A stretch of DNA of 64,000 nt from an uncultured Chloroflexia bacterium (GTDB lineage: Bacteria > Chloroflexota > Limnocylindria > Limnocylindrales > CSP1-4). Position numbers and translations under genes: made by a program. The stretch covers positions 160,001-224,000 of the forward strand of contig CAVXPZ010000003.1 in assembly GCA_963763775.1 (NCBI GenBank), given 5' to 3'. The notes under the pieces were generated by a model. It was not told the origin of the DNA. It made no database searches and worked only from the letters and a program-made list of their open reading frames with translations. Positions 1-64,000 of the stretch are shown here, piece by piece. Positions within the stretch are counted from its first letter, which is position 1, and the number at the start of each line of letters is the position of its first letter.

Positions 1-285
1 GCCCTGCTGATCGACCCGGAGAATGCCGCCGCGGTCCGGATGGTCGCGCGGCTCGAAGAGGTGTACGCCTACCGAGGCGAGTCGATACCGGCCCCCGCCC
101 GGTCGACACCGGCCCCGGCCGAGCCGTCCGAGGCGACGAGGCTGGCCGCCGACGAGCCGCCTGCGGCCGAGCCGCCAGCGCCCATGGAGATGCCGCCCGA
201 GATCATGGCGGCTCCCCCGACCCCGCCGGCACCACCCAAGCCGCGTCGAACCTGGCTCGACCGTCTCCTGCGTCGCAACCGGTAG
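1..285 (+). CDS. 3' part of a protein running off the window edge; TPR-like motif followed by a Pro/Ala-rich tail
   Basis: Frame 1 is open from base 1 (ALLIDPENAAAVRMVARLEE...TWLDRLLRRNR*). 'ALxIDPxN' resembles the end of a TPR repeat. Confidence 0.55.
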   Translation, partial: ALLIDPENAAAVRMVARLEEVYAYRGESIPAPARSTPAPAEPSEATRLAADEPPAAEPPAPMEMPPEIMAAPPTPPAPPKPRRTWLDRLLRRNR

Positions 286-301
286 CCGCTACCATCGCCG
301 C

Positions 302-1297
302 ATGACCCGCATCCTCGTCACCGGCGGTGCCGGCTACGTCGGCTCGGTCTCGGCGGCCGCGTTCGCGGCGGCCGGCCACGACGTCACCGTGCTCGACGAC
401 CTCACGACGGGCCATCGCGCTGCCGTCCCGGTGCACGCCCGCCTGTTCGAGGGCTCGTACACGGACAAGGACGCGACCGCGCAGCTCCTCGTGCAGGAAG
501 GGATCGAGGCCATCCTGCACTGCGCCGCCCGATCGCTCGTCGGCGAATTGATCGCCGATCCGGCCAAGTACTACCGCGACAACGTCGCCGGCGGCGTGGC
601 GCTGCTCGAAGCGGCTCGCGAGGCCGGCGTCGGGCGGGTGGTGTTCTCGTCGTCGGCTGCCGTGTACGGCACGCCCGACGCGACCCCGATCACCGAGGAC
701 GCGCCGCAACGGCCGATCAACCCCTACGGCGAGACCAAGCGAACGTTCGAGGGTGCGCTGCGGTGGTACGGCCAGGCGTACGGCCTTCGCGCCGTGAGCC
801 TTCGCTACTTCAACGTCGCCGGCGCCACCGAGGACCACGGCGAGGACCACGACCCGGAGTCACACCTCATCCCGAACGTGCTCGCGGCCGCCGCCGGCGA
901 GCGCGACCTCACCGTCTTCGGCGACGACTATCCGACGCCCGACGGGACCTGCATCCGCGACTACATCCATGTCGCGGACCTGGCGACCGCGCACCTGCTC
1001 GCGATCGAGGCGACGACCCCCGGCGATCCACGGACCGACGCCTACCTGGCGTGCAACCTCGGGGTCGGCGGCGGGTTCTCGATCCGCGAGGTCGTCGCGG
1101 CCGCCGAGCGCGCCGTCGGCCACCCGATCCCGTTCACCCTGGGCACACGGCGCGCCGGCGACCCGCCGATCCTGGTGGCCTCATCGGAACGGGCGAGCAC
1201 GGTCCTCGGCTGGCGCCCGGCGCATCCGTCCCTCGACGACATGGTCGGATCGGCGTGGGCCTGGCGACAGCGGCACCCGGGCGGCTACGGAGCCTGA
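302..1297 (+). CDS. galE: UDP-glucose 4-epimerase
   Basis: ILVTGGAGYVGS Rossmann motif, FSSSAAVYG, YGETK (YxxxK), LRYFNVAGA, DGTCIRDYIHV. ATG 302 lies 6 nt after TACCAT. Confidence 0.95.
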   Translation: MTRILVTGGAGYVGSVSAAAFAAAGHDVTVLDDLTTGHRAAVPVHARLFEGSYTDKDATAQLLVQEGIEAILHCAARSLVGELIADPAKYYRDNVAGGVALLEAAREAGVGRVVFSSSAAVYGTPDATPITEDAPQRPINPYGETKRTFEGALRWYGQAYGLRAVSLRYFNVAGATEDHGEDHDPESHLIPNVLAAAAGERDLTVFGDDYPTPDGTCIRDYIHVADLATAHLLAIEATTPGDPRTDAYLACNLGVGGGFSIREVVAAAERAVGHPIPFTLGTRRAGDPPILVASSERASTVLGWRPAHPSLDDMVGSAWAWRQRHPGGYGA

Positions 1298-2565
1298 GCG
1301 GGTCCCTCGACCGCGCGCTGCCATTCAGGGACGTCGGTCGCGGGGAGATCGAGCTTCTGATCCGGCTTGACGCCGTCCAGGTCGAGTAGCCAAAGCGTCT
1401 GTTCGGACGGGTAGTACGCCAGCACCGACGACCCATCCGGAGAGAACCTCGTGTTGGGCGTGGCATTCTCCGTCAGCCTTGGACCGATGTCGATCGGCGT
1501 GCCGCCCTCGACCGGCACGACACTCAATGACAGGTACTCCGGCATGAAGCGGTAGAAGATGATCCGCTTGTCGTCCGGCGACAGTTGGGGGATCTCGTGG
1601 TTCTCCCCGAGGCCCGCGCTGACGGTCACGGGGACGTCGTGCTCGATGCCGGTCGCGATGTCGAGCAGCCGGATCCGACCGGGTTTGCCGGCGGCGAGAT
1701 CCCACTGGTGGTAGACGAGCTGACGGCCATCACCGGAGACATAGGGGGCAAACCAGGTCCCTTCGTCCGAGGAATAGGCCGTGATCTGCTTGAGGTGGGA
1801 TCCGTCCGCATCGACCGTGTAGATCGCGTAGTTGACGGCTCCACCGACCAGGCTCGTGCCTTTGAAGATGAACCCGCCGCCCGGGAGATACCAGAAATTC
1901 TGGGGCCGCACTTCGAGATCCAGAGTTCGAGCGCCGGAGCCATCGGCCTCGAGGACCGAGATCGCCGGCGATCCATCACGGTCCGCGATGATCGCGACCT
2001 GGCGCCCGTCAGGCGACCAATCCTGCTCGGCGAAGCCCGTGTATGTGCCGACCAATGGGTGGACGTCCGAGCCGTCCGCCCCGGCGACGAACACGCGCTG
2101 GCTCCCGTCCGAGACGAGACGTTCGAACACGATGTGTCGGCCGTCGCGGGACGGCAGCGGCGACGAGTCTTCCTCCGGGCCGCTGGAGATGGCTCGTGGC
2201 GTTCCAGTGGCAGAGTCGACGGCGTAGACGTCGCCGCCCGACGCGTAGATGAAGGAGCCGTTCGCCGCCGGTCCGAACGGTGCCGGAAGCGGAGCCGGGC
2301 GAGTGCCGATGTACGCCACCGCGAGCGCCGCGATGAGCAACGCGATGATCACGAGGAGCGCCAACGAGCGCGGTCGCCCACGGCTCGGGGCGCGAGCGAT
2401 GGTCAGATCCACAGGGAGCCACCTTTCGGGGAAGCGCCAGACGGGCCGCTGCCGCATACGGGCGGTCTGTCCGACGACGTCATCTCGGTAGTCGGGGGTC
2501 GCCATCGGCGCGAGCTGCGCCAGGAGACCGGGAAGGTCGCGCTCGAAGCGCTGTTCGGAGGTCAT
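1285..2565 (-). CDS. Membrane-anchored TolB/PD40-like beta-propeller protein, putative anti-sigma factor
   Basis: Short cytoplasmic N-terminus, one TM helix (LALLVIIALLIAALAVAYI), repeated WSPDG/SGDG/FSPDG blades. Its start overlaps the stop of the ECF sigma gene. Confidence 0.7.
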   Translation of the reverse strand: MTSEQRFERDLPGLLAQLAPMATPDYRDDVVGQTARMRQRPVWRFPERWLPVDLTIARAPSRGRPRSLALLVIIALLIAALAVAYIGTRPAPLPAPFGPAANGSFIYASGGDVYAVDSATGTPRAISSGPEEDSSPLPSRDGRHIVFERLVSDGSQRVFVAGADGSDVHPLVGTYTGFAEQDWSPDGRQVAIIADRDGSPAISVLEADGSGARTLDLEVRPQNFWYLPGGGFIFKGTSLVGGAVNYAIYTVDADGSHLKQITAYSSDEGTWFAPYVSGDGRQLVYHQWDLAAGKPGRIRLLDIATGIEHDVPVTVSAGLGENHEIPQLSPDDKRIIFYRFMPEYLSLSVVPVEGGTPIDIGPRLTENATPNTRFSPDGSSVLAYYPSEQTLWLLDLDGVKPDQKLDLPATDVPEWQRAVEGPAQAP

Positions 2566-3125
2566 GCCGGATGTCCTCCCGCGAAGGGCGCGGCCGCGGC
2601 GGCCGGCTCGCCGACCACCGAGGCGCGCATCGCCTTGAGCGCGTAGTACAGGCGGGATTGGGCCGTTCCGTAGGGGATGCCGATGGCGGCGGCCACCTCG
2701 TGGAGCGGCATGCCGAGGTAGTAGTGCAGGACGACGACCGCACGGTGCCCGGGATCGAGCCGCCGAAGCGCGACGTCAAGCAATTCGCGGTCGGCCACGT
2801 CACCGGCCATGTCCGTCACCGCCGGTGCATCGATGGGTTCGAGATCCACCTCGACCACGCGCCGGCTTCGACGCCGGGCGAGGTCGAGACACGAGTTCAC
2901 GGTGATGCGATGGAGCCAGGCATCGAACCGATCCGGGTCACGCAGGCCTGGGAAGTCGCGCCAGGCTCGGATCAAAGCCTCCTGGACCGCGTCGCGCGCG
3001 AGCTCCGGGTCCCGAAGGATGAGGCGAGCCGCGGAGTCCAGCCGCGCGATCGAGACGTCGACGAGCACGGTGAAGGCGTCATGATCGCCGTCCCTCGCGC
3101 GTTCGACGAGCCGTCGCTGGTCCAC
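2562..3125 (-). CDS. ECF sigma-70 factor
   Basis: Region 2 (ARDAVQEALIRAWR...FDAWLHRITVNSCLD) and region 4 HTH (LHEVAAAIGIPYGTAQSRLYYA). Confidence 0.93.
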   Translation of the reverse strand: MDQRRLVERARDGDHDAFTVLVDVSIARLDSAARLILRDPELARDAVQEALIRAWRDFPGLRDPDRFDAWLHRITVNSCLDLARRRSRRVVEVDLEPIDAPAVTDMAGDVADRELLDVALRRLDPGHRAVVVLHYYLGMPLHEVAAAIGIPYGTAQSRLYYALKAMRASVVGEPAAAAAPFAGGHPA

Positions 3126-3440
3126 ATCTCGCCTCGTACTGGCACGCCGACGTGGTCGTGCTCACAAAGGTATGGCGTGGAGCCCGCGCGAATCATTCAT
3201 CGCCGCTTCGAATGGGTCGCTGGCGACCGCCCTGAGGCGCGAAGGGATGGGCCTGGTTTGATGGCGACGGTCCGCTTGGTCTGCATCGTGCCGCCGTCAG
3301 GCATGAAGGTTCTTGGACTCGAGCGAGTCGTCGGGGTCACGACCGCCGACGAACGCGATCCTGGACGGGCCGGCCAGCCCGATCCAGCAGCGCGATCCAG
3401 CGGGCTCGATCGGCCACTGCCGGCTCGGTTGCTTCTCGCG

Positions 3441-3592
3441 TAGTCACCAGACGGGCCCTGTGCGCCCCTCGGACGGTCATCGCTTCTTGCCTAGTCCTCA
3501 GGTGACTATCTGGGATGCAGATCGCCCGATTCCGGGCCGATCCGGCTCAAGTCGCCCACACAGGGGTCGGCTGGTGACTATCCGGGAAGTGC
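3441..3592. repeat. Palindromic intergenic element, copy A (MITE/REP-like)
   Basis: Imperfect inverted repeats TAGTCACCAGACGGGCCCTGTG (3441) and CACAGGGGTCGGCTGGTGACTA (ends 3580), with central palindrome TAGTCCTCAGGTGACTA (3492-3508). Related copy at ~55525. Confidence 0.55.
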
Positions 3593-3691
3593 CGGGTCCG
3601 CTCGAGGCGATCTCGGCCCGACGCGGGCCCGGGCCCGCGTGCGCCCCGGCCGCGCCCGGTCCCCGCCGACCCGAGCATCAGCCGCGATCCC

Positions 3692-5056
3692 CTAGCGCGG
3701 CTCCATCGGGCCACCGGCCGGGGCCAGTCGTTCCGGCGGCGTCGGGTGCCCGTGGAAGGCGATGTCGCCCTCTCCGCTGCCGGCCCAATCGTCGCGGACC
3801 GGCCAGATCAGCCACAGGCCGATGAGCATCGTGACGAGCAGGCTGAGCACGGCGACCTGGTACGCGAAGTTCCCCGCCGCCTCGAGCAGGAGGAAGATGA
3901 TCAGGCCGTACAGCAGCTGCCCGACGACTTGCGAACCCTTCCCCACCAACCCGTACAGGCCGAAGAACTCGCCCAGCCGCTCGGGCGGTGAGAGCCGGAC
4001 CATGAGCACGCGGTCCGCGACGGTCACGCCGCCGAGGCCACTGCCGAGGATGGCGCCGGCGATCAGGAACGGGATCAGTCCACTCGACCCGAACCCGAGC
4101 GAGATCCCACCGATCACGAGGCCCACCGCCCACGAGATCAGCACCACCACCAGTGTCCACTTCGGGCCGCGCCGGTCGCACAGCCAGCCCCACACGAAGC
4201 TCATGAAGATCGCCACGAACGTGAGCCCGAGCAGGATCACATTCGCGGTCGCCGCCGAGACCCCGAGGACCTCGACCGTGACGATGCTCATCACGACGAT
4301 CACCGTGTTCACGGCATCGCTGTAGAAGAACCGTCCGACAAGGAACCGGCCCAGCCCCGGCACCTCGCGCGCATGCGCGATCGACCGGCGCAGCTGGCTG
4401 AAGGACTCGAGCAGGGTTCGCGCCGTGAACGGTTCGTCAGCACGGACCTTCGGCTCGCGCACGACGAGGAAGATCGGGATCGCGAAGAGCAGGAAGAGGA
4501 TCGCGGAGAGGCGGAACCGGTCGACGACCGGCACTTCCAAGGCGAAGATCAGGAGGCCGACGAACACGGTCCCCATGTACCCGACGGCGGTCCCGATCCC
4601 GGAGAGCTTGCCGCGGGTCTCGGGGTAGCTGACCGTCTTGAGCGTCGCGTCGTAATAGATGAGCGCGGCCTGGTACGCGAAGTTGGCCACGATGAACAGG
4701 GCGAGGCCGACGATCGGTGGCGGCCCGGCGATGAAGAACGTCGCCACGATGCACAGGACCGTGAACCCCAGCAGGTACGGCATCCGCCGTCCGCCACGGT
4801 CCGAGATCGCGCCGAGGACCGGCGACACGAGGGCGTTGATGCCGACGCTGATGACGATCGCGAGCGAGAAGAGCAGGTTGCCGTCGCGCTCGCCGAACTG
4901 GTCGTCGCTGACGAGATACAGCCCGATCGCCCCCGACACCACCGCGAAGCTGAAGATCGTGTTCGCGAAGTCGTACAGGGACCAGCCGATGGGCACCACC
5001 GCCCGGCCGCTCGGCGTCAGGCCCGCGAGACCGCCGGGACGGGTTGGGCTCGTCAC
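3692..5056 (-). CDS. MFS transporter (UMF1/Atg22-like family)
   Basis: WSLYDFANTIFS N-terminal motif, GAISDRGGRR loop motif, about 12 hydrophobic helices. GTG 5056 lies 6 nt after a minus-strand TATCAT. Confidence 0.88.
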   Translation of the reverse strand: MTSPTRPGGLAGLTPSGRAVVPIGWSLYDFANTIFSFAVVSGAIGLYLVSDDQFGERDGNLLFSLAIVISVGINALVSPVLGAISDRGGRRMPYLLGFTVLCIVATFFIAGPPPIVGLALFIVANFAYQAALIYYDATLKTVSYPETRGKLSGIGTAVGYMGTVFVGLLIFALEVPVVDRFRLSAILFLLFAIPIFLVVREPKVRADEPFTARTLLESFSQLRRSIAHAREVPGLGRFLVGRFFYSDAVNTVIVVMSIVTVEVLGVSAATANVILLGLTFVAIFMSFVWGWLCDRRGPKWTLVVVLISWAVGLVIGGISLGFGSSGLIPFLIAGAILGSGLGGVTVADRVLMVRLSPPERLGEFFGLYGLVGKGSQVVGQLLYGLIIFLLLEAAGNFAYQVAVLSLLVTMLIGLWLIWPVRDDWAGSGEGDIAFHGHPTPPERLAPAGGPMEPR

Positions 5057-5087
5057 CGCGCGATGATAGTCGTCTAGGATGCGCTCG

Positions 5088-5783
5088 ATGACGACCGCAA
5101 CCGCCCTGGCGATCGTTCGCGACATCCGGCCGCAGCGCTTCGGCGAGACCGCCCCCGGACGGATCGACAACCCCGTCGTGGAGCCGCTCTGGGCGGGGAT
5201 CCGCGTGCTGGCCGCCGTCGCCGGCGACGCGTCCGCGGTGGTCGACGAGACCGGCGAACCGATCGTCGACCAGCTCATGATCGAAGCGAGCCTGCGGGCC
5301 GCCGTGGCGGCGGACGAAGTGATCCTCGACGGGTTCCTCACCAAGCAGGTGTCGCACGACGGGACGGGCGTGTACGTCGGGGCACCGGCGCTGCCGGCGA
5401 CCGGGAAGCTCATCGCGCAGTCGATGGTCGGGAGCCGCCGGAACGTCCGAGCCGAGGCCACGGAGCACCTCGAGCGCGAGCACGAGGCGCGCACCTTCGG
5501 TCCCGGCGACACGATCTCGTTCGTCGCGATCGACCTCCTGCACCTCGATGGCCAGCCGCTGCTCGATGTCCCGCTGCTCGAGCGAAAGCGCCTGCTCGAA
5601 GCCGTCGTCAGCGAGGCCGATCTCGTCCGCCGCGGCGCCTACGTGCGACCGCCGATCGAGACCTGGGTCAACTCCTGGCGAGCGTTGGGTTTCACCGGCC
5701 TGAGCTACAAGGCCGCCAACGGGCACTATCAGCCGGGCGGCATCAAGGGCGACTGGGCGACCTCGGCGATGCCCCGCCGCTGA
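5088..5783 (+). CDS. ATP-dependent DNA ligase adenylation-domain homologue with degenerate catalytic motifs
   Basis: EPLWAGIR (motif I without Lys), ILDGFL, FVAIDLL, PLLERKRLL, GLSYKAANGHYQPG. No C-terminal OB-fold. ATG 5088 lies 7 nt after TAGGAT. Confidence 0.7.
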   Translation: MTTATALAIVRDIRPQRFGETAPGRIDNPVVEPLWAGIRVLAAVAGDASAVVDETGEPIVDQLMIEASLRAAVAADEVILDGFLTKQVSHDGTGVYVGAPALPATGKLIAQSMVGSRRNVRAEATEHLEREHEARTFGPGDTISFVAIDLLHLDGQPLLDVPLLERKRLLEAVVSEADLVRRGAYVRPPIETWVNSWRALGFTGLSYKAANGHYQPGGIKGDWATSAMPRR

Positions 5784-5815
5784 CGCCGGCCGTGCGTGGG
5801 TGGTACGGTGGGGAC

Positions 5816-7192
5816 GTGCCCCAGACCGCCTTGACGCCGGCCATCCGCGATGAGATCGCCCGGCTCGGCAAGGCCGACATCATGGTCGGCATCCCGAGTT
5901 TCAAGAACGCCGCGACGATCGGCTACGTCGTGCGCGCGGCCCAGGCCGGGCTCGTCCAGTACTTCCCGGACCTCCGCCCGGTCGTCGTCAATTCGGACGC
6001 TGGATCGCCGGACGGCACGAGCCGCGTGGTCATCGAGACCGAGCCTCCCGACTACGTCGAGCAGATCCTGCTGGTCAGGCCCAGCCACAAGCTCCAGCGC
6101 GTCAGCCTGACCTACCCCGAGATCGAGGGCAGCGGCGGCAAGGGCGCCGCGCTGCGCACGATCTTCGAGATCGCCTCGGCGCTCGAGGTGCAGGCGCTGG
6201 TCGTCGTCGACTCCGACCTGCGCTCGATCGTCCCCGAGTGGATCGAACTCCTCGCCGGCCCGATCCTGAAGGGCGGCTATGACTTCGTCGCCCCGCTGTA
6301 CGCGCGTTACAAGTACGACGGCACGATCACGAACACCGTCACGTACCCACTGACGCGGGCGCTGTACGGCAACCGGATCCGCCAACCGATCGGCGGCGAC
6401 TTCGGCGTCTCGGGCGACCTCGTCAAGCACTACCTCGAGCTCGACGACTGGACGCCGGACATCAGCAAGTTCGGCATCGACATCTGGATGACGACCTCCG
6501 CGCTCGCCGGCGGGTACGCGGTGTGCCAGACGCGGCTCGGTGCCAAGATCCACGACCCCAAGGACCCAGGCTCGGACCTCGGGCCGATGTTCCGCCAGGT
6601 CGTCGGCACGATCCTCCGGCTGGCGGACCGCTATGCCGACCACTGGCTCCCGATCCACGGCAGCCACGACGTCCCGGCGTACGGATTCGAGCGGATCATC
6701 GAGCCGCCGCCGCTCGAGGTGAACACGCTCCGCCTCCTCTCCGAGTTCCACGCCGGGTCGCTGACCCTCGCGGACACGTGGCGCTCGATGCTGGCGCCCG
6801 CGACGGCCGCCACCGTCCTGGAACTCGCGGCCGAGGCCGGGACGCTCGCGGACGCCGCACGCACCAAGCTCGGCATCGGCGGGGACGTGGCCTCCACGGC
6901 GGCCACCACGCTCGAGATGGCCGAGGCGGCCAGCTCGTTCCACTTCCCGGACGACACGTGGGCCCGGGTCGTGTACGACCTCGTCGTCGCAGCGCGCGAC
7001 CCGAAGCCGTCGCTCGAGACGCTGGTCGCGGCGCTCGTCCCGATCTACTTCGGTCGGGTGGGGAGCTTCGTCATCGAGAACCGCCACGTCCCGACGGACG
7101 CCGCCGAGGAGCGCGTCGAGCGCCAGGCCCGCGAGTTCGAACTGCTCAAGCCGTACCTCGTCGAGCGCTGGGAAGCGGCGGGCACGCCGTGA
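5816..7192 (+). CDS. GT-A glycosyltransferase, glucosylglycerate/mannosylglycerate synthase-like
   Basis: VGIPSFKNAATIGYVV, DAGSPDGT, GKGAAL, VDSDL (DxD), IRQPIGGDFG, FGIDIWMT. GTG start 6 nt after TACGGT. Confidence 0.8.
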   Translation: MPQTALTPAIRDEIARLGKADIMVGIPSFKNAATIGYVVRAAQAGLVQYFPDLRPVVVNSDAGSPDGTSRVVIETEPPDYVEQILLVRPSHKLQRVSLTYPEIEGSGGKGAALRTIFEIASALEVQALVVVDSDLRSIVPEWIELLAGPILKGGYDFVAPLYARYKYDGTITNTVTYPLTRALYGNRIRQPIGGDFGVSGDLVKHYLELDDWTPDISKFGIDIWMTTSALAGGYAVCQTRLGAKIHDPKDPGSDLGPMFRQVVGTILRLADRYADHWLPIHGSHDVPAYGFERIIEPPPLEVNTLRLLSEFHAGSLTLADTWRSMLAPATAATVLELAAEAGTLADAARTKLGIGGDVASTAATTLEMAEAASSFHFPDDTWARVVYDLVVAARDPKPSLETLVAALVPIYFGRVGSFVIENRHVPTDAAEERVERQAREFELLKPYLVERWEAAGTP

Positions 7193-9147
7193 GCGCGAGG
7201 ACGCCGCTCCCGGCTCGCATCCTCATCCCGGTCGCGAACCCGATGACCGCGGAGGAGCTCATCCGCCTCGGCTCGGCGATGCTCGACCGGCGGAACGGGG
7301 AGATCAGCGCGCTCGGCATCGTGGAGGTGCCCGAAGGGATGCCGCTGTCCGAGGGCGCGACCCGGGCGCGCCACGCCCGCCGGCTCCTCCAGCGCGTCCT
7401 CGACTACGCGCCGGACGGCGTCACGATCCACCCCATCGTCCGGATCGGGCGCCATGCGGCCGAAGGCATCGTCGAGGCCGCCGCCGAGCAGGAGGCCGAC
7501 CTGATCATCTTCGGGTGGGGCGGGCGCACCGCGACGACCCGCTCGGGGGCGGCACGCGCCGATGGCGGTCGGCGCGCGGGCGCGCGCGAGAGCAACGCGC
7601 CGGCGGTCCTCTCACCGACGATCGACGAGGTCGTCCGCGACGCGCCGTGCGACATCGCGGTCATCAAGCAGCGCGGCTCCAAGGACATCAAGCGGATCCT
7701 CGTCCCGGTCCGCGGCGGCCCGCATGCCGAGCTGGCCATCCGCTACGCGGACGCGATCGCCCGCTATCACGACGCGACGGTCGTCGTCCTCCATCTCGTG
7801 CCGCCCGGGATCACGATCGCGGTCCGCGCCCAGGCCGAGCGGGCCCTGGCGGGCTTCGTGAAGCAGCACCTCCACGGCCGGGGAGAAGCGCTGCTGCGCG
7901 AGGCCCCGAACGTCCGGAACGCGATCCTGCGCGAGGCGGAGAAGGCCGATCTCGTCGTGATGGGCGCGTCCGCGCAGACGACCGGCGCCGACGGTGAGGC
8001 GCACCTGTTCGGGGCGCTTCCGGAGGCGGTCGCCGCCCGGGCCAAGCCCTCGGTCGTCGTCGTCCGGACGCGTGAGGCCATCGGGCGCGCGACCTTCGAG
8101 CAGCTCGCGACCCGGGCCGAGACCCTCGCCGCGGCCGATCGTGCCGCCGATGAGGCCCGAGCCGTCCCGGTCCGCGTCGAGCGCTGGTTCGGCGAGTCGA
8201 ACTTCCACCACGCGGAGTTCGCCGACCTCCGGAGGCTCGTCACGCTGAAGGAGAAGCAGGGGCTGACGATCAGCCTGGTCCTGCCCACGCTCGACGAGGA
8301 GGAGACCATCGGGCCGATCGTCCGCAAGGCGATGCGCGAGATGGTCGGCCGCGTCCCACTGCTCGACGAGGTCCTGGTCATCGATTCCGCCTCGACGGAC
8401 CGGACTCGCGAGATCGCCGAGTCCGAGGGCGCCCGCGTCGTCCAGCATCCCGACGTCCTGTCGCGGTACGGCTCGTTCGTCGGCAAGGGCGAGGCGCTCT
8501 GGAAGTCGCTCTACGAGACCTCGGGCGACATCGTCGTGTGGGCCGACACGGACGTCCGGAACTGGCACCCACGGATGGTCTACGGGACGGTGGGGCCGCT
8601 CCTCCACGAGCCGCGACTCCAGTACGTCAAGGGCTACTACCAACGCCCGATCGTCGAGGACGGGATCCTCAAGGAAGGCGGCGGCGGGCGCGTCACGGAG
8701 CTCGTGGCGAGGCCGCTCATCAACCTCTTCTACCCGGAGTTGTCGGGCATGATCCAGCCGCTGTCCGGCGAGTACGCCGGACGACGCGCCCTGCTGGAGC
8801 AGATCCCGTTCTTCACGGGCTACGCCGTCGAGATCGGCCACCTCATCGACGCCGCCGAGCGGCTCGGCATCGAGGGCCTGGGCCAGGTGGACCTCGAGCG
8901 GCGCGTCCACCGCAACCAGGAGCTCGAGGGGCTCTCGCGCATGTCGTTCGTCATCATCCAGGCGGTGATGAAGCGCCTCGAGGAGCGTCGGAAGGCCCGG
9001 CTGTTCGCCGAGATGGGCTCCACCATGAAGCTGCCGCGGTCCGGCCGCGGCCGGTTGTCGCTCGAGGTGATCGAGCTTGCGGACCAGGAGCGTCCGCCGA
9101 TGATCCGCATCCCCGAGTACGTCGAGCGTCGCTCGATCAAGGCGTGA
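7189..9147 (+). CDS. gpgS: Universal-stress-protein (2x USP) fused to glucosyl-3-phosphoglycerate synthase
   Basis: N-terminal RILIPVANP and RILVPVRGGPHA USP domains. C-terminal LPTLDEEETIG, GKGEALWKSL, DTD, GGGRVTELVARP, IQPLSGEYAGRR, RVHRNQ of GT81 GpgS. GTGA coupling. Confidence 0.85.
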   Translation: MSARTPLPARILIPVANPMTAEELIRLGSAMLDRRNGEISALGIVEVPEGMPLSEGATRARHARRLLQRVLDYAPDGVTIHPIVRIGRHAAEGIVEAAAEQEADLIIFGWGGRTATTRSGAARADGGRRAGARESNAPAVLSPTIDEVVRDAPCDIAVIKQRGSKDIKRILVPVRGGPHAELAIRYADAIARYHDATVVVLHLVPPGITIAVRAQAERALAGFVKQHLHGRGEALLREAPNVRNAILREAEKADLVVMGASAQTTGADGEAHLFGALPEAVAARAKPSVVVVRTREAIGRATFEQLATRAETLAAADRAADEARAVPVRVERWFGESNFHHAEFADLRRLVTLKEKQGLTISLVLPTLDEEETIGPIVRKAMREMVGRVPLLDEVLVIDSASTDRTREIAESEGARVVQHPDVLSRYGSFVGKGEALWKSLYETSGDIVVWADTDVRNWHPRMVYGTVGPLLHEPRLQYVKGYYQRPIVEDGILKEGGGGRVTELVARPLINLFYPELSGMIQPLSGEYAGRRALLEQIPFFTGYAVEIGHLIDAAERLGIEGLGQVDLERRVHRNQELEGLSRMSFVIIQAVMKRLEERRKARLFAEMGSTMKLPRSGRGRLSLEVIELADQERPPMIRIPEYVERRSIKA

Positions 9148-9671
9148 GCGCGGCCGTCATCGAGCGCCTCGAGGTCGACGGGTATCGAGCCGCGATCCCG
9201 GAGCTTGCGGCACTCGTCCTCGACGCCGTGGCGAGTGGCGCAGGAGTCAACTTCCTTGATGGCGTCACGACCGAGGAGGCGGCCGCCTGGTGGACCGCAC
9301 GACTCCCCGACATCGCCGACGGCACGACGACGGCGTTCGTGGCACGCGACGCCGACGGCGGGGTCGTCGGCTCGACGCTCCTGATCCGCTCGCGGAATCC
9401 CAACTCCCCGCACCGTGCGGAGATCGGCAAGGTACTCGTGCGGCACGACGCGCGGCGGCTCGGGATCGGTGGGGCGCTCATGACCGCCGCCGAGGTCGAG
9501 GCACGCGCCGACGGACGCTGGCTGCTCATCCTCGACACCGTCACCGGCAGCGCCGCGGACAGGCTCTATCGAGCGATGGGCTGGACCGAGCTCGGCATCG
9601 TCCCGAGCCATTCCCTGCTGCCGAACGGCATGCTGTCCGACACGACGTTCTTCTGGAAGGACCTCCGGTGA
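9144..9671 (+). CDS. GNAT family N-acetyltransferase
   Basis: HRAEIGKVLV, ARRLGIGGALM acetyl-CoA loop, LLILDT, LYRAMGW. GTGA coupling. Confidence 0.88.
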   Translation: MSAAVIERLEVDGYRAAIPELAALVLDAVASGAGVNFLDGVTTEEAAAWWTARLPDIADGTTTAFVARDADGGVVGSTLLIRSRNPNSPHRAEIGKVLVRHDARRLGIGGALMTAAEVEARADGRWLLILDTVTGSAADRLYRAMGWTELGIVPSHSLLPNGMLSDTTFFWKDLR

Positions 9672-9908
9672 CCTCGCGGACGGTCCTCGTCGGCGGATCG
9701 GTTGACCTCACCCGCAGGAATGCCGTTCCTACGGCTTGGGCATGGGCTCTCCCACGTCGTCGATGACGCCGCCACGAGCGCCCACCGAAGCCGTCCTCGC
9801 GCTCAGGCGACGGTCCGAGCGGCGTCCGTCCGTGTCGATTCCGATCCGTATGACCGCAGATACCCTAGTTGTAGGAGTGGGATTCCTATGACCTCGCGGA
9901 CGGTCCTC
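9669..9908. repeat. 220-bp insert flanked by a 20-bp direct repeat and containing a long inverted repeat
   Basis: TGACCTCGCGGACGGTCCTC at 9669-9688 and 9889-9908. Arms 9716-9742 and 9861-9887 are complementary with G-U pairs. Confidence 0.7.
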
Positions 9909-10963
9909 ATCGCGCCCAATTCGTTCAAGGGCTCGCTGACATCGGTGGAGGTCGCCCGGGCCTTGGCCGATGGCTGGCGACGGGCGCGCCCCGACGACAC
10001 GATCGTCCTCTCGCCCCTCGCGGACGGCGGGGAGGGGACGCTCGAGGCGATCTCTGCGGCGGGCGGATGGACGTGGCGGACGGTCGAGGTCCGCGACCCG
10101 CTCGCCCGACCGATCACCGCCCGGTGGCTGCGGGCCGACGACGGCGCGCACGCGGTGGTCGAGATGGCCGAGGCCTCCGGCCTGTCGCGGATCGGCGCCG
10201 ACGAGCGCGACCCGATCGCGGCGACGTCGGTCGGGACCGCCGACCTCCTGCTCGCGGCGATCGCCGCGGGGGCGCGTCACATCACGCTCGGGATCGGGGG
10301 CAGCGCGACGACCGACGGTGGCCGAGGCCTGGTCGAGGCGATCGACGCGGCCGGCCCGGCCCTCGACGACATCGACCTCGAGGTCGCCTGCGACGTGTCG
10401 AACCCGCTGCTCGGGCCGACCGGCGCGGCCGCCATCTTCGGACCCCAGAAGGGCGCGACGCCCGACGCAGGTCGGGACAGCTCGACGCGCGGAATGCCGC
10501 CTGGGCCGACGAGCTCGAGGCGCGGACCGGCCGCCGCGAGCGGGACACGCCCGGCGCCGGCGCGGCCGGCGGGGTCGGCTTCGCGCTGCTGGCGATGCAG
10601 GACCGGTTCGCGTCGTTCGCGCTGCGCCCAGGGGTCGACCTCGTGATGGCGGCCACCGACTTCGACGGCAAGCTCGAACGGAGCGATCTGGTCATCACCG
10701 GCGAGGGCCGGATCGACGCACAGACCGGTTTCGGCAAGACGGCGCTCGGCGTCGCGAGGCGCGCCCAGATCGTCGGCGTGCCGTGCATCGCGGTCGGTGG
10801 CGGGGTGGAGCCCGAAGGCATCGATGCGCTCGCCGCCGTCGGCGCGATCGCCGTCCCGGTCACCGAGCGACCGCAGACCGTGGAGGACGCGATCGCGGCC
10901 GGCAGCGCCCCGATCGAACGATGCGGCGAGCGTCTCGCGCGCCTCGTGAGCCTGTCACCCTAG
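9888..10963 (+). CDS. glxK: Glycerate kinase (GlxK/GarK family), frameshifted near 10467-10476
   Basis: VLIAPNSFKGSL, LADGGEGT, GIGGSATTDGG, ACDVSNPLLG, FGPQKGA, then in another frame GAGAAGGVG and VITGEGRIDAQT. Confidence 0.88.
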
Positions 10964-10967
10964 TCGG

Positions 10968-11807
10968 ATGCCGATCGCCCGCGCATCGTCAAGACCCGAG
11001 CGCAAGCCACGCCCGAAGAAGCGCAAGTTCACCGATCCGGGACGGAGCTACGCGAAGCGGCTCGAGCGCTACCGTCCGGGACTGGTCACGTTCGTCCTCG
11101 ACGAGCTCGCCGGGCTGTACGGCCGCCCCAGGTGGGAGCGTCGGCTCGACCCGACGAGCGAGCTCATCCTCACGATCCTCACGCAGAACAGCGCCGACAT
11201 CAACGCCGAGGTCGCGTTCGAGGCGCTGCGACAGGCCTACCCATCCGGCTTGGCGACCGCGGTGCATCGCCCCGGGGGTGGCTGGGGCGGTGTCGGCCTA
11301 CCCGAGGGCGCGCCGCCCGACTGGGAGCGCGTCGAGTTCGCGCCGATCCCCGAGCTGACCGACGTCATCCGTCCGGGCGGCCTGGCCAACCAGAAGGCCC
11401 CGCGCCTCCAGGCGACGCTGCGGCGGATCCGCGAGGAGCGCGGCGACTACTCGCTCGAGTTCCTCGGGGAGATGTCGGCACTCGACGCCCGCGCCTGGCT
11501 GACCGGGATCGACGGCATCGGCAAGAAGACGGCGTCGGTGCTGCTGCTGTTCTCGTTCGGGATGCCGCTGATGCCCGTCGACCGGCATGTCGAGCGGGTG
11601 TCGCAGCGAGTCGGGCTGATCCCGGCGAAGGCCTCGGCCGACGACGCGCACGACCTGTACCTGGGCATGCTCGAGCCGGACCAGATGTACGAGGCGCACG
11701 TCAACCTCATCCGCCACGGCCGCCTCGTGTGCCACGCCCAGCGCCCCGAACACGAGCGCTGCCCGCTGCGAGACCGCTGCCGGTTCGTCGACCCGAAGGC
11801 GCCCTGA
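10968..11807 (+). CDS. nth: Endonuclease III (HhH-GPD DNA glycosylase)
   Basis: ILTILTQN, HhH GIGKKTA, PVDRHVERV, C-terminal Fe-S-type region CHAQRPEHERCPLRDRC (second Cys appears as His). Confidence 0.88.
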   Translation: MPIARASSRPERKPRPKKRKFTDPGRSYAKRLERYRPGLVTFVLDELAGLYGRPRWERRLDPTSELILTILTQNSADINAEVAFEALRQAYPSGLATAVHRPGGGWGGVGLPEGAPPDWERVEFAPIPELTDVIRPGGLANQKAPRLQATLRRIREERGDYSLEFLGEMSALDARAWLTGIDGIGKKTASVLLLFSFGMPLMPVDRHVERVSQRVGLIPAKASADDAHDLYLGMLEPDQMYEAHVNLIRHGRLVCHAQRPEHERCPLRDRCRFVDPKAP

Positions 11808-11865
11808 CCCGGTCGACCCGCTGGGCGCAGGCGCGCACCACATACCGCACGTGCCCTATTGCGCC

Positions 11866-11898
11866 GCAAGGTGGCCGGCAAGGTTACTGTGTAGTACT
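11866..11898 (+). promoter_or_regulatory. Tad-operon upstream motif, copy 1: CAAGGT-N6-CAAGGT-N10-TACT
   Basis: GCAAGGTggccgGCAAGGTtactgtgtagTACT, with identical spacing to the copies at 15543 and 23349. Confidence 0.65.
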
Positions 11899-11929
11899 TG
11901 TCAGCCATCCCCCATCAGGACCTTTGGCA

Positions 11930-12584
11930 TTGCCGCTTCGACGACGCCGGAATGATCGAGCCCGTGGCCAGTCCCTGGCCGAGTTCGCCCTCGTCTTCCC
12001 GTTCTTCATGGTCATCCTGTTCGGCGTCATCGAGTTCGCGTTCGTCCTGAACGCGTCCCTCTCGGTCGAGTTCGCGACGCGCGACGCGGCCCTCGCCGCC
12101 GCCGAGGCCGGCACCACCCCCGGCGCCGACTGCTCGATCCTCAAGGTGGTCGAGGCGAGCATCGGGGCGCCTGCCGACAAGGCGCGGATCCAGGAAGTGC
12201 AGATCTATCGGTCCGACGCAAGCGGCCGCGTGAATGAGAGTCAATTCCTACGCACGAACTGGTGTCACTGTCGAAGGTCCGAACGCGACTACATGTCTGA
12301 TGGCTGACGGCACCAAATTGACCGTGCCGTATTCGGCCAATTCCATCGCCTACAAGGCAACGTCTCGCTGCAACGTCGTCAAGGGCTGCTGCAAGGACGC
12401 CAGCGGGAACGTGGTCCCGTTCACCGACAGTTGCCCGCCGGGGACGACCTTTCGCACGCTCGACACCATCGGCGTGCGAATCGCGTATCGCCACAAGTGG
12501 GTCACCCCAGCAGGGAGCGTCGTCGGAAGCGGAAACTTGGACCTCGTCCAATCGAACACGATGCGGATGGAGCCAGTCCTTTGA
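11930..12584 (+). CDS. TadE-like minor pilin (cassette 1, gene A), frameshift near 12234
   Basis: Class III signal RGQSLAEFALVFP plus hydrophobic helix and ATRDAALAAA. C-terminal half (…NTMRMEPVL) is in another frame and matches the paralogue at 15607. Confidence 0.8.
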
Positions 12585-13228
12585 GCCGAGCGCCGTCGCA
12601 TCGCCGAATGAGCCGATCCGGCCAGAGCCTTGTCGAGTTCGCCATCATCGTTCCGCTTTTCATGCTGTTGCTACTTGGCATGCTCGAACTCGGTCTGGCC
12701 TTCACTCATCATCAGACGCTTGAATACGCCACGCGGGAGGGAGCACGGACAGGATCCGCCCTTGCGAATGGGGGCGGAAAACTAGGTTGCGGTAGCGGGG
12801 GATCACCGAGTGCGGCGACCGTCGATCAGCAGATCGTGGCCGCCGTCGAGCGAGTCCTTACGTCCGAGGGCTCACCGGTCAAAGACAACTTGAGTCGGAT
12901 CCCCACCATCAGGATCTTTCTCGCGACGCCGACCGGCGGTGAGAGTGGCGCGAGCGTCGACGTGTGGAACTACAAGGCGGGAGCCGGGCCTGTCGTGGAC
13001 GGCAAAGCGCTTGATTACGTCGCCGGAACCACGAACTACCCTGCCTGCTCTCGGACATTCCAGCCACCGGCCCAGGCCCTGGGAGTCAGCCTCAAGTACA
13101 CATACCAGCTCCAGACTGGGCTGGGCGGCATCCTCGGCTTCTTCGGCGGCAAAGGCTGGACGTCGATCGCGATGAGCGATAGCACCGTCATGAATATCAA
13201 CCCGACCAATCTGAACTTCGTGCCGTGA
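12581..13228 (+). CDS. TadE-like minor pilin (cassette 1, gene B)
   Basis: SGQSLVEFAIIVPLFMLLLLGMLELG, ATREGARTG. TTGA coupling (alternative ATG at 12608). Confidence 0.85.
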   Translation: MSRAPSHRRMSRSGQSLVEFAIIVPLFMLLLLGMLELGLAFTHHQTLEYATREGARTGSALANGGGKLGCGSGGSPSAATVDQQIVAAVERVLTSEGSPVKDNLSRIPTIRIFLATPTGGESGASVDVWNYKAGAGPVVDGKALDYVAGTTNYPACSRTFQPPAQALGVSLKYTYQLQTGLGGILGFFGGKGWTSIAMSDSTVMNINPTNLNFVP

Positions 13229-15351
13229 CGAGGACAACGATGTCGCTCAATCCATCGCATTCGGCCACTCGCGTGGGCCGATCGCGCTCGCGCGGTCAGG
13301 TCGTGGTGATCTTCGCGGGTGCCATCTTGGCATTCGTGGCGCTGTGCGCGATCGTGGTCGATGTGTCTTGGTATTGGGCCAATACCCTTCGTGTGCAGCG
13401 CGCCGCAGACGCCGCGGCATTGGCGGGAGCGGTCTACCTACCCAGCGACTCAGACACGGCCTTCTCCGAGGCGCGCGCGGCGGCCAAGCGAAACGGCTAC
13501 ACCGATAACCTTGGCGGCGTGACGATCAAGACCTGGATCGACGACAACGATCCGCGGCAACTCGACGTTCAGATCAACGGCAGCGTCGGTTCGTTCTTCG
13601 CTCACGCGCTCGGCATCAATGCGTGGCCCGTTTCGCGGACGGGTGAGGGTGTCTATATCCAGCCCGTGCCTATGGGAAGTCCAGACGCCTACTACGGGGT
13701 CGGTGACTTCTATACGAACGTGAGTTCGACAACGACCGATCGATACGCTTCGGTGTCTCGCTCGCCCTATCAGTCCTCCAACGGCGGCCAGTGGCTGAAC
13801 CCGAATAATGCGTGGACGACCAACAACAACTTCACGACCGAGGACACGAACAATCAAACGCAGGTCTGGCAGAACCTCCAGATGCCCGCGATCCAGGGTG
13901 ACACCCTCGACGGAATCGTGGTGTCGTTCAGCGCCAAGGTGAGCGCTGCGTCGGCCGCCTGCAAGGTCCAGGCGGAGATTTCGTGGAACTCCGGCAATAC
14001 GTGGAACAACGCCAACCCGAAGCTCTTGAGCGGAAACCTGACGACCGCGTTGGTGTCATATCCAGTCGGTGACGCTGGCTCGCTGGCCGTTTGGGGGAAC
14101 AACAACGCCTGGGATGCGACGGACCTAGCGAATGGCGTCTTTCGTGTCCGTCTGAACTACCAGAAGGGCAACGGCTGCGGAACATTGTCCCTGAACTCGC
14201 TCACGGTGACGGCCTATTCGCATACGGACACGACGACCGTGACCCTGACAAAGTCGGTCGTCAAAGACCCGAACAACGTCGTACTCCCCAGTCGAGGCGG
14301 ATGGGGCGCGGTCATCACGCGCGGCGGCAACCAGGAGAACGGCGACGCGTACAGCCCCGAGAACGACGGCGGCGCATCCAATGGCATCTACGACTCCGGC
14401 GGCTACGACTACATCGTGAGCCTTCCGGCCGGCGGCACCGTCAATGTCTTCGACCCGGGGTTCTGTGCCATGGGGCAGGTGGCTGCAGGGAGCATCGGCA
14501 CGGGTGATCACTGGATCGCGGGTGCGTCCAACGATGTGTCCACCTACTACACGCTGTGGAATACCGGCGGCAAGCCAGGTCTACGGAGCACCTGGACGAG
14601 GCTCTACACCTCGGGACCGCTATTCGAGCGACAGCACGGCTATGACCCCGTGAACAACCTGAACCCCCCAAACGGTGCAACCAAGGGTTGTGACGCGTAT
14701 CACAACGGCTGGTGGACCATCCCCACCGGGAATCTTCTAGCCGGCCAATACGCCGTGCAAGTGCAGACGTCCAAGACCGCACCGCCTTCGACATCGGCGG
14801 ATGGTTCGATCAATGCCTCAACCAACGCCGAGAACATGTTTGCCCTCGAGGCGATCGGCGGGGGGAGCCCCCAGATCTACGGAAACGGCCGAATGGCCGT
14901 TTACAACAACCTTCGCCAAGGAAGTCCGACGCAGCAGTTCTACTTGGCGCAGATCGACCGACCGACTGGCGCAAGCAAGACGGCCCTCATCGACATCTTC
15001 GATCCGGGTGACGTCGCCGGTGAAGCGACGCTGAAGGTGCTCAGCCCGAACGGTGGCGGCCAGTCCGAAGCTACGTTCAGCTACACCACGGACGGCAACT
15101 GCAACGCCGGCGTCAGTGATGCGTGCTCTGGGTTGAATGTGAAGCAGCTGAAGACCGCCACCAACGGCAGGTCAAGCTTCAACAACACCTGGATCCACAT
15201 CAGCATCCCATTGCCGGCCAGCTATGGTGCGGGCGGGCTCTGGCAGGGCGGATGGTGGCAAATCCAATACATCACGCCCAACGGCGGAAATGACACCACC
15301 ACGTGGCAGGTCAACATCCAGGGCAATCCTGTGCACTTGGTCGTCCCGTAA
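13225..15351 (+). CDS. Large Tad-domain (TadG-like) pilus-tip/adhesin protein (cassette 1, gene C)
   Basis: RGQVVVIFAG, VDVSWYW, LRVQRAADAAALAGA Tad domain, long Asn/Gly/Thr/Trp-rich extracellular region with paired Cys, ends GNPVHLVVP. Confidence 0.85.
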   Translation: MTRTTMSLNPSHSATRVGRSRSRGQVVVIFAGAILAFVALCAIVVDVSWYWANTLRVQRAADAAALAGAVYLPSDSDTAFSEARAAAKRNGYTDNLGGVTIKTWIDDNDPRQLDVQINGSVGSFFAHALGINAWPVSRTGEGVYIQPVPMGSPDAYYGVGDFYTNVSSTTTDRYASVSRSPYQSSNGGQWLNPNNAWTTNNNFTTEDTNNQTQVWQNLQMPAIQGDTLDGIVVSFSAKVSAASAACKVQAEISWNSGNTWNNANPKLLSGNLTTALVSYPVGDAGSLAVWGNNNAWDATDLANGVFRVRLNYQKGNGCGTLSLNSLTVTAYSHTDTTTVTLTKSVVKDPNNVVLPSRGGWGAVITRGGNQENGDAYSPENDGGASNGIYDSGGYDYIVSLPAGGTVNVFDPGFCAMGQVAAGSIGTGDHWIAGASNDVSTYYTLWNTGGKPGLRSTWTRLYTSGPLFERQHGYDPVNNLNPPNGATKGCDAYHNGWWTIPTGNLLAGQYAVQVQTSKTAPPSTSADGSINASTNAENMFALEAIGGGSPQIYGNGRMAVYNNLRQGSPTQQFYLAQIDRPTGASKTALIDIFDPGDVAGEATLKVLSPNGGGQSEATFSYTTDGNCNAGVSDACSGLNVKQLKTATNGRSSFNNTWIHISIPLPASYGAGGLWQGGWWQIQYITPNGGNDTTTWQVNIQGNPVHLVVP

Positions 15352-15371
15352 AGGCTGAGCACACGGTTGAG

Positions 15372-15437
15372 GCCAACGACACCACGACCTGGCAGGTCAG
15401 CGTCAAGGGCAACCCGGTCCACCTGATCCTTCCCTAG
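15372..15437 (+). pseudogene. Orphan 3' end of a third TadG-like allele (ANDTTTWQVSVKGNPVHLILP*)
   Basis: 48/63 nt identical to 15289-15351, with many differences synonymous. It has its own TAG stop and no start codon. Confidence 0.85.
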
Positions 15438-15542
15438 GCCGTCGGACGGCCGCCCACGACCCCTCGGTATCGGGCCGGTGTGTGCCCATGTCCGCCGGGC
15501 CGGTGCGCCCATCCACCAGTGATTGACCCCGGGCCCTTGTGT

Positions 15543-15575
15543 GCAAGGTCTGGCGCAAGGTACCTCTGTAGTACT
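15543..15575 (+). promoter_or_regulatory. Tad-operon upstream motif, copy 2
   Basis: GCAAGGTctggcGCAAGGTacctctgtagTACT. Confidence 0.65.
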
Positions 15576-15606
15576 TGTCGCCCATCCCCCATCAGGACCT
15601 TTGGCA

Positions 15607-16188
15607 TTGCCGCTTCGACGACGCCGGAATGACCGTGAACGAGGCCAATCCCTGGCCGAGTTCGCGTTGGTCTTCCCGTTCTTCATCGTCATCCTGTTCG
15701 GCGTCATCGAGTTCGCGTTCGTCTTCAACGCGTACCTCTCGATCGACTTCGCGACGCGGGATGCCGCGCTGGCGGCAGCCGAAGCCGGCAACGACACCGG
15801 CGCCGACTGCTCGATCCTGCGGGCGATCGAGCGGAGCATCGGCGCGCCGGCCGACAAGGGCAGCATCGCGAAGGTCCGGATCTTCAAGGCCAGCACGACC
15901 GGTGCCAACCTCGGTCCGACCAACGTCTACACCCGGACCGGCGCGACCCCGTGCCCGGACGGGTCGGGCAGCATCCCGTACACCATCCAGTCCACCGGCT
16001 ACGCCGAGTCCGCGCGTTGCAACATCCTCGCCGGCTGCGGTCCAGGGTCCCTGACGGTCGACACGATCGGCGTCGAGATCACCTACACGTACGCCTGGAA
16101 GACGCCGTTGGCCCGCCTCCTGCCGATGAGCGGCAATGGCTACACGATGATCAAGGACAACGCGATGCGGATGGAGCCGGTCCTGTGA
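15607..16188 (+). CDS. TadE-like minor pilin (cassette 2, gene A)
   Basis: RGQSLAEFALVFPFF, ATRDAALAAAEAG, ends NAMRMEPVL. TTG start after AGGA. Confidence 0.85.
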   Translation: MPLRRRRNDRERGQSLAEFALVFPFFIVILFGVIEFAFVFNAYLSIDFATRDAALAAAEAGNDTGADCSILRAIERSIGAPADKGSIAKVRIFKASTTGANLGPTNVYTRTGATPCPDGSGSIPYTIQSTGYAESARCNILAGCGPGSLTVDTIGVEITYTYAWKTPLARLLPMSGNGYTMIKDNAMRMEPVL

Positions 16189-16763
16189 CCCGCGGGCGTC
16201 GTCGCGGCCAGAGCCTCGTCGAGTACGCGGTGACGGTCCCGGTCTTCCTCCTGATCCTGCTCGGCCTGCTGGAGTTCGGCTTCGCGTTCTCCCATCACCT
16301 GACGATGGAGTACGCGTCGCGCGAAGGCGCCCGCGTCGGCGCCGCCCTGGCCAACGGCACCGACCAGTTCCCGTGCGCAAAGGTCGACGACCAGGTCATC
16401 GCGGCGGTCCAACGCGTCCTTGTCGCGTCGGGCTCCCAGATCGACCTCAGCCAGGTCAAGGAGATCCGCATCTACAACGCGAACAACGTCAACGGGAACG
16501 AGGGGTCGCAGGTCAACCGGTGGCGACCCGGGACCGGCCCGGTCGTGCCAGGCGAAACGCAACCGCTCAAGTTCGCCTTCTTCTCGGGCAACTGGTCGGC
16601 ATGCAATCGCGTGAACGCCGCCGACCCGGACTCCATCGGCGTCGCGGTCTCCTACACCTACCGCTTCGTGACGCCGCTCGCGTCGCTCATGCGGATCGCC
16701 GGGCCGGCGGTGCTGCAGATGAACGACCGGACCGTCATGGCCCTCAACCCCACCGTACCGTGA
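16185..16763 (+). CDS. TadE-like minor pilin (cassette 2, gene B)
   Basis: RGQSLVEYAVTVPVFLLILLGLLEFG, ASREGARVG. GTGA coupling. Confidence 0.85.
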   Translation: MTRGRRRGQSLVEYAVTVPVFLLILLGLLEFGFAFSHHLTMEYASREGARVGAALANGTDQFPCAKVDDQVIAAVQRVLVASGSQIDLSQVKEIRIYNANNVNGNEGSQVNRWRPGTGPVVPGETQPLKFAFFSGNWSACNRVNAADPDSIGVAVSYTYRFVTPLASLMRIAGPAVLQMNDRTVMALNPTVP

Positions 16764-19055
16764 GCGTGCGATCGATGGAACCGATGACGAGCAGCGCGAC
16801 CACGGGCCGCCGCCACCGACCCCGCGGCCAGGTCCTCGTGATCTTCGCGGGCGCGCTGTTCCTGCTGATGATGATGGCCGCCATCGTCATCGACGTCTCC
16901 TGGTACTGGGTCAACTCGCTCCGTGTCCAGCGCGCCGCGGATGCGGCGGCGCTCGCGGGCGCCGTGATGCTCCCCAATGACCCGTCCACCGCCTACACGC
17001 TGGCCCGTGATGAGGCCAAGCGCAACGGGTACGTGCCCGGGGCCGTCGCGGGCGGCAACATCGTCATCACGCCGCTCCAGGACGGCGGCAACCCGCGTCG
17101 CCTGGACGTGACGATCTCGGCTCCGGTCGGGACGTTCTTCATGAAGGTGATCGGCATCCCGTTCATCAACGTGACCCGGACCGCCAAGGCGGAATTCACG
17201 CTCCCCGTGCCGATGGGCAGCCCGCAGAACTACTACGGCGTCGGCATCCTCAACGTGCCCACGGTCACCAGTAGGGCCACCGGCTGGCGCATCCGCAACA
17301 ACGAAGTCGGCAACTGGACCAACGCGATGCAGGCCGACAGCACGATCAGCAACTCCAGCAGCCAGTGGGCCGCGTCTCCGACCGGGAACAGCCCCCAACA
17401 GCAGTGGACCGAATTCGGCCTGGAGAACGGCGCCAACGCCGTTCCGAACGACGCGTCGCTCGAGGTCCTCGGGATCGAAGTCCGGTCACGCGCGTTCCTC
17501 CAGGGCAGCGGCAATTCGACCAGCGGCTGCCAGATGAGCGTCCAGCTGTCGTGGAACAACGGGAATAGCTGGACGACAGCCGAAGCGCAGAACAACCTGC
17601 CGACGTCGCCACCGCCGACCACGCCGGTCTCGGCGACCGTCCCCTACAACGTGAACCTGGGCAGCAATGCCGACGACTGGAACCACACCTGGTCGTATGA
17701 CGACCTGACGAGTACCGGCAGCTCCAGCTTCCGGGTGCGCGTGACGTTCAACAACCAGGCGGGGAACTGCTCCAACAGCCGGACCCTGGCGATCGACACC
17801 CTCGAGGTCCAGGTGTCCTGGCGTGTGACCGGCCCGCCGACGCCCCAGCCCGTCAAGGACCCGTACAACGCCGGGGTCCTCGCCCCACAGAAGTTCTGGG
17901 GCGCGATGCAGAGCCAGGGTGCGCCGAGCGTCCAGGGCGACGCCTTCATGACCGGCTATGAGACCCGGAAGTCCACGACCAACTCCGAGTACCACCCGTT
18001 GCAGGGCTACGGCGGCAGCTCGCAGGAGTACTACGACTACGGGGTCGAGCTCCCCGGGGGCGGCGGCGAGGTCTGGATCTACGACCCGGGGTTCTGCGAC
18101 ACCGGCTTGTACGGCTCGGGCAACAACGTCACGAACCAGGGAACCGGCGAGAGCTGGACCGTTGGTGGCTCGAATGGCGCGGATCCGGCCCGACCGGTCA
18201 GCGCGCAATACGTCCTGTACGACACGAACGGCACGCCCTACGAGTACGGCGACGATCCCGTCAAGGCGTCGTCCGGGAGCACGTTCCGACGGATGATGCT
18301 GTCCGATCCGAATCTGAGCGGCGGGTCAGGCGGGAGCTACCCGGGTGTCTCGAGCTGCGCAGGCCTCGCGTGGCACGACAACTGGTGGCGTCTCGCGAGC
18401 GGTCTTCCTGCCGGGACGTATCGGCTGCACACCACCTCCCGCATCTACAACCCGTTCGTGACCCCGAAGACGATCGATGGCTCGGACGACCAGACCGACT
18501 CGACCGGGTTGAACGCCTTCGCGATCTGGGTCAATTCGAGCAGCGGCAAGCCGCGGGTCTACGGCCTCGGGGCGATGGAGGCGTACTTCCCGCTGCCGGG
18601 CAACCAGACCTCGGTCTTCTACCTCGCGCAGATCGACAAGGTCCATGCCGGCAAGTGGGTCGACATCGACCTCTGGGACCCTGGGGACACGGGTTCACTC
18701 TCGGCGACCCTGCAGGATCCTGGCTCCCGATGGGGGCAGCGGGTCGATCCAGCCGTTCTACTGGAACGCCTGGACCGGGACGGACCTGCCGTCGAACTTC
18801 ACGTGTGGTCCGACCACCAGCAATCAGACGCAGAGCATCGTGACGAGCAACGGCAGCGGCGGCATCTTCAACGGCCGATGGCTGCGGATCTGCTTCAAGC
18901 TCGATGACAACTACGCCGCGCCGCTCGACCCGACGTTCAACGAGCCGGGGTGGTGGCGGATCAGTTACCAGATGACCGGCAGCGGCGCGAGCACCGACCT
19001 CACCACCTGGAAGGTCACCGTCCGCGGCAACCCCGTCCACCTCGTCATCCCGTAA
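16760..19055 (+). CDS. Large Tad-domain (TadG-like) protein (cassette 2, gene C), frameshift near 18716
   Basis: RGQVLVIFAG, IDVSWYW, VQRAADAAALAGA, PVPMGSPQNYYGVG, FYLAQID, IDLWDPGD. Continues in another frame to TTWKVTVRGNPVHLVIP*. Confidence 0.85.
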
Positions 19056-19070
19056 CGGACGGTCCAGGCA

Positions 19071-19097
19071 CGACGGTGGCCCGCTGGGCCACCGTCG
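19071..19097 (+). terminator. GC-rich hairpin after Tad cassette 2
   Basis: CGACGGTGGCCC-GCT-GGGCCACCGTCG, a perfect 12-bp stem with no U-tract. Confidence 0.5.
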
Positions 19098-19118
19098 CCA
19101 TGCGGCATACTCCCGGGC

Positions 19119-19835
19119 ATGTTGAGCACGCCGCGGCCGCGGATCCTGCTCGTCGACGACGACCCGAGCCTGCTCGTGGCGCTCGCCGAACTGCTTCGCA
19201 ACGACGGGTTCGTCGTCACGACCGCGCGGGACGGCGATGAGGCGCTGCGTCGCCTCGACCAGGGCTGGCCGGACCTCCTGATCATCGATCTGCTGATGCC
19301 CCGCATGGACGGCCTCAGCCTCGCCCGCGAGATCAAGGCCCGGGCCGACCTGCCGATCATCGTGCTGTCGGCCATCGACGCCGGCGACAACAAGGCGGAC
19401 CTCCTCGACGAGTTCGCCGAGGACTACATCACCAAGCCGTACCACTATGCGGAGCTCCGCGCCCGGATCCACCGCGTGCTGCGCCGGGTGGGCGACCGTG
19501 TCCCGCGCCAGGCCGTCCGCGTGGGCCCGGACCTCGTCCTCGAGCTGCATCGCCGCCAGGCGGTCGTCGGCGGCCAGGAGGTCGCGCTCACGCCGACCGA
19601 GTCGCGCCTGCTGTTCGCCCTGGCGGCGAACATCGGGCGGACCGTCACCACGGAGACGCTGCTGTCGCGTGGCTGGGCCGAGACCGACGAGGCCGACCCG
19701 TCCTATGTGTGGGTCACGATGCGACGCCTCCGCCAGAAGATCGAGGTGGACCCGAATGCCCCGCGCCATCTGCTGACCGTGCGCGGCGTCGGCTACCGAC
19801 TCGTCGGCGAACCGACGACGGGAGGCACGCCCTGA
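19119..19835 (+). CDS. OmpR/PhoB-family response regulator
   Basis: ILLVDDD, DLLIIDLLMP, DYITKPY, winged helix LTPTESRLL...LLTVRGVGYRL. CATACT 7 nt upstream. Confidence 0.93.
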   Translation: MLSTPRPRILLVDDDPSLLVALAELLRNDGFVVTTARDGDEALRRLDQGWPDLLIIDLLMPRMDGLSLAREIKARADLPIIVLSAIDAGDNKADLLDEFAEDYITKPYHYAELRARIHRVLRRVGDRVPRQAVRVGPDLVLELHRRQAVVGGQEVALTPTESRLLFALAANIGRTVTTETLLSRGWAETDEADPSYVWVTMRRLRQKIEVDPNAPRHLLTVRGVGYRLVGEPTTGGTP

Positions 19836-19909
19836 GCGGCCCGCCCATCGGGGACGGCGCGACCGAACCGCCGCCGACGTCTCCGCCCACGGCCGACCCG
19901 GACTGGCCG

Positions 19910-21366
19910 ATGCTCGACCTCTCTCCGCCGACCCCACGACGGCCGCCGCGGGAACCGGCCCAGTCGCGGTTCTCCTACCAGACTCGCCTGACGCTCGCGA
20001 TCGTCGCGGCCGCCGTCGTCCCGCTCGGCGCTGTTCGGGATCCTGCTGATCGTGACCGGGACGCTGGACCCGCAGCTCGGTGGGCGCATCCTGCTGTTCG
20101 TCGTCGCGGTGACGGTCGTCCTCGCCATCGTCGTCGGGTACGCCCTGAGCCTGAGCCTCATCGAGCCGCTCCGGGACATCGCGGACGCCGTTCGACGCGT
20201 GAGCGATGGCGACCTGTCGCAGCCGATCCCGGTCAACGGCTCCGACGTGCTCGCCCAGCTCGCGGAGAGCCACAACCGGCTCGTGGCCGACGCGGAGCGT
20301 CGCAACCGTCAGCTCGGCATGATCCTCGCCGCCGTCGAGCGCGCCTCCCCCGAGGACGGGACGGAAGCCCTCGCCGACCGGGCGACACGCGACGCGGAGG
20401 AGATCTTCGAGCTCATCGCCGGCGCGATCACGTTCACCGACCCGAAGGCCGTGCCCGAGGTGGAACGCGTCCCCGGCGACCCCCTGACCGTCCGCGCGGA
20501 CATGCGCGTCGGCGACCAGCCGATCGGCGTGCTGATCGGGCGGCTGCCGGCGACGAGGACCTGGGAGCGTGCCGATCAGGCGCTCTTCGAGCTCTATGGG
20601 AGCGAGATCGCGGCCGCCGTCCGGAACGCCCAGCTGTTCGCGCAAGTCGAGGCCCAGAACGCCCAGCTCCGCCAGCTCGACGAGGCGAAGGACGACTTCC
20701 TCCGAGGCGTCAGCCACAACCTCCAGACGCCGCTGACGCGGATCAAGGCCAACGCCGAGGGCCTCGAGCGCACGGTCGACGACCCACGGCTCGGGAGCAT
20801 CAGCGACCAGGCGGACCGGCTGTCGCGGATGGTGGCGCAGCTGCTCCTGGTCGGCCGGCTCGGCTCGGGCCAGCTCCGGCCGCAGGCGGACGTCATCGCC
20901 GTCGGGGCGCGGATCCGACGCGCGTGGGACGCGCTCGCCGCGGAAGGCCGGGCGTTCGACCTCGACGACGCGTCGGGCGGCTGGCTGGCCGTCGCCGACG
21001 GCGACCAGCTCGACCAGGTCCTGTGGGCGCTCCTCGACAACGCGGTCAAGTACGGCGAGGGCGGCGTCGACGTCGCGATCGGCGCCGACGACGAGGGCCG
21101 CCGCGGTGTGGGCCACGATCACGTCCGGCGGGCCGGGTCTCACCGAGGCGGATCGCGAGTGGCTCTTCGAACGATTCGCCCGCGGTGCGACCGGTCGCGC
21201 GACCGGCGACGGGAGCGGTCTCGGCCTGTACGTCTCCCGGGCGCTGATGCGAGGCATGGACGGCGATCTCGACCTCGACCCCGCCGAGCCCGGACGTGGC
21301 GCTCGGTTCCGGCTGACCCTTCCCGGCGAGCCGCCACCGGTCGACGCGGAGTCCGGGCGTGGCTGA
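19910..21366 (+). CDS. Sensor histidine kinase (TM-HAMP-GAF-like-HisKA-HATPase), frameshifts near 20027 and 21100
   Basis: HAMP (PLRDIADAVRRVSDGDLS), H-box VSHNLQTPL, N-box LLDNAVKY, FERFARG, GSGLGLYVS. Start position uncertain. Confidence 0.82.
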
Positions 21367-21502
21367 GCGGAATTCTGTGGCGCGTTCGCGCACCACTGGT
21401 GCACCGAATCCACCACGGCGGCGACCGGAGCGGCGAGACTGTAGGGGACGCCGTGCGCACCCGCGGCTACGTACGACGACGCCCGACACCGAGGTCCAGA
21501 CG

Positions 21503-22490
21503 ATGACGGAACAAGAACGACGACGCCGACGGTCCGTGCACCTGCGGATCGGCGCGGTCCTGGCCCTCTGCCTGGTCGGCGCCGTGCCGGTCGTCGTCGC
21601 GATGGCCGCGTCACCCGACCCCGGTTCGTCGGCGCCGACCCGCGGCTCCTGCCGCCACCGCCGACCCGTCCGGCACCACGAGCAAGCCGGCCGGCGACGG
21701 CAAGGGCGGCCTCCGGCTCGACCTGCGCGGGTTCGGTGGCGGGATCGATCTCGGCCGCGGCGGGATCACGATCACCGCGATCAACGGCTCGAGCATCTCC
21801 CTCAAGACCGATGACGGCTGGACGCGGACGATCACGGTCACGCCGGACACCAAGATCCGGAAGGGCGGCCAGGACGCGACGGCCGCGGACCTCGCGGTTG
21901 GCGACAAGATCCGGCTCGCCCAGAAGCGCAACGACGACGGCACCTACACGGTGACCGCGATCGCGGTGCCGACGCCGAGGACGGGCGGCGAGGTCAGCGC
22001 CATCAGCGGCGACACGCTCACGCTGAAGCGTCGGAACGGCGAGACCCAGACGGTCACCCTGACCGGCTCCACCAAGTACACCTTCGGCAAGGATGCCGGG
22101 ACCAAGGCCGACGTCACGGTCGGGTCGCAGGTGACGGTCGAGGGCACGACGTCCGGGACCGACTTCACCGCACTCTCGGTCCACGTCCAGCCGACCGTCG
22201 TCGCCGGCGAGGTCACCGCCAAGACAGCCACCAGCCTGACGCTGAAGCAGCGCGACGGCTCGACGATCGTCGTCCATGTCTCGGCCGACACCAAGTACGG
22301 GCTCCGCGGCGGCAAGACCGGCGGACTGGCCGATATCGCCGTCGGCGACAAGGCGTGGGCCTCGGGCAAGACCCGCGGCGACGGCTCGCTCGATGCGACC
22401 GGCGTCGCCAACGGGTTCGGCCGTGGCAAGGGCGACCACAAGGACGCGAAGCCGGGTTCCTCGGCCGCACCGAGCGCGACGGCCGGCTGA
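21503..22490 (+). CDS. Exported protein with repeated OB-fold-like DUF5666-type domains, frameshift near 21640
   Basis: Signal/TM segment IGAVLALCLVGAVPVVVAMAA, then three repeats of the pattern G.ITAI.G..LTLK...T...DL.VGD.V. Confidence 0.65.
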
Positions 22491-22526
22491 TCGACGGCTT
22501 CGCCGTCAACGGTTACGATCGCTCGC

Positions 22527-23237
22527 GTGAGCTGGGACGCCGCGCCTGATCCGCGCCCGCAAGGACCGCCCAGCGGTCGTCGTGAGGCGGTCGAACTGAT
22601 CGGGACCCACCTGCGTCTCGATGGGGTCATCTCGCTCCATCGATTCAACCGCCTGTCCGACCTGATCAACTCGTCGAGCGGCTACGTCCGCATCCAGAAC
22701 GCCCGCCTGCTCCGGCGCAATGGCGACCCGACGACCCTGGTCCTCCCGGAGCTGATGGTCGACCAGGACGAGATCTCGTTCATCGCGGCCATCGAGGCGG
22801 ACGAGTCCATCGATGACGCGAACACGGCCCGACCGTTCGGCGGCGTCTCGGCGGACGACGGCAGCTCGAGACGGACGTCTGGGCCGGTCTCGGCGCCGCA
22901 GCACCCGGCGGTGGCGACGTCTGGGGCGCCCCGGGTGGCGGGACGCTCGTCCGGCGGCGGCGCCATCGAGCGTCCGCCGCGCGAGTTCGTGATGTTCACG
23001 CCGGGCCATTCGATCACCGGCAAGGTCCAGGTGTTCGGTGGAACGGACCTCGCGGGCTTCGTCGATGCGAGCGAGCCCCGGTTCGTCCCGGTGACGGATG
23101 TGGTCGCCCGCTCTCTGGCGGATCGCCGGATCATCAGCCACTTCTCGTTCGTGCTGATCAACCGGACGCACATGATCGCGGCGTCCGAGATCGGACGTTC
23201 CGGCGACATCAGCCACGAGGACGTCCCGGACCTCTAG
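22527..23237 (+). CDS. Hypothetical protein with two similar domains (DUF6812-like)
   Basis: Two halves (G.ISL..RLSDLIN..GYVRI.NA..; GKVQV..DLAGFVD..RFVPVTD) joined by a low-complexity linker. TACGAT 7 nt upstream. Confidence 0.6.
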   Translation: MSWDAAPDPRPQGPPSGRREAVELIGTHLRLDGVISLHRFNRLSDLINSSSGYVRIQNARLLRRNGDPTTLVLPELMVDQDEISFIAAIEADESIDDANTARPFGGVSADDGSSRRTSGPVSAPQHPAVATSGAPRVAGRSSGGGAIERPPREFVMFTPGHSITGKVQVFGGTDLAGFVDASEPRFVPVTDVVARSLADRRIISHFSFVLINRTHMIAASEIGRSGDISHEDVPDL

Positions 23238-23348
23238 GCGCGCCATCCGGGGCACGTGCCGGACGGCCGCGATGGTGTCTGCCGTCACCACGGGCGGTAG
23301 GTCGTGGTGCGCTTTGGTGGGGTCTGGACCCGTACTGATGGGCTAGCC

Positions 23349-23381
23349 GAAAGGTCCTGCGCAAGGTCCCGGTCCCATACT
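23349..23381 (+). promoter_or_regulatory. Tad-operon upstream motif, copy 3
   Basis: GAAAGGTcctgcGCAAGGTcccggtcccaTACT, with a CATACT -10-like element. Confidence 0.6.
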
Positions 23382-23467
23382 CGACCCCTGATGTCGTGCG
23401 CCGGGGGGCATGCGTCATCCATACGACGCCAACGCGTCGTCATCCTCGCGACCCAGGGACCCCCCGG

Positions 23468-25078
23468 ATGCCACACCTCGTCCCCACCGACGCCCCCACG
23501 CGTCGGCGCCGCCCGCTCCTCCCGACCGCCCGATCGACGTCCCGCCCGCGCGGGACCCGGCGCAGCCGTGGGCAGGCCCTCGTGGAACTCGCCCTCGTCA
23601 CGCCCCTCCTGTTGCTCCTCTTCGCCGCGGCCGCCGACCTCGGCCGTGCCTTCTATGCCTATGTCGCCGTCGAGAACGCCGCGAAGGAAGGCGCGCTCTT
23701 CGGCTCACGCGCGCCGCTCTGCGACGCCAGTACGGGCGGGGCGTGCACCGATCCGAACAACGTCACGTGGCATGTGCAGCAGGAGCTCCAGAACCTGCGT
23801 ATGCCCGACGGGACGACGCCGGTCCCGACGGTCCAGTGCCTCGATGCGAGCAACGGGGCACCCCGAACCGCGCTGAAGGACTGCGCCGAGGGCGATACCT
23901 ATGCCGTCGGCGTCCAGGTGCCGTTCAAGATGCTGACACCGGTCCTCGGCAGCCTCATCGGGAACCTTCAGATCGCGTCGACGTCGCGCGCGGTCGTCCT
24001 GAACCTCGCCTTCGACCCATCGCCGGGTTTGAGCGTCCAGAAGTTCGTGCAGCCTACCGGCGCCATCAATGCCTCGGCGATCACCTCGAAATGCCTCGAC
24101 CCAAACGACCGCGATGCGGCCGGCTACTACCGCAGCCCGTGCCTCGACCTCTCGACGCCGGATCCGACCGACAAGCTGTGGGTGCACTTCGAGCAAGGCG
24201 ACACGATCGCGTACAAGATCGCCTTGCGGAACACGGGGGCGCAGAACCTGTCCGGCATCACGGTCGTCGATTCGCGCGGCTCGACCGGTTGCTCCTTTCC
24301 CACGTCGCTCGCCGCGGGTTCCTCGGCCTTCACCTGCACCTACACAAGGACGGCGCCGACCGTTTCCGGCGTGCCCGACTCGATGGACTACGCGAACACC
24401 GTCACGGTGGACTCGTCCGGGACCTTGCCGTCGCAGGACGGCGTCACCGTCGTCGTCGAGCGCCCGCCAGCCGAGTTCCAGGTCCTCAAGTGGGTGAGCC
24501 CGTTCAAGGAAGGTGACGACGGCGACGGGACGCCCGGGTTCGGGACGCAACCCACGGTGGCCGTGAGCTACAGCGCGCAGATCCCGCAGCCCGCGGTCTG
24601 GTTCAAGGTCATCGTCCGGAATGTCGGAGGGCGGACGGCCAGCGCGGTCGCGATCGCCGACTCCCACGGGGCCCTGCCATACGGACAGAACAACGCCACG
24701 GCCGTCTGCGACGCGGCTCCGACGAGTCTGGCCGCGAACGGGATCTTCCAGTGCAGGTACCGCGTGACCTATGCCTCGGCGCAGGTGGCCACGAACACGG
24801 TGTCGGCGACGAGTCCGGACGTCACGCCCGACAGCAACGACACGGCCACCGCGACGGCCACGGTCACGGCGTGCACCGGCGCCACTCGGGTCGTGCCGGA
24901 CCTGATCGGCCTGGCCAAGGCCGCAGCCCAGACCGCCTGGACCAGCGCCGGGTTCACCGGCACCTTGTCCGTCTGGAGCGGTCAGCCGAGCGCCACGGTC
25001 GTGACCCAGACGCGCCCGGCGTACGGCTGCATCGCCGCCAACTCGACGATGACGATCGGAAGGACGACCACGCCATGA
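23468..25078 (+). CDS. TadE-like pilin fused to two Ig-like (DUF11/DUF7507-type) repeats and a C-terminal PASTA-like domain
   Basis: RGQALVELALVTP, ENAAKEGA. Repeats GDTIAYKIALRNTG..LSGITVVD and WFKVIVRNVG..VAIAD, each ending NTV. Tail VVPDLIGL..AAAQTAW..AGF. Confidence 0.78.
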   Translation: MPHLVPTDAPTRRRRPLLPTARSTSRPRGTRRSRGQALVELALVTPLLLLLFAAAADLGRAFYAYVAVENAAKEGALFGSRAPLCDASTGGACTDPNNVTWHVQQELQNLRMPDGTTPVPTVQCLDASNGAPRTALKDCAEGDTYAVGVQVPFKMLTPVLGSLIGNLQIASTSRAVVLNLAFDPSPGLSVQKFVQPTGAINASAITSKCLDPNDRDAAGYYRSPCLDLSTPDPTDKLWVHFEQGDTIAYKIALRNTGAQNLSGITVVDSRGSTGCSFPTSLAAGSSAFTCTYTRTAPTVSGVPDSMDYANTVTVDSSGTLPSQDGVTVVVERPPAEFQVLKWVSPFKEGDDGDGTPGFGTQPTVAVSYSAQIPQPAVWFKVIVRNVGGRTASAVAIADSHGALPYGQNNATAVCDAAPTSLAANGIFQCRYRVTYASAQVATNTVSATSPDVTPDSNDTATATATVTACTGATRVVPDLIGLAKAAAQTAWTSAGFTGTLSVWSGQPSATVVTQTRPAYGCIAANSTMTIGRTTTP

Positions 25079-25542
25079 CGCCCGAACGGACCCACCGGCG
25101 ACGTGGGCAATCCCTCGTCGAATTCGCCCTGGTCCTCCCGATCTTCGCCATCCTGCTGTTCGGCATCATCGACTTCGGCCGGTTCGTGTACGCGGCCAAC
25201 GCCCTGAACAACGGTGTCCGTGAGGGTGCCCGCTCCGGCTCCGTCACGATCCGACCGTCACCGCTTTGCGACGGTCTGAGCCGCGATGCGTGTGTCAAGG
25301 CGGTCGTCGCCAACCTCTCCTGGGGCGTCCCGGGCAGCTCGATCACCACGACGGTGACCTGTGAGCGCGTGGTCCCGAACAACCCGACGCCGCAGCCGGT
25401 CATCCCGATTTCGGGCTGCCGCACCAACGACCTGCTGCGGGTGAAGGCCACGGCGCCGTTCACGCTCGTGACACCGCTCATCGCGCAGTTCCTCGGCGGA
25501 CGGACGCTCTCCGGCGAAGCCCTGGTCACCGTGAACCAATGA
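25075..25542 (+). CDS. TadE-like minor pilin
   Basis: RGQSLVEFALVLPIFAILLFGIIDFG, VREGARSG, TPLIAQF. ATGA coupling. Confidence 0.88.
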   Translation: MTPERTHRRRGQSLVEFALVLPIFAILLFGIIDFGRFVYAANALNNGVREGARSGSVTIRPSPLCDGLSRDACVKAVVANLSWGVPGSSITTTVTCERVVPNNPTPQPVIPISGCRTNDLLRVKATAPFTLVTPLIAQFLGGRTLSGEALVTVNQ

Positions 25543-25592
25543 TCCGCGCCACCCGCCCTCTCGTCCCCTCGCGACCCTCGAAGGAGCCCCCG

Positions 25593-26696
25593 ATGCGCCT
25601 CGCCCGCTCTCCACGTTCCCGATCGCCACGCGGCCAGATCCTGGTGATCGTCGCGGGCGGCCTGATCGGACTGCTCGCCATCGGCGCGTTCGCCCTCGAG
25701 GGTGGCACGCTGGTCCTCAATCGTCGCGATGGGCAGAACGCCGCCGATCTCGCCTCCTTGGCCGGCACCCGGATGGTGGCCTTGAGCCACACGGCGTCGG
25801 CGACCGGCGCCGACGTGTTCACGGCCATCCAGGGGTCGCTGGACAGCAACGACTGCCATGCAGCTTCGGGGACGCCGTGCACCTGGACCGCGCGGTTCGT
25901 CGGGGCCGGCCTCGCCGACCTCGGGGCGGTCTCCGGCAGCGGGACCGTGCCAGGGGCGGCGCTCGGCGTGCGGGTCGGCGTCACCCGCCAGCCCGGCGCC
26001 ATGCTGGGCCGAATCCTCGGGTTCGACCACTGGACCGTCACGACCGAGGCCACGGCCATCGCCGCCGAGCCGTCCCAGTTCCCCACCGGGATCCTGCTCC
26101 CGATCGCCCTCTGCGGTTGGGGACAGACGGGCGTCAATGACTGTCTGCAGGCTTCGAACAGTCCGGCCAACGTCATCAAGTTCCAGCCCAACCAGATCTA
26201 CGACATCACGGACGGCATGGATGCCCCGGGCGGGTTCGGCTGGTTGTCCTGGACGGGATCGAACTCAGCGGGCGCCCTTTCAGACAGCATCTGCACCCCC
26301 GACAACATCGGTTTCTCCCTCGACAACCCGTTCAATTCCCCCGGTACCTACAGCGGGACGCCCGGGACCAACCCGGCGGACGGGGAGACATGGTTCCCCG
26401 CCGATCCCGGGAAGTCGAACAAGGCCTCGATGCGAGCCTGTCTCGACGGGTGGATCTCCAGTCGAGCGACCGTCCTCATCCCCGTCTACGACATCGTCAC
26501 GGGCAATGGCAACAACGCCGCGTATCACATCACCGGCGTCGCGGCGTTCGTCTTGACATCGCGGGAGCAGCCAGCCGTCGACAACATCCAGGGTTACTTC
26601 GTGCAGTACTACCCGTACACGGACGTCCCGGGTGGGCTGGGGACCCAGCCACCAGGGCCGGACGACACGACGTACTTCCTGGGTCTCGTGAAGTAG
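25593..26696 (+). CDS. Tad-domain (TadG-like) protein
   Basis: RGQILVIVAGG, RRDGQNAADLASLAG, PGGFGWLSW, VLIPVYD, YHITGVAAF. AAGGAG RBS (alternative start 25539). Confidence 0.8.
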   Translation: MRLARSPRSRSPRGQILVIVAGGLIGLLAIGAFALEGGTLVLNRRDGQNAADLASLAGTRMVALSHTASATGADVFTAIQGSLDSNDCHAASGTPCTWTARFVGAGLADLGAVSGSGTVPGAALGVRVGVTRQPGAMLGRILGFDHWTVTTEATAIAAEPSQFPTGILLPIALCGWGQTGVNDCLQASNSPANVIKFQPNQIYDITDGMDAPGGFGWLSWTGSNSAGALSDSICTPDNIGFSLDNPFNSPGTYSGTPGTNPADGETWFPADPGKSNKASMRACLDGWISSRATVLIPVYDIVTGNGNNAAYHITGVAAFVLTSREQPAVDNIQGYFVQYYPYTDVPGGLGTQPPGPDDTTYFLGLVK

Positions 26697-26703
26697 GGCC
26701 CGC

Positions 26704-27453
26704 TCAGACCGACGCGACGTCGCCCGGATCCACGAGGTCGACCGGTCCGTCGTAGGCGCTGCGGACCGAGGCGACCGCCGCGTTGCGGTCGAACCCCATC
26801 TGGAGATGGGTGAGCAGGACGCGGCTGACCCCACCGCGCGCGGCCAGGGCGCCGACCATCGGCCCGTCGAGGTGGGCCGCCCCGGGCGGGACCGGTCCGG
26901 GCCCGAAGCTCACCTCGGACAACAGCACGTCACCGGGTCTGATGAGCGGGTCGAGGTCCTCGGCTCGGCCGCAGTCGCCGGAGTAGACGAGGCCCGGCGC
27001 CGGACGGTCCGCCACGGACACGCGAAACCCGAGACTCGACTCCGTGTGCGTGACCCGCACCGTCTCCACGACGAACGGGCCGATCGCGATCGTCCCCGCC
27101 CCGAGATCGTCGACGTCGAGGGCCTCGGCGGTGAAGCCCGGCTCGTCGTGCAGGGCGTCGAGCCGAGCGGCCAGCCCGGGTGGCGCGAGCACATGGACGC
27201 GCCGTCCGCGCGGCGGCTCCCACCGGAGGTAGTGCCGAAGGGCGACCAAGTCGATGAAGTGATCCGGGTGGAGGTGGCTGATCAGGACCGCGTCGAGGTC
27301 GGCCGGGTCCAGCCGGCTCGCGACACCGGGGAACGCGCCTTGTCCGAGGTCGAGCAGGATGGCATGGCCTGAATGGCGCACCAGGTACGCCGCCCCGATC
27401 GCACCGGGTCGGTCGGTGTAGGACGGCCCGGCGCCGATGACCACGAGATCCAC
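26704..27453 (-). CDS. MBL-fold metallo-hydrolase (RNase Z/phosphodiesterase-like)
   Basis: LLDLGQG, SHLHPDH, YSGDCG, AHLD, LLTHL. Confidence 0.88.
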   Translation of the reverse strand: MDLVVIGAGPSYTDRPGAIGAAYLVRHSGHAILLDLGQGAFPGVASRLDPADLDAVLISHLHPDHFIDLVALRHYLRWEPPRGRRVHVLAPPGLAARLDALHDEPGFTAEALDVDDLGAGTIAIGPFVVETVRVTHTESSLGFRVSVADRPAPGLVYSGDCGRAEDLDPLIRPGDVLLSEVSFGPGPVPPGAAHLDGPMVGALAARGGVSRVLLTHLQMGFDRNAAVASVRSAYDGPVDLVDPGDVASV

Positions 27454-27492
27454 GGTCCGTAGCCTAGCGGGCCGACCACATGGTCCGTGCGG

Positions 27493-28563
27493 TCAACCGC
27501 CAGCGTCCGACGCGCCGCCCTTGCCATTGCCGTTGCCCTGGCCGTTGCCGCTCGCCTTGCCGTTGCCGTTCGCGGACCCGTTGGCCTTCGCCGCGTGACC
27601 GTTCGCGTTGCCGTTCGCCTTGCCGTTGCCGTTGGCGCAGCCCCACTCGGAGCTCGTGGCGGAGCCGTGCCCGTTCGCGTTGCCGTTCGCAGCGCCGTTG
27701 CGGTTCGCAGCGCCGTTGCCGGGCGCGTCGGGCGCCGTCGCCGGCTGCTGACCGAGGTGCTTCCCGTTGTCCTTGCCGGGCCTCGAGGCCGGTGCATCCG
27801 GGTGGTCCGTCGAGGGCCCGTGGGACAAGGAGCCCGGGGCCGTCGCCGGGGCGTCCGGTCGGGAGCGCCCCGGCGCCACCGGGGGTACGACCTTCGGCAG
27901 GAGGGTCAGGAGTCGGTCGCGTGCAGCCGCGGGCGCCGCCGCGACGATGGACACGAGGGCGGCGTCCGAGTTCGCGAGGTCCGTCCGCAAGACGCCCAGC
28001 GCAGCGTCGTCGCCGCTGGCCTCGTTCGTCGACTCCCGAACGATCGATGCGTACGCCTCGATGCTTGCGAGCGTGGCATCGGCATCGCCGGCGGCGACCG
28101 CGCGGCGCGCCTCGTCGAGCCGCCGCTCGAGGCGCGTGATCTCGGCGTCCACCCGGGCCTGACCGGCAGCCGGCAGGGTCAGGTATTCGGTGAGCAGGCG
28201 CGCGGGATAGAGCGGGCCCCCGGGCCGTGCCGCGAGCGCCGATCCAGCGAGCATCGACACCATCAGGCACGCTGCGGCGACCGCGCTCATCGGTCGGACC
28301 CAGCGCGAGCTCCAGCGCGCCGCCGCGACCGGGCGGTGGCGACCGAACGCTGTCGATCGCGACGTGACCGCGACGGTGCGGGGCCGTCGACTGACGGGGG
28401 CACCAAGGTCCGTCTGGACCTGCGCGGCGATGGCCGCCAGGACGGCGGCTCGCGTCTGCGACGTCGCCTCGCGTGACGGCGCCAGTCGGGCCGTGGCGAA
28501 TGCGTCCAGCCGGCGCTCGAGCTCGAGGTCGGCCGGGAATCCCAGGGGCATGTCGGTCGCCAT
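27493..28563 (-). CDS. DUF5667-like membrane protein with Asn/Gly-rich tail, putative anti-sigma factor
   Basis: TM helix followed by AARPGGPLYPARLLTE and helical ERRLDEA. Tail of GNGKANGNANG repeats. Directly downstream of an ECF gene. Confidence 0.65.
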   Translation of the reverse strand: MATDMPLGFPADLELERRLDAFATARLAPSREATSQTRAAVLAAIAAQVQTDLGAPVSRRPRTVAVTSRSTAFGRHRPVAAARWSSRWVRPMSAVAAACLMVSMLAGSALAARPGGPLYPARLLTEYLTLPAAGQARVDAEITRLERRLDEARRAVAAGDADATLASIEAYASIVRESTNEASGDDAALGVLRTDLANSDAALVSIVAAAPAAARDRLLTLLPKVVPPVAPGRSRPDAPATAPGSLSHGPSTDHPDAPASRPGKDNGKHLGQQPATAPDAPGNGAANRNGAANGNANGHGSATSSEWGCANGNGKANGNANGHAAKANGSANGNGKASGNGQGNGNGKGGASDAGG

Positions 28564-29177
28564 CAGTTGGTCCGATCCCCGGCCAGGCCGGAAGCGAGAC
28601 CGCCGGCCAGCACCTCGGCGGCCGTCCTGGGATCGTCGATCCCGAGCTCGCGTCGGAGCGACGCGATGGCACGGAATTGGAGGCCTCGGATCGTCCCCTC
28701 CTGCTTGCCCATGGCGAGCGCCGCTTCCCGAGCCGAGAGCCCGGCGAAGAACCGCAGCGAGATGGCGTCGCGCTGGTCGTCGGTCAGCGTGGCCAGGGCC
28801 ACGCCGACAGCATCGATCTCCTGACGGACGACGAGGAGGTCGTCGGGGCCGGGCTCAGGCTTGGCCCACTCCGCGACGGCGTCGAGGGCCACGTGCTCGC
28901 GACGCGTGCGAACGAAGTCGATGACGGCGTTCCGCGCCAACCGGAAGAGCCAGCCGGCGAACGGGACACCGCGACGCTCGTACCTGGGGAGCGCCTCGAA
29001 CGCCTTGACGAACACGAGCTGCGTCAGATCCTCCACGTCGGCCGGACGCCGGACGCGGCTGGCGATATAGCGGTGGACCGGTCCATGGAAACGGTCGAAC
29101 AGGCGGCCGAAGGACTCGACATCGCCGGCCTGCGCCGCGTCGACGAGCTGCTCGATGGCGGCCTCGTCGCGCGTCAT
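28563..29177 (-). CDS. ECF sigma-70 factor
   Basis: AAQAGDVESFGRLFD, VEDLTQLVF, FAGWLFRLARN, EAALAMGKQEGTIRGLQFRA. Confidence 0.93.
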   Translation of the reverse strand: MTRDEAAIEQLVDAAQAGDVESFGRLFDRFHGPVHRYIASRVRRPADVEDLTQLVFVKAFEALPRYERRGVPFAGWLFRLARNAVIDFVRTRREHVALDAVAEWAKPEPGPDDLLVVRQEIDAVGVALATLTDDQRDAISLRFFAGLSAREAALAMGKQEGTIRGLQFRAIASLRRELGIDDPRTAAEVLAGGLASGLAGDRTN

Positions 29178-29312
29178 CCCTCGGACTCGGCGGGTGGGTG
29201 GAGCGGCATGGTGGCACCATCCTGCCAGAAGATCGCCGACCTGCCGTCGATCCGCTGGTGCGGTCCGGTCGGGTCCAGCCAGAACGTGGTGCTCCGTCGC
29301 ACCACGCGCGGG

Positions 29313-30145
29313 TCACGCGTGGACGCCGGCACGCTCCAGCGAGGGCGTGAGCCCGACCGCGTCGGCAGCGGCATAGCCGTCCGAGAGCGCCCAGGCGAAA
29401 TGGTGCGGCAGATGCGCGTCGGACCCGATCGTGATCCGGTCGCCGCCGAGCTCGCGATAGCGGGCGACGGTGGCCGCGGACGGATACGTCTCGCCGGACG
29501 CCTGCCGGAGCCCGCTGGTGTTGATCTCCAACGCGGTGCCGCTGTCGATCAGCGCCCGCAGGGCCGGTTCGATCAGCTCGGGGGCGCCCGCCAGGTCGGC
29601 GGCCGTGATGTGCGGCGCGAGATACCGCTTCACGAAATCGATATGGCCGATGGCGTCGAACAGGCCGGACCGGGCGGCGGCCTCCACCTCGTCGTACCAG
29701 GGCGCGACGATCTCCGGCAGCGACTTCCCGGCGATCCAGGCCTCGACGCGTCCGGCGAGATACGGCAAATCCGCGCCGACATGGGCGGACCCGATCACGA
29801 AGTCGTAGGCGTGCTGGCGGAGGTGATGCCGCACGGCCTCCTCCCATGCTCGCTCGTAGGTGAGCTCCACGCCGAAGCGGATGGCCAGCCCGAGGGGCTC
29901 CCACCGATGCGCGGCATCGCGGACGACGCGACGGCGCTCCTCGAACGTGGAGTAGGCGTACGCCGGGGCTCGTGGGTCGAAGTCGACGTGGTCGGTGATG
30001 GCGATCTCGGCGATCCCGAGCTCGACCGCCTGACGGGCGTACGCGTCGATCGGGACGTCGCTGTCCGGCGAGAGGTCGGTGTGGAGGTGCCCGTCGAGTG
30101 GCAGGCTCCGCCCCCGTCGATCCTCGCTTGCGCCGGATCCGGGGT

Positions 30146-30149
<4 letters not shown>
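29313..30149 (-). CDS. PHP-domain phosphatase (histidinol-phosphatase HisJ/HisK family)
   Basis: DGHLHT, ITDHVD, GVE, IGSAH, GHID, LEINTSG, GSDAH. Confidence 0.88.
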
Positions 30150-31372
<1,223 letters not shown>

Positions 31373-31383
31373 CGGTCGGTGCC

Positions 31384-32415
31384 TCAGCCGGTGGTCCAGT
31401 CCATGATGACCTTCCCCGCGTCGCCCTGGCGCGCCGCGGCGAACGCCGCCTCGAACTCGCGGAATCCGAACCGATGCGTGATCGCCGGCCGGATGTCGAG
31501 CCCGGATTGGAGCATGACGGTCATCTTGTACCAGGTCTCGTACATCTCCCGGCCGTAGATGCCCCGGAGCGTGAGCATCTTCATCACGACCTCGTTGATG
31601 TCGAGGCTGATCTCCTCGGTCGGCAGGCCGAGGATCGCGATCGCGCCGCCGTGGGCCATGCTCCCGATCGCCGCGCGAAGCGCGGCGGCATTGCCGGACA
31701 TCTCGAGCGCGACGTCGAAGCCCTCCACCATGTCGAGGCCGTCGAAGACGTCGCGGAGGGCCCGCTCGCGTGGGTCGATCGCCACCGTGGCGCCCATCCG
31801 GATCGCCAGCTCGCGGCGGAACGGGTTGGGCTCGCTGACCACGATGTGCCGGGCGCCGGCGTGGCGGACGACCGCCGTCGCCATCAGGCCGATCGGCCCG
31901 GCGCCGGAGATCAGGACATCCTCGCCGAGGACCGGGAACGCGAGGGCCGTGTGGACCGCGTTGCCGAACGGGTCGAAGATCGCCGCGATCTCCTCGTCGA
32001 CGCCGGGCCAGTGGTGCCAGATGTTCGTCATCGGGAGGGCCACGTACTCGGCGAACGCCCCGGCACGCCCGACGCCCAGCCCGATCGTGTTGGCACACAG
32101 GTGGCGTCGGCCGGCCAGGCAGTGGCGGCAGCGACCGCACACGACGTGGCCCTCGCCGCTCACGAGATCGCCGGGGCCGAAGTCGGCGACGTTGCTGCCG
32201 ACCTCGACGATCTCCCCGACGAACTCATGGCCGACCACGAGCGGGGGGTGGATCGACCGGGCGGCCCACGGGTCCCACAATTCGATGTGCAGGTCCGTGC
32301 CGCAGATGCCGGTCTTGTGGACGCGGATCAGGACGTCGTTGATGCCGACCGTCGGCGTCGGGACGTCCCGGAGCACGAGGCCGGGGCCGGGTTCGGGCTT
32401 GACGAGCGCGAGCAT
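31384..32415 (-). CDS. tdh: L-threonine 3-dehydrogenase
   Basis: GICGTDLH, GHEFVG, SGEGHVVCGRCRHC, DPFGNAVHT, GIYGREMYETWYKM. Confidence 0.95.
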   Translation of the reverse strand: MLALVKPEPGPGLVLRDVPTPTVGINDVLIRVHKTGICGTDLHIELWDPWAARSIHPPLVVGHEFVGEIVEVGSNVADFGPGDLVSGEGHVVCGRCRHCLAGRRHLCANTIGLGVGRAGAFAEYVALPMTNIWHHWPGVDEEIAAIFDPFGNAVHTALAFPVLGEDVLISGAGPIGLMATAVVRHAGARHIVVSEPNPFRRELAIRMGATVAIDPRERALRDVFDGLDMVEGFDVALEMSGNAAALRAAIGSMAHGGAIAILGLPTEEISLDINEVVMKMLTLRGIYGREMYETWYKMTVMLQSGLDIRPAITHRFGFREFEAAFAAARQGDAGKVIMDWTTG

Positions 32416-32450
32416 CGTCCCCGTAGTGTGACGCTGGCGGGACGCCGCGG

Positions 32451-33359
32451 TCAGGCCTCGGACCAGTCGACGATGGGGTTCTCCACGGTCCCGATGCCGT
32501 CGACCTCGCAGCGGACCCGGTCCCCCGGCTCGAGGAAGACCGGCGGGTCGCGGAAGACCCCCACCCCCGACGGCGTCCCGGTCGCGATGATGTCACCGGG
32601 CTCGAGCGTGATGACCGTGCTGATGTGCGCGATGAGCTCGGCGACCGGGAAGATCATGTCCGAGGTGGTGCTGTCCTGCATGGGGACCTCGGAGCCGTGG
32701 TCCGGCCGGCCGGGACCGGGGATCAGCCAGGACCGGAGCCCGACACCGGCCACCGGGTCGAGCTCGTCCGCCGTCACGAAGACCGGGCCCATGGGCAGGA
32801 ACGTGTCGGACCCCTTGGCCCGGAGCCACTGGCCGTCGCCCTTCTCACCCTCGCGCAGGGCCTGCAGGTTGCCCTGCCAGTCGCGCGCGCTGATGTCGTT
32901 GACCACGACGTAGCCCGCGACGTGCGCCATGGCCTGCGCGACCGGGACACGGTGAGCCGTTCGCCCGATCACGACGCCCAGCTCGACTTCGAGATCGATG
33001 GCATGGGTCCCCTCCGGTCGGACGACGGCCGCCCCGTCACCGATCACGGTGTTCGCGAACTTCGCGAACAGGAGCGGCCGGTCCGGTGCCCCGCGCCCAC
33101 CTTCGGCCGCATGGGCTCGATAGTTCAGGCCGACGCAGACGATCTTCCCCGGCCGGATCGGTGCCGCGGCCCGGAGCGACGCGCGATCCTGCCGCTCTTC
33201 GATCGTCGCGACCTCGCTCGCGAACCGAGCCGGGTCCGCGAGTGATCCCTCCTCGATCAACTCGCGCAGGCCGATGCCCAGCGGCTTCACGGTGTCCTCG
33301 TCCTCGAGCGCGCCGACGACCGACCGGTCATCGGGATCGAGGAACGCGAACAGGCGCAT
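32451..33359 (-). CDS. Fumarylacetoacetate hydrolase family protein
   Basis: KIVCVGLNY, DLEVELGVVIG, NDISARD, KGSDTF, LEPGDIIATGTPSGVG. Confidence 0.92.
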   Translation of the reverse strand: MRLFAFLDPDDRSVVGALEDEDTVKPLGIGLRELIEEGSLADPARFASEVATIEERQDRASLRAAAPIRPGKIVCVGLNYRAHAAEGGRGAPDRPLLFAKFANTVIGDGAAVVRPEGTHAIDLEVELGVVIGRTAHRVPVAQAMAHVAGYVVVNDISARDWQGNLQALREGEKGDGQWLRAKGSDTFLPMGPVFVTADELDPVAGVGLRSWLIPGPGRPDHGSEVPMQDSTTSDMIFPVAELIAHISTVITLEPGDIIATGTPSGVGVFRDPPVFLEPGDRVRCEVDGIGTVENPIVDWSEA

Positions 33360-33371
33360 CGGGCGGCCGAC

Positions 33372-34385
33372 TCAGCTCGGGCTGGGGCTCGGGGCGGCGG
33401 ACGCCGCCGGCGTGGCGCTCGGCGCAGCCGACGGCTCGACGGACGTGCTCGGGGACGGGCTGCCGCTCGGCTCGCTCGAGGCCCCGGCGCTCGGCGTCGG
33501 GCTCGGCGCCGCGCACAGCGGCTCGGGGTTCGTCTGCTCCGCCCAGACCTGGTAGAAGTCCAGGATCGCCTTGGTGTCGAGCGTGTCGAGCGGCAGGACG
33601 CGGTCCCACACCATCGCGGCGAACGGCGTAGCCATCTGGTCGAACCGCGCGATCACCGGCCCCTGGATGGTCCCGGGCTGGATGCCGCAGACGGGGCTGT
33701 TCGGGAAGGCGTCGTAGAACGCGCGCAGCGCCGTCTGGCCCTCCGTCGTGGCGCCCGGGCTGTCTCCCCGGTAGAGAAGGACCAGCGCCCCGTGTTCGAG
33801 GTTGTGGACCCACCCCTCGGGGATGGCGACGTCGCTCGGCCCGTACAGGCGCGGCGCGATCGGCCCCTGGCCGGAGGCGTTGTAGTGGTTGCCGGACGCC
33901 GGCGGGCAGTACGTGTACTTGACGGGATCGCCCACGGTCACGTGCTTGCGCCCCATGTCGTCCTGGAGGTAGCCGGGCTGCGGGCTGGATCCGGCCGGCG
34001 GGGTCGGCGTCGGCGTCGGGACCCACTCCGTGGAGCACGCGAACGCGGGCGCGGACGCCTGCAGGAAGATCACCCCGCCGACGAGGCCGATCCCGAGGAC
34101 CGCCACGACGCCGATGATCAGGCCGCGGTGGCGCTCGACGAAGGACTGCCGGCCCTGATAGGTGACCCGCTGGCGCTCTCGTCGGCCGGCGCGGGCGGTG
34201 CCGCTCGGGCTCGTGCTCGCCCGGGGCGCCGTGGACGCGGACGCGGCCCCGACCGTGCCGGTGGCGCCGGACGGGGCGGGGGTCGCGGTCGGACCGGTCG
34301 ATCCGGTCGCGCTGGTGGATCCGCTGGTGCCGGCAGCGCCGGGCTGTCGAGCCAGCCGCTGCTGCCGTCTGGAAGCCTTGCTCAC
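33372..34385 (-). CDS. DUF3105-like membrane-anchored protein
   Basis: One TM helix, then PPASGNHY and WVHNLEHGALVLLY, and a Pro/Ser-rich tail. Confidence 0.82.
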   Translation of the reverse strand: MSKASRRQQRLARQPGAAGTSGSTSATGSTGPTATPAPSGATGTVGAASASTAPRASTSPSGTARAGRRERQRVTYQGRQSFVERHRGLIIGVVAVLGIGLVGGVIFLQASAPAFACSTEWVPTPTPTPPAGSSPQPGYLQDDMGRKHVTVGDPVKYTYCPPASGNHYNASGQGPIAPRLYGPSDVAIPEGWVHNLEHGALVLLYRGDSPGATTEGQTALRAFYDAFPNSPVCGIQPGTIQGPVIARFDQMATPFAAMVWDRVLPLDTLDTKAILDFYQVWAEQTNPEPLCAAPSPTPSAGASSEPSGSPSPSTSVEPSAAPSATPAASAAPSPSPS

Positions 34386-34463
34386 GTGGGTCGATGCCTC
34401 AGGTCTGGGTGGTTGGTCGTGGTGCAGGTCGCGTGGATGGTCGGTGGAGGGTACCGGGAAGCA

Positions 34464-34835
34464 TCAAGTCTCGCTCAGATACGTCCGGACCTCGGGCCGC
34501 AGCAGGCCGCGGAACAGCAGCAGGCAGAGGGCCGCGACGAAGACCGCCTCCACGAGGAGCTGGCTCAGCGCGAGGAGGGGGATGAGCGGGATCGTCAGGC
34601 TCGCGAGTCCCAGCGCCAAGCCACGGGCGGCCTGCTTGCGCTGGAGGACCAGCGTCATCGTGAAGATCGTGTACGCCAGGAGGACCATGACGACGACGCC
34701 GAGCGGACTGACCGGCGCGGCGATGGCCTGGTCGACCACGAAACGCAGGCTCAGTCCGATCCCCGCGAGGATCAGGAAGCCGTAGGCGAGGAAGAGTCGG
34801 ATGCCGCCCGGCATCGCTCGGATCTGCTGCCACAT
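34464..34835 (-). CDS. Small membrane protein (about 4 TM)
   Basis: Hydrophobic ORF MWQQIRAMPGGIRLFLAY...RPEVRTYLSET with host-like codons. Minus-strand TACGAT upstream. Confidence 0.7.
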   Translation of the reverse strand: MWQQIRAMPGGIRLFLAYGFLILAGIGLSLRFVVDQAIAAPVSPLGVVVMVLLAYTIFTMTLVLQRKQAARGLALGLASLTIPLIPLLALSQLLVEAVFVAALCLLLFRGLLRPEVRTYLSET

Positions 34836-34919
34836 GGGGTGCGCATCGTACCCCGAGCCTCCGGCGTGACGGCTCCGGCGGGGCGCGACGCGCTCGGGCC
34901 GCCGGCGCGACGGCGACCC

Positions 34920-34965
34920 TTGACACTGCTGCGACGCCCCTCCTATCGTCGCTTGAACCGGTTTA
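34920..34965 (+). promoter_or_regulatory. Sigma-70 promoter with a LacI-type operator upstream of the GH13 gene
   Basis: TTGACA (34920) -18 nt- TATCGT (34944), followed by the near-palindrome TGAACCGGTTTA (34954-34965). Confidence 0.65.
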
Positions 34966-35013
34966 GTCGGGATGCGAGCGGAGGCGGACGCGCGTGGGAC
35001 AGCGGGCGGATCG

Positions 35014-36519
35014 GTGACCATCGACACGCCGCCCTGGGTCCGCGACGCGGTCTTCTACCAGATCTTCCCCGACCGGTTCGCGACCAGCGAGCGGGTGGTG
35101 AAGCCGCGGCCGCTGGAGGCGTGGGACGCGCCGCCGACCAGCCTGGGCTTCAAGGGCGGTGACCTGCTCGGGATCACCGAGCACCTGCCGTACCTCCAGG
35201 ACCTGGGGGTCACCGCGCTCTACCTGACGCCGGTCTTCCAGTCGGCCTCGAACCACCGCTACCAGACGTACGACTACTTCACGGTCGACCCGCTGCTGGG
35301 CGGGAACGCCGCGCTGCGCGAGCTGGTGGACGAGGTGCACGCACGAGGGATGCGGATCGTCCTCGACGGGGTCTTCAACCACACGGGTCGCGGGTTCTGG
35401 CCGTTCCATCACGTCCTCGAGACCGGCGCCGCGTCGCCGTACCGATCCTGGTTCCGGTTCGACGAGGCCGCACTCGCGGCCGGGCACATGCCGAACGCCT
35501 ATGCACCACCGGGCACCCCGTCCGACGGTGCCGGCTACGACGCGTGGTGGGGGATCCCGGCCCTCCCGAAGCTCAACGTCGGCGAGCCCGCTGTCCGCGA
35601 GTACCTGATGACGGTCGCAGAGCACTGGCTGCGGTTCGGCGTCGACGGCTGGCGACTGGACGTCCCCGAGGAGATCCACGTCGAGGGGTTCTGGGAGGAG
35701 TTCCGCCAGCGCTGCCGCGCGGTCCGCCCGGATGCCTACCTCGTCGGGGAGGTCTGGCACGTCGCCCCGGAGTGGCTCAGGGGCGACCGCTTCGACGCCC
35801 TGATGGACTACCCGTTGGCGATGGCGATCCTGGGCCTCGCCGGCGGGTCCCGGCTGGATCTGGCCGTGATCCGGGACCACCACATGTACGCCGTCGACCT
35901 GGTCGGCCTCGGCGGCCCGGCGTTCGCCGAGCGGATCGAGGACCTGCTGGACGCCTACGAGCCGGAGGTCGTCGCCTCGCAGCTCAACCTGCTCGGATCG
36001 CACGACACGCCCAGGATGCGGACCGTCCTCGGCGACGACCTGACGGGCGTCCGGCTGGCCACGTTGCTCCAGGCGACCCTGCCCGGTGCGCCGTGCATCT
36101 ATTACGGCGACGAGATCGGCCTGTCGGGCGGCAACGACCCCGACTGCCGTCGCGCGTTCCCATGGGAGGAAGACCGCTGGGACCGTGACCTGCGTGCGTA
36201 CGTCCGGGGCCTGCTCCACCTTCGGGCCGCCGAACCGGCGCTGCGGTCCGATGCGGTCGTCGTGGTCGGCGCGACGGGTGGGGCCGTCGCCTACGGTCGG
36301 GGCGATGGCGACGCCCGGCTCGTCGTCGCGCTCAACGCCGCCGATGAGGCCACCACCCTCGAGCTCGTCCTCGCCGACGTGCCGGACGGCCGGCGACTCG
36401 ATCCGATCGAGCTCGACGGCGCCGACGTGACGGCAAGCCGGTCCACCGCCGAAGTCCGGGACGGTCGCGCCCGGATCGACCTCGGACCGCGGAGCGCGTC
36501 GATCCTCCGCTTGCGCTGA
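35014..36519 (+). CDS. GH13 alpha-amylase family (neopullulanase/cyclomaltodextrinase-like)
   Basis: FYQIFPDRF, GGDLLGI, DGVFNH, GWRLDV, GEVW, LGSHD, IYYGDEIG. Confidence 0.92.
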   Translation: MTIDTPPWVRDAVFYQIFPDRFATSERVVKPRPLEAWDAPPTSLGFKGGDLLGITEHLPYLQDLGVTALYLTPVFQSASNHRYQTYDYFTVDPLLGGNAALRELVDEVHARGMRIVLDGVFNHTGRGFWPFHHVLETGAASPYRSWFRFDEAALAAGHMPNAYAPPGTPSDGAGYDAWWGIPALPKLNVGEPAVREYLMTVAEHWLRFGVDGWRLDVPEEIHVEGFWEEFRQRCRAVRPDAYLVGEVWHVAPEWLRGDRFDALMDYPLAMAILGLAGGSRLDLAVIRDHHMYAVDLVGLGGPAFAERIEDLLDAYEPEVVASQLNLLGSHDTPRMRTVLGDDLTGVRLATLLQATLPGAPCIYYGDEIGLSGGNDPDCRRAFPWEEDRWDRDLRAYVRGLLHLRAAEPALRSDAVVVVGATGGAVAYGRGDGDARLVVALNAADEATTLELVLADVPDGRRLDPIELDGADVTASRSTAEVRDGRARIDLGPRSASILRLR

Positions 36520-36544
36520 CGCCGACCCTATACTCCGCGCTTCG

Positions 36545-37135
36545 ATGGCCGACCTCCCGCTGGAGCTGGACGCCGCCCTGGGGGGACGGCTGGCGCGCGC
36601 CCTCGACGTGGAGGGCAAGATCGCGCGGGCCTTCGAATCGCTCGGGCCCGTCGCCGATCGGGATGTGCTGCTCGTCGACGGGGCGGCGGACGGGATCCGG
36701 GCACGGCAGCTGGCCTCACTCGGCGGCCGGGTCGCGGTCGGGTCGCTCCGGGCGGCTGCCGCGAGCTCGGCCGACGTCATCGTCGGCTGTTGGACGGCGT
36801 TCCGCGGCCCCGAGCCGGGCGACCTCGACGACGCTGCGCGGATCCTGCGTCCCGGCGGCCGACTCCTGGTACTCCACGACTACGGGCGCGACGACATCGC
36901 GCCGTTGCGCGGCGACCTCCCCGAATACGGGCGATGGAGCCGGCGCGACGGCCCGTATCTGCGAGGCGGCTTCAAGGTCCGGGTCATCCACTGCTTCTGG
37001 ACCTTCGACTCGATCGAGGACGCGACCGCGTTCCTCGAGGCGGCGTTCGGGGAACCTGGTCGGGTCGTGGGCACCGCCATGACGCGGCCTCGACTCGCCT
37101 ACAACGTGGCCGTCTATCACCGCACCTTCGGGTAG
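36545..37135 (+). CDS. Class I SAM-dependent methyltransferase-like protein
   Basis: SADVIV...ARILRPGGRLLV. The SAM motif I is degenerate (LVDGAADG). Confidence 0.6.
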   Translation: MADLPLELDAALGGRLARALDVEGKIARAFESLGPVADRDVLLVDGAADGIRARQLASLGGRVAVGSLRAAAASSADVIVGCWTAFRGPEPGDLDDAARILRPGGRLLVLHDYGRDDIAPLRGDLPEYGRWSRRDGPYLRGGFKVRVIHCFWTFDSIEDATAFLEAAFGEPGRVVGTAMTRPRLAYNVAVYHRTFG

Positions 37136-37144
37136 GCTTGGGCG

Positions 37145-37492
37145 GTGACCGCCTCGCGACAGGCCCGGCCGGAGCCGGGAGCCTCGCCATCACGCGCCCG
37201 CCGGATCTCGCCCGGAGTCGTGATCCTGGCGCTCGCCCTCATCGGGTCCGTGGCGTACGTCCTGTTCGCGGTCACGGTGCGCGACCCGTCGCAGATCCCG
37301 CTGCTCACGTCGGGGGCGGTGGTCCTGGGCATCGTCTTCGCCGCGCTCGCGCTCTACTGCGCCCGCGGGACGTGGCGGGCGGGCGTCCAGGCGCGCAACG
37401 GCCGGGCGATCCTGCTGGGCCTGTGCGGCGGCATCTCGGCGATGATCGCGGCCGGTTGTTTCGCGGGCGCCGCGGTCCTCTTCCTGACCTGA
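37145..37492 (+). CDS. Small membrane protein (3 TM)
   Basis: Three hydrophobic segments. TAGGCT lies 6 nt before the GTG. Confidence 0.7.
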   Translation: MTASRQARPEPGASPSRARRISPGVVILALALIGSVAYVLFAVTVRDPSQIPLLTSGAVVLGIVFAALALYCARGTWRAGVQARNGRAILLGLCGGISAMIAAGCFAGAAVLFLT

Positions 37493-37584
37493 CCCACGGA
37501 CGGCCCGTGTCCTGTGCGAGCAGGTCCCGGGACCGGCCCCGCTGACCCCCTCTGCTAGACTCGGCGCGGCCCGGCGCCGCGCGT

Positions 37585-37661
37585 GCCCCCATCGTCTAGA
37601 GGCCTAGGACGCCACCCTTTCAAGGTGGAGATCAGGGGTTCGAATCCCCTTGGGGGTACCA
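37585..37661 (+). tRNA. tRNA-Glu (anticodon TTC)
   Basis: Acceptor GCCCCCA/TGGGGGT, D-arm CGTCTAGAGGCCTAGGACG, anticodon arm CCACC-CTTTCAA-GGTGG, T-loop GGTTCGAATCC, encoded CCA. Confidence 0.96.
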
Positions 37662-37722
37662 CACGATCCCTCGGCTTCGCCGAGCGGCGCCCGTCGTCCC
37701 GCCCCTGCTACCATCGGCGGCG

Positions 37723-38088
37723 ATGGAGATCATGGGCGTCCAGATCCGGACGATCGTCAAGGACAACGTCTCGATCCGCTGCGACGGCTGCCTCGAGGTC
37801 ATCGACGGCACGCCGTGGCGCATCAACCTCCTCGACATCGTCGCGGCCGAGACGCCCGTATCGTGGGCCGAGCGGCCCGTCGTGAACCCCGGGCCGTTCC
37901 AGTTCCACGGGGACCCGAGCCACGTGCGCCACTGGATGGCGGAGAAGGGCTACCTCTTCTGTCGGCGTGGGGAGGTCCGCGAGATCATGCGACCGGTCCC
38001 GATCCCCGCTGCGAACGAGTCGGACGCCGTCCGATGGGGTCTGTGCGACGGCATCCACCGAGACGACCACGAGTTCGTCCAGGCGTAG
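37723..38088 (+). CDS. Hypothetical Cys/His-containing protein
   Basis: CDGC...H...C...CDGIH, host-like codon usage, TACCAT 8 nt upstream. Confidence 0.75.
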   Translation: MEIMGVQIRTIVKDNVSIRCDGCLEVIDGTPWRINLLDIVAAETPVSWAERPVVNPGPFQFHGDPSHVRHWMAEKGYLFCRRGEVREIMRPVPIPAANESDAVRWGLCDGIHRDDHEFVQA

Positions 38089-38500
38089 GGTCGCGCTCCT
38101 CCTGGCCACAGCGACGACCGCGATGGTCGCCGGGTGCGGCACGTTCGGCGGCGGGTTGGTCGCGAGCCCGACCACCGACACCCCCGAGGAGCACATGCCG
38201 TCGCCGGCCGGCCTGCACGTCAGTGGGCAACCCGCGGTCGCGTCCCGCCAGATCCGTATCCAGCTCCTGACCGGCGATCCGGGCTGGAGCCGTGAGGCCG
38301 CGTTCGATGCCGGCGACACCATCGCCGCGGACTTCGCGGTGTCTGACGGCGACTACCGGCTGGTGTCCGACCTGCCCCAGTGCTCGAGCGTCATCACGCT
38401 CTGGCCGGCCACCGAAACCGACGTCGTGATGCGCGTCGCCGACGCGGGCGCCTGCACCTTCGACGTCGTTCGGACGCACTCGCTGGACGAGCCGCACTGA
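37967..38500 (+). CDS. Putative lipoprotein (start uncertain)
   Basis: RRRVALLLATATTAMVAG-C lipobox-like segment. No convincing start codon immediately before it. Confidence 0.45.
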   Translation: MGRSARSCDRSRSPLRTSRTPSDGVCATASTETTTSSSRRRVALLLATATTAMVAGCGTFGGGLVASPTTDTPEEHMPSPAGLHVSGQPAVASRQIRIQLLTGDPGWSREAAFDAGDTIAADFAVSDGDYRLVSDLPQCSSVITLWPATETDVVMRVADAGACTFDVVRTHSLDEPH

Positions 38501-38514
38501 GTCATCGACGGCGT

Positions 38515-38593
38515 TTGACAGGCTCGTTCCGGCACGCCTACCATCCGGCGGCTCACACGGCGATCATGATACCGAGATTTCCGTAGATTTCCG
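38515..38593 (+). promoter_or_regulatory. Sigma-70 promoter plus tandem direct repeat AGATTTCCG x2
   Basis: TTGACA (38515) -18 nt- TACCAT (38539). AGATTTCCG at 38575 and 38585 (10-bp period). Confidence 0.6.
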
Positions 38594-38631
38594 CGTCGAC
38601 GAGGCGGTCGCCGACGACCTTGCAGGGAACG

Positions 38632-39330
38632 ATGACGGCCACCACCCAGACCCGGTCGACCCGCGACGCCACCCCGCCCGACGGTCCGTGGCTGGCCCTC
38701 GGCCCCGCGAGCCGACTCCTCGGCGTCGACCCCGACACACTCCGTCGCTGGGCGGACGACGGGCGGATCCCCGTCTATACGACTCCTGGCGGGCACCGGC
38801 GCTTCGAACGACGAGCACTGGAACGCCTCGCCACGGACCGGCGACCTGGCCTGGGACGACGCGGCGTCCGTCGACCGGCGGCGCCCCTCGCGAGCCTCGG
38901 CGCGACCCCGGAACGGCTGCAGCGAGTCTATCGGCGCAGCTATGCCACACCCGAGCCGAATGCCACCGACGCGGTCGATGCCGCCGACCGGGCGGCCTAC
39001 CGCCATGACGGGCGAGGCCTGGTCACGGCCCTCGTCGCGTATCTCGATGCCGACCCCACGGACGAGGCGCGGCGCGGCGCCACCGAGGCGGACGCGATCT
39101 CGCTCGTCGATGACCTCGCCCGTCGCCTCGCGACCTCGGGGACAAGCCTGACCGAGTCCGTCGCGCTCTTCGTCGCGGCTCGCCGGCCGTTCCTCGCGGA
39201 GCTCTCCGGTCTGGGCCGTCGTCGCACGCTGGATCCGGCCCGACTTGGCGCGCTCTACGAGGACGCGTCCGGCCTGCTCGATCGACTCCTCCTGCGCCTC
39301 ATCGCCACCCACCAGGAGGCCCAGACCTAG
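38632..39330 (+). CDS. MerR/BldC-like HTH regulator with a helical C-terminal domain
   Basis: WLALGPASRLLGVDPDTLRRWADDGRIPVYTTPGGHRRF. Confidence 0.82.
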   Translation: MTATTQTRSTRDATPPDGPWLALGPASRLLGVDPDTLRRWADDGRIPVYTTPGGHRRFERRALERLATDRRPGLGRRGVRRPAAPLASLGATPERLQRVYRRSYATPEPNATDAVDAADRAAYRHDGRGLVTALVAYLDADPTDEARRGATEADAISLVDDLARRLATSGTSLTESVALFVAARRPFLAELSGLGRRRTLDPARLGALYEDASGLLDRLLLRLIATHQEAQT

Positions 39331-39331
39331 C

Positions 39332-40441
39332 GTGGACCCGCACATCGTCCTTCCGGCGCTCACCTCGATCATCGCGCTCGTCTTCTCGCTCGCCCTGTTC
39401 GACCAGTGGCGAGAGCGTCGCGGCGCCTTCCAGATCGTCTGGGCCTTCGGGATGCTCTTCTACGGGATCGGCTCCGCGTGCGAGGCCATCGGCGGCGCGA
39501 ACGGGTGGAACGAGACCATCTATCGCGTCTGGTACCTCACCGGCGCCGTCTGGACCGCGGGTTGGCTCGGCCTCGGGACGGCCGTCCTTCTCGGTCGCAC
39601 TCGGTTCGGTTACAGCTTCGCGTTCTGCCTGTTCTTCGCCGGCATGATCACCTTCTTCCTGCGCAACAGTGCCCAGTACCAGGGGGCCGGGACGCTCCCG
39701 CTGCTGTACTTCATCACCGCCGCGATCCTGGGCCTCGCGGTCGGCGTCGAGACCTACTTCCAGAACGACCGCTGGCCGGTGCTGGCGATGGGCGCGGTCA
39801 TCGGCGCGACGGTGCTCTCGATCGTCCTGATGCTCGGGACGACGCTGGCCGCACCGGGCTACGCGCTCGACCCCGCCACCGGGGTCCCGGTCGCGACGCT
39901 CCTGCCGCCCCAGCTGCGCCTGCTCACGCCATTCATGAACATCACCGGCGCCCTGGCCCTGATCCTCGGGGCGATCTTCTCGGCGTACGTCTTCATGCCG
40001 AAACGGCGCGTCCTCCCGTACTCCCTGGACCCGAACCAGCCCGGCGACGAGTTCCTGTTCAACCTCTGCATCGCGCCGATCGCGATCACCGTGAACCTCG
40101 TGGCGTCGCTGCCCGGCGCGATCCGCGCCCTCTTCACGGGCCGCCTCCACAGTCGTGTGCCCGCCACCCTGCTCATCGCCATCGGCGGCATCGTCGCGGG
40201 GACCGGGGACACGCTGAGCCGGTTCGGGATCACCGGGATGTTCCAGTCCGGCAAGTTCATCGGCGTGGTGTTCCTGTTCGCCGGCTTCCTCGTGTCGATC
40301 GACGCGTTCCGCCAGTTCCGGGTCCCGTTCACCTCGATCCGCCTCGGCCGTGTCCGGCACGAGTCCGAGGCCGCCCTGGCCCTGGTCGCCATCAACGAGA
40401 CACCCGACGAGCGACCCGTGGAGGCTGCGAGCGCTCCCTGA
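39332..40441 (+). CDS. Multi-pass membrane protein of unknown function
   Basis: About 10 TM segments, WYLTGAVWTAGWLGLGT motif. Starts 2 nt after the HTH gene stop, with AGGAGG upstream. Confidence 0.75.
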   Translation: MDPHIVLPALTSIIALVFSLALFDQWRERRGAFQIVWAFGMLFYGIGSACEAIGGANGWNETIYRVWYLTGAVWTAGWLGLGTAVLLGRTRFGYSFAFCLFFAGMITFFLRNSAQYQGAGTLPLLYFITAAILGLAVGVETYFQNDRWPVLAMGAVIGATVLSIVLMLGTTLAAPGYALDPATGVPVATLLPPQLRLLTPFMNITGALALILGAIFSAYVFMPKRRVLPYSLDPNQPGDEFLFNLCIAPIAITVNLVASLPGAIRALFTGRLHSRVPATLLIAIGGIVAGTGDTLSRFGITGMFQSGKFIGVVFLFAGFLVSIDAFRQFRVPFTSIRLGRVRHESEAALALVAINETPDERPVEAASAP

Positions 40442-40464
40442 CCGGCCGGCCCTACCATGGCCTG

Positions 40465-41448
40465 ATGGCACGAGGCACGGAGCGCCCGGCGACGGCGCCG
40501 ATCCCCGCGAGCGGCTTCCTCATGATCGTGGCTGCGGCCGCCCTCTTCGGGACGCTCGGGCCCCTCTCGAACTTCGCGTACGACGCCGGGATGGAGCCCA
40601 CGGCGTTCGTGGCCTGGCGCGCCGGCATCGCGGTGGTCGGGGCGTCGCTGTTCGTCGCGTGGCGGATCCGGAGCGGGGCGACGAGCCTGGTCCGCATCGG
40701 CGCCCTCTCGCGACAGGTCCGCCTCACGCTGCTCGTGGCGACCACGATGGGGTTCCTGCTCAACATCCTGATGTTCGTCGCGTTCGATCTCGTGACGGTC
40801 GCGCTGGCGCTGCTCGCGTTCTACACGTACCCGGCCATGGTCGCGGCCGTGAACGTCGCCCTCGGTCGCGACCGGCTCGACGGGACGCGCCTGGCGGCGC
40901 TCCTGCTCGCGCTGGTCGGCATGGTCGCGGTGGTGGCGTCCCAGCTGGACCCGTCGGCCGGGATCCGGTTCGACCCGGTCGGGGTCGGGTTCGCCCTCGC
41001 GGCGGCCCTCAGCCAGACGGTCTTCATCGTCATCAGCCGCGACGGGTACTCCGAGGTCCCGAGCGAGCAGGCCATGGCCCTGGTCCTGCTCGTGACGACG
41101 GTCGGCGCGACCGTGCTCGTCTTGGCGACCGGTCGGGCCGACACCCTGGCGTTCCCGCTCCACACGCCGTCGGTATTGCCGTTGCTCTTCGTGACGGGGA
41201 TCTTCGCGGCGGCCATCCCGTCGATCGCGTTCCTCCGCGGTGTCCGCGCCGTCGGCGGCACCCGGGCCGGGATCCTCATGTTGTTCGAACCCGTGGTCGG
41301 CGTGGCGCTCGCGGCGTGGCTGCTCGGCGAGCGGCTCGCGCCGATCCAGCTGGTCGGGGCGCTGGCGATCCTCGGAGCGGCCGTCATCCTCCAGCGCGGC
41401 GGGGATGGTGCCGAACCCGTCAGCGAGCCATGGGCCGTGGTCGGATGA
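40465..41448 (+). CDS. DMT/EamA family transporter
   Basis: Two EamA halves (FYTYPAMV; GTRAGILMLFEPVVGVALAAWLLGERL). Confidence 0.88.
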   Translation: MARGTERPATAPIPASGFLMIVAAAALFGTLGPLSNFAYDAGMEPTAFVAWRAGIAVVGASLFVAWRIRSGATSLVRIGALSRQVRLTLLVATTMGFLLNILMFVAFDLVTVALALLAFYTYPAMVAAVNVALGRDRLDGTRLAALLLALVGMVAVVASQLDPSAGIRFDPVGVGFALAAALSQTVFIVISRDGYSEVPSEQAMALVLLVTTVGATVLVLATGRADTLAFPLHTPSVLPLLFVTGIFAAAIPSIAFLRGVRAVGGTRAGILMLFEPVVGVALAAWLLGERLAPIQLVGALAILGAAVILQRGGDGAEPVSEPWAVVG

Positions 41449-42188
41449 GCGATCCGCGCCACCCTGGACGCCGGATCCGGATCCTGCTCGTCGACGATCA
41501 CGCGATGGTCCGTCGCGGGATGCGCGACTTCCTCGCGCTGCACGATGACCTCGAGGTCGTCGGAGAGGCCGGCGACGGCCTCGCCGCGCTCGAGGCGACG
41601 ACCGAGCTCGCGCCCGACGTCGTGATCATGGACCTGCTCATGCCGGTCATGGACGGGATCGCCGCGACCGCCGAGATCAAGGCTCGGCACCCCGCCGTCG
41701 AGGTCATCGCGCTGACGAGCTTCATCGACGAGGACCGGGTCACGGCGGCGCTCGAAGCGGGGGCCAGCGGGTTCCTGCTCAAGGATGCCGAGGCGGACGA
41801 GCTCGCGACCGCGATCCGCGAGGCGATGGACGGCGAGGTGCATCTCGACCCGGCGGTGGCCGGGATCGTGGCGAGGGGCCTCCGTGATCGCTCGGGAGCC
41901 GGAGCGGGACCCTCCGGCCGCGGCGCCACGCGTGGTGCCGGGCCGGCCGCCGCGCGCCGCGGCGGGCCGGCCGGCCGCGCCAGCCTCGCGGTGCTCACGG
42001 GACGCGAGCGCGACGTCCTCGCGCTGGTCGCGCGCGGCCTGTCCAACAAGGCCATCGCCGACGAGCTCGGGATCACCGAGCGCACCGCGCGGACCCACGT
42101 GTCGAACATCCTGGCCAAGCTCGGGCTGGCGAGCCGGACGCAGGCCGCACTCTTCGCGGTCCAGCACGGTCTCGGTGCGCCTCGCTGA
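41445..42188 (+). CDS. NarL/LuxR-family response regulator
   Basis: ILLVDDHAMVR, DVVIMDLLMP, GFLLKD, LTGRERDVL...SNKAIA..LGITERTARTHVSNIL. Confidence 0.93.
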   Translation: MSDPRHPGRRIRILLVDDHAMVRRGMRDFLALHDDLEVVGEAGDGLAALEATTELAPDVVIMDLLMPVMDGIAATAEIKARHPAVEVIALTSFIDEDRVTAALEAGASGFLLKDAEADELATAIREAMDGEVHLDPAVAGIVARGLRDRSGAGAGPSGRGATRGAGPAAARRGGPAGRASLAVLTGRERDVLALVARGLSNKAIADELGITERTARTHVSNILAKLGLASRTQAALFAVQHGLGAPR

Positions 42189-43008
42189 GGTGCGGACCTA
42201 CGACGTCGCCGGTCCCGCCGACGCCCCGGCCATCGTCTTCATCCACGGCACCCGGCTGACCCGGGCAGCCTGGTCGCCGCAGATGGCCGACCTGTCGCGC
42301 GAGTTCCGGACGATCGCCGTCGACCTGCCCGGGCACGGAGCGGCCGCTGACGAGCCCTTCACGCTCAGCGCCGCTGCCGACGCCGTCGCGCGCGCCATCG
42401 ACGCCGAGGCCCGCGGCCGCGCCATCGTCGTCGGGCTGTCGCTGGGCGGCTACGTCGCGATGGACCTGGCCGCTCGCTCGCCGGGACGGGTGCGCGCGCT
42501 CGTGCTGGCCGGCGCGAGTTTGGAGCCCACAGGGATCCGCGGTGTCGCCGGCCTTGGGCTCGCGGCCGTGCTGTCGTCGGTCGATGGGGCCGTGCTGGAT
42601 CGCCTCAACCGCTGGTTCTTCCGTCGTCGCTTCGAGCCCGCCATCGCGGACCCCATCCTGGCCGGTGGGTTCTGGTCCGCCGGCGGCGCCACCGCGCTCC
42701 GCGCCGTCGTCGGCGAGTCGTTCGCGCCGCGGCTGGCCGCCTATCCGGGACCGACGCTCCTGCTCAACGGCGAGTACGACCTGCCGTTCCGGCTCTGGAG
42801 CGCGCCGTTCGTCCGGGCGGCGCAGCACCCTCGGCGCATGCGTCTCGCCGGGGCGTCACACCTCTCGAACCTCGACCGGCCGGCCGCATTCGACGCGGCG
42901 ATCCGACGCTTCGTCGCGACGCTCGACGACGGGCCGCCGGGCACTGTGGGCGGTCCGGCCGGAGGCCCGCGGTATACTGCCCCGACCCTCCCAAACCCGC
43001 CCGACTGA
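42175..43008 (+). CDS. Alpha/beta hydrolase
   Basis: VFIHG, VDLPGHG, GLSLGG nucleophile elbow, GEYD, ASHLSN. Confidence 0.88.
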   Translation: MRLAEVRTYDVAGPADAPAIVFIHGTRLTRAAWSPQMADLSREFRTIAVDLPGHGAAADEPFTLSAAADAVARAIDAEARGRAIVVGLSLGGYVAMDLAARSPGRVRALVLAGASLEPTGIRGVAGLGLAAVLSSVDGAVLDRLNRWFFRRRFEPAIADPILAGGFWSAGGATALRAVVGESFAPRLAAYPGPTLLLNGEYDLPFRLWSAPFVRAAQHPRRMRLAGASHLSNLDRPAAFDAAIRRFVATLDDGPPGTVGGPAGGPRYTAPTLPNPPD

Positions 43009-43014
43009 GGTTCG

Positions 43015-43893
43015 ATGCGCGTTCGCAAGGCTGTCTTCCCCGCCGCCGGCTGGGGCACCCGTTTCCTGCCCGCCACCAAGGCGCAGCCGAAGGAGATGCT
43101 GCCGCTGGTGGACAAGCCGATCATCCAGTACGCCGTCGAGGAGGCGGTCGCCGCGGGGATCGAGCAGGTCATCATCGTCACCTCCAGCCAGAAGCGCGCG
43201 ATCGAGGACCACTTCGACCTCTCCTACGAGCTCGAGCACCTGCTCGAGGAGAAGGGCGACATCGAGATGCTTCGCAAGGTCCGGCAGATCAGCGACCTCG
43301 TCCAGATCGCCTATGTCCGCCAGAAGGAGCAGCTGGGACTCGGACACGCGGTGCTGATGGCCAAGGACCTCATCGGCCACGAGCCATTCGCCGTGATCCT
43401 CCCCGACGACGTGGTCATCGGCGACCGGCCATGCATCGGCCAGCTCATCCACGCCTACACGCAGACGCACGCCTCGGTCGTGGCGGTCATGGAAGTCCCG
43501 CCCGAAGAGACCAGCCGATACGGCGTCATCGGGTCCGAGCCGACGGTCGACCCGCTCGACCACGGCCGCCTCCACCGCGTGACCAGCCTCGTCGAGAAGC
43601 CGGCCGCTGCCGACGCGCCGTCCAACCTCGCGATCATCGGGCGCTATGTGCTGACGCCGAAGATCTTCGACAAGCTCGAGCAGACGCAGCGAGGCGCCGG
43701 TGGCGAGATCCAGCTGACGGACGCCATCAGCGACCTCATGCAGGAACAGGCGGTGTTCGCCTACGAGTTCGAGGGGGCCCGCTACGACGCGGGCACGACC
43801 ATGGGGTGGCTCAAGGCCTCGGTCGAGCTGGCGCTCCAGCGGCCGGACCTCGGGGACGAGTTCCGCACGTATCTGGCCGGCCTCGAGCTGTGA
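43015..43893 (+). CDS. galU: UTP-glucose-1-phosphate uridylyltransferase
   Basis: KAVFPAAGWGTRFLPATKAQPKEMLP, QLGLGHAV, LPDD, VEKP, GEIQLTDA. Confidence 0.96.
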   Translation: MRVRKAVFPAAGWGTRFLPATKAQPKEMLPLVDKPIIQYAVEEAVAAGIEQVIIVTSSQKRAIEDHFDLSYELEHLLEEKGDIEMLRKVRQISDLVQIAYVRQKEQLGLGHAVLMAKDLIGHEPFAVILPDDVVIGDRPCIGQLIHAYTQTHASVVAVMEVPPEETSRYGVIGSEPTVDPLDHGRLHRVTSLVEKPAAADAPSNLAIIGRYVLTPKIFDKLEQTQRGAGGEIQLTDAISDLMQEQAVFAYEFEGARYDAGTTMGWLKASVELALQRPDLGDEFRTYLAGLEL

Positions 43894-43965
43894 CCCGGGT
43901 GCGCTACGGTACGATGCGGCGCGAGACGACCCGGGCCTCCTAGCCCGGACCAGACGAGGGGACAC

Positions 43966-45753
43966 GTGGCGGAGATCGGGGCGACCCTCGGCGGTCGGTA
44001 TCGACTGGTCGAACTCATCGGGCAGGGCGGGATGGCGACCATCTTCCGCGCCACCGACACGCAGCTCGGCCGCGACGTGGCCGTCAAGCTGCTCCGCTCG
44101 GAGTACCTCCAGGACCCCGACTTCTCGTCGCGGTTCCGGCAGGAGGCCCAGGCGGCCGCCTCCCTGTCGCACGCGAACATCGTCACGGTCTTCGACTACG
44201 GCGAGGATCCCTCCGGCCCGTACATCGTCATGGAGTTCGTCGACGGCGAGGACCTCGCGACGATCGTCCGGCGCACTGGCGCCTTGCCGCCGCGGCAGGT
44301 CACCCGGATCGGGGCCGCCGTCGCCCGGGCGCTCGCCGCAGCCCACGCCCGGGGCATCGTCCATCGCGACGTCAAGCCCGGGAACGTGCTCATCAGCCGC
44401 GACGGGCAGGTCAAGGTCGCGGACTTCGGGATCGCCCGCGCGATGGCGGACGCCCAGCTGACCCTTCCCGGGGTCACGATGGGATCGGTCCACTACCTCA
44501 GCCCGGAGCAGGCACGCGGCGAGCCGGCCACGGCCGCCTCCGACATCTACTCGCTCGGGATCGTGCTCTACGAGATGCTCACCGGCACGCGCCCATGGGA
44601 GGGCGACAGCGCGGCCGCGGTCGGGATGGCGCGCCTCTCGGGGCCGGCCCCGGATCCGATGGCCGTTCGAGCCTCCGTCCCGCCCGACCTGGCCGCGGTC
44701 ACGCGGAAGGCGATGGCGCCGGTGCCGGGCGACCGGTTCGTGTCCGCCAACGCGATGGCGGATGCGCTCGACAACATCGCAAGCACGAGCGCCGCGGCGG
44801 CGGCGGGCACGGTCGGGGTGGCCGGAGTGGCCGCGGCCGGTGCGGCGGGGGCGACGGCCGGCTCAGGCACGTCGGGCGGAGCCAGTGCGGCGGGCGTCGC
44901 CGGAGCCGCGGCCCTCGGAGCCGCCGGCGCCACGGTCGCGATGAGCGGCACGGCCCGCGGAAATCCGAATGCCGTGCCCTATCCACCCGATGCCTACGCC
45001 GACGCCGACGGCGCGTCGCCACCGCCCCCCGGGACGCCCCTGCCGCCTGACGACGACAGCGGCACCAGCCCGGCGGTCTGGATCGCCGGCATCGCCGCGG
45101 TCGGCCTCCTCATCGCGATCGCCTTCCTGGTCTTCCAGCTCGCCGGCGGCGGTCGCGACGCGGGTCCATCGCCCTCGCCCTCGGCGTCGGCGATCACGCT
45201 GCCGGACTTCGTCGGCAAGACCGTGACCGACGCCCAACGCGCGGCGACGGCACTCGGGATCAACCTCGTCACGACCGGCACGCCGTCGGACCAGCCGGTC
45301 GGCACGATCCTGACGCAGGACCCGCCCGCGGGCTCGATCGTCGAGCCCGGCGGCACGGTGAACATCACGGTGGCGACCGGCCCGGACACGGTCCCGGTCC
45401 CGAACATCCGGACCTTGCCCGAATCCGACGCCCTCCAGGCCGTCGTCGGTGCGGGCCTGACCGTGGGGGCGCGGAGCGAAGCCTTCGACCCGGTCATCGC
45501 GATCGGGTCGGTGGTGGCGCAGAGCCCCACGCCGGGCCAGGTCGTGGTGACGGGGACCCCGGTGGACTACGTGGTCTCGAAGGGGCCGGAGCCGACGGCC
45601 AGCCCGACGCCAACGCCCACGCCGACCCCCACGCCGACACCGACACCCACGCCCACGCCCACGCCGACCCCCACGCCCACGCCGACCCCCACGCCCACGC
45701 CGACCCCCACGCCGGTGGAGACGCCAACGCCGACGCCCCCGCCCGCGCCGTAA
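43966..45753 (+). CDS. pknB: PknB-like Ser/Thr protein kinase with TM, 2 PASTA domains and a Pro-Thr tail
   Basis: IGQGGMA, VAVK, HRDVKPGN, DFG, YLSPE, DIYSLG, then PASTA-like LPDFVGK and VPNIRTL. Confidence 0.85.
   Translation: MAEIGATLGGRYRLVELIGQGGMATIFRATDTQLGRDVAVKLLRSEYLQDPDFSSRFRQEAQAAASLSHANIVTVFDYGEDPSGPYIVMEFVDGEDLATIVRRTGALPPRQVTRIGAAVARALAAAHARGIVHRDVKPGNVLISRDGQVKVADFGIARAMADAQLTLPGVTMGSVHYLSPEQARGEPATAASDIYSLGIVLYEMLTGTRPWEGDSAAAVGMARLSGPAPDPMAVRASVPPDLAAVTRKAMAPVPGDRFVSANAMADALDNIASTSAAAAAGTVGVAGVAAAGAAGATAGSGTSGGASAAGVAGAAALGAAGATVAMSGTARGNPNAVPYPPDAYADADGASPPPPGTPLPPDDDSGTSPAVWIAGIAAVGLLIAIAFLVFQLAGGGRDAGPSPSPSASAITLPDFVGKTVTDAQRAATALGINLVTTGTPSDQPVGTILTQDPPAGSIVEPGGTVNITVATGPDTVPVPNIRTLPESDALQAVVGAGLTVGARSEAFDPVIAIGSVVAQSPTPGQVVVTGTPVDYVVSKGPEPTASPTPTPTPTPTPTPTPTPTPTPTPTPTPTPTPTPTPTPVETPTPTPPPAP
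45604..45738 (+). repeat. (Pro-Thr)n coding tandem repeat
   Basis: CCS-ACS hexamers repeated about 20 times at the kinase C-terminus. Confidence 0.9.
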
Positions 45754-45826
45754 CCCATAGCCCGGCGAGTCAGGGACGGATCCGGCCCGGGAGGATACGC
45801 GTCGGTCGGAGCACGACCGACGCCGG

Positions 45827-46273
45827 TCAGTCCTCCCAGAGGCTCCAGCGCGGCGCCGGTGCGTCGGGCACGGGGACGGTGATCTCGGTCGGGGGAACCG
45901 CATGGGCGGATGACGGGAGCTGGCTCCCGGTCCCGACCTCGACGAACGTTCGCTTCGGCGGGCTCACCGCGAGCGACGACGTCGCCGTTGCGGGACGCCA
46001 CTCGGCGGACCCGGCCGCGGCCGTCGGATCCGGTGACGAGGCCGCGATGATCGAGAGCGAGGACGGCATGGACCCGGCCTCCCAGCACGGCCGGATCTCG
46101 TCGCCGATGAGCGGCAGTCGATGGGCGTCCAGGCCGCAGAAGCCGATCTTCGCCGCCACGGAGCGACGGTAATGCCGACAGGTCAGACAGGCGGTGCTGG
46201 AACGGTGGCAGACCCAGCAACGAGCCGTCTCGGCCTGTGGTGTCCCGCAGTGGGGGCAGCGCCACATCGGCAT
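45827..46273 (-). CDS. Small Cys-rich (zinc-ribbon-like) protein
   Basis: CPHC...CWVC...CLTCRHY...FC...PCW. Minus-strand TACCAT 6 nt before the ATG. Confidence 0.7.
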   Translation of the reverse strand: MPMWRCPHCGTPQAETARCWVCHRSSTACLTCRHYRRSVAAKIGFCGLDAHRLPLIGDEIRPCWEAGSMPSSLSIIAASSPDPTAAAGSAEWRPATATSSLAVSPPKRTFVEVGTGSQLPSSAHAVPPTEITVPVPDAPAPRWSLWED

Positions 46274-46362
46274 GCGCGGATGGTAGCTGCGACTCGGGTC
46301 CGCTGTCGACCCGTCCGCGCACGACCGGAGCGATCCTCCGGGAACAGCCGTTCGAGCCGGGG

Positions 46363-47569
46363 CTACTTCGTGATCGTGATGACCGTGAAGTCCTGCGTCG
46401 ACCCGAAGCTGTCGGTCGAGGCCAGGCATGTCGCGTTGCCCTGGCCCGTGTCCACGCCGGCCTTCGGGACCGTGGTCTGGAACGAGACGCGGCCGCTCCC
46501 ACTGGTCTTGCCCGGGGCCGTGATGGTCGAGATCCCCGGGATGCTGAGCGTGAACGTCACGGCGGCGCCCTTGATGGGATTCCCGTCGGGATCCGTCACC
46601 GTGCACGAGAGGGTGACGCGCTCCGGCAGGGACTTGCGCGAGATCCGATAGTCGGACGCCGAGATCGAGACGGTCAGCTTCCCGGTCCCGCGCCGGATCG
46701 TCATCTCCGTCTCCGCCTCGTTGCCGGCCGGGTCGGTGGCGGTGATCGAGGATGTGGTTCGTGCCCGTCGTGAGCGCCAGGCTGAGCACGAACGTGCCGT
46801 CCGCCGCGGCGGTCCCGGTGATCGAGGCGTTGTTGTCGCTGTTGTGCGCGATGAGCGTCGACCGACCCTGGACCTTGCCCTTGATGTCGACCTTCTTGCC
46901 GTTCACCTTCGCGCCGTTCTTGGGCGATGTCACGGTGATCTTCGGCTTGCCGGTGTCCAGCACGTAGCGCACGACCGGCGACGAGTCCGATTCGCCACCC
47001 GGCCCGACGATCGTGACCGAGACGTCGTTGATGCCCTTCTCGAGGTCGATCGGGATGATGGTCCGTGCCGAGTTGGCGGCGATCGGCACGTCCGAGAGCG
47101 GCGCCTTCGCCTGGTCCTTGAGCGCGAGGTAGACCCGGATCTGGTGGTCGGTGGACCCGATGAGCTCGGCCGGGACCGTCACGACGAGGTCGACCTTGGA
47201 CTGGTTCGTATACGGCTCGTCGGGCGCCAGCAGGAGCGGTGCGTCGCTCTTGACCGGCACCGACGGGATGGGGGTGGGGGTCGCTGTCACGCCCTTGACG
47301 AAGCCGCTGACCTGCGATCCCAGACCGCCGGCCACGGTCCGCAGCCCGCCGACGGCGAGGTACAGGACGCCGGCACCCAGTGCGAGGATGGCGAAGGTGA
47401 GAGCCAGTTTGCCGAGGAGCGGGATGCCGCGGCCACGCTCCATCGGCCGATGGGACGCGACCCGTCCGGGCGGCGGCGCCTTCGGCCGGGTCTTGGCGGG
47501 GGCGGGACGACCGTCCGAGGGTGGTCGAGGTCGGACGTGGGTGGGCCGCGCGCCGCGCCGGGTCGTCAT
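46363..47569 (-). CDS. Membrane-anchored protein with Ig-like domains, frameshift near 46750
   Basis: Basic N-terminus, TM helix, LEKGINDVSV, KITVTSPKNG, GTNHI..ATDPAGN, TVTDPDGNPIKGAAVTF. Confidence 0.7.
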
Positions 47570-47805
47570 CGCCCGCGATTGTCGCACGGGACGCCGACGA
47601 GCGACGCGTGCCGCGTCCGCGCGTCGGTGCGTTGCGGTGGGATGTACTCTGGCGCGGTCAGCGCGCGTGCCGCCGGGTGCACGCGCCCGCACCGAGGGAT
47701 GGAGTGCAGGCACGCGATCCACGATCCGGACGGCCCGGCGCGACGCCCGGACGTCAGGGGAATGCCACGGGGCGACCCGCGTTCGGCGTCGGACCGATCG
47801 CCCGC

Positions 47806-48114
47806 GTGACCCCGTCCCCGCTGGCTGGTCGCGAACAGGCCACCGGACAGCTGACCGCGCCGCCTCGTCCCGGGTTCGGGCTCCCGAACCTGCGGCGGAA
47901 CGTCTGTCCGCACTTCTACATGACCGGGGCCCGCGGCGCGATCCCGATCCAGGCACCGCACCTCCTCAAGGCCCTGATCCGACAGGACGCGAATGTCAGC
48001 CGCTGCCAGCTCCGCGGCGGCGTGCACCTGGACCAGGGGTACGTCAACGACGTCTGCCTCACCCCGCGCTTCAACCAGTGCGTCTTCTACGAGGACGAGC
48101 TGACGCGGGAGTGA
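47806..48114 (+). CDS. Small hypothetical Cys-containing protein upstream of folC
   Basis: VCPHFY...CQL...VCLTPRFNQCVFY with host-like codons. Start uncertain. Confidence 0.6.
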   Translation: MTPSPLAGREQATGQLTAPPRPGFGLPNLRRNVCPHFYMTGARGAIPIQAPHLLKALIRQDANVSRCQLRGGVHLDQGYVNDVCLTPRFNQCVFYEDELTRE

Positions 48115-48157
48115 CCGCCCGTCCACTCGTGCGACGCCGGCCCCTGGACGACCGACG

Positions 48158-49492
48158 ATGACCGCGCTGACCTACGACGACGCCCTGCTCGCGCTGGCCG
48201 ACCGAGGGCGGTTCGGCATCCGTCTTGGCCTCGGCCGGACGCGGGCGCTCCTCCGGGAACTCGGCGACCCGCAACTCGGCATCCGCGGAGCCCTGGTCGG
48301 GGGGACCAACGGCAAGGGCAGCGTCCTCGCGCTCGCCGGCAGCGCCCTCCGAGCCGCGGGCTACCGGATCGGCGAGACGCCCAAGCCGCATCTCGTGACC
48401 TACCGCGAGCGGATCATGGTCGACGGCCGCCCGATCGACGCCGCGAGCTTCGCCGCGCACGTGGCGACGATCCTGCCGATCGCCGACCGGGTGGCCCGCC
48501 GCCTGGGCGACCCGACCGAGTTCGAGCTGCTGACCGCGATCGTCTTCGCCCATTTCGCCACCGCCCGCATCGACCTGGCGCTCGTCGAGGTGGGCCTCGG
48601 GGGACGACTCGACGCGACGCACGCCTGGGACGGCGGTGTCGTGGGGATCACGAACGTCGACCTCGACCACATGGACCGTCTCGGCCCGACGATCCGGCAC
48701 ATCGCCCGCGAGAAGGCCGCCATCATCGACCGTGGTGACCTCGCGGTGACCGGCACGTCGGGCGAGGCGCTCGCGATCGTGACGCGTCGGGCGCGGCGGA
48801 TGGGCGTCCCGCTCCGCGCGGTCGAAGCCGCCCCGCTGCTCGGCTGGGACCGCGACGGCATCGACGTCGAGCTGCCCGGCCTCGGCCGGACACGCGTCGG
48901 GCTCCGCGGCCGGCACCAGGCCGCCAATGTCGCCGTGGCCGACGCGCTGCTGGACGCGATCGACGAGGCCGGGATCGCCAGGGTCGATGCCGACGCGCGG
49001 CGTCGCGGGTACGCCGACGCCGTCTGGCCCGGGCGCCTGGAACTCGTCGAGACGTCCGGCCGCGAGGTGCTGCTCGACGGCGCCCACAATCCGGCCGGGG
49101 CCGCGGCGCTCGCCACGGCCATCGACGACCTCCGGCCGTTCCTCGCGGATGGACCGATCACGCTGGTCACCGCGTCGATGGCGGACAAGGATGTCGACGG
49201 GGTGATCGCGGCACTCGCCGGGGCGGCCGCGATCGCGGGGGCCCGGATCATCTGCACGACGCTCGACCTCCCGCGGGCCATGCCCGCGACCGACCTGGCC
49301 GACCGCTGGCGAGCCATCGGCGGGCAAGCCGCGACATGGGCGTCGCCCGACCCGACGACGGCCCTCGACGAGGCCCTCGGCCGGGGTACCGGACCGATCG
49401 TGGTGGCCGGTTCGCTCTATCTTGTCGGGGCGGTCCGGGCGCGCCTCGTGGACGACCCCGACCTGCGTGACCCGGAGCCCGCCGAGCGATGA
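48158..49492 (+). CDS. folC: Folylpolyglutamate synthase/dihydrofolate synthase
   Basis: GGTNGKGS, TEFELLT, EVGLGGRLDAT, DLDH, WPGRLE, LDGAHN, GSLYLVG. Confidence 0.94.
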   Translation: MTALTYDDALLALADRGRFGIRLGLGRTRALLRELGDPQLGIRGALVGGTNGKGSVLALAGSALRAAGYRIGETPKPHLVTYRERIMVDGRPIDAASFAAHVATILPIADRVARRLGDPTEFELLTAIVFAHFATARIDLALVEVGLGGRLDATHAWDGGVVGITNVDLDHMDRLGPTIRHIAREKAAIIDRGDLAVTGTSGEALAIVTRRARRMGVPLRAVEAAPLLGWDRDGIDVELPGLGRTRVGLRGRHQAANVAVADALLDAIDEAGIARVDADARRRGYADAVWPGRLELVETSGREVLLDGAHNPAGAAALATAIDDLRPFLADGPITLVTASMADKDVDGVIAALAGAAAIAGARIICTTLDLPRAMPATDLADRWRAIGGQAATWASPDPTTALDEALGRGTGPIVVAGSLYLVGAVRARLVDDPDLRDPEPAER

Positions 49493-50364
49493 CCCCGCCG
49501 CCGATGACGAACCTCGTCACGCCGCCGTCCAGGATCGGGCCGGCGACCTTCGCCTGGGGCTCTCGGACCTTCGTGATGGGGATCCTCAACGTCACCCCGG
49601 ATTCCTTCTCGGGCGACGGGTTGCTGGCGACGGGCGCCGACGACCCGGTCGCCGCGGCCGTGGCCGCCGCCCGGCAGATGGTGGCCGAGGGCGCGGACAT
49701 CCTCGACATCGGCGGCGAGTCCACGCGGCCAGGACACGCCCCCCTCGACGCGGGCGAGGAGCGGGACCGGGTCGTGCCGGTCGTGGCGGCGATCCGGGCC
49801 GCGCTCCCGGCGACGCCCATCAGCATCGACACGACGAAGCCCGCCGTGGCCGAGGCCGCCATCGACGCCGGCGCGGACCTGGTCAACGACGTCTGGGGCG
49901 TCGGCGAGGACGACGCGCTCGTCCGGCTGGCGGCGACCCGCCGGATCCCCCTGGTCGTGATGCACAACCGGCGCGAGCCCGTGTATGGCGACGTGGTCGC
50001 CGAGGTGGTCGCGGACCTCCGGGTCGCGCTGGCACGCGCGGTCCGGCTCGGCGTGCCGTCGGCCGGGCTCATCGTCGATCCGGGGATCGGCTTCGGGAAG
50101 ACCGCCGAGCAGAACCTCGCGGTCCTGCGGGACCTCGCCGCCCTCCGCTCCCTCGGGCGGCCCGTCCTGCTGGGCACCTCGCGCAAGTCGACGCTCGGCA
50201 AGGTGCTCGACCTGCCGGCCGATCAGCGGCTGGAGGCGACCATCGCCACCACCGCGATCGGCGTGGCGTTCGGCGCGGACCTGGTCCGAGTCCACGATGT
50301 GCGGGCCAATGTTCGCGCCGCGCGCATGAGCGATGCCATCATCCGGGGGACATGGCACGGATGA
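49489..50364 (+). CDS. folP: Dihydropteroate synthase
   Basis: MGILNVTPDSFSGDG, DIGGESTRPG, SIDT, DPGIGFGK, SRKS, RVHDV. Confidence 0.96.
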   Translation: MTPPPMTNLVTPPSRIGPATFAWGSRTFVMGILNVTPDSFSGDGLLATGADDPVAAAVAAARQMVAEGADILDIGGESTRPGHAPLDAGEERDRVVPVVAAIRAALPATPISIDTTKPAVAEAAIDAGADLVNDVWGVGEDDALVRLAATRRIPLVVMHNRREPVYGDVVAEVVADLRVALARAVRLGVPSAGLIVDPGIGFGKTAEQNLAVLRDLAALRSLGRPVLLGTSRKSTLGKVLDLPADQRLEATIATTAIGVAFGADLVRVHDVRANVRAARMSDAIIRGTWHG

Positions 50365-50729
50365 CGGACCGGATCGTCCTCACGAATCTGCAGTTCGACG
50401 CGGCCCACGGGTACCACGACTGGGAGCGCGCACGGCCGCAACGGTTCGAGGTGGACGTCGAGCTCGAGTCGGACCTCCGGCCGGCTGGCACGACCGACGA
50501 CCTGACCCGCACCGTCGATTACGCCGGCGTCTACGGGGCGGTGGCCGAGATCGTCACGACGCGCACGTTCCTGCTGCTCGAGGGCATCGCCGAGGCGATC
50601 GCGACCCGGCTGCTCGACGACGAGCGGGCCGTGGCGGCGGTCGTCGTCCGGGTACGCAAACCCGACGTCATCCTTGGCGGTCCGCTCGACCACGCCTCGG
50701 TCGAGATCCGCCGCACGCGCCCCGGATAA
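50361..50729 (+). CDS. folB: Dihydroneopterin aldolase
   Basis: DRIVL..HG...E...QRFEVDV, TVDY, LLEGIAE, VRKP. Confidence 0.92.
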   Translation: MTDRIVLTNLQFDAAHGYHDWERARPQRFEVDVELESDLRPAGTTDDLTRTVDYAGVYGAVAEIVTTRTFLLLEGIAEAIATRLLDDERAVAAVVVRVRKPDVILGGPLDHASVEIRRTRPG

Positions 50730-50732
50730 GGG

Positions 50733-50767
50733 CGACGCCGGCGGGCCCGAAGGCGCCGCCGGCGTCG
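50733..50767. terminator. Hairpin between convergent folB and htrA
   Basis: CGACGCCGGCGG...CCGCCGGCGTCG stem. Confidence 0.55.
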
Positions 50768-50791
50768 ATCGCGAGGGGTGGGGGTTCTGGT

Positions 50792-52150
50792 CTAGAGGCC
50801 GGCCGGGCGCGTGCCGAGCGTGACGTCGAGCGTGACGGTCTTGCCGTCGCGCAGGACGTCCACCTTGACGGTGTCGCCGGGGGCGAACTGGGCGAGCGCC
50901 GCGTCGAGCGGGTGCTCCTGGTCGATGGTCTTGCCACCGACCGCGGTGATGATGTCGCCGCCCTTGACCCCGGCCAGGTCGGCCGGCGTACCGGACTTCA
51001 CGGCCCCTTCGGTCGTGGGCTGACCCGTGGTCTGGTCGAGCGACCCGACCCAGGCGCCAGCGTCGACGGGCAGCTTCTGCTTGTCGGCGAACTGGCGGTC
51101 GAGGCTGACGAAGCTGATCCCCAGGTACGGACGCGCGAGCTGCTGGCCCGCGACGGCCTGGGCCATGATCGCCTTGGCGATATCGATCGGGATGGCGAAG
51201 CCGATGCCGTTGCTGCCGGACGCGATCGCGGTGTTGATGCCGATGACGTTGCCGTCGGCGTCGAGGAGCGGCCCGCCGGAGTTGCCGGGGTTGATCGCCG
51301 CATCGGTCTGGATGAGGTTGTTGAGGGGCTTCGTCGAGCCGTCCGTGGTGATCGTCCGGCCGGTGGCCGACACGATGCCGCTCGTGACCGAGTTGGAGTA
51401 CGTGCCCAGCGGGCTACCGATCGCGACGACGAGCTGTCCGACCTTCAGGGCATCGGACTCGCCGAGCGCGGCGGTCGGGAGGCCCGTGGCATCGACCTTG
51501 ACGATGGCGAGGTCGGTCAGGGTGTCGATGCCGTAGACCTTGCCGGAGAGGACCCGGCCGTCCTTGAGCTCGACGTCGAACTTGTCGCCGCCCTCGACCA
51601 CGTGCTTGTTCGTGAGGATCCAACCGTTGCTGTCGTAGATGACGCCCGACCCGACGCCGGTCTCCGGGATGACGCCGTTGCTGCCGTCGAGGCCCGTGCC
51701 GGTGACGGTGATCCGGACGACCGCGGGGCTGACCTTGGCCGCGACGGCGATCGTCGCGGACGACTCGTCGATGGTGACGGGCTGGACCGCGCCGACGTTC
51801 GTACCGGCCGCGACCGTCGAGGTCGGGGCGGGCTGATCGAGGGCGCCGGTCGCGTTGAGCGCGGCCACGGTCCCGGCCGAGGCGAGGACCGCCGACAGGA
51901 GCGCCGCGGTCACGATGGAGCCGGTGTTCGAGCGGGACTTGACGACCGCCGGGGCGACCGGGGTCGCGGCGGGAGCCGGCTCGTACCAGCGCTCGGGCGT
52001 GGCCGGCGTCGGTGTGGGGGCCGCGTACTCGCGGATCCACTCGGGTCGCGTCTCCGGCGACGGCGAGTAGGTCGGCGGGGTGGGGATCTCGTGTCGCTGG
52101 GTCGGCTCGCCCGGATCGGTCGGATCGGGGCGATGGGTATCGTCGGTCAT
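50792..52150 (-). CDS. htrA: HtrA/DegP-like serine protease with PDZ domain
   Basis: GSGVI, TNKHVV, DLAIVK, QTDAAINPGNSGGPL, C-terminal PDZ. One N-terminal TM helix. Confidence 0.9.
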   Translation of the reverse strand: MTDDTHRPDPTDPGEPTQRHEIPTPPTYSPSPETRPEWIREYAAPTPTPATPERWYEPAPAATPVAPAVVKSRSNTGSIVTAALLSAVLASAGTVAALNATGALDQPAPTSTVAAGTNVGAVQPVTIDESSATIAVAAKVSPAVVRITVTGTGLDGSNGVIPETGVGSGVIYDSNGWILTNKHVVEGGDKFDVELKDGRVLSGKVYGIDTLTDLAIVKVDATGLPTAALGESDALKVGQLVVAIGSPLGTYSNSVTSGIVSATGRTITTDGSTKPLNNLIQTDAAINPGNSGGPLLDADGNVIGINTAIASGSNGIGFAIPIDIAKAIMAQAVAGQQLARPYLGISFVSLDRQFADKQKLPVDAGAWVGSLDQTTGQPTTEGAVKSGTPADLAGVKGGDIITAVGGKTIDQEHPLDAALAQFAPGDTVKVDVLRDGKTVTLDVTLGTRPAGL

Positions 52151-52208
52151 GGGTGTTCGGCTTCCCTTGCAGGCTGGGGCCGGTGAGTGGCCCGTGAGGT
52201 GATCGACC

Positions 52209-53901
52209 TCAGGGTGCCGGTTCCGGATTCACCTGCGGGCGGTCGGACGGTGAAGTTTCCGTCATGTTGGGCAACGTGTCCTGACGGGCTCCGGCCGCCG
52301 CCGAGGCCACGTCCGCGCGCTCGGCCGCCGGGGTCCCGGCGACCAGTCGCGGATCGCGCGGCAACTCGACGATGAACCGCGAACCCTCGCCGATGCGGCT
52401 CTCCACCACGATCGTCCCGCCGTGCATGTCCACGATCGACCGGACGATGGCCAGCCCGAGACCGCTGCCGCTGCCGCGGGCCTCGTTGGCGCGCGAGCCT
52501 CGGTAGAACCGCTCGAAGATGTGCGGCAGCTCGGCCGGATCGATGCCAACGCCCGTATCGGTGACCTCGATCCGCCCGCCGATCTCGGTCGGGGCGACGA
52601 CGACGCCCACCGAGCCGTCACGCCCGGTGAACTTGACGGCGTTGCCGACGAGGTTGCCCACGACCTGGCCGATCCGCTGCGGGTCGTGACGGATGCGGAT
52701 CGGCGCCTCGGGGAGCTCGAGGTGCAGGTGCACGCCGCGCTTGCGGGCGGCCGCGGTGCTTTGCTCGACCGCGGTCTCGACGGCCGCCCGCAGGTCGTCG
52801 GGCCGCAGGTCGAGCAGGACGAGCCCGGAATCGAGCTTGGAGAGCTCCAGGAGGTTCTGGGCCAGCCAGTCGAGGCGTTCGATCTGCTGGCCGCTCGAAT
52901 TCGAGGAACTCCGTGCGCAGCTCGGGGTCGTCGCCCGCGCGCTCCTTCAGGAGGTCGTTGAACGTCCGCAGGGCGGCCAGCGGCGTCCGCAGCTCGTGTG
53001 AGACATCGGCGAGGAAGTCGCGGCTGCGGTCCCGGTCGCGGCGGATGATCTCGACACTCTCCTCGACCCGGTCGGCCATCGAGTTGAACTGGACGGCGAG
53101 CTCGACGAGCTCAGAGGACCCTGAGCGCATCTGCGCCGCGGGCACACGCTGGGAGAGGTCGCCTTCCGCGAGCGCGCGCGATGCCTCGGTCAGCTGGCGG
53201 AGGGGCGTCGTGAACCGGCGGGCGAGGGCGGCCGACACGAGCACCGCGAGCCCAAGGGCGAACAGCGCGATGACGAGCAGCAGCCCGGTCACGTTCGCGA
53301 TCGCCGTGGCCCGATACGTGTAGGGGTGCGCGAGGCCGATCTGGAACGCGTATTGCGAGAACGTGTCGCCGCCCGAGTACACCTGGTCCGGGATCGACGA
53401 GGTCTCCTGCGTCTGGCCGGCCTTCGGCGCGACGTCGAACGGCATCGTGAACGTGCCGTTGATCGCCGGCACGAAGACGCTGGTCTCACCGGTCTTCACG
53501 TATTGCCCGAACTGCACCGTGACGTCGGCCTGCCCGATCGCATCGGCGATGTCCTGCTGGATGGCCGCGTTGTCGAGCGCCGTGACGACGCTCCCGTCGA
53601 GCGTGTTGTCCAGCCCGACGACCGGCCGGCGCTGCGCCTGCGTGTCCGCGATCAACTGGACGTAGGTGGCGATCGTGTCCGCGCGGAGCTTGAGCTCGGC
53701 CTGCTGCCGGTTCGTGAAGTAGTCGTCGAGCCGGTTGAGGACGAGGGCCGACACGAGGATGAGCGTCAGGGCGATGACCGCGACGAACGCCCCGGTCAGC
53801 CGACCCTGGAACGTCCGCGGCATCAGCCGGCGCAAGGGACGGGGAAGCCGCAGGCGCGGGACCCTCGCGGGCTCAGCGCTCGGCGAAGGCGTAGCCGACA
53901 C
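52209..53901 (-). CDS. Sensor histidine kinase (2 TM, HAMP), frameshift near 52899
   Basis: PLRQLTEASRALAEGD, DVSHELRTPL, then NLVGNAVKF, DTGVGI, FERFYR, GSGLGLAIV. Confidence 0.88.
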
Positions 53902-54571
53902 CTCGCACCGTCAGGACGAACTCGGGCGTCGCCGGGTCGTCCTCGATCTTGTCGCGCAGATGGCTCACGTGGACGTTGATGGTCTTCTCGTCCTGGTCGA
54001 GCGCCTCGTAGTCGCGGAGCAGCTCGAGGAGCTCCGAGCGGGTGTAGACGCGCCCCGGGCGGGACGCGAGGTGCCGGAGGATCTCGAACTCGGTCGGCGT
54101 CAGGCTGATCCGGCGTGGGCCGCGCTGGACGCGCCGCCGCTCGAGATCGATGACGAGGTCGTGATGGCGGATGACCCGGCCGCCGACCGCGTCAGCGAGG
54201 TCGCCGTACGAGCGCCGCAGCAGCGCCTTGATGCGGCTCATCAACTCGCGCAGCCCGAAGGGCTTCGTCAGGTAGTCGTCGGCACCCAGCTCGAGCCCGA
54301 TGACCTTGTCGACCTCGTCATCGCGCGCCGTCAGGATGAGCACCGGCATCTTCGCGCCGGCGCCGCGGAGGCGGCGGAGGACCTCGAACCCGTCGATCCC
54401 GGGCAGGCGGACGTCGAGGACGACGAGGTCCGGCGCCTGATTGACGGCGAGATCGAGCCCCTCTTCGCCGGAGCGGGCGACGGCGACCTCGTAGCCCTCC
54501 TGCTGCAGGGCGTACTGGATCCCGCGCGCGACGGCGTGCTCGTCTTCGACGATGAGGATGGTGGCGGCCAC
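53873..54571 (-). CDS. OmpR/PhoB-family response regulator
   Basis: ILIVEDE, DLVVLDVRLP, GADDYLTKPF, LTPTEFEIL, LTVRGVGY. Confidence 0.94.
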   Translation of the reverse strand: MAATILIVEDEHAVARGIQYALQQEGYEVAVARSGEEGLDLAVNQAPDLVVLDVRLPGIDGFEVLRRLRGAGAKMPVLILTARDDEVDKVIGLELGADDYLTKPFGLRELMSRIKALLRRSYGDLADAVGGRVIRHHDLVIDLERRRVQRGPRRISLTPTEFEILRHLASRPGRVYTRSELLELLRDYEALDQDEKTINVHVSHLRDKIEDDPATPEFVLTVRGVGYAFAER

Positions 54572-54731
54572 GCGGCGATGCTACACCGAGCGGCCGAAGG
54601 AGCACCTGACCTCGCGTTCGTCGGTGCTCGTGGTAAGGTACGGCGCACATCCGGGCGCCTCGCCCCTGCCGACCGGCCGGCGAGCCGCAGCCCGTCCCAC
54701 CGTCTCGATCCACCATCCAGAGGTCCGCTCC

Positions 54732-55424
54732 ATGTCCACTGCCACTGCCACCGCCCGCCCGACGCTGGCCGCCGAGCACCGCGACGTCACCGGCAAGAAG
54801 GTCAGCGCCCTGCGCCACGCCGGCCGCCTGCCTGCGGTCGTCTACGGCCACGGCGAGGACTCGGACAACGTCTCGGTCGACACGCACGATTTCGAGCTGC
54901 TCCGCCGCCGAGTCGGGTCCAACGCCCTGGTGGACCTCTCGATCGACGGCAAGAAGGCGCGACCGGTGCTCGTCTCGAGCGTCCAGGTCCACCCGGTCAA
55001 CCGGCGCCCGCTCCACGTCGACCTGTTCCTCGTGCGCATGACCGAGGAGCTGACCGTCGACGTGTCGCTCGTCGCGGTCGGCGACTCGCCGGCCGTGTCC
55101 CTCAACGGCGGCACGCTCCTCCACCCGACCGAGACGGTCAGGGTCAAGGCGCTGCCGGACCAACTGCCGCAGTCGATCGAGTACAGCATCGAATCGCTCG
55201 TCGACTTCGAGGGCAGCATCCGCGTGAGCGACCTCGTGATCCCCGAGGGCGTGACGCTGTTGACCGACGGCGATGAGGTCATCGCGAAGGTCCAGGCGCC
55301 GCGCGTCGAGGAGGCCCCGATCGCGGTGGCCGCTGCCGAGGGCGAGGCTGCCGAGGGCGAGGCTGCCGAGGGCGAGAGCGCCGGCGCCGCCGATGGCGAC
55401 AGCGGGGGCGACTCGGAAGGCTGA
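54732..55424 (+). CDS. rplY: 50S ribosomal protein L25 (Ctc form)
   Basis: LRHAGRLPAVVYG, VQVHPV..PLHVD, Ctc-type second domain, acidic tail with (AAEGE)3. Confidence 0.94.
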   Translation: MSTATATARPTLAAEHRDVTGKKVSALRHAGRLPAVVYGHGEDSDNVSVDTHDFELLRRRVGSNALVDLSIDGKKARPVLVSSVQVHPVNRRPLHVDLFLVRMTEELTVDVSLVAVGDSPAVSLNGGTLLHPTETVRVKALPDQLPQSIEYSIESLVDFEGSIRVSDLVIPEGVTLLTDGDEVIAKVQAPRVEEAPIAVAAAEGEAAEGEAAEGESAGAADGDSGGDSEG

Positions 55425-55524
55425 GCCTCAAGGTCGGCCGTGGGGGCCGGCTCCGGCCGTCGCCCGGCTCGGCGTCGCCCGGCTCGGCGTCGGCCGCGAG
55501 TCCGGCCGGCCGTCGCTTCCTGTC

Positions 55525-55686
55525 GAGTCACAGACAGGCCCCTTTGTGCGGGTCTGGCCCACGTCAGGCCGCGTTCCCGTCTCGGTCAGTCACCCGGTGA
55601 CTGACGCGGAAGTTTTCGAGGCATCTCGAAGGCGATCCGCCGGTCATCGCCCACGCAGCCCTCGACTCGTGACTGTCCGAGAAGTG
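55525..55686. repeat. Palindromic intergenic element, copy B
   Basis: GAGTCACAG...TCAGTCACCCGGTGACTGA...TCGCCCACGCAGCCCTCGACTCGTGACTGTCCGAGAAGTG. The right half aligns with copy A at 3552-3590. Confidence 0.55.
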
Positions 55687-55714
55687 GGCCACCGGCCGGC
55701 CGCGAGTCAGCCGT

Positions 55715-55981
55715 TCACGTGTCCACCCGCGCCGCGGCTTCGGCCGAGGTGATGACCGGCACGACCTCGAAATCGACGAGGTCGTTCCATCGGCTGGTCC
55801 ATTCGTCGATGTGCGCCCGGTCGGGCGCGTCCATGACCTGGTAGCAGCGCGCGAGCGGGAGGTCCACCCAGCTCGCGACATAGGTGACGCCGTCAGGCGC
55901 GAGGCGGCCGTGTTCGCGGAACCGGCGGTACACGGGGACGGGGTCCCCATCGCGGTAGTGCTCGATGATCATGAACAGCAT
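55715..55981 (-). CDS. Small DUF3303-like protein
   Basis: MLFMIIEHY...RCYQVM...W.DLVDFEVVPV. Confidence 0.75.
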   Translation of the reverse strand: MLFMIIEHYRDGDPVPVYRRFREHGRLAPDGVTYVASWVDLPLARCYQVMDAPDRAHIDEWTSRWNDLVDFEVVPVITSAEAAARVDT

Positions 55982-55994
55982 CGTCGCGTGCCGG

Positions 55995-56814
55995 TCAGCG
56001 CCGCGCGGACGTGAAGACGATCGGGAACCGCATCGTCAGCGCCTCGGCTGACAGGCCGGCCAGCCGATCCCGCAGGCTCGCGACCAGCCAGTCGCGCTCG
56101 TCCGGTTCCAGCTCGTCGAACAGGCTCGTCTCGTCGAACTCGGCGAGGAAGCCGATGTAGCCGTCCACGGAGTAGCGGTGCTCGAGCGTCTCGGCGACCG
56201 CGGACGCGTCGTGGAAGCCGGCCCGGCGCAACTCGTCGACCGCGCGCTTCGGCGAGGCGAAGTCGCCCGACGGGCCGTCCGGGCCGCCCGTCTCGATGCC
56301 GAGCTCGTCGAGGAGATCGTCGAAGATCCGGTCCGGCTCGAACGACGGACCGCCGGCGAGCCAGGTCACGCCGTCGAACACGCCACCGGGGCGGAGCACC
56401 CGATGGATCTCGCGCAGGGCGCGATACCGGTTCGGTACGAGCTGCAGCACGAACGAGGACATCGCGAGATCGAACCTGCCGTCGTCGAATGGCAGTGCAT
56501 CGGCGAACGCCAGCTCGACCCGGAACCTGGAGCGCTGCGGCGGCGGGCAATCGCCTGATGCTCTCGGTCGCGGCCATCGCGCACATCTCGCCCGAGGCGT
56601 CGATCCCGTCGACCTCGATGGTCGGCCAGCGTTCGATGGCCCCGAGGGCGAGCTGCCCGGTCCCGGTGCCGACATCGACGACCCGCGCGGGCGTTCCATC
56701 GACATGCGGACCGATCCGGTCGAGGAGCCGCTCGACGGCGGGCGTCAGGACCGGCGCCCACCAGTGGGCATAACCCTCGGCGATCCGGTCGTAGCGCTCG
56801 GCCTGCTCGGTCAT
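55995..56814 (-). CDS. Class I SAM-dependent methyltransferase, frameshift near 56545
   Basis: VDVGTGTG, GIDASGEM, then ADALPFDDGRFD and EIHRVLRPGG. Confidence 0.85.
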
Positions 56815-56854
56815 CTCGGGCGCATGGTGCCACGCGCCCGAGATGCGAGATCGG

Positions 56855-57883
56855 TCAGCCGCCGGTGGCGGCCGGCGCGGCGGGAGGGGTCGGGGCGATC
56901 GGCGGAGCCGGCGGCGTCGGCGCGGCGGGCGGTGCGGCGCGTCGCAGGAGCCCGGTCCGGCGCAGGAACCACGCCACCACAGCACCGAGGACGCCTAGCA
57001 CGATGAGGATCGGCAGCCACACGATGGCGAACCAGATCCCGGCACTCGCGAGGTTCTGCAGGATGCCGACCATGCTGGCCGCAGCCTCGTCGACGACCGA
57101 CGCGGGATCCCAGCCCTTCTGGGCCACCTCGACCGCCACGACCGGCACGCCGAACGTGACCGTCAGCGTGGCGAGGTCGGCCTGGTTGGAGATCTGCGCG
57201 AGCTGGCCGGCGAGGACCTCGATCTGGCCACGGACGTCGGTCAGCTGCTGCTCGACTTCGAGCACGTCGGAGATCTTGTTCGCCTTGAGCGCGATCGCCT
57301 GGAGCGAGGCTTCGCTTGCGCGAAGGTTCTTGATGCGCGCCGTGAGGTCCACGATCTGGCCGGTGACCTCGACGGCCTGCGTCTGCTCGACCACGACCTT
57401 GGTGGTCTGTCCGTTCAGACTGCGCAGCGCGGCGAGGGCGTCCTCCCAGCGGTCGACCGGGATGCGATAGGTGATCTCGGCCGTGGGCTGATCGCCCTCG
57501 TTCGCGGTGTTCGACGCACCGACGTAGCCGCCCATACCGCGGATGAGCGTGCGGGCCGTCGCCACGGCCTTCGCCACGTCCGTGACCTGCAGCTGCATCG
57601 TGCCGGTGCGCACGATGCGGGCATCGTCGACGGCGCCGACGACATCGCCGCCGCCGGAGCCGTCGCTCGGGACGGCCGCGGCTGGGGCCGCACTCGCGGC
57701 AGAGCTCGGGTAGGCGGCGGCCGGGGCCTCGGCACCGGCGTACGACTCGTCGCCGACGGCGTTGCCGACCGTCGAGAGGACGGTGGCGCCGCTGGAACTG
57801 CACGCGACGATGACCGCGGCCAGGACCGTGAGGAGCACCAGGCCCGTCGGACGACCGACGGATCGGGATCGGAAGGTGGGCAT
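56855..57883 (-). CDS. DUF4349-like lipoprotein with a C-terminal TM helix
   Basis: Lipobox IVAC, IVRTGTMQLQV, EVTGQIVDL.ARI, VLEVEQQL, C-terminal hydrophobic helix. Confidence 0.85.
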   Translation of the reverse strand: MPTFRSRSVGRPTGLVLLTVLAAVIVACSSSGATVLSTVGNAVGDESYAGAEAPAAAYPSSAASAAPAAAVPSDGSGGGDVVGAVDDARIVRTGTMQLQVTDVAKAVATARTLIRGMGGYVGASNTANEGDQPTAEITYRIPVDRWEDALAALRSLNGQTTKVVVEQTQAVEVTGQIVDLTARIKNLRASEASLQAIALKANKISDVLEVEQQLTDVRGQIEVLAGQLAQISNQADLATLTVTFGVPVVAVEVAQKGWDPASVVDEAAASMVGILQNLASAGIWFAIVWLPILIVLGVLGAVVAWFLRRTGLLRRAAPPAAPTPPAPPIAPTPPAAPAATGG

Positions 57884-58075
57884 CTCGATGGCCTCCGTTG
57901 GCCTTCGCGCCTCGCCGGCGGCCAACGCCGTCAGCGGGCATGCCCCTGACGCCAGCCCATCGGACCCGGTTCCGCCGCCGACACGACGGCCGACACATCG
58001 GCCGACCCCGCCCCGTCCGAGACCCGACCGCCGGCGTCGAGCAGCCCGACCGACCGGCCCGCCCGGAGGTTCGTG

Positions 58076-59592
58076 ATGGACCGCCCGTCCCACCCCGACC
58101 GCCGACGAGCCCGGCACGTACTCGCGGCCGGCCTCGTCATCGGCGTCCTCGCCGAACGCCTGCTGTACGGCGCGGCGTACGGCGTGAACGTCCCGATCCT
58201 GGTCCTCGCCGTCCTCGCCGCCGCCTGGCTGGTCCGCCGGCCGGGTCGACCCTTCGACCCGCTCGACGCATGGCTGCCCGGAAGCGCGGTCGTGCTCTCG
58301 TCGCTGGTCGCGCTGCGAGGCGACCCGTTCCTCGTCGCCCTCGACACGATCGCCGCGGTGGCGTGCATGGTCGGCGCGGTCATCGCCATCTCCGGCACGC
58401 CCGTCACCCGGCGGTCGGCCACGGCGATCGGGCTGCTCGGCGCGCGGGCGGCGGAGGCCGTCGGGTTCGGGGCACCGCGCGCCGTCGACCGGGCTCGCCC
58501 GTTCCGGGTGGAGTCGACGAACGGCCTCCCGGCGGCGGCCCTCCCGGTCGTGCGCGGTCTCGTCATCGGCGTCCCGTTGGCGGTCATCTTCGCGATCCTG
58601 TTCGCCTCGGCGGACCCGATCTTCCGGCAGTCCGTCGCGGACCTCCTCGGGTTCCGGATCGACCTCGGCGACCTGCCCGGACGAGCGCTCCTGGTCGCCA
58701 TGGCGGCGTGGCTGGGCGCCGGCCTGGTGTCGATCGCGGCATTCGGCCTGCATGAGACGACGTTCGCGTCGCTCGGCGCGGCCGCGCGAACGACCACTCT
58801 GCCGTCCATCCGATCGGTCGGCCGCGCCGAGGCGCTCGCGATCCTGCGTCTGCATCGACCTCGTCATCGGGTTCTTCGTCGGCCTCCAGGTCGCGTACCT
58901 GTTCGGCGGCCTCGACACCCTGGCGGCCATCGGTATGACCTACGCCGACTACGCGCGGCGCGGGTTCTTCGAGCTCCTCGCGGCGGCGGCGCTCGCCGCG
59001 GTCGTGGTGGTCGTGCTCGAGGCGACGGTGACCTCGCGGCCCGTCGCCTATCGGGCGGCGCTCCTGGCGCTCGTCGGCCTGACCGCGGTCGTCCTCGCCT
59101 CGGCGGCGCAGCGCCTGGCCATCTACCAGGATGCCTACGGATGGACCGAGCTGCGCGCGTATGTGCTCGCGGCGATCCTCACGATGGGCGTGGGGCTCGC
59201 GGCGATGGCCGGCATCGTCTGGCTGGACCGGAGCCGTTGGCTCGGGCATGCGTTCGTGGCCATCGGGATCCTGGCGCTGGTCGGGTTGAACCTCGCCGCT
59301 CCTGCGGCCATCGTCGCGTCGCGGAACGTCGAGCGGGTCATCGACCCGTCGCTGGTCCCGGCCGACGGGCATCCGGGGGTGGACGCCAGCTACCTCGCCG
59401 TGCTCCCCGACGACGCCATCCCGGTCCTGGTCGCCGCCCTGCCGCGGATGCCGGCCGACGACCAGGTGACGCTCCAGCGGATCCTCCGACGGCGCCGCGC
59501 GGCCATGGCGGCCGATCCGACGGGCCAGGGCCTCGTCGGCATGGAACCTCGGCCGCGAGCGTGCCCGGGCGGCCCTCGCGACCCTCCCGTGA
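58076..59592 (+). CDS. DUF4153/DUF4173-like membrane protein, frameshifts near 58846 and 59535
   Basis: LFASADPIF, then YARRGFFEL, RLAIYQDAYGWTELR, DASYL.VL.DDA, WNLGRERA*. Confidence 0.78.
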
Positions 59593-59617
59593 CGGCTGGC
59601 CGGCCTACACTCCGGCC

Positions 59618-60715
59618 ATGGCCGACCTGCATCTCCCCTTCCAGCCGCCGCTCGAGCCGATGCTCGCCAAGGCGTCCGACGACCTCCCCAAGGACGACGG
59701 CTGGCTCTTCGAGCCCAAGTGGGACGGCTTCCGCGCGCTCGTCTTTCGCGACGGCGACGAGTTGTACACGCAGTCGCGCGACCTGAAGCCGCTGGACCGG
59801 TACTTCCCCGAGCTGGCGGCGCCATTGAAGGCCTCGCTGCCGGAGCGATGCGTGCTCGACGGCGAGATCGTCATCGCCAAGGACGGCGGCCTGGCCTTCG
59901 AGTCGCTCCTGCTGCGGATCCACCCGGCCGAGTCGCGGGTGCGGATGCTGGCCGAGGAGTCGCCCGCGAGCTTCGTGGCGTGGGACCTGCTCGCGCTCGG
60001 CGACGAGGACCTGCGGACGACGCCACAGGGCGAGCGACGGGCAAGGCTCGAGGCGGTCCTCGGCAGCGCGACCCCGCCGATCCATCTCACGCCGGCGACG
60101 CTGGACCGCGCGACCGCGGCCGACTGGTTCGACCGCTTCGAAGGCGCCGGGCTGGACGGCGTCGTCGCGAAGCGGCTCGACGGCGCGTACCTGCCAGGGA
60201 AGCGGGCGATGCTCAAGATCAAGCACCAGCGCACGGCCGACTGCGTCGTGGCCGGGTTCCGGTGGCACAAGAACGGGCCGGGCACGCACATCGGCTCGCT
60301 GCTGCTCGGGCTCTTCGACGACGAGGGCACGCTCCATCACGTCGGCGTGACCTCGTCGTTCACGTGGGACCGGCGCGAGGCCCTGACCGCCGAGCTGGCG
60401 CCGCTCCGCGAGGACGCGCTCGCGCAGCACCCGTGGAAGGACTGGGCCGAGTGGGCCGGCTACGGCGACGCCGACGCCTCGGGTCAGCGCCTGCCGGGCG
60501 CGACGTCGCGCTGGAACCGCGGCAAGGACCTGTCGTGGGAGCCCCTCCGCGCGGAGCGCGTCGCCGAGGTCGCCTACGACCACCTCCAGGGCGACCGGTT
60601 CCGGCACGGGACGACGTTCAAGCGCTGGCGCGCGGACAAGTCGCCCGCCGACTGCCGCTACGACCAGCTGGAGGTCACGACCCCGTTCGAGCTGGCGAAG
60701 ATCTTCGGGTCGTAA
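59618..60715 (+). CDS. ligC: ATP-dependent DNA ligase (LigC type)
   Basis: EPMLAK, EPKWDGFR, LDGEIV, AWDLL, DGVVAK, KIKHQRT, GSLLLGL, EVAYD, RFRH. TACACT 6 nt upstream. Confidence 0.92.
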   Translation: MADLHLPFQPPLEPMLAKASDDLPKDDGWLFEPKWDGFRALVFRDGDELYTQSRDLKPLDRYFPELAAPLKASLPERCVLDGEIVIAKDGGLAFESLLLRIHPAESRVRMLAEESPASFVAWDLLALGDEDLRTTPQGERRARLEAVLGSATPPIHLTPATLDRATAADWFDRFEGAGLDGVVAKRLDGAYLPGKRAMLKIKHQRTADCVVAGFRWHKNGPGTHIGSLLLGLFDDEGTLHHVGVTSSFTWDRREALTAELAPLREDALAQHPWKDWAEWAGYGDADASGQRLPGATSRWNRGKDLSWEPLRAERVAEVAYDHLQGDRFRHGTTFKRWRADKSPADCRYDQLEVTTPFELAKIFGS

Positions 60716-60727
60716 GGCCGGCCGGCG

Positions 60728-61678
60728 TCAGCGGACGTCCTGCTGGAAGTCGGCCGGGTCGATCGCCGACGCCGGCGTCGCGTAGTCCTCGCCGAAGTAC
60801 TTCATCGAGAGCGCCTTGAGCGTGCCGTCGGCGAACCGCGCCTTGAGGGTCGCGTTGACGAGGTCGTACAGCGACTTCACGCTGCGGCCCGAGGTCTTGT
60901 CGATGGCGCCGGCGGGGATCCCGATGTAGGCGGCTGGCTCGATCCCCCGGAGCGCCAGGCCCTTGTCGTTGGCGGCCTTGCCCGTCGTATCGGCGCTCAG
61001 GAACGCGTCGAGCTTGCCGTCGGCGACGTCCTGCATGCCGGACGCCTCGACCGCGTACCCCACGATCGTGGCGCCGTCGACCTGGTAGTCCACCTTGACA
61101 CCGGGGATCGTCAGGGTCTTCTGGAGATACAGGTCGGCGAAGCAGCCGGTGCAGACGCCGATCCGCTTGCCGTCCAGGTCGCTCATGTGCATCGCCGGCG
61201 AGTCCTTCCGGACCCAGAATCGTTCCGGCGACCCCTCGTACGGCTGGGTGAAGTAGAGCCCGGGCATCCGCTCCTGGGTCACCCCGATCGAGGCGAAGGC
61301 GATGTCCCACCGGTCGCCCCAGTGGCCGGCGATCATCTCGGCCCAGGTCGGGACCACGTAGCACGGCTCGACACCGATGGCGTCCGCGATCAGGTTGCCG
61401 GTGGCCACGTCATAGCCGTCGAGCTCCGCGCGGGTCAGCTGGTTGACCTGACACTTGGTGTCCGCCGCGCGAACGGCCCCGTCCACCTTGAAGGACGACG
61501 GGGGATACGCCGGATCCGTCGGCAGGATCAGGGTGCCGCGCGCCTGGATCTGCGCCAGCTTGTCCGTGGCAGGGTCTGCGGAACCGGAGGGAGCGGCGCC
61601 GACCGTGCCGCAGCCGGACAGCACGGCACTCACGACGAGGGTCAGGACGAGTCCGGATCGACGGCGAAGGGTCGACAT
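60728..61678 (-). CDS. Amino-acid ABC transporter substrate-binding lipoprotein (family 3)
   Basis: Lipobox LSGC, TDPAYPP, DGYDV, WDIAFASIGVTQER, FTQPY, LSMKYFG. Confidence 0.85.
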   Translation of the reverse strand: MSTLRRRSGLVLTLVVSAVLSGCGTVGAAPSGSADPATDKLAQIQARGTLILPTDPAYPPSSFKVDGAVRAADTKCQVNQLTRAELDGYDVATGNLIADAIGVEPCYVVPTWAEMIAGHWGDRWDIAFASIGVTQERMPGLYFTQPYEGSPERFWVRKDSPAMHMSDLDGKRIGVCTGCFADLYLQKTLTIPGVKVDYQVDGATIVGYAVEASGMQDVADGKLDAFLSADTTGKAANDKGLALRGIEPAAYIGIPAGAIDKTSGRSVKSLYDLVNATLKARFADGTLKALSMKYFGEDYATPASAIDPADFQQDVR

Positions 61679-61730
61679 CGGGAACTCCGGGAGTGGGACG
61701 GATCGCCCGTCGGTCGACGGCTCGCGCAGT

Positions 61731-63201
61731 CTAGCGGTCGCCCGTCGTCGGTTTGCGCGGCGCCCGCTCCAGCTGGCCAGCCCGGTCCGGCCACTCGTAG
61801 CCGGCCCACGGGTCGTAGTCGACCTCGAGCGGCTCCTGCGGCGGCCGTTCCGCCTCAGGAACGTGGATGAGGTTGACCCGCACCCGGTACCAGAGTGACG
61901 ACCGCCCGCGCATCCCGTCGACGAGGATGTCGGCCGGCTCGAGGGCCGCGGCAGCGGCCGGGTGCTTCGACCTTCCAGCGTTCGAGCCCCTCCATCGCCT
62001 CGGCCTTCTTCGCCGCCCGGGCGATCTCGATGACCGGGATCGAGCTCTTGCGGCGCCCCGTCGGCGTCGGCTTCGACCCGGCCCATTCGGTCGGGAGACC
62101 GGCGTTCGGGTCGCCGGCGGCCACGGCCGCGGCGCGCTCGGCCGCAACCTCCGGCGGCGGCCCGCCCGCCTCGCCACGGCCGGGCTCGTACTCGGTCGGC
62201 TTCCGGCGCGCCTTCGAGGGCTGGACACGCGGCGGCTCGCCGGCCTGCTTGGCATAGTTCGGTGGCCACGGTGCGTCGCCCTGACCCTCGGCCTCGTGCT
62301 GGCGCGACAGCTCGAGGAGGGCATCCAGCGACCCGACCGCCTCGTCGATCCCGGCGCCCGGGTCGCCGATCGCCGCATACCGGGCCGGCACGGTCGCCAG
62401 CGTGAACGCCTCCGCCTCGACGGTCGGCACCTCGTCCCAGGAGAGCGGCGTGGAGACGCGCGCGTCCGGCAGCGGCCGGACCGAGTAGGCCGATGCAACC
62501 GTGCGGTCCTTCGCGTTCTGGTTGTAGTCGAGGAAGACGCCGTGGCGCTCCTCCTTCCACCACTTGCTCGTGGCGGCATGCGGGACGCGCCGCTCGACGT
62601 CGCGGGCGAGCGCGAGCGCCGCCCGCCGGACCTCCGGGTACGTCCAGCGTCGCTCGATGCGGACGTTGATGTGGATCCCGCGCGAGCCCGAGGTCTTCGG
62701 CCACCCGACCAGCCCGACGGCATCGAGGGCCTCGCGGCACGCCAGCGCGACCTCGCGGATCTGCGGCCACTCGACGCCCGGGACCGGGTCGAGGTCCACC
62801 CGGAGCTCGTCGGGATGGTCCATGTCGTCGGCTCGCACCGGGTGCGGGTTGAGGTCGATGCAGCCGAGGTTGGCCACCCAGGCCAGACCGGCGACCTCGT
62901 CGAGGACGATCTCGTCGGCCGTGCGACCCGATGGGAACGTCAGCTCCGCGGTGCGGATCCAGTCCGGTCGGTTGTCCGGGGCCCGCTTCTGGAAGAACGC
63001 CTCACCGGCGGCGCCGTCCACGAAGCGCTTGAGCGCCATCGGCCGTCCCGCCACGCCCCGCAGCGCCCCGTCGCCGACCGCGAGGTAGTACTGGACGAGG
63101 TCGAGCTTCGTGTAGCCGGTCTCGGGGAAGTAGACCTTCGACGGGTTCGAGATCGACACCTCTCGGTCGCCGATCCTGAGGATCTCCTTCGGGGTCGCCA
63201 T
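61731..63201 (-). CDS. LigD-polymerase-like primase-polymerase (Prim-PolC type) with C-terminal extension, frameshift near 61970
   Basis: SNPSKVYFP, TKLDLVQYY, FFQKR, RVDLDP, KTSGSRGIH, FLDYNQN, AYSVR, STPLSWDE. Confidence 0.88.
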
Positions 63202-63264
63202 GCGCCGAACGATACGACGACGGCGCGCCGGCGGGCGCGGGGAGTAGATTCGACTCGGGAGCCA

Positions 63265-63290
63265 TGTCGATTCGACGGCGGCCGTTCGTC
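63265..63290 (+). promoter_or_regulatory. ECF42-type promoter TGTCGA-N16-CGTC
   Basis: TGTCGA at 63265 and CGTC at 63287, upstream of the YciI/DGPF gene and ECF gene, as described for ECF42 loci. Confidence 0.65.
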
Positions 63291-63340
63291 GTCCTCTTGA
63301 CGGCCCGACCGTGGCCGGCGACGCCCGAGGAGGACCCGCG

Positions 63341-63730
63341 ATGCGATACGCCCTGCTGATCTACACCGCCGAGCCGACCGGTCCGGTCCCGGAGGACCTG
63401 ATCGCGGCCGAGACCGCTGCCTATGCCGCGTTCAGCTCGCACCTCCGGGAGCGCGGCATCTGGCAGGCGGGCGACGCGCTGCTGCCGACCGATACCGCGA
63501 CGACAGTGCGGGTCGTGGACGGCCGGGTCGTGGCCACGGACGGACCGTTCGCCGAGACGAAGGAAGCGCTCGGCGGTTTCTACGTCGTGGATGCGACCGA
63601 CCTGGACGATGCCATCGCGCTCGCCGCGCGGATCCCGGGCGCCAGCCACGGCTGCATCGAGGTCCGGCCGATCTGGGAGATCGCGAACATGGGGGTCGCG
63701 GACACAACCGAGGCCGTCGCGGCGAACTGA
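63341..63730 (+). CDS. YciI/DGPF-family protein
   Basis: MRYALLIY, TDGPFAETKEALGGFY, IEVRP. GAGGAGG RBS. Confidence 0.92.
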   Translation: MRYALLIYTAEPTGPVPEDLIAAETAAYAAFSSHLRERGIWQAGDALLPTDTATTVRVVDGRVVATDGPFAETKEALGGFYVVDATDLDDAIALAARIPGASHGCIEVRPIWEIANMGVADTTEAVAAN

Positions 63731-63751
63731 GCCGGTCCGCCGACCCGACGC

Positions 63752-64000
63752 TTGACTGACGCCGGCGCCACGCGCGACACCGTCGACCGGCTCTTCCGTG
63801 AGGAATCCGGGCGGGCGGTGGCGACCCTGATCCGCGTCCTCGGCGACTTCGACCTCGCCGAGGAGGTCGTCCAGGAGGCCTTCGTCACGGCCCTGGAGAC
63901 GTGGCCGACCCGGGGCATCCCGGACAACCCGGGGGCGTGGATCACGACCACCGCCCGGAATCGGGCGATCGACCGGCTCCGCCGGCAGCGTCGGTTCTCG
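63752..64000 (+). CDS. ECF sigma factor (ECF42-like), truncated by the window edge
   Basis: VDRLFREESGRAVATLIRVLGDFDLAEEVVQEAF...WP..GIPDNPGAWITTTARNRAID. Confidence 0.88.
   Translation, partial: MTDAGATRDTVDRLFREESGRAVATLIRVLGDFDLAEEVVQEAFVTALETWPTRGIPDNPGAWITTTARNRAIDRLRRQRRFS

What the first reader, a model, noticed from the sequence alone, without database searches (positions are those of the whole stretch)
11866..19055. Tandem Tad minor-pilin cassettes with fixed ends and variable middles: a candidate pilus-tip exchange system
Seen: two tandem three-gene units (TadE-A, TadE-B, large TadG-like) about 3.68 kb apart. Their 5' ends are nearly identical (11890-11955 vs 15567-15632, 64/66 nt, including a 51-nt perfect match over leader and signal peptide). 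Short anchors recur at gene ends (MRMEPVL, NPT, PVPMGSP..YYGVG, TTW.V...GNPVHL), while the extracellular middles are strongly diverged. No Flp major pilin, ATPase or peptidase lies in the window. Established: TadE/TadG-like proteins are minor pilins of type IVc pili. Inference: these are interchangeable tip modules for a pilus encoded elsewhere. Conserved ends would act as homologous-recombination anchors, giving adhesin or phage-receptor variation without a dedicated recombinase.
Basis: partly seen in the sequence, partly recalled or inferred. Interest (0 to 1): 0.8.

Follow-up and report, generated by a model that had tools for sequence, protein, structure and literature searches.

The report
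Mosaic tandem Tad pilus-tip gene sets
An uncultured soil bacterium carries side-by-side gene sets for alternative tips of an adhesive pilus, and comparison with relatives shows that these sets have been rebuilt repeatedly by recombination, although nothing shows that they are swapped on demand.

Summary
There are two TadE/TadE/TadG-like three-gene sets 3677 nt apart, with 64/66 identity and a 51-nt perfect run at their 5' ends.

- a third, different set at 23.4-26.7 kb;
- an orphan TadG 3' tail at 15354-15436;
- a single-base frameshift in A1 (12242) and in C2 (18716), probably assembly indels;
- a tandem GCAAGGT box in front of all three sets, next to an OmpR-family regulator.

The short "anchors" at gene ends are family-wide conserved motifs. 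The 3' ends show no extra similarity within genomes.

Recombination is nonetheless well supported. A1 and C2 are phylogenetic chimeras. The middle domain of C1 differs from that of its orthologues. The body of set 1 is a GC3 outlier that ends at the orphan tail. The closest syntenic relatives hold one set, not two. In other relatives, paralogues share near-identical 5' parts (up to 96% over 1.9 kb) joined to deeply diverged heads.

The two heads belong to two ancient classes that co-occur in 18 of 23 multi-copy loci. Each set has its own promoter.

Best reading: co-regulated alternative tip complexes, a kind published in 2025, that evolve by gene conversion and allele displacement. It is not a programmed switch.

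The parts
11866..11898 (+). Promoter region of set 1. It holds the direct repeats GCAAGGT (11866-11872) and GCAAGGT (11878-11884), an 8-nt spacer, and a -10-like AGTACT (11893-11898).
   Evidence: The box CAAGGT-N6-CAAGGT occurs with 0 mismatches only here and at 15544 in the 64 kb. The same layout is found upstream of A genes in relatives. Its function is inferred.
11930..12584 (+). A1, a TadE-like minor pilin with a TTG start (11924 is also possible). It is interrupted by one extra base at 12242. The 5' part up to about 12170 is homogenised with A2, and the 3' part is orthologous to the A gene of L005.
   Evidence: Pfam PF07811 E 2.3e-12. The two frames are colinear with L005 A.
12608..13228 (+). 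B1, the second TadE-like minor pilin of set 1.
   Evidence: Pfam PF07811 E 4e-17. It is 66-69% identical to the B genes of L005, L034, L037 and L002. Its GC3 is 0.74.
13240..15351 (+). C1, a 703-aa TadG-like protein. It has a pilin-like N-module (about aa 1-160), a hypervariable insert domain (about aa 165-340, roughly 13711-14281), and a class II head domain (about aa 345-703) that ends in the conserved tail.
   Evidence: Pfam PF13400 covers the N-terminus only. Family alignment. Domain-wise identities. The gap in nucleotide synteny with L005 falls exactly over the insert.
15354..15436 (+). An orphan relic of a further TadG-like gene: its last 27 codons and stop (AEHTVEANDTTTWQVSVKGNPVHLILP*), with host-like GC3.
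   Evidence: translation; 92.7% over 55 nt to the C tail of L005. In one search it is the only tail with no homologous gene body upstream, among 107 tail motifs; best match L005 at 0.89, but others reach 0.86-0.88. GC3 0.89.
15543..15575 (+). Promoter region of set 2: GCAAGGT (15543-15549), GCAAGGT (15555-15561), and a -10-like AGTACT (15570-15575).
15607..16188 (+). A2, a TadE-like minor pilin, intact.
   Evidence: Pfam PF07811 E 7e-13. It is 60-62% identical to the A genes of L054, L061, L066 and L068.
16185..16763 (+). B2, a TadE-like minor pilin. Its GTG start overlaps the A2 stop.
   Evidence: Pfam PF07811 E 1.2e-14. It is 62-64% identical to the B genes of L054, L059, L061, L066 and L068.
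16775..19055 (+). C2, a TadG-like protein interrupted by one extra base at 18716. Its N-module is of the L054 type and its head domain is class I, so it is a chimera.
   Evidence: Pfam PF13400 E 2.7e-8. Frames. Trees and AU tests.
19119..19835 (+). An OmpR/PhoB-family response regulator, the candidate binder of the direct-repeat boxes.
   Evidence: Pfam Response_reg plus Trans_reg_C. The best NCBIfam model is MtrA, below its cut-off. Homologues of at least 50% identity lie in 26 of 76 related loci.
20052..21506 (+). The partner histidine kinase (HAMP and HisKA). Its HATPase part lies in another frame (21106-21366), so this gene is also split.
23349..23381 (+). Promoter region of set 3: GAAAGGT (23349-23355), GCAAGGT (23361-23367), and a -10-like CATACT (23376-23381).
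   Evidence: (1 mismatch).
23396..26696 (+). The third set. A3 is a large TadE-like protein with DUF7507/DUF11-type repeats (to 25078). B3 is 25075-25542. C3 is 25539-26696 and is TadG-like with an unrelated C-terminal part.

Best explanation
The window holds three complete minor-pilin sets for a Tad (type IVc) pilus whose motor, platform and major pilin are encoded elsewhere.

How a set is built (inferred by analogy, not shown here): two small TadE-like pilins (A and B) and the pilin-like N-module of the large TadG-like protein (C) probably form the base of a tip complex. The rest of C, a hypervariable insert plus a roughly 360-aa head, is what the pilus presents to the outside.

Sets 1 and 2 carry heads of two ancient classes (II and I) that many relatives keep side by side. 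The cell can therefore make pili with different tips.

All three sets have their own promoter, preceded by a tandem GCAAGGT-N5-GCAAGGT box placed like a pho box. The neighbouring OmpR-family regulator probably switches them on together (inferred).

The locus is not a programmed switch. It is an evolutionary hot spot in which ordinary homologous recombination, anchored in the conserved 5' segments, and occasional one-sided illegitimate joins have homogenised 5' ends, swapped heads and inserts, and displaced alleles. The conserved 5' segments are the promoter, leader, pilin N-termini and the C N-module. In this genome the traces are:
- a converted 5' tract of about 300 nt;
- a chimeric A1;
- a chimeric C2;
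- a foreign-type insert in C1;
- a low-GC3 body of set 1;
- an orphan C tail.
For: Identity and architecture:
- Pfam gives TadE for A and B and Tad for the C N-terminus.
- A and B have G/QSLxE[FY] with Glu at +5. C has G/QVVVI with no Glu. From recall, this is the pattern of tip-capping subunits such as GspK.
- Tad machinery genes sit beside such sets in 3 of 13 related loci scanned.
- The C family is large: 636 hits among the 8000 candidates scored, and 248 representatives at E<=1e-30.
- C is three-part. Of 95 complete genes, 23 lack the insert. Mean pairwise identity is 0.58 for the N-module, 0.34 for the insert and 0.45 for the head.

A link between the A-B base and the C N-module:
- C genes that share one upstream A-B pair have N-modules at median 0.75 identity (n=16). 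Those with their own A-B pair are at 0.62 (n=19; Mann-Whitney p 2.7e-4).
- Among the latter, N-module identity follows B-B identity (rho 0.55, p 0.014).

Ancient head classes:
- The split has support 100. Of 23 sources with more than one classified C gene, 18 hold both classes.
- Class II keeps the GDHW and AEN motifs, which vary in class I.

Regulation:
- The box matches with 0 mismatches only upstream of A1 and A2, and with 1 mismatch upstream of set 3. At up to 2 mismatches, 1.2 matches are expected in the window.
- In relatives, 38 of 185 box matches lie 20-260 nt upstream of A/B-type starts, against 2.5 expected.
- The RR is OmpR/PhoB family. RR homologues lie in 26 of 76 loci.

Recombination in the window:
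- A1-A2 identity is 0.80-0.98 from 11871 to about 12167, then 0.4-0.7. A1-L005 identity is 0.66-0.82 throughout.
- In the 5' tree, A1 and A2 are sisters (91/71). AU rejects A1+L005+L034 (p 0.013).
- In the 3' tree, A1 groups with L005 (100/97). AU rejects A1+A2 (p 9e-5).
- The C2 N-module groups with the L054 group (83). The head data reject that grouping (p 7e-44), and the N-module data reject the head neighbours (p 9.5e-5).
- C1 against the syntenic L005, L034 and L037: N-module 0.75-0.77, head 0.70-0.71, insert 0.28-0.29. Nucleotide synteny breaks exactly over 13711-14281.
- GC3 is 0.74-0.79 for A1b, B1 and C1, against 0.901 +/- 0.050 for 37 other ORFs. It is 0.88 for the 5' tract and 0.89 for the relic.
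- In relatives, set GC3 is mostly close to flank GC3 where flank genes were available for comparison, with exceptions such as L025, L031 and L036.

Recombination in relatives:
- Shared 5' tracts: L020 96.2% over 1923 nt, L057 88.3% over 1862 nt, L072 81.9% over 1730 nt. C-C arrays share only the first 410-460 nt of C.
- Of 33 within-locus C pairs, 10 have N-module identity >=0.77 with head identity of only 0.35-0.54. At most 1% of between-genome pairs of like head identity reach that.
- Head data reject the L020, L063 and L050 pairs as clades (p 2e-46 to 1e-54).

Variable content between fixed flanks.
Against: - No structure or complex model could be made, so the tip complex and the outward-facing role of the head rest on analogy with Herrou et al. 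2025 and on the A-B/N-module covariation.
- Binding of the RR to the box is inferred from position and family only. No canonical sigma-70 promoter was found by the consensus scan.
- The window's own C1 and C2 N-modules are not homogenised (0.55). In this genome the conversion signal is confined to about 300 nt, of which the coding part is only somewhat more alike (about 85%) than the best between-genome matches (78-80%).
- A1+L005 alone is not rejected for the 5' part (p 0.061).
- The groups for all AU tests were chosen after trees or identity tables had been seen. Pairs are not independent: L056 and L058 come from one MAG and are nearly the same locus.
- The GC3 deviation is 2.2-3.2 sd, not extreme.
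- The relic's nearest match (L005, 0.89) barely exceeds several others (0.86-0.88). A simple deletion of a middle set would also leave it.
- If the two frameshifts are real, neither set 1 nor set 2 is complete.
- All comparisons are between species. The rate and recency of the events are unknown.
Confidence: 0.6

Rival explanations
1. The tandem sets are an active exchange system: homologous recombination between conserved ends shuffles or replaces tip modules often enough to give tip (adhesin or phage-receptor) polymorphism within populations, as pilE/pilS does in Neisseria.
For: - All the recombination footprints listed above.
- Set number varies between the same flanks.
- There is an orphan tail like the orphan 3' pieces of Rhs/T6SS loci.
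- A 51-nt perfect run is long enough for RecA-type pairing (the length requirement is recalled).
Against: - Each set has a promoter box, a ribosome-binding site and start codons, so there is no silent donor copy.
- C1 and C2 are members of two old classes kept together in 18 of 23 multi-copy sources.
- The 3' ends show no homogenisation.
- There are no inverted repeats around the promoters, no SSR at the frameshift sites and no recombinase.
- The nearest relative is a different species (flanks 76-77% identical), so the events may be ancient and rare.
- No population data could be examined.
Confidence: 0.15
2. An old, stable duplication. The like ends reflect only purifying selection on promoter, signal peptide and docking motifs, and no recombination is involved.
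For: - The end motifs are conserved across the whole family.
- The box and -10-like element are conserved in other species.
- The two head classes are ancient.
- The window's C1 and C2 show no mosaic signal between N-module and head relative to each other.
Against: - The non-coding 5'UTR and leader are 51/51 identical between the paralogues, yet only about 0.66 identical to the orthologue in L005.
- Trees within A1 and within C2 are incongruent, with AU rejection.
- L020 has 96% nucleotide identity over 1.9 kb next to heads only 36% identical.
- L005 and L037 lack set 2.
- Set 1 shows a GC3 discontinuity and is followed by a relic tail.
Confidence: 0.08
3. Decay. The frameshifts are real, A1 and C2 are pseudogenes, and the locus is being lost. 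At most one working mixture (A2, B1/B2, C1) remains.
For: - Single-base frameshifts lie at 12242 and 18716, outside homopolymers.
- An orphan tail shows that at least one C gene was lost.
- GC3 is lowered in set 1.
Against: - Both split genes are otherwise colinear with intact relatives and keep the family's conserved positions downstream of the shift.
- At least three unrelated genes in the window are split in the same way.
- 17 of 122 C genes in the related, mostly long-read, MAGs are also split. This points to assembly indels.
- B1 and C1 are intact ORFs with all invariant residues.
Confidence: 0.1
4. Assembly artefact. Two strain alleles of one locus were concatenated in tandem by the metagenome assembler.
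For: - The two sets resemble the single sets found next to nth in two different groups of relatives, the L005 type and the L054 type.
- Set 1 has a different GC3.
- The assembly is indel-prone.
Against: - The sequence between the sets is not the nth-A spacer. It is a C-tail relic plus 105 nt of unique sequence.
- Both outer flanks are syntenic with L005.
- Tandem sets are seen in many independent assemblies, including short-read ones such as L017, L042 and L063.
Confidence: 0.05

Closest known systems
Kil Tad pilus 'Tip' clusters kilL/M/N 1-4 of Myxococcus xanthus (Herrou et al. 2025, PMC12075869; abstract and sections 8 and 16 read, term search)
   Same: - Both have several paralogous three-gene clusters of TadE-, TadF- and TadG-like minor pilins.
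- In both, the large TadG-like member carries an extra C-terminal domain of unknown fold, proposed to form the exposed end of an interchangeable tip.
- In both, some clusters lie away from the machinery genes.
   Different: - Here the sets are tandem, in an uncultured Chloroflexota (Limnocylindria-type) lineage, and each follows a conserved direct-repeat box beside a two-component system.
- The head family is unrelated by sequence. The paper found its tip1-4 genes restricted to Myxococcota.
- The paper says nothing on recombination or mosaic evolution of the clusters. 'Recombination' occurs only in its methods.
- No complex model or function is available here.
Minor-pilin/PilY1 sets of type IVa pili in M. 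xanthus (Treuner-Lange et al. 2020, PMC7541494; search listing and start of abstract only)
   Same: There are multiple alternative sets of minor pilins plus a large tip protein, and these prime and cap one pilus machine.
   Different: It is a different pilus class (IVa), with four minor pilins plus non-pilin PilY1. There are no tandem mosaic arrays.
Rhs / CdiA / T6SS effector-immunity loci with a constant 5' part, a variable 3' part and orphan 3' pieces (Kirchberger et al. 2017, PMC5361080; passages read)
   Same: - A conserved upstream segment serves as the homology anchor.
- The incoming variable part displaces the old one.
- A remnant of the displaced 3' end stays downstream, as in the homology-facilitated illegitimate recombination model.
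   Different: - Those are toxin/immunity systems, and the relics are kept because they give immunity.
- Here there is a single 83-nt relic of a pilus protein with no evident use.
- Here most events look like ordinary gene conversion.
pilE/pilS antigenic variation of Neisseria type IV pili (recalled, not read here)
   Same: The pilin N-terminal part is constant and the exposed part is variable, and gene conversion takes place between copies in one genome.
   Different: That system has one expressed gene, many promoterless silent partial copies and a dedicated initiation element. Here every set is complete and has a promoter.
PhoB-type promoters (pho box), bound by OmpR-family regulators as tandem dimers (recalled)
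   Same: Two 7-nt direct repeats about one helical turn apart stand in place of a -35 element, a fixed short distance (8 nt here) upstream of a -10-like hexamer. An OmpR/PhoB-family RR gene lies next door.
   Different: The repeat sequence differs (GCAAGGT), the spacing is 12 nt rather than 11, and binding is untested.

Membership tests
TadE-like minor pilins (Pfam PF07811) | An N-terminal TadE domain, comprising a short basic leader, a G/xxxxE[FY] processing motif and a hydrophobic helix. | tested here: met
   A1, B1, A2 and B2 score 47-62 bits against a cut-off of 22.9. The motifs RG/QSLAEF, SG/QSLVEF and RG/QSLVEY were read.
TadE-like minor pilins (Pfam PF07811) | Cleavage by a TadV/CpaA-type prepilin peptidase and incorporation into a Flp pilus. 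| not testable with these tools
   No peptidase or Flp gene lies in the window. This needs an experiment.
TadG-like proteins (Pfam PF13400 'Tad') | An N-terminal Tad domain, a pilin-like hydrophobic segment. | tested here: met
   C1 scores 27.7 bits and C2 34.4 bits against a cut-off of 22.3. All 41 members of alignment A1 match.
Tad tip complex of the KilL/M/N kind | A three-gene cluster of two small TadE/F-like pilins and one large TadG-like pilin with an extra C-terminal domain. | tested here: met
   The order A-B-C holds in the window and is the common order in the 76 related loci. Some loci carry extra C genes, and some are cut by contig ends.
Tad tip complex of the KilL/M/N kind | Several paralogous clusters in one genome. 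| tested here: met
   Three sets lie in the window.
Tad tip complex of the KilL/M/N kind | The three proteins assemble into a heterotrimer through their N-terminal helices, with the large protein's extra domain at the apex. | not testable with these tools
The only indirect support is the covariation of the C N-module with the A-B pair.
Tad tip complex of the KilL/M/N kind | A genetic or functional link to a Tad machine. | tested here: inconclusive
   There is none in the window. In relatives, cpaB is adjacent in L013 and L015, cpaE-like plus cpaF lie in L015, and cpaF plus tadB lie in L065. That is 3 of 13 loci scanned.
pilE/pilS-type programmed antigenic variation | Promoterless, partial silent donor copies beside one expression locus. 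| tested here: not met
   Every set has the box, a -10-like element, a ribosome-binding site and full-length genes. The only partial copy is the 83-nt relic.
pilE/pilS-type programmed antigenic variation | Sequence heterogeneity at the locus within a clonal population. | not testable with these tools
Phase variation by slipped-strand mispairing or by an invertible promoter | A homopolymer or short repeat at the frameshift site, or inverted repeats flanking the promoter. | tested here: not met
   The extra bases at 12242 and 18716 lie in non-repetitive sequence. TRF finds no array there. No inverted-repeat pair brackets the promoters.
OmpR/PhoB-family regulon (pho-box-like promoters) | A winged-helix OmpR-type RR encoded at the locus. 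| tested here: met
   Response_reg plus Trans_reg_C, with many OmpR-family NCBIfam models at E<=1e-30.
OmpR/PhoB-family regulon (pho-box-like promoters) | Direct repeats about one helical turn apart at the -35 position of the regulated promoters. | tested here: met
   All three sets have them. The box is enriched upstream of A genes in relatives, 38 observed against 2.5 expected. Transcription start sites are not known.
OmpR/PhoB-family regulon (pho-box-like promoters) | The RR binds the repeats and controls transcription. | not testable with these tools
   This needs EMSA or DAP-seq and expression data.

The most novel reading that the evidence does not exclude
Across this Chloroflexota lineage, the Tad tip loci work as a capture-and-displacement system for pilus heads, comparable to Rhs/CdiA loci. 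The conserved 5' block (promoter box, leader, A, B and the C N-module) is the homology anchor through which new head and insert domains are taken in from DNA of relatives, while old ones are pushed downstream or erased. Natural populations would then be polymorphic for what their pili bind, or for which phages can use them. The hypervariable insert of C would be the main target of that selection.
Probability: 0.15. Interest if true: 0.8.

Novelty: new variant of a known kind. Interest (0 to 1): 0.5.

Why it matters
- Interchangeable Tad pilus tips were proposed only in 2025, for a predator. This locus suggests that the same principle operates in an abundant, uncultured soil and freshwater lineage.
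- It adds two things that I did not find in print. One is a clear recombinational, domain-wise mode of evolution of tip genes: a conserved pilin adaptor, swappable heads and a hypervariable insert. The other is a conserved candidate regulatory box that ties all the sets to one two-component system.
- It defines a large family of about 700-aa TadG-like proteins, with 248 cluster representatives at E<=1e-30. The roughly 540-aa outer part has no Pfam, PDB or Atlas match. This makes it a concrete target for structure and binding studies.
- If exchange proves to be ongoing in populations, it would be a new example of surface-organelle diversification without a dedicated recombinase.

Tried and rejected
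- Structure prediction of C1 was asked for five times. Each time the tool answered that it was not ready, so there is no fold and no fold search.
Nothing was folded.

Searches for the nature of the C head, all empty:
- a profile search of the PDB found 0 hits at E<=1;
- the Atlas gave only the protein's own kind at 0.79 and no named lead;
- Pfam on all 41 members of alignment A1 found only Tad/TadE N-terminal matches;
- NCBIfam gave only sub-threshold TadE-like N-terminal hits.

Other negative searches:
- no mobile-element link, with tblastn of C1 finding nothing in plasmids or phages;
- no Rfam family in 11.0-27.5 kb;
- the 5'UTRs fold no better than shuffles (z +0.5 to +1.3);
- no sigma-70 consensus promoter and no excess of terminators;
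- no tRNA near the sets.

Ideas dropped:
1. The A1 frameshift marks a recombination joint. It is a single extra base in an otherwise colinear gene.
2. The 3' motifs are recombination anchors.
3. Orphan tails are common in relatives. The four other candidates are frameshifted full genes.
4. The relic can be assigned to a particular donor. Its matches are too close together.
5. Set 1 as a whole is foreign. It is colinear with the set of L005 at about 70%, against 76-77% for the flanks. Only its GC3, its insert and the relic point to allele import.

Full report
WHAT IS THERE

The window is about 70% G+C. Between an nth-like glycosylase gene (10968-11807) and an OmpR-family response regulator (19119-19835) lie two three-gene sets on the + strand.
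- Set 1: A1 11930-12584, B1 12608-13228, C1 13240-15351.
- Set 2: A2 15607-16188, B2 16185-16763, C2 16775-19055.
- A and B are TadE-like (PF07811). C carries the TadG-type 'Tad' domain (PF13400) at its N-terminus and nothing known in its remaining ~540 residues.
- A and B have the motif G/QSLxE[FY] with Glu at +5. C has G/QVVVI without it. From memory, a missing Glu5 is typical of the subunit that caps a pilus-like fibre, such as GspK.

CHECK OF THE OBSERVATION

- The spacing is 3677 nt. Identity is 64/66 over 11890-11955, with a 51-nt perfect run at 11905-11955. The whole like tract, 11866-12182, matches at 271/317.
- The rest is far apart: C 36% aa, B 44%, the A C-terminal part 37%.
- No pilus ATPase, platform protein, prepilin peptidase, Flp pilin or recombinase was found among 97 ORFs or by a motif scan.

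Four things were missed.
1. A1 and C2 are each broken by one extra base, c at 12242 and g at 18716. With that base skipped, both are colinear with intact relatives.
2. A third TadE/TadE/TadG-like set of different build lies at 23396-26696.
3. Right after the C1 stop lies an 83-nt relic (15354-15436) that encodes the last 27 residues of another C protein. Of 107 tail motifs in the window and 76 related loci, five had fewer than 150 open codons upstream. The other four are frameshifted full genes, so this is the only true orphan.

WHOSE GENES

- The C family is large: 636 hits among the 8000 candidates scored, and 248 cluster representatives at E<=1e-30 and 1259 at E<=1e-10 among 1.84 billion.
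- Named members are MAGs of Chloroflexota, mostly Candidatus Limnocylindrales or 'uncultured Chloroflexia'.
- One genome scan gave 76 related loci, which I mapped with the window's proteins.
- In 3 of 13 loci scanned with Pfam, Tad machinery genes sit beside such sets: cpaB in L013 and L015, cpaE-like plus cpaF in L015, and cpaF plus tadB in L065. This supports the assignment to Tad pili.

ANATOMY OF C

An HMM of the family splits C into three parts.
- An N-module, columns 1-160, ending at PVPMGSPxxYYGVG.
- An insert, about columns 170-335.
- A head, columns 345-709, ending in the invariant tail.
- Of 122 C genes, 95 have both N-module and head. Of these, 23 lack the insert and 72 have it.
- Mean pairwise identity is 0.58 (N-module), 0.34 (insert) and 0.45 (head). 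In 59 of 143 pairs whose heads are >=0.65 identical, the inserts are <=0.40 identical.
- The heads fall into two deep classes (support 100). C1 is class II and C2 is class I. Of 23 sources with more than one classified C gene, 18 hold both classes.
- Class II keeps GDHW and AEN, which vary in class I.

The pair in the window is therefore not two versions of one thing. It is one member each of two old kinds.

VARIABLE CONTENT BETWEEN FIXED FLANKS

- The nearest relative, L005, is 76-77% identical in the flanks at the nucleotide level. At the protein level nth is 85%, the RR 91% and the HK 88% identical.
- L005 has a single set between nth and the RR, and so does L037. L034 has a single set next to nth, but there DUF5666 and DUF6812 follow the set and the RR lies further downstream.
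- That single set is colinear with set 1: 69.6% over 11864-13711 and 70.2% over 14281-15349.
- The break in synteny falls exactly over the insert. There C1 is only 0.28-0.29 identical to L005, L034 and L037, while its N-module is 0.75-0.77 and its head 0.70-0.71 identical.
- Another group (L054, L059, L061, L066, L068; nth 78-83%) carries next to nth a set whose A, B and C N-module resemble set 2 (A 60-62%, B 62-64%) but whose head is class II.
- Other genomes hold two or three tandem sets, or one A-B pair followed by two or three complete C genes.

RECOMBINATION FOOTPRINTS IN THE WINDOW

(a) The 5' tract.
- A1-A2 identity is 0.80-0.98 from 11871 to about 12167 and drops to 0.4-0.7 after that. 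A1-L005 identity is 0.66-0.82 throughout.
- Upstream of 11871, set 1 is like L005 (0.70) and not like set 2 (0.52).

(b) A1 is a chimera.
- For codons 14-85 (216 nt), A1 and A2 are sisters (91/71), inside the L054 group (95/84). A tree holding A1 with L005 and L034 is rejected (AU p 0.013). With L005 alone the result is p 0.061.
- For the 3' part, A1 goes with L005 (100/97), and A1+A2 is rejected (p 9e-5).

(c) C2 is a chimera.
- Its N-module groups with the L054-group class II genes (83) and its head with class I genes.
- Each data set rejects the other's grouping (p 7e-44 and 9.5e-5).

(d) Composition.
- A1 downstream of the tract, B1 and C1 have GC3 of 0.74-0.79, against 0.901 +/- 0.050 for 37 other ORFs.
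- The 5' tract (0.88), the relic (0.89) and set 2 (0.91-0.93) are host-like.
- In the related loci with flank genes to compare, set GC3 mostly tracks flank GC3, with exceptions such as L025, L031 and L036.

Together with the relic, this fits the import of an allele of set 1 from a lower-GC relative. The left crossover would lie in the conserved A 5' region and the right end would be joined illegitimately just before the resident tail. This is the homology-facilitated illegitimate recombination scheme invoked for T6SS and Rhs loci with orphan 3' pieces (Kirchberger et al. 2017, passages read). A plain deletion of a middle set would also leave the relic. The relic's best match is L005 (0.89 over 57 nt), but others reach 0.86-0.88, so its origin is not settled.

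THE SAME PROCESS IN RELATIVES, MORE CLEARLY

- Self-comparison of loci shows long, nearly identical 5' blocks followed by unlike heads: L020 96.2% over 1923 nt (upstream region, A, B and the first ~470 nt of C), L057 88.3% over 1862 nt, L072 81.9% over 1730 nt (inverted).
- C-C arrays share only the first 410-460 nt of C, at 77-88%. The right edge always falls at the end of the N-module.
- Of 33 within-locus C pairs, 10 have N-modules >=0.77 identical while their heads are 0.35-0.54 identical. Among between-genome pairs with like heads, the mean is 0.56 and at most 1% reach the observed value. L056 and L058 come from one MAG and count twice.
- In the N-module tree, same-locus paralogues are sisters (support 76-99). 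The head data reject them as clades (p 2e-46, 1e-54 and 3e-54 for L020, L063 and L050).
- C genes that share one A-B pair have more alike N-modules (median 0.75, n=16) than those with their own pair (0.62, n=19; p 2.7e-4). In the latter, N-module identity follows B-B identity (rho 0.55, p 0.014). This is what one expects if A, B and the N-module fit together.

Caveats: I chose the groups for the AU tests after seeing trees or identity tables, and the pairs are not independent.

WHAT IS NOT SUPPORTED

- The 3' ends are not homogenised. Tails of 57 nt are 0.770 identical within sources (n=47) against 0.750 between sources (n=5518).
- The window's own C1 and C2 N-modules are ordinary (0.55).
- There is no silent copy, no invertible segment, no simple repeat at the frameshift sites, no tRNA or integrase nearby, and no match on plasmids or phages.

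REGULATION (INFERRED)

- Upstream of A1, A2 and A3 stands GCAAGGT or GAAAGGT, then 5 nt, then GCAAGGT, then 8 nt, then a -10-like nnTACT.
- The box has 0 mismatches only at 11867 and 15544, and 1 mismatch at 23350 and at one site inside an ORF (61080). About 1.2 matches at up to 2 mismatches are expected by chance.
- In relatives, 38 of 185 matches to a looser box lie 20-260 nt upstream of A/B-type starts, against 2.5 expected.
- The layout recalls pho boxes (recalled). The adjacent RR is OmpR/PhoB family, and RR homologues of at least 50% identity occur in 26 of 76 loci.
- Part of the 5' likeness is therefore functional constraint. The 51/51 identity of the 5'UTR and leader, against about 0.66 to the L005 orthologue, is not.
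- No RNA family or unusually stable fold is present there.

THE FRAMESHIFTS

- Both are single extra bases in non-repetitive sequence.
- At least three other genes in the window are split in the same way: the glycerate kinase and two histidine kinases.
- 17 of 122 C genes in the related, mostly long-read, MAGs are also split.
- I therefore read them as assembly indels, but cannot exclude real pseudogenes.

VERDICT

The locus is best read as co-regulated alternative Tad tip sets of a kind already described in principle (Herrou et al. 2025; abstract and sections 8 and 16 read). The new elements are the tandem mosaic organisation, the domain-wise recombination and the shared box.

In my searches I found no paper on recombination among Tad minor-pilin clusters or on pili of Limnocylindria.

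The following stayed unchecked:
- the rest of this genome.

Noticed in passing
window 23349-26696 (+): A third minor-pilin set of different build. A3 is a large TadE-like protein with DUF7507/DUF11-type repeats. B3 is TadE-like. C3 is a 385-aa TadG-like protein with an unrelated C-terminal part. The set follows the same direct-repeat box as sets 1 and 2.
   Followed up: partly
window 21951-23237 (+): A DUF5666 gene and a DUF6812 gene sit between the two-component system and set 3. DUF6812 homologues accompany the sets in 11 related loci, which suggests a role in the same system.
   Followed up: no
window 9672-10963; 20052-21506; 52212-53910 (-): The glycerate kinase and two histidine kinases have their Pfam domains spread over two overlapping frames. 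The assembly seems prone to single-base indels.
   Followed up: partly
L052, L056, L058, L060, L063, L017, L018, L023 (related loci, around positions 8.6-16.9 kb): These arrays have one A-B pair followed by two or three full-length C genes. In L052, L056, L058 and L063 the first C is class II and the second class I. Some of the C genes lie only about 20 nt apart, so they are probably co-transcribed.
   Followed up: partly
window 57950-60715 (+) and 61858-63360 (-): An ATP-dependent DNA ligase and a LigD primase-polymerase domain gene form a non-homologous end-joining pair. This could be relevant to illegitimate joins, but that is pure speculation.
   Followed up: no
window 6283-9147 (+): A long ORF with two universal-stress-protein domains fused to a family-2 glycosyltransferase lies next to the glycerate kinase. 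The same fusion is seen in L004.
   Followed up: no
window 13711-14281 (insert of C1): GC3 within C1 rises to 0.88-0.90 over codons 181-270, against 0.68-0.78 elsewhere in the gene. This hints that the insert has yet another origin than the rest of the low-GC3 segment.
   Followed up: no

Follow-up and report, generated by a model that had tools for sequence, protein, structure and literature searches.

Why does a start-less copy of a gene end lie directly behind an intact TadG-like gene? The question arises in the window analyzed here, a 64,000-nucleotide stretch of DNA from an uncultured Chloroflexia bacterium. In this window, a 708-aa TadG-like ORF (TadG1) occupies positions 13225-15351 and ends in ...NDTTTWQVNIQGNPVHLVVP-TAA. 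Beginning 23 nt after this stop codon (15352-15374), positions 15375-15437 encode NDTTTWQVSVKGNPVHLILP followed by the stop codon TAG, which is the conserved C-terminus of the family. ORF coordinates and translation thus bear out the first description of this region, made from the letters alone (the sequence-only reading), which had reported a start-less copy of the gene end behind the 708-aa gene. That description also took the fragment to be the remnant of a resident allele displaced by a foreign cassette, with homology on the 5' side and an illegitimate join on the 3' side.

The fragment lies in a slot for Tad gene cassettes that is organized as follows.

10968..11807, + strand: endonuclease III-like gene (endoIII; Pfam HhH-GPD and EndIII_4Fe-2S), the left flank of the cassette slot.
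11866..12142, + strand: A block, comprising a leader and the 5' part of tadE1a, of resident (E2) type by its identity to A', the grouping of its protein part with E2-type TadEa rather than X-type, and its GC3 of 0.9-1.0.
12143..15370, + strand: putatively imported X-type segment, comprising the rest of tadE1a, tadE1b, TadG1, and a 19-nt unmatched tail.
15371..15437, + strand: orphan 3' end of a probably displaced Y-type TadG-like gene, comprising the last 20 codons and TAG, with 4 nt in front.
15438..15542, + strand: resident intergenic spacer, which starts with the inverted repeat GGCCGTC-G-GACGGCC and aligns with the spacer of the metagenome contig L061.
15543..19055, + strand: cassette 2 (Z type), comprising the leader A', tadE2a (to 16188), tadE2b (to 16763), and TadG2 (~16790-19055).
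19119..21506, + strand: response regulator (RR, 19119-19835) and histidine kinase (20052-21506), identified by Pfam, the right flank of the slot.

In every orthologous locus mapped in relatives, endoIII is located upstream of the Tad cassette (79-93% amino acid identity), and the RR and kinase genes adjoin the cassette in eight of these genomes (G003, G017, G019, G033, G081, G120, G122, and G142). Within the slot, four small ORFs contain PF07811 (TadE) and the two large ORFs contain PF13400 (Tad), with every score exceeding the curated cut-off. The tadE1b ORF spans 12431-13228; tadE1a contains a 1-nt frameshift near 12244, and TadG2 contains a frame change near 18718. When modeled using AlphaFold2 with 17 sequences (mean pLDDT 76.2, pTM 0.59), TadG1 has a helix at residues 23-69 followed by a beta-rich region, a pilin-like architecture. 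A Foldseek comparison of this model with the PDB gave no clear match, returning beta-sandwich look-alikes only, with TM scores of at most ~0.2.

Cassettes of this kind are not confined to the slot. The genome has two loci with two tadE/tadG cassettes each, a single T2SSE-family ATPase (C3:337159-337989, ~113 kb past the end of the window), and, just upstream of the ATPase, three Flp-like matches (C3:333280-334152), all of which fall below the Pfam cut-off. A third kind of set is present at 23396-26696.

We then compared the fragment with other TadG ends. A tblastn search of the whole 3.3-Mb genome with TadG1 as the query found the fragment with an E value of 2.9e-4, and a Y-type C-terminal query found it at 90.5% identity over 21 aa (E value of 1.4e-10, in 476 kb). 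Judged by these scores, the match of the fragment to TadG ends exceeds what would be expected by chance. The earlier count of 48/63 identical nucleotides between the fragment and the end of TadG1 was reproduced; the value for the end of the TadG-like gene of cassette 2 is 47/63. Over the 60 coding nucleotides, the fragment and the TadG1 end differ at 14 positions, 8 of which are third positions, and in 5 of the 20 residues. Because the copies lie 86 nt apart, they are in different frames. The frame of the fragment is open for 32 codons upstream, which yields a formal ORF (15303-15437, 44 aa) starting from a GTG inside TadG1; inspection by eye showed no AGGAGG-like ribosome-binding sequence ahead of this GTG.

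The fragment is the sole orphan among the 5 instances of the tail motif in the genome and among the 19 + 8 + 14 instances in the fetched loci of relatives. In a relaxed tblastn search for decayed orphans across 34 sources, all of the listed matches below 1e-6 other than the fragment were the ends of TadG genes. Two nearby origins for the fragment were considered and rejected. If it were a tandem duplication of the TadG1 end, its neighbor should be its closest match, but the 48/63 identity between them is among the lowest, compared with 54-59/63 for other ends. A copy from the second Tad locus of the genome would reach 54/63 only, and the Y-type body is absent from the genome.

A counterpart of the fragment within a longer gene was found on L061. 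The TadG-like ORF of this contig ends in ...YNINAANDTTTWQVSVKGNPVHLILP-TAG, identical to the fragment at 20/20 residues and 59/63 nucleotides. All four nucleotide differences are synonymous, and the stop codon is the same TAG. The ORF is open across the 141 codons present, and the contig is cut at its 5' end inside this Y gene. Downstream of the Y gene are a spacer, the conserved leader, and orthologs of cassette 2 (155/181 aa identical for TadE2a, 153/185 aa for TadE2b, and 211/325 aa for the N-terminal part of TadG2). One blastn alignment covers 983 nt at 78.4% identity, from 15371 through the spacer, the leader, and tadE2a into the start of tadE2b; the spacers align with 58/104 identities and 23 gap columns. 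The best match to the L061 ORF in the genus, with 78% identity across 430 nt, is the Y-type gene that G003 carries at its endoIII-RR locus. Among 131 genus genomes, we did not see a Y cassette together with this spacer, nor any homolog of the spacer (15438-15542). The sequence-only reading had predicted that the fragment would be found in a relative as the in-frame end of an intact TadG-like gene at this locus. The in-frame gene end is present in L061, which bears this prediction out in substance; the contig is cut before the 5' part of the gene and any adjoining endoIII.

All paralogs are similar over the C-terminal 63 nt (75-91% nucleotide identity), so the main grounds for the fragment's probable placement in the Y type are L061, the residues "K" and "LI", and the GCC (Ala) codon in front of it. 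L061 matches this genome only from 15371 onward, and the body of the Y gene has therefore been lost from this genome. Since colinearity with L061 begins at 15371, we place the left edge of the remnant there, four bases to the left of the first codon originally assigned to it. The gap between the TAA of TadG1 and the remnant is then 19 nt (15352-15370). This 19-mer occurs once in the genome, with no match in L061, in the downstream regions of the relatives' X-type cassettes, or elsewhere in the genome, and it would fit the illegitimate join proposed for the 3' side. A leftward extension of the homology to 15357 ("EHTVEA" versus "EYNIKAA") was dropped, since in L061, the closer relative, colinearity begins no further left than 15371.

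To the left of the fragment, the cassette is of another type. In relatives, the slot carries X-type (G122, G081, and G120), Y-type (G003, G128, G142, G020, and G031), or Z-type (G017, G033, and G019) alleles; the order in this genome is X, then the Y-type fragment, then Z. The X-type orthologs at the same locus in G122, G081, and G120 are 57% identical to TadG1 and 66-69% identical to TadE1b at the amino acid level. Y and Z cassettes have E2-type tadE genes in common, and the A block is of the same type. tadE1a is an in-frame chimera: it is of E2 type to ~12143-12200 and of X type beyond, from about "APADKARI" on, with a G120-like insertion. The A block and A' (15543-15819) are identical at 239/277 nt, and identity drops to 56/93 in 12143-12235.

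Base composition changes at the same place. Across 12237-15351, GC3 falls to ~0.6-0.85, whereas the flanks, the A block, the fragment, and cassette 2 have values of 0.9-1.0; the drop coincides with the switch point in tadE1a, and the value is back to 0.93 at the fragment. GC3 is 0.725 for tadE1b and 0.79 for TadG1, whereas 20 long ORFs of the window have 0.90 ± 0.03; in the genome as a whole (median 0.88), only two of 1949 ORFs have a lower GC3 than the tadE1b ORF. For cassette 2, with orthologs in L061, G017, G033, and G019, GC3 is 0.91-0.93. The homologous 5' side proposed earlier is thus supported by the in-frame chimera and by the fall in GC3 at the same position. The accompanying argument from host-like GC3 is strong for the low-GC3 body of the cassette (~12150-15370) but weak for the fragment alone, in which 19/20 codons are GC-ending, compared with 17/20 in the TadG1 end. 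When 27 codons starting at 15357 are counted, 25 end in G or C (P = 0.045 compared with a fraction of 0.78 in the cassette).

In our reading, the A block is what was kept of the displaced cassette at its 5' end and was the presumptive homologous anchor, with a crossover zone reaching to ~12200. Compared with L061, A is identical at 224/277 nt and A' at 245/277 nt. Because A' is closer to L061 than to A, the A/A' pair would date from about the time of the split from L061 or earlier, an age that fits a resident two-cassette array. The description of the cassette as foreign holds for its odd composition but must be tempered, as X-type cassettes are present at the same locus in three congeners. 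For that reason the donor was probably a related lineage. A donor search in species-representative genomes returned closest TadG1 relatives of 57-64% identity, with GC3 of 0.82-0.92.

We consider it likely that the resident Y cassette was replaced via one-sided homologous recombination with an illegitimate 3' join, leaving its last 67 nt behind. The view of the fragment as the remnant of a displaced resident allele is largely supported by the L061 gene end, the colinear downstream DNA, the tadE1a chimera, and the GC3 island. Under this replacement, the ancestral slot between endoIII and RR would have held two tandem tadE-tadE-tadG cassettes, Y first and Z second. An X-type cassette piece of ~3.2 kb would have entered from a related lineage with lower GC3. 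Its left crossover would have taken place by homology at ~12143-12200, where the 5' part of the first tadE gene is conserved, and its right join would have been illegitimate, linking a point 19 nt past the incoming TAA to one 20 codons before the stop of the resident gene. The outcome would be a new TadG allele that ends at a stop of its own; behind it would come the old tail, start-less and in a different frame, while the spacer and cassette 2 behind the old tail would be untouched. We infer this order of events, the one-step mechanism, and the route of DNA entry from the arrangement of the locus, and the pattern is best read as homology-facilitated illegitimate recombination (HFIR).

The fragment and the unmatched 19 nt would be accounted for equally well by a deletion scar. 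In that case, an ancestral X-Y-Z array would have undergone one illegitimate deletion, from behind the X stop to 20 codons before the Y stop, and the E2-type 5' end of tadE1a would have arisen by a separate gene conversion from cassette 2. This explanation needs two events where replacement needs one. Multi-cassette arrays do occur in relatives (G015, G017 C1, G024, and L071) and at the second locus of this genome, and gene conversion between tandem copies of the leader and the tadE 5' end is conceivable; however, the identity of A to A' (239/277) is below that of A' to L061 (245/277), which argues against a recent conversion of A by A'. The low-GC3 island also starts at the chimera point of tadE1a, as expected of an entry junction, and a long-resident X cassette should have drifted to the GC3 of its host, as have the X genes of the congeners (0.88-0.96). 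We therefore regard a deletion as unlikely.

To examine the right junction at the contig level, we used Logan contigs from four low-depth runs of one study. Among the contigs listed, none bridges 15351-15371, from the end of TadG1 to the fragment. Two contigs match the fragment and spacer (99% and 97%). In both, the match ends at 15371, beyond which 14 and 10 further letters do not fit the window. Two short-read contigs differ from the window by 1 nt at 15469/15470. The joints 15397>19026, 12646>16239, and 12649>16237 in the contig listing were rejected as cross-matches of conserved motifs, and an exact 32-mer of the fragment end and the hairpin gave 0 matches in metagenome contigs.

A stop at exactly 15371 and the lack of a bridging contig among those listed could also indicate an assembly artifact, in which X and Y forms from different co-occurring strains were misjoined at 15351-15371. 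The assembly is of the metagenome type (4 contigs, 87% completeness), with frame breaks in tadE1a and TadG2 in addition to the 1-nt difference at 15469/15470. However, the left joint is a clean in-frame chimera, and one and the same run contains contigs 100% identical to the 5' part of TadG1 and 99% identical to the fragment and spacer. Moreover, the joint lies outside shared sequence and the C-terminal copies are only 76% alike, so the assembler would have had no overlap for a strain switch. A misjoin at this position is, in our assessment, very unlikely.

The replacement reading has to accommodate the state of the fragment. Compared with L061, there are 0 changes at the 42 first and second codon positions, and 17/21 third positions are kept, which is above the four-fold sites of the neighboring genes (P ~0.013). 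The neighboring genes are 42-56% different at these sites, and the spacer is 44% different. Such conservation of third positions is not predicted by a pure decay model and counts against displacement. It counts, along with the lack of non-synonymous changes, in favor of the fragment being kept as useful, either as a short homology anchor for later exchange or as part of an expressed small ORF (15303-15437), for which a formal GTG start is present. In addition, the invariant tail GNPVHL..P is the one part of TadG1 that was modeled with low confidence, and on that basis we suggest a possible role of this peptide in partner binding.

A 20-codon piece that lacks the pilin helix cannot be built into a pilus, however, and the surroundings offer little for expression: a promoter scan of 15200-15700 found none, the spacer has no terminator-like site (the sole one in 15200-15700 is on the minus strand, at 15296-15309), and an RNA fold of 15345-15545 gave no unusual structure (z +1.48). 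With no other orphan in the genome or in the fetched loci, there is no sign of a maintained class of orphans. The lack of decay is explained by a recent origin. Neutral change since the loss amounts to at most ~0.07 substitutions/site (95% upper bound), the replacement looks recent by this comparison, and the fragment would be intact-looking because the event was recent. We thus find it extremely unlikely that the fragment is kept for a use; it has no obvious function of its own, and the fragment itself is probably functionless.

If a replacement is the correct reading, the scar is a sequence-level record of the natural exchange of pilus-tip cassettes by recombination in soil Chloroflexota. 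The slot has at least three allele types across the genus, and here one exchange can be read at both junctions, as an in-frame tadE crossover and an illegitimate joint behind the new tadG. Past tip replacements could be traced by the orphan GNPVHL..P-stop tails that they leave. A bolder proposal, to which we give a rather low probability, is that the swap is recent enough for Y-intact and X-plus-scar strains to coexist in the source community with a 97-99% identical spacer, and that the tadE 5' block and the 63-nt tail are portable recombination handles. If this were true, tip-cassette replacement would have been caught in progress in uncultured soil Chloroflexota, any Tad tip cassette could drop into any slot, and the retained tail would be a handle for the next exchange.

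TadE/TadF/TadG minor pilins have been proposed to be exchangeable tip complexes that set pilus binding or action, and KilL/M/N of Myxococcus are described as interchangeable Tad "Tip" complexes with four paralogous clusters (PMC12075869). By analogy, the location of the present cassette proteins at the pilus tip and the binding of the three proteins to one another are putative. Like the Myxococcus Tip sets as presented there, the cassettes consist of two small TadE-type pilins and a large TadG-type pilin that has an additional variable domain, and several occur per genome, away from the pilus motor genes. Unlike the present locus, the Myxococcus account, in the portion considered, concerns parallel use of paralogous tips in one strain and describes no replacement of alleles in a slot or leftover gene ends. 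The open-access literature that we searched contained nothing on scars of Tad tip cassettes.

C-terminal displacement is known in rhs and cdiA loci. HFIR-type displacement with orphaned 3' pieces has been proposed for Vibrio cholerae T6SS clusters and rhs loci (PMC5361080). The present locus is alike in that a module enters a polymorphic locus via a conserved upstream anchor and joins non-homologously downstream, leaving the 3' piece of the old allele start-less right behind the new gene. The comparison with rhs/cdi loci made in the sequence-only reading therefore holds for the mechanism but not for the content of the orphan. In the toxin systems, the orphan is a variable toxin tip and/or an immunity gene, reusable or protective, whereas here it is only the conserved 20-residue tail; the remnant contains no such variable module, and there is no gene between it and cassette 2. 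The Tad cassette genes are also conserved at both ends, in contrast to rhs/cdi/T6SS genes, which are conserved at the 5' end only, and they encode minor pilins of a pilus rather than toxins. In transformable bacteria, HFIR has been measured as one homologous anchor plus one illegitimate joint by which foreign DNA replaces recipient DNA (PMC3240628). The likely one-sided anchor in this case is the A block (11866-12142), with its in-frame switch to X type. Given that displacement scars are already known from rhs/cdi and T6SS loci, a scar of this kind is not surprising in itself; its occurrence in the Tad pilus-tip cassettes of uncultured Chloroflexota would show that the displacement-scar logic of polymorphic toxins also applies to the locus of a surface appendage, in an uncultured phylum.

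The cassette slot, in a window of 70.7% G+C (C3:160001-224000) from a source genome of 3.3 Mb in four contigs, contains two tandem cassettes, each arranged tadE-tadE-tadG.

10968-11807, endonuclease III-like gene, left border of the slot
Cassette 1, ending at 15351
About 15543 to 19055, cassette 2
19119-21506, response regulator/histidine kinase pair, right border of the slot
23396-26696, third, different Tad-like set, downstream of the histidine kinase

The last gene of cassette 1 is TadG1 (ORF 13225-15351); its product is 708 aa long, carries a Tad (TadE/G-like) domain at the N-terminus, and terminates in ...NDTTTWQVNIQGNPVHLVVP-TAA. As the sequence-only reading had described, a gene end follows 23 nt past this TAA: codons 15375-15437 encode NDTTTWQVSVKGNPVHLILP-TAG and share 48/63 nt with the TadG1 gene's own end and 47/63 with that of the TadG-like gene in cassette 2. 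The two ends are 86 nt apart and therefore lie in different frames. The fragment was called start-less, which holds as described, with the footnote that a formal GTG ORF (15303-15437) runs over it.

The tail ...TTW.V.I.GNPVHL..P-stop terminates every TadG-like gene examined, with 5 instances in the source genome, 19 across the window region, the genome's second locus, and 13 loci from relatives, 8 in another eight loci, and 14 in twelve additional loci (two of them places already covered). The fragment is the sole instance among these without a TadG gene ahead of it, some other genes being split over frames. That the fragment has a function of its own seems very unlikely: no second such orphan was seen, and a promoter scan and RNA folding around the fragment found no promoter-like site or notable RNA structure. 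G-N-P-V-H-L-x-x-P is invariant in 17/17 aligned TadG-like proteins (TadG1 residues 700-708, window 15322-15348). The AlphaFold2 model of TadG1, built from 17 sequences (mean pLDDT of 76.2, pTM of 0.59), has a long N-terminal helix (residues 23-69) followed by beta-rich domains, and has no clear match in the PDB by Foldseek. Of the conserved positions, only the invariant final seven residues are modeled with pLDDT <50, and we suggest that the tail would fit a candidate partner-binding peptide.

In congeners, the orthologous slot carries one of three TadG allele types. X-type proteins are TadG1-like (57% aa identity), accompany TadE1b-like genes (66-69%), and form a single cassette in G122, G081, and G120. 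Y-type proteins end in EYNI[KN]AANDTTTWQVSI[KR]GNPVHL.. (G003, G128, G142, G020, and G031), and Z-type proteins are TadG2-like with a TDLTTW tail (G017, G033, and G019). The tadE genes of Y and Z cassettes are of one type, E2; those of X cassettes are of a separate type. The order in the window is X, fragment, Z. Across 131 genomes of the genus, the best nucleotide matches of the fragment are Y-type ends (91% in G128 and 89% in G142); it matches the G003 Y-type end at 55/63 nt and a Y-type C-terminal query at 90.5% over 21 aa. All paralogues conserve the tail at 75-91% nt, so similarity of this kind would not by itself assign the fragment's origin. In loci of two relatives, L037 (G024:C1, 8746-8920) and L039 (G015:C7, 8423-8515), a TadG-like gene lies directly 5' of another with no tadE between them, a further cassette arrangement arising at Tad loci.

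The sequence-only reading had proposed looking in related genomes for the fragment as the in-frame end of an intact TadG-like gene at this locus. One metagenome contig, L061 (2,861 nt), matched a degenerate pattern for WQVS[VI]KGNPVHL[VI]. The contig is cut at its 5' end inside a TadG-like ORF, short of the gene's start and of any endonuclease III-like neighbor; the ORF is open over its last 141 codons and ends in ...EPGWWQVAYNINAANDTTTWQVSVKGNPVHLILP-TAG. The fragment reproduces its final 20 residues and stop exactly, and at nucleotide level the two agree at 59/63, with all four differences at third positions. Further downstream, one 983-nt alignment (78.4%) starting at window base 15371 runs colinearly through the spacer (58/104), the leader, tadE2a, and the beginning of tadE2b. 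In L061, tblastn and codon comparison also identify orthologues of TadE2a (155/181 aa) and TadE2b (153/185 aa), followed by the beginning of a Z-type TadG (211/325 aa). The 430 nt of its ORF are closest to the G003 Y-type gene at the same slot (78%). The Y-type gene body is absent from the source genome, where this sequence matches only from 15371 onward. Together, the gene end, the colinear flank, and the missing body indicate that the fragment is the remnant of a Y-type gene once directly upstream of cassette 2. After the Y-type stop, L061 carries a GC-rich inverted repeat as a 22-nt tandem duplication (432-475), of which the window has one copy.

On the left side, block A (11866-12142), which comprises the leader and the beginning of tadE1a, the first tadE of cassette 1, is identical to its cassette 2 counterpart, A', at 239/277 positions, after which identity drops to 56/93. 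TadE1a is E2 type in its N-part and X type from about APADKARI on, switching in frame; the X-type part includes an insertion shared with the G120 X-type TadE. GC3 is 0.9-1.0 in the endonuclease III-like gene, block A, the fragment, cassette 2, and the regulator, and about 0.6-0.85 across 12237-15351 (0.725 in tadE1b, 0.79 in TadG1). The genome-wide median is 0.88; among 1,949 ORFs passing a crude coding filter, tadE1b is third lowest and TadG1 is in the lowest tenth. GC3 of congeners' X-type genes is 0.88-0.96. In sequence terms, the E2-type 5' block and Y-type 3' tail are the leftovers that would be expected at the two ends of a Y cassette.

The locus is most simply explained by a single replacement event. 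In it, a linear molecule with most of an X-type cassette would have paired at the conserved tadE 5' region and crossed over at about 12143-12200. The opposite end, which reached 19 nt beyond the X-type stop, would have joined illegitimately to the resident gene 20 codons upstream of its stop, swapping ~3 kb of resident DNA for ~3.2 kb. The 19 nt (15352-15370) have no match in L061, relatives' X-type downstream regions, or the rest of the genome, and searches of species-representative genomes with TadG1 found no donor of the X-type segment. A deletion within an X-Y-Z array, with the tadE 5' end converted in a second event, is a rather unlikely alternative. A' resembles L061 (245/277) more closely than it resembles A, so A is an old paralogue and not a fresh copy of A'. 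The displacement originally proposed is supported by the L061 gene end, the missing Y body, the chimeric tadE1a, and the low-GC3 insert. As to the age of the replacement, the fragment has no changes relative to L061 at 42 first and second codon positions, and the adjacent spacer and neighboring genes' four-fold sites diverge from L061 by 44% and 42-56%, respectively. Neutral change since gene loss is bounded at ~0.07 substitutions per site, and a recent event is also suggested by the insert's GC3, which has not ameliorated.

The read-level comparison drew on Logan contigs of low depth, taken from four runs within a single study. Run X1 yielded contigs 100% identical to the 5' part of TadG1 and a contig 99% identical to 15371-15610; a run X4 contig is 97% identical to 15371-15509. 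Among the contigs listed, none bridges the TadG1/fragment junction, and the latter two both depart from the window at precisely 15371, beyond which they carry another 14 and 10 letters, a hint that these samples also contain a variant with different sequence to the left of the fragment. These observations would also suit a misassembled junction, which we consider very unlikely, as the joint lies outside shared sequence. Both contigs lack one base at 15469/70 relative to the window. The assembly therefore probably contains indel errors, suggestive of the homopolymer type, and two frame breaks may be unreal. One, in tadE1a near 12244 (12229-12247, within the X-type part), looks like a 1-nt indel; its two frames joined give a full-length X-type TadE. 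The other, near 18718 (18700-18730) in the cassette 2 TadG-like gene (about 16790-19055), is either a pseudogene mutation or an assembly indel. This gene's N-part is in the frame of 18302 and its C-part, ending in TDLTTWKVTVRGNPVHLVIP, in that of 18300; the site includes GATC and CCTGG. TadG-like genes are often frame-split in relatives' few-contig MAGs of 60-90% completeness (L030, L031, L034, L040, L071, and L077), probably through long-read indel errors, and should be counted as pseudogenes only where reads support it.

A second locus in the same genome (C1:841522-850337; L002, L004, and L005) has the same two-cassette layout; the first TadG-like gene there is broken across several frames, and the second (846678-848840) is intact, with GC3 of 0.94. 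The set at 23396-26696 encodes a 560-aa protein with a TadE N-terminus and DUF7507/DUF11 repeats, a small TadE-like ORF (25000-25364), and a 443-aa Tad-domain protein; comparable extra sets adjoin the slot in G003, G017, G128, and G142. The genome has only one T2SSE-family ATPase (C3:337159-337989), adjoined by three weak Flp-like hits.

TadE/TadF/TadG-like minor pilins are predicted to form the tip complex of Tad pili, and Myxococcus uses four interchangeable tip sets (PMC12075869). With both junctions on record, the locus illustrates how tip alleles get swapped at one slot. The open-access literature searched yielded no description of displacement scars in Tad loci; the scar is of a known kind, and the setting, Tad pilus tip cassettes, is new. 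The proposed event has the pattern of homology-facilitated illegitimate recombination, the same pattern that has been proposed for effector displacement in V. cholerae T6SS clusters and for rhs loci (PMC5361080).
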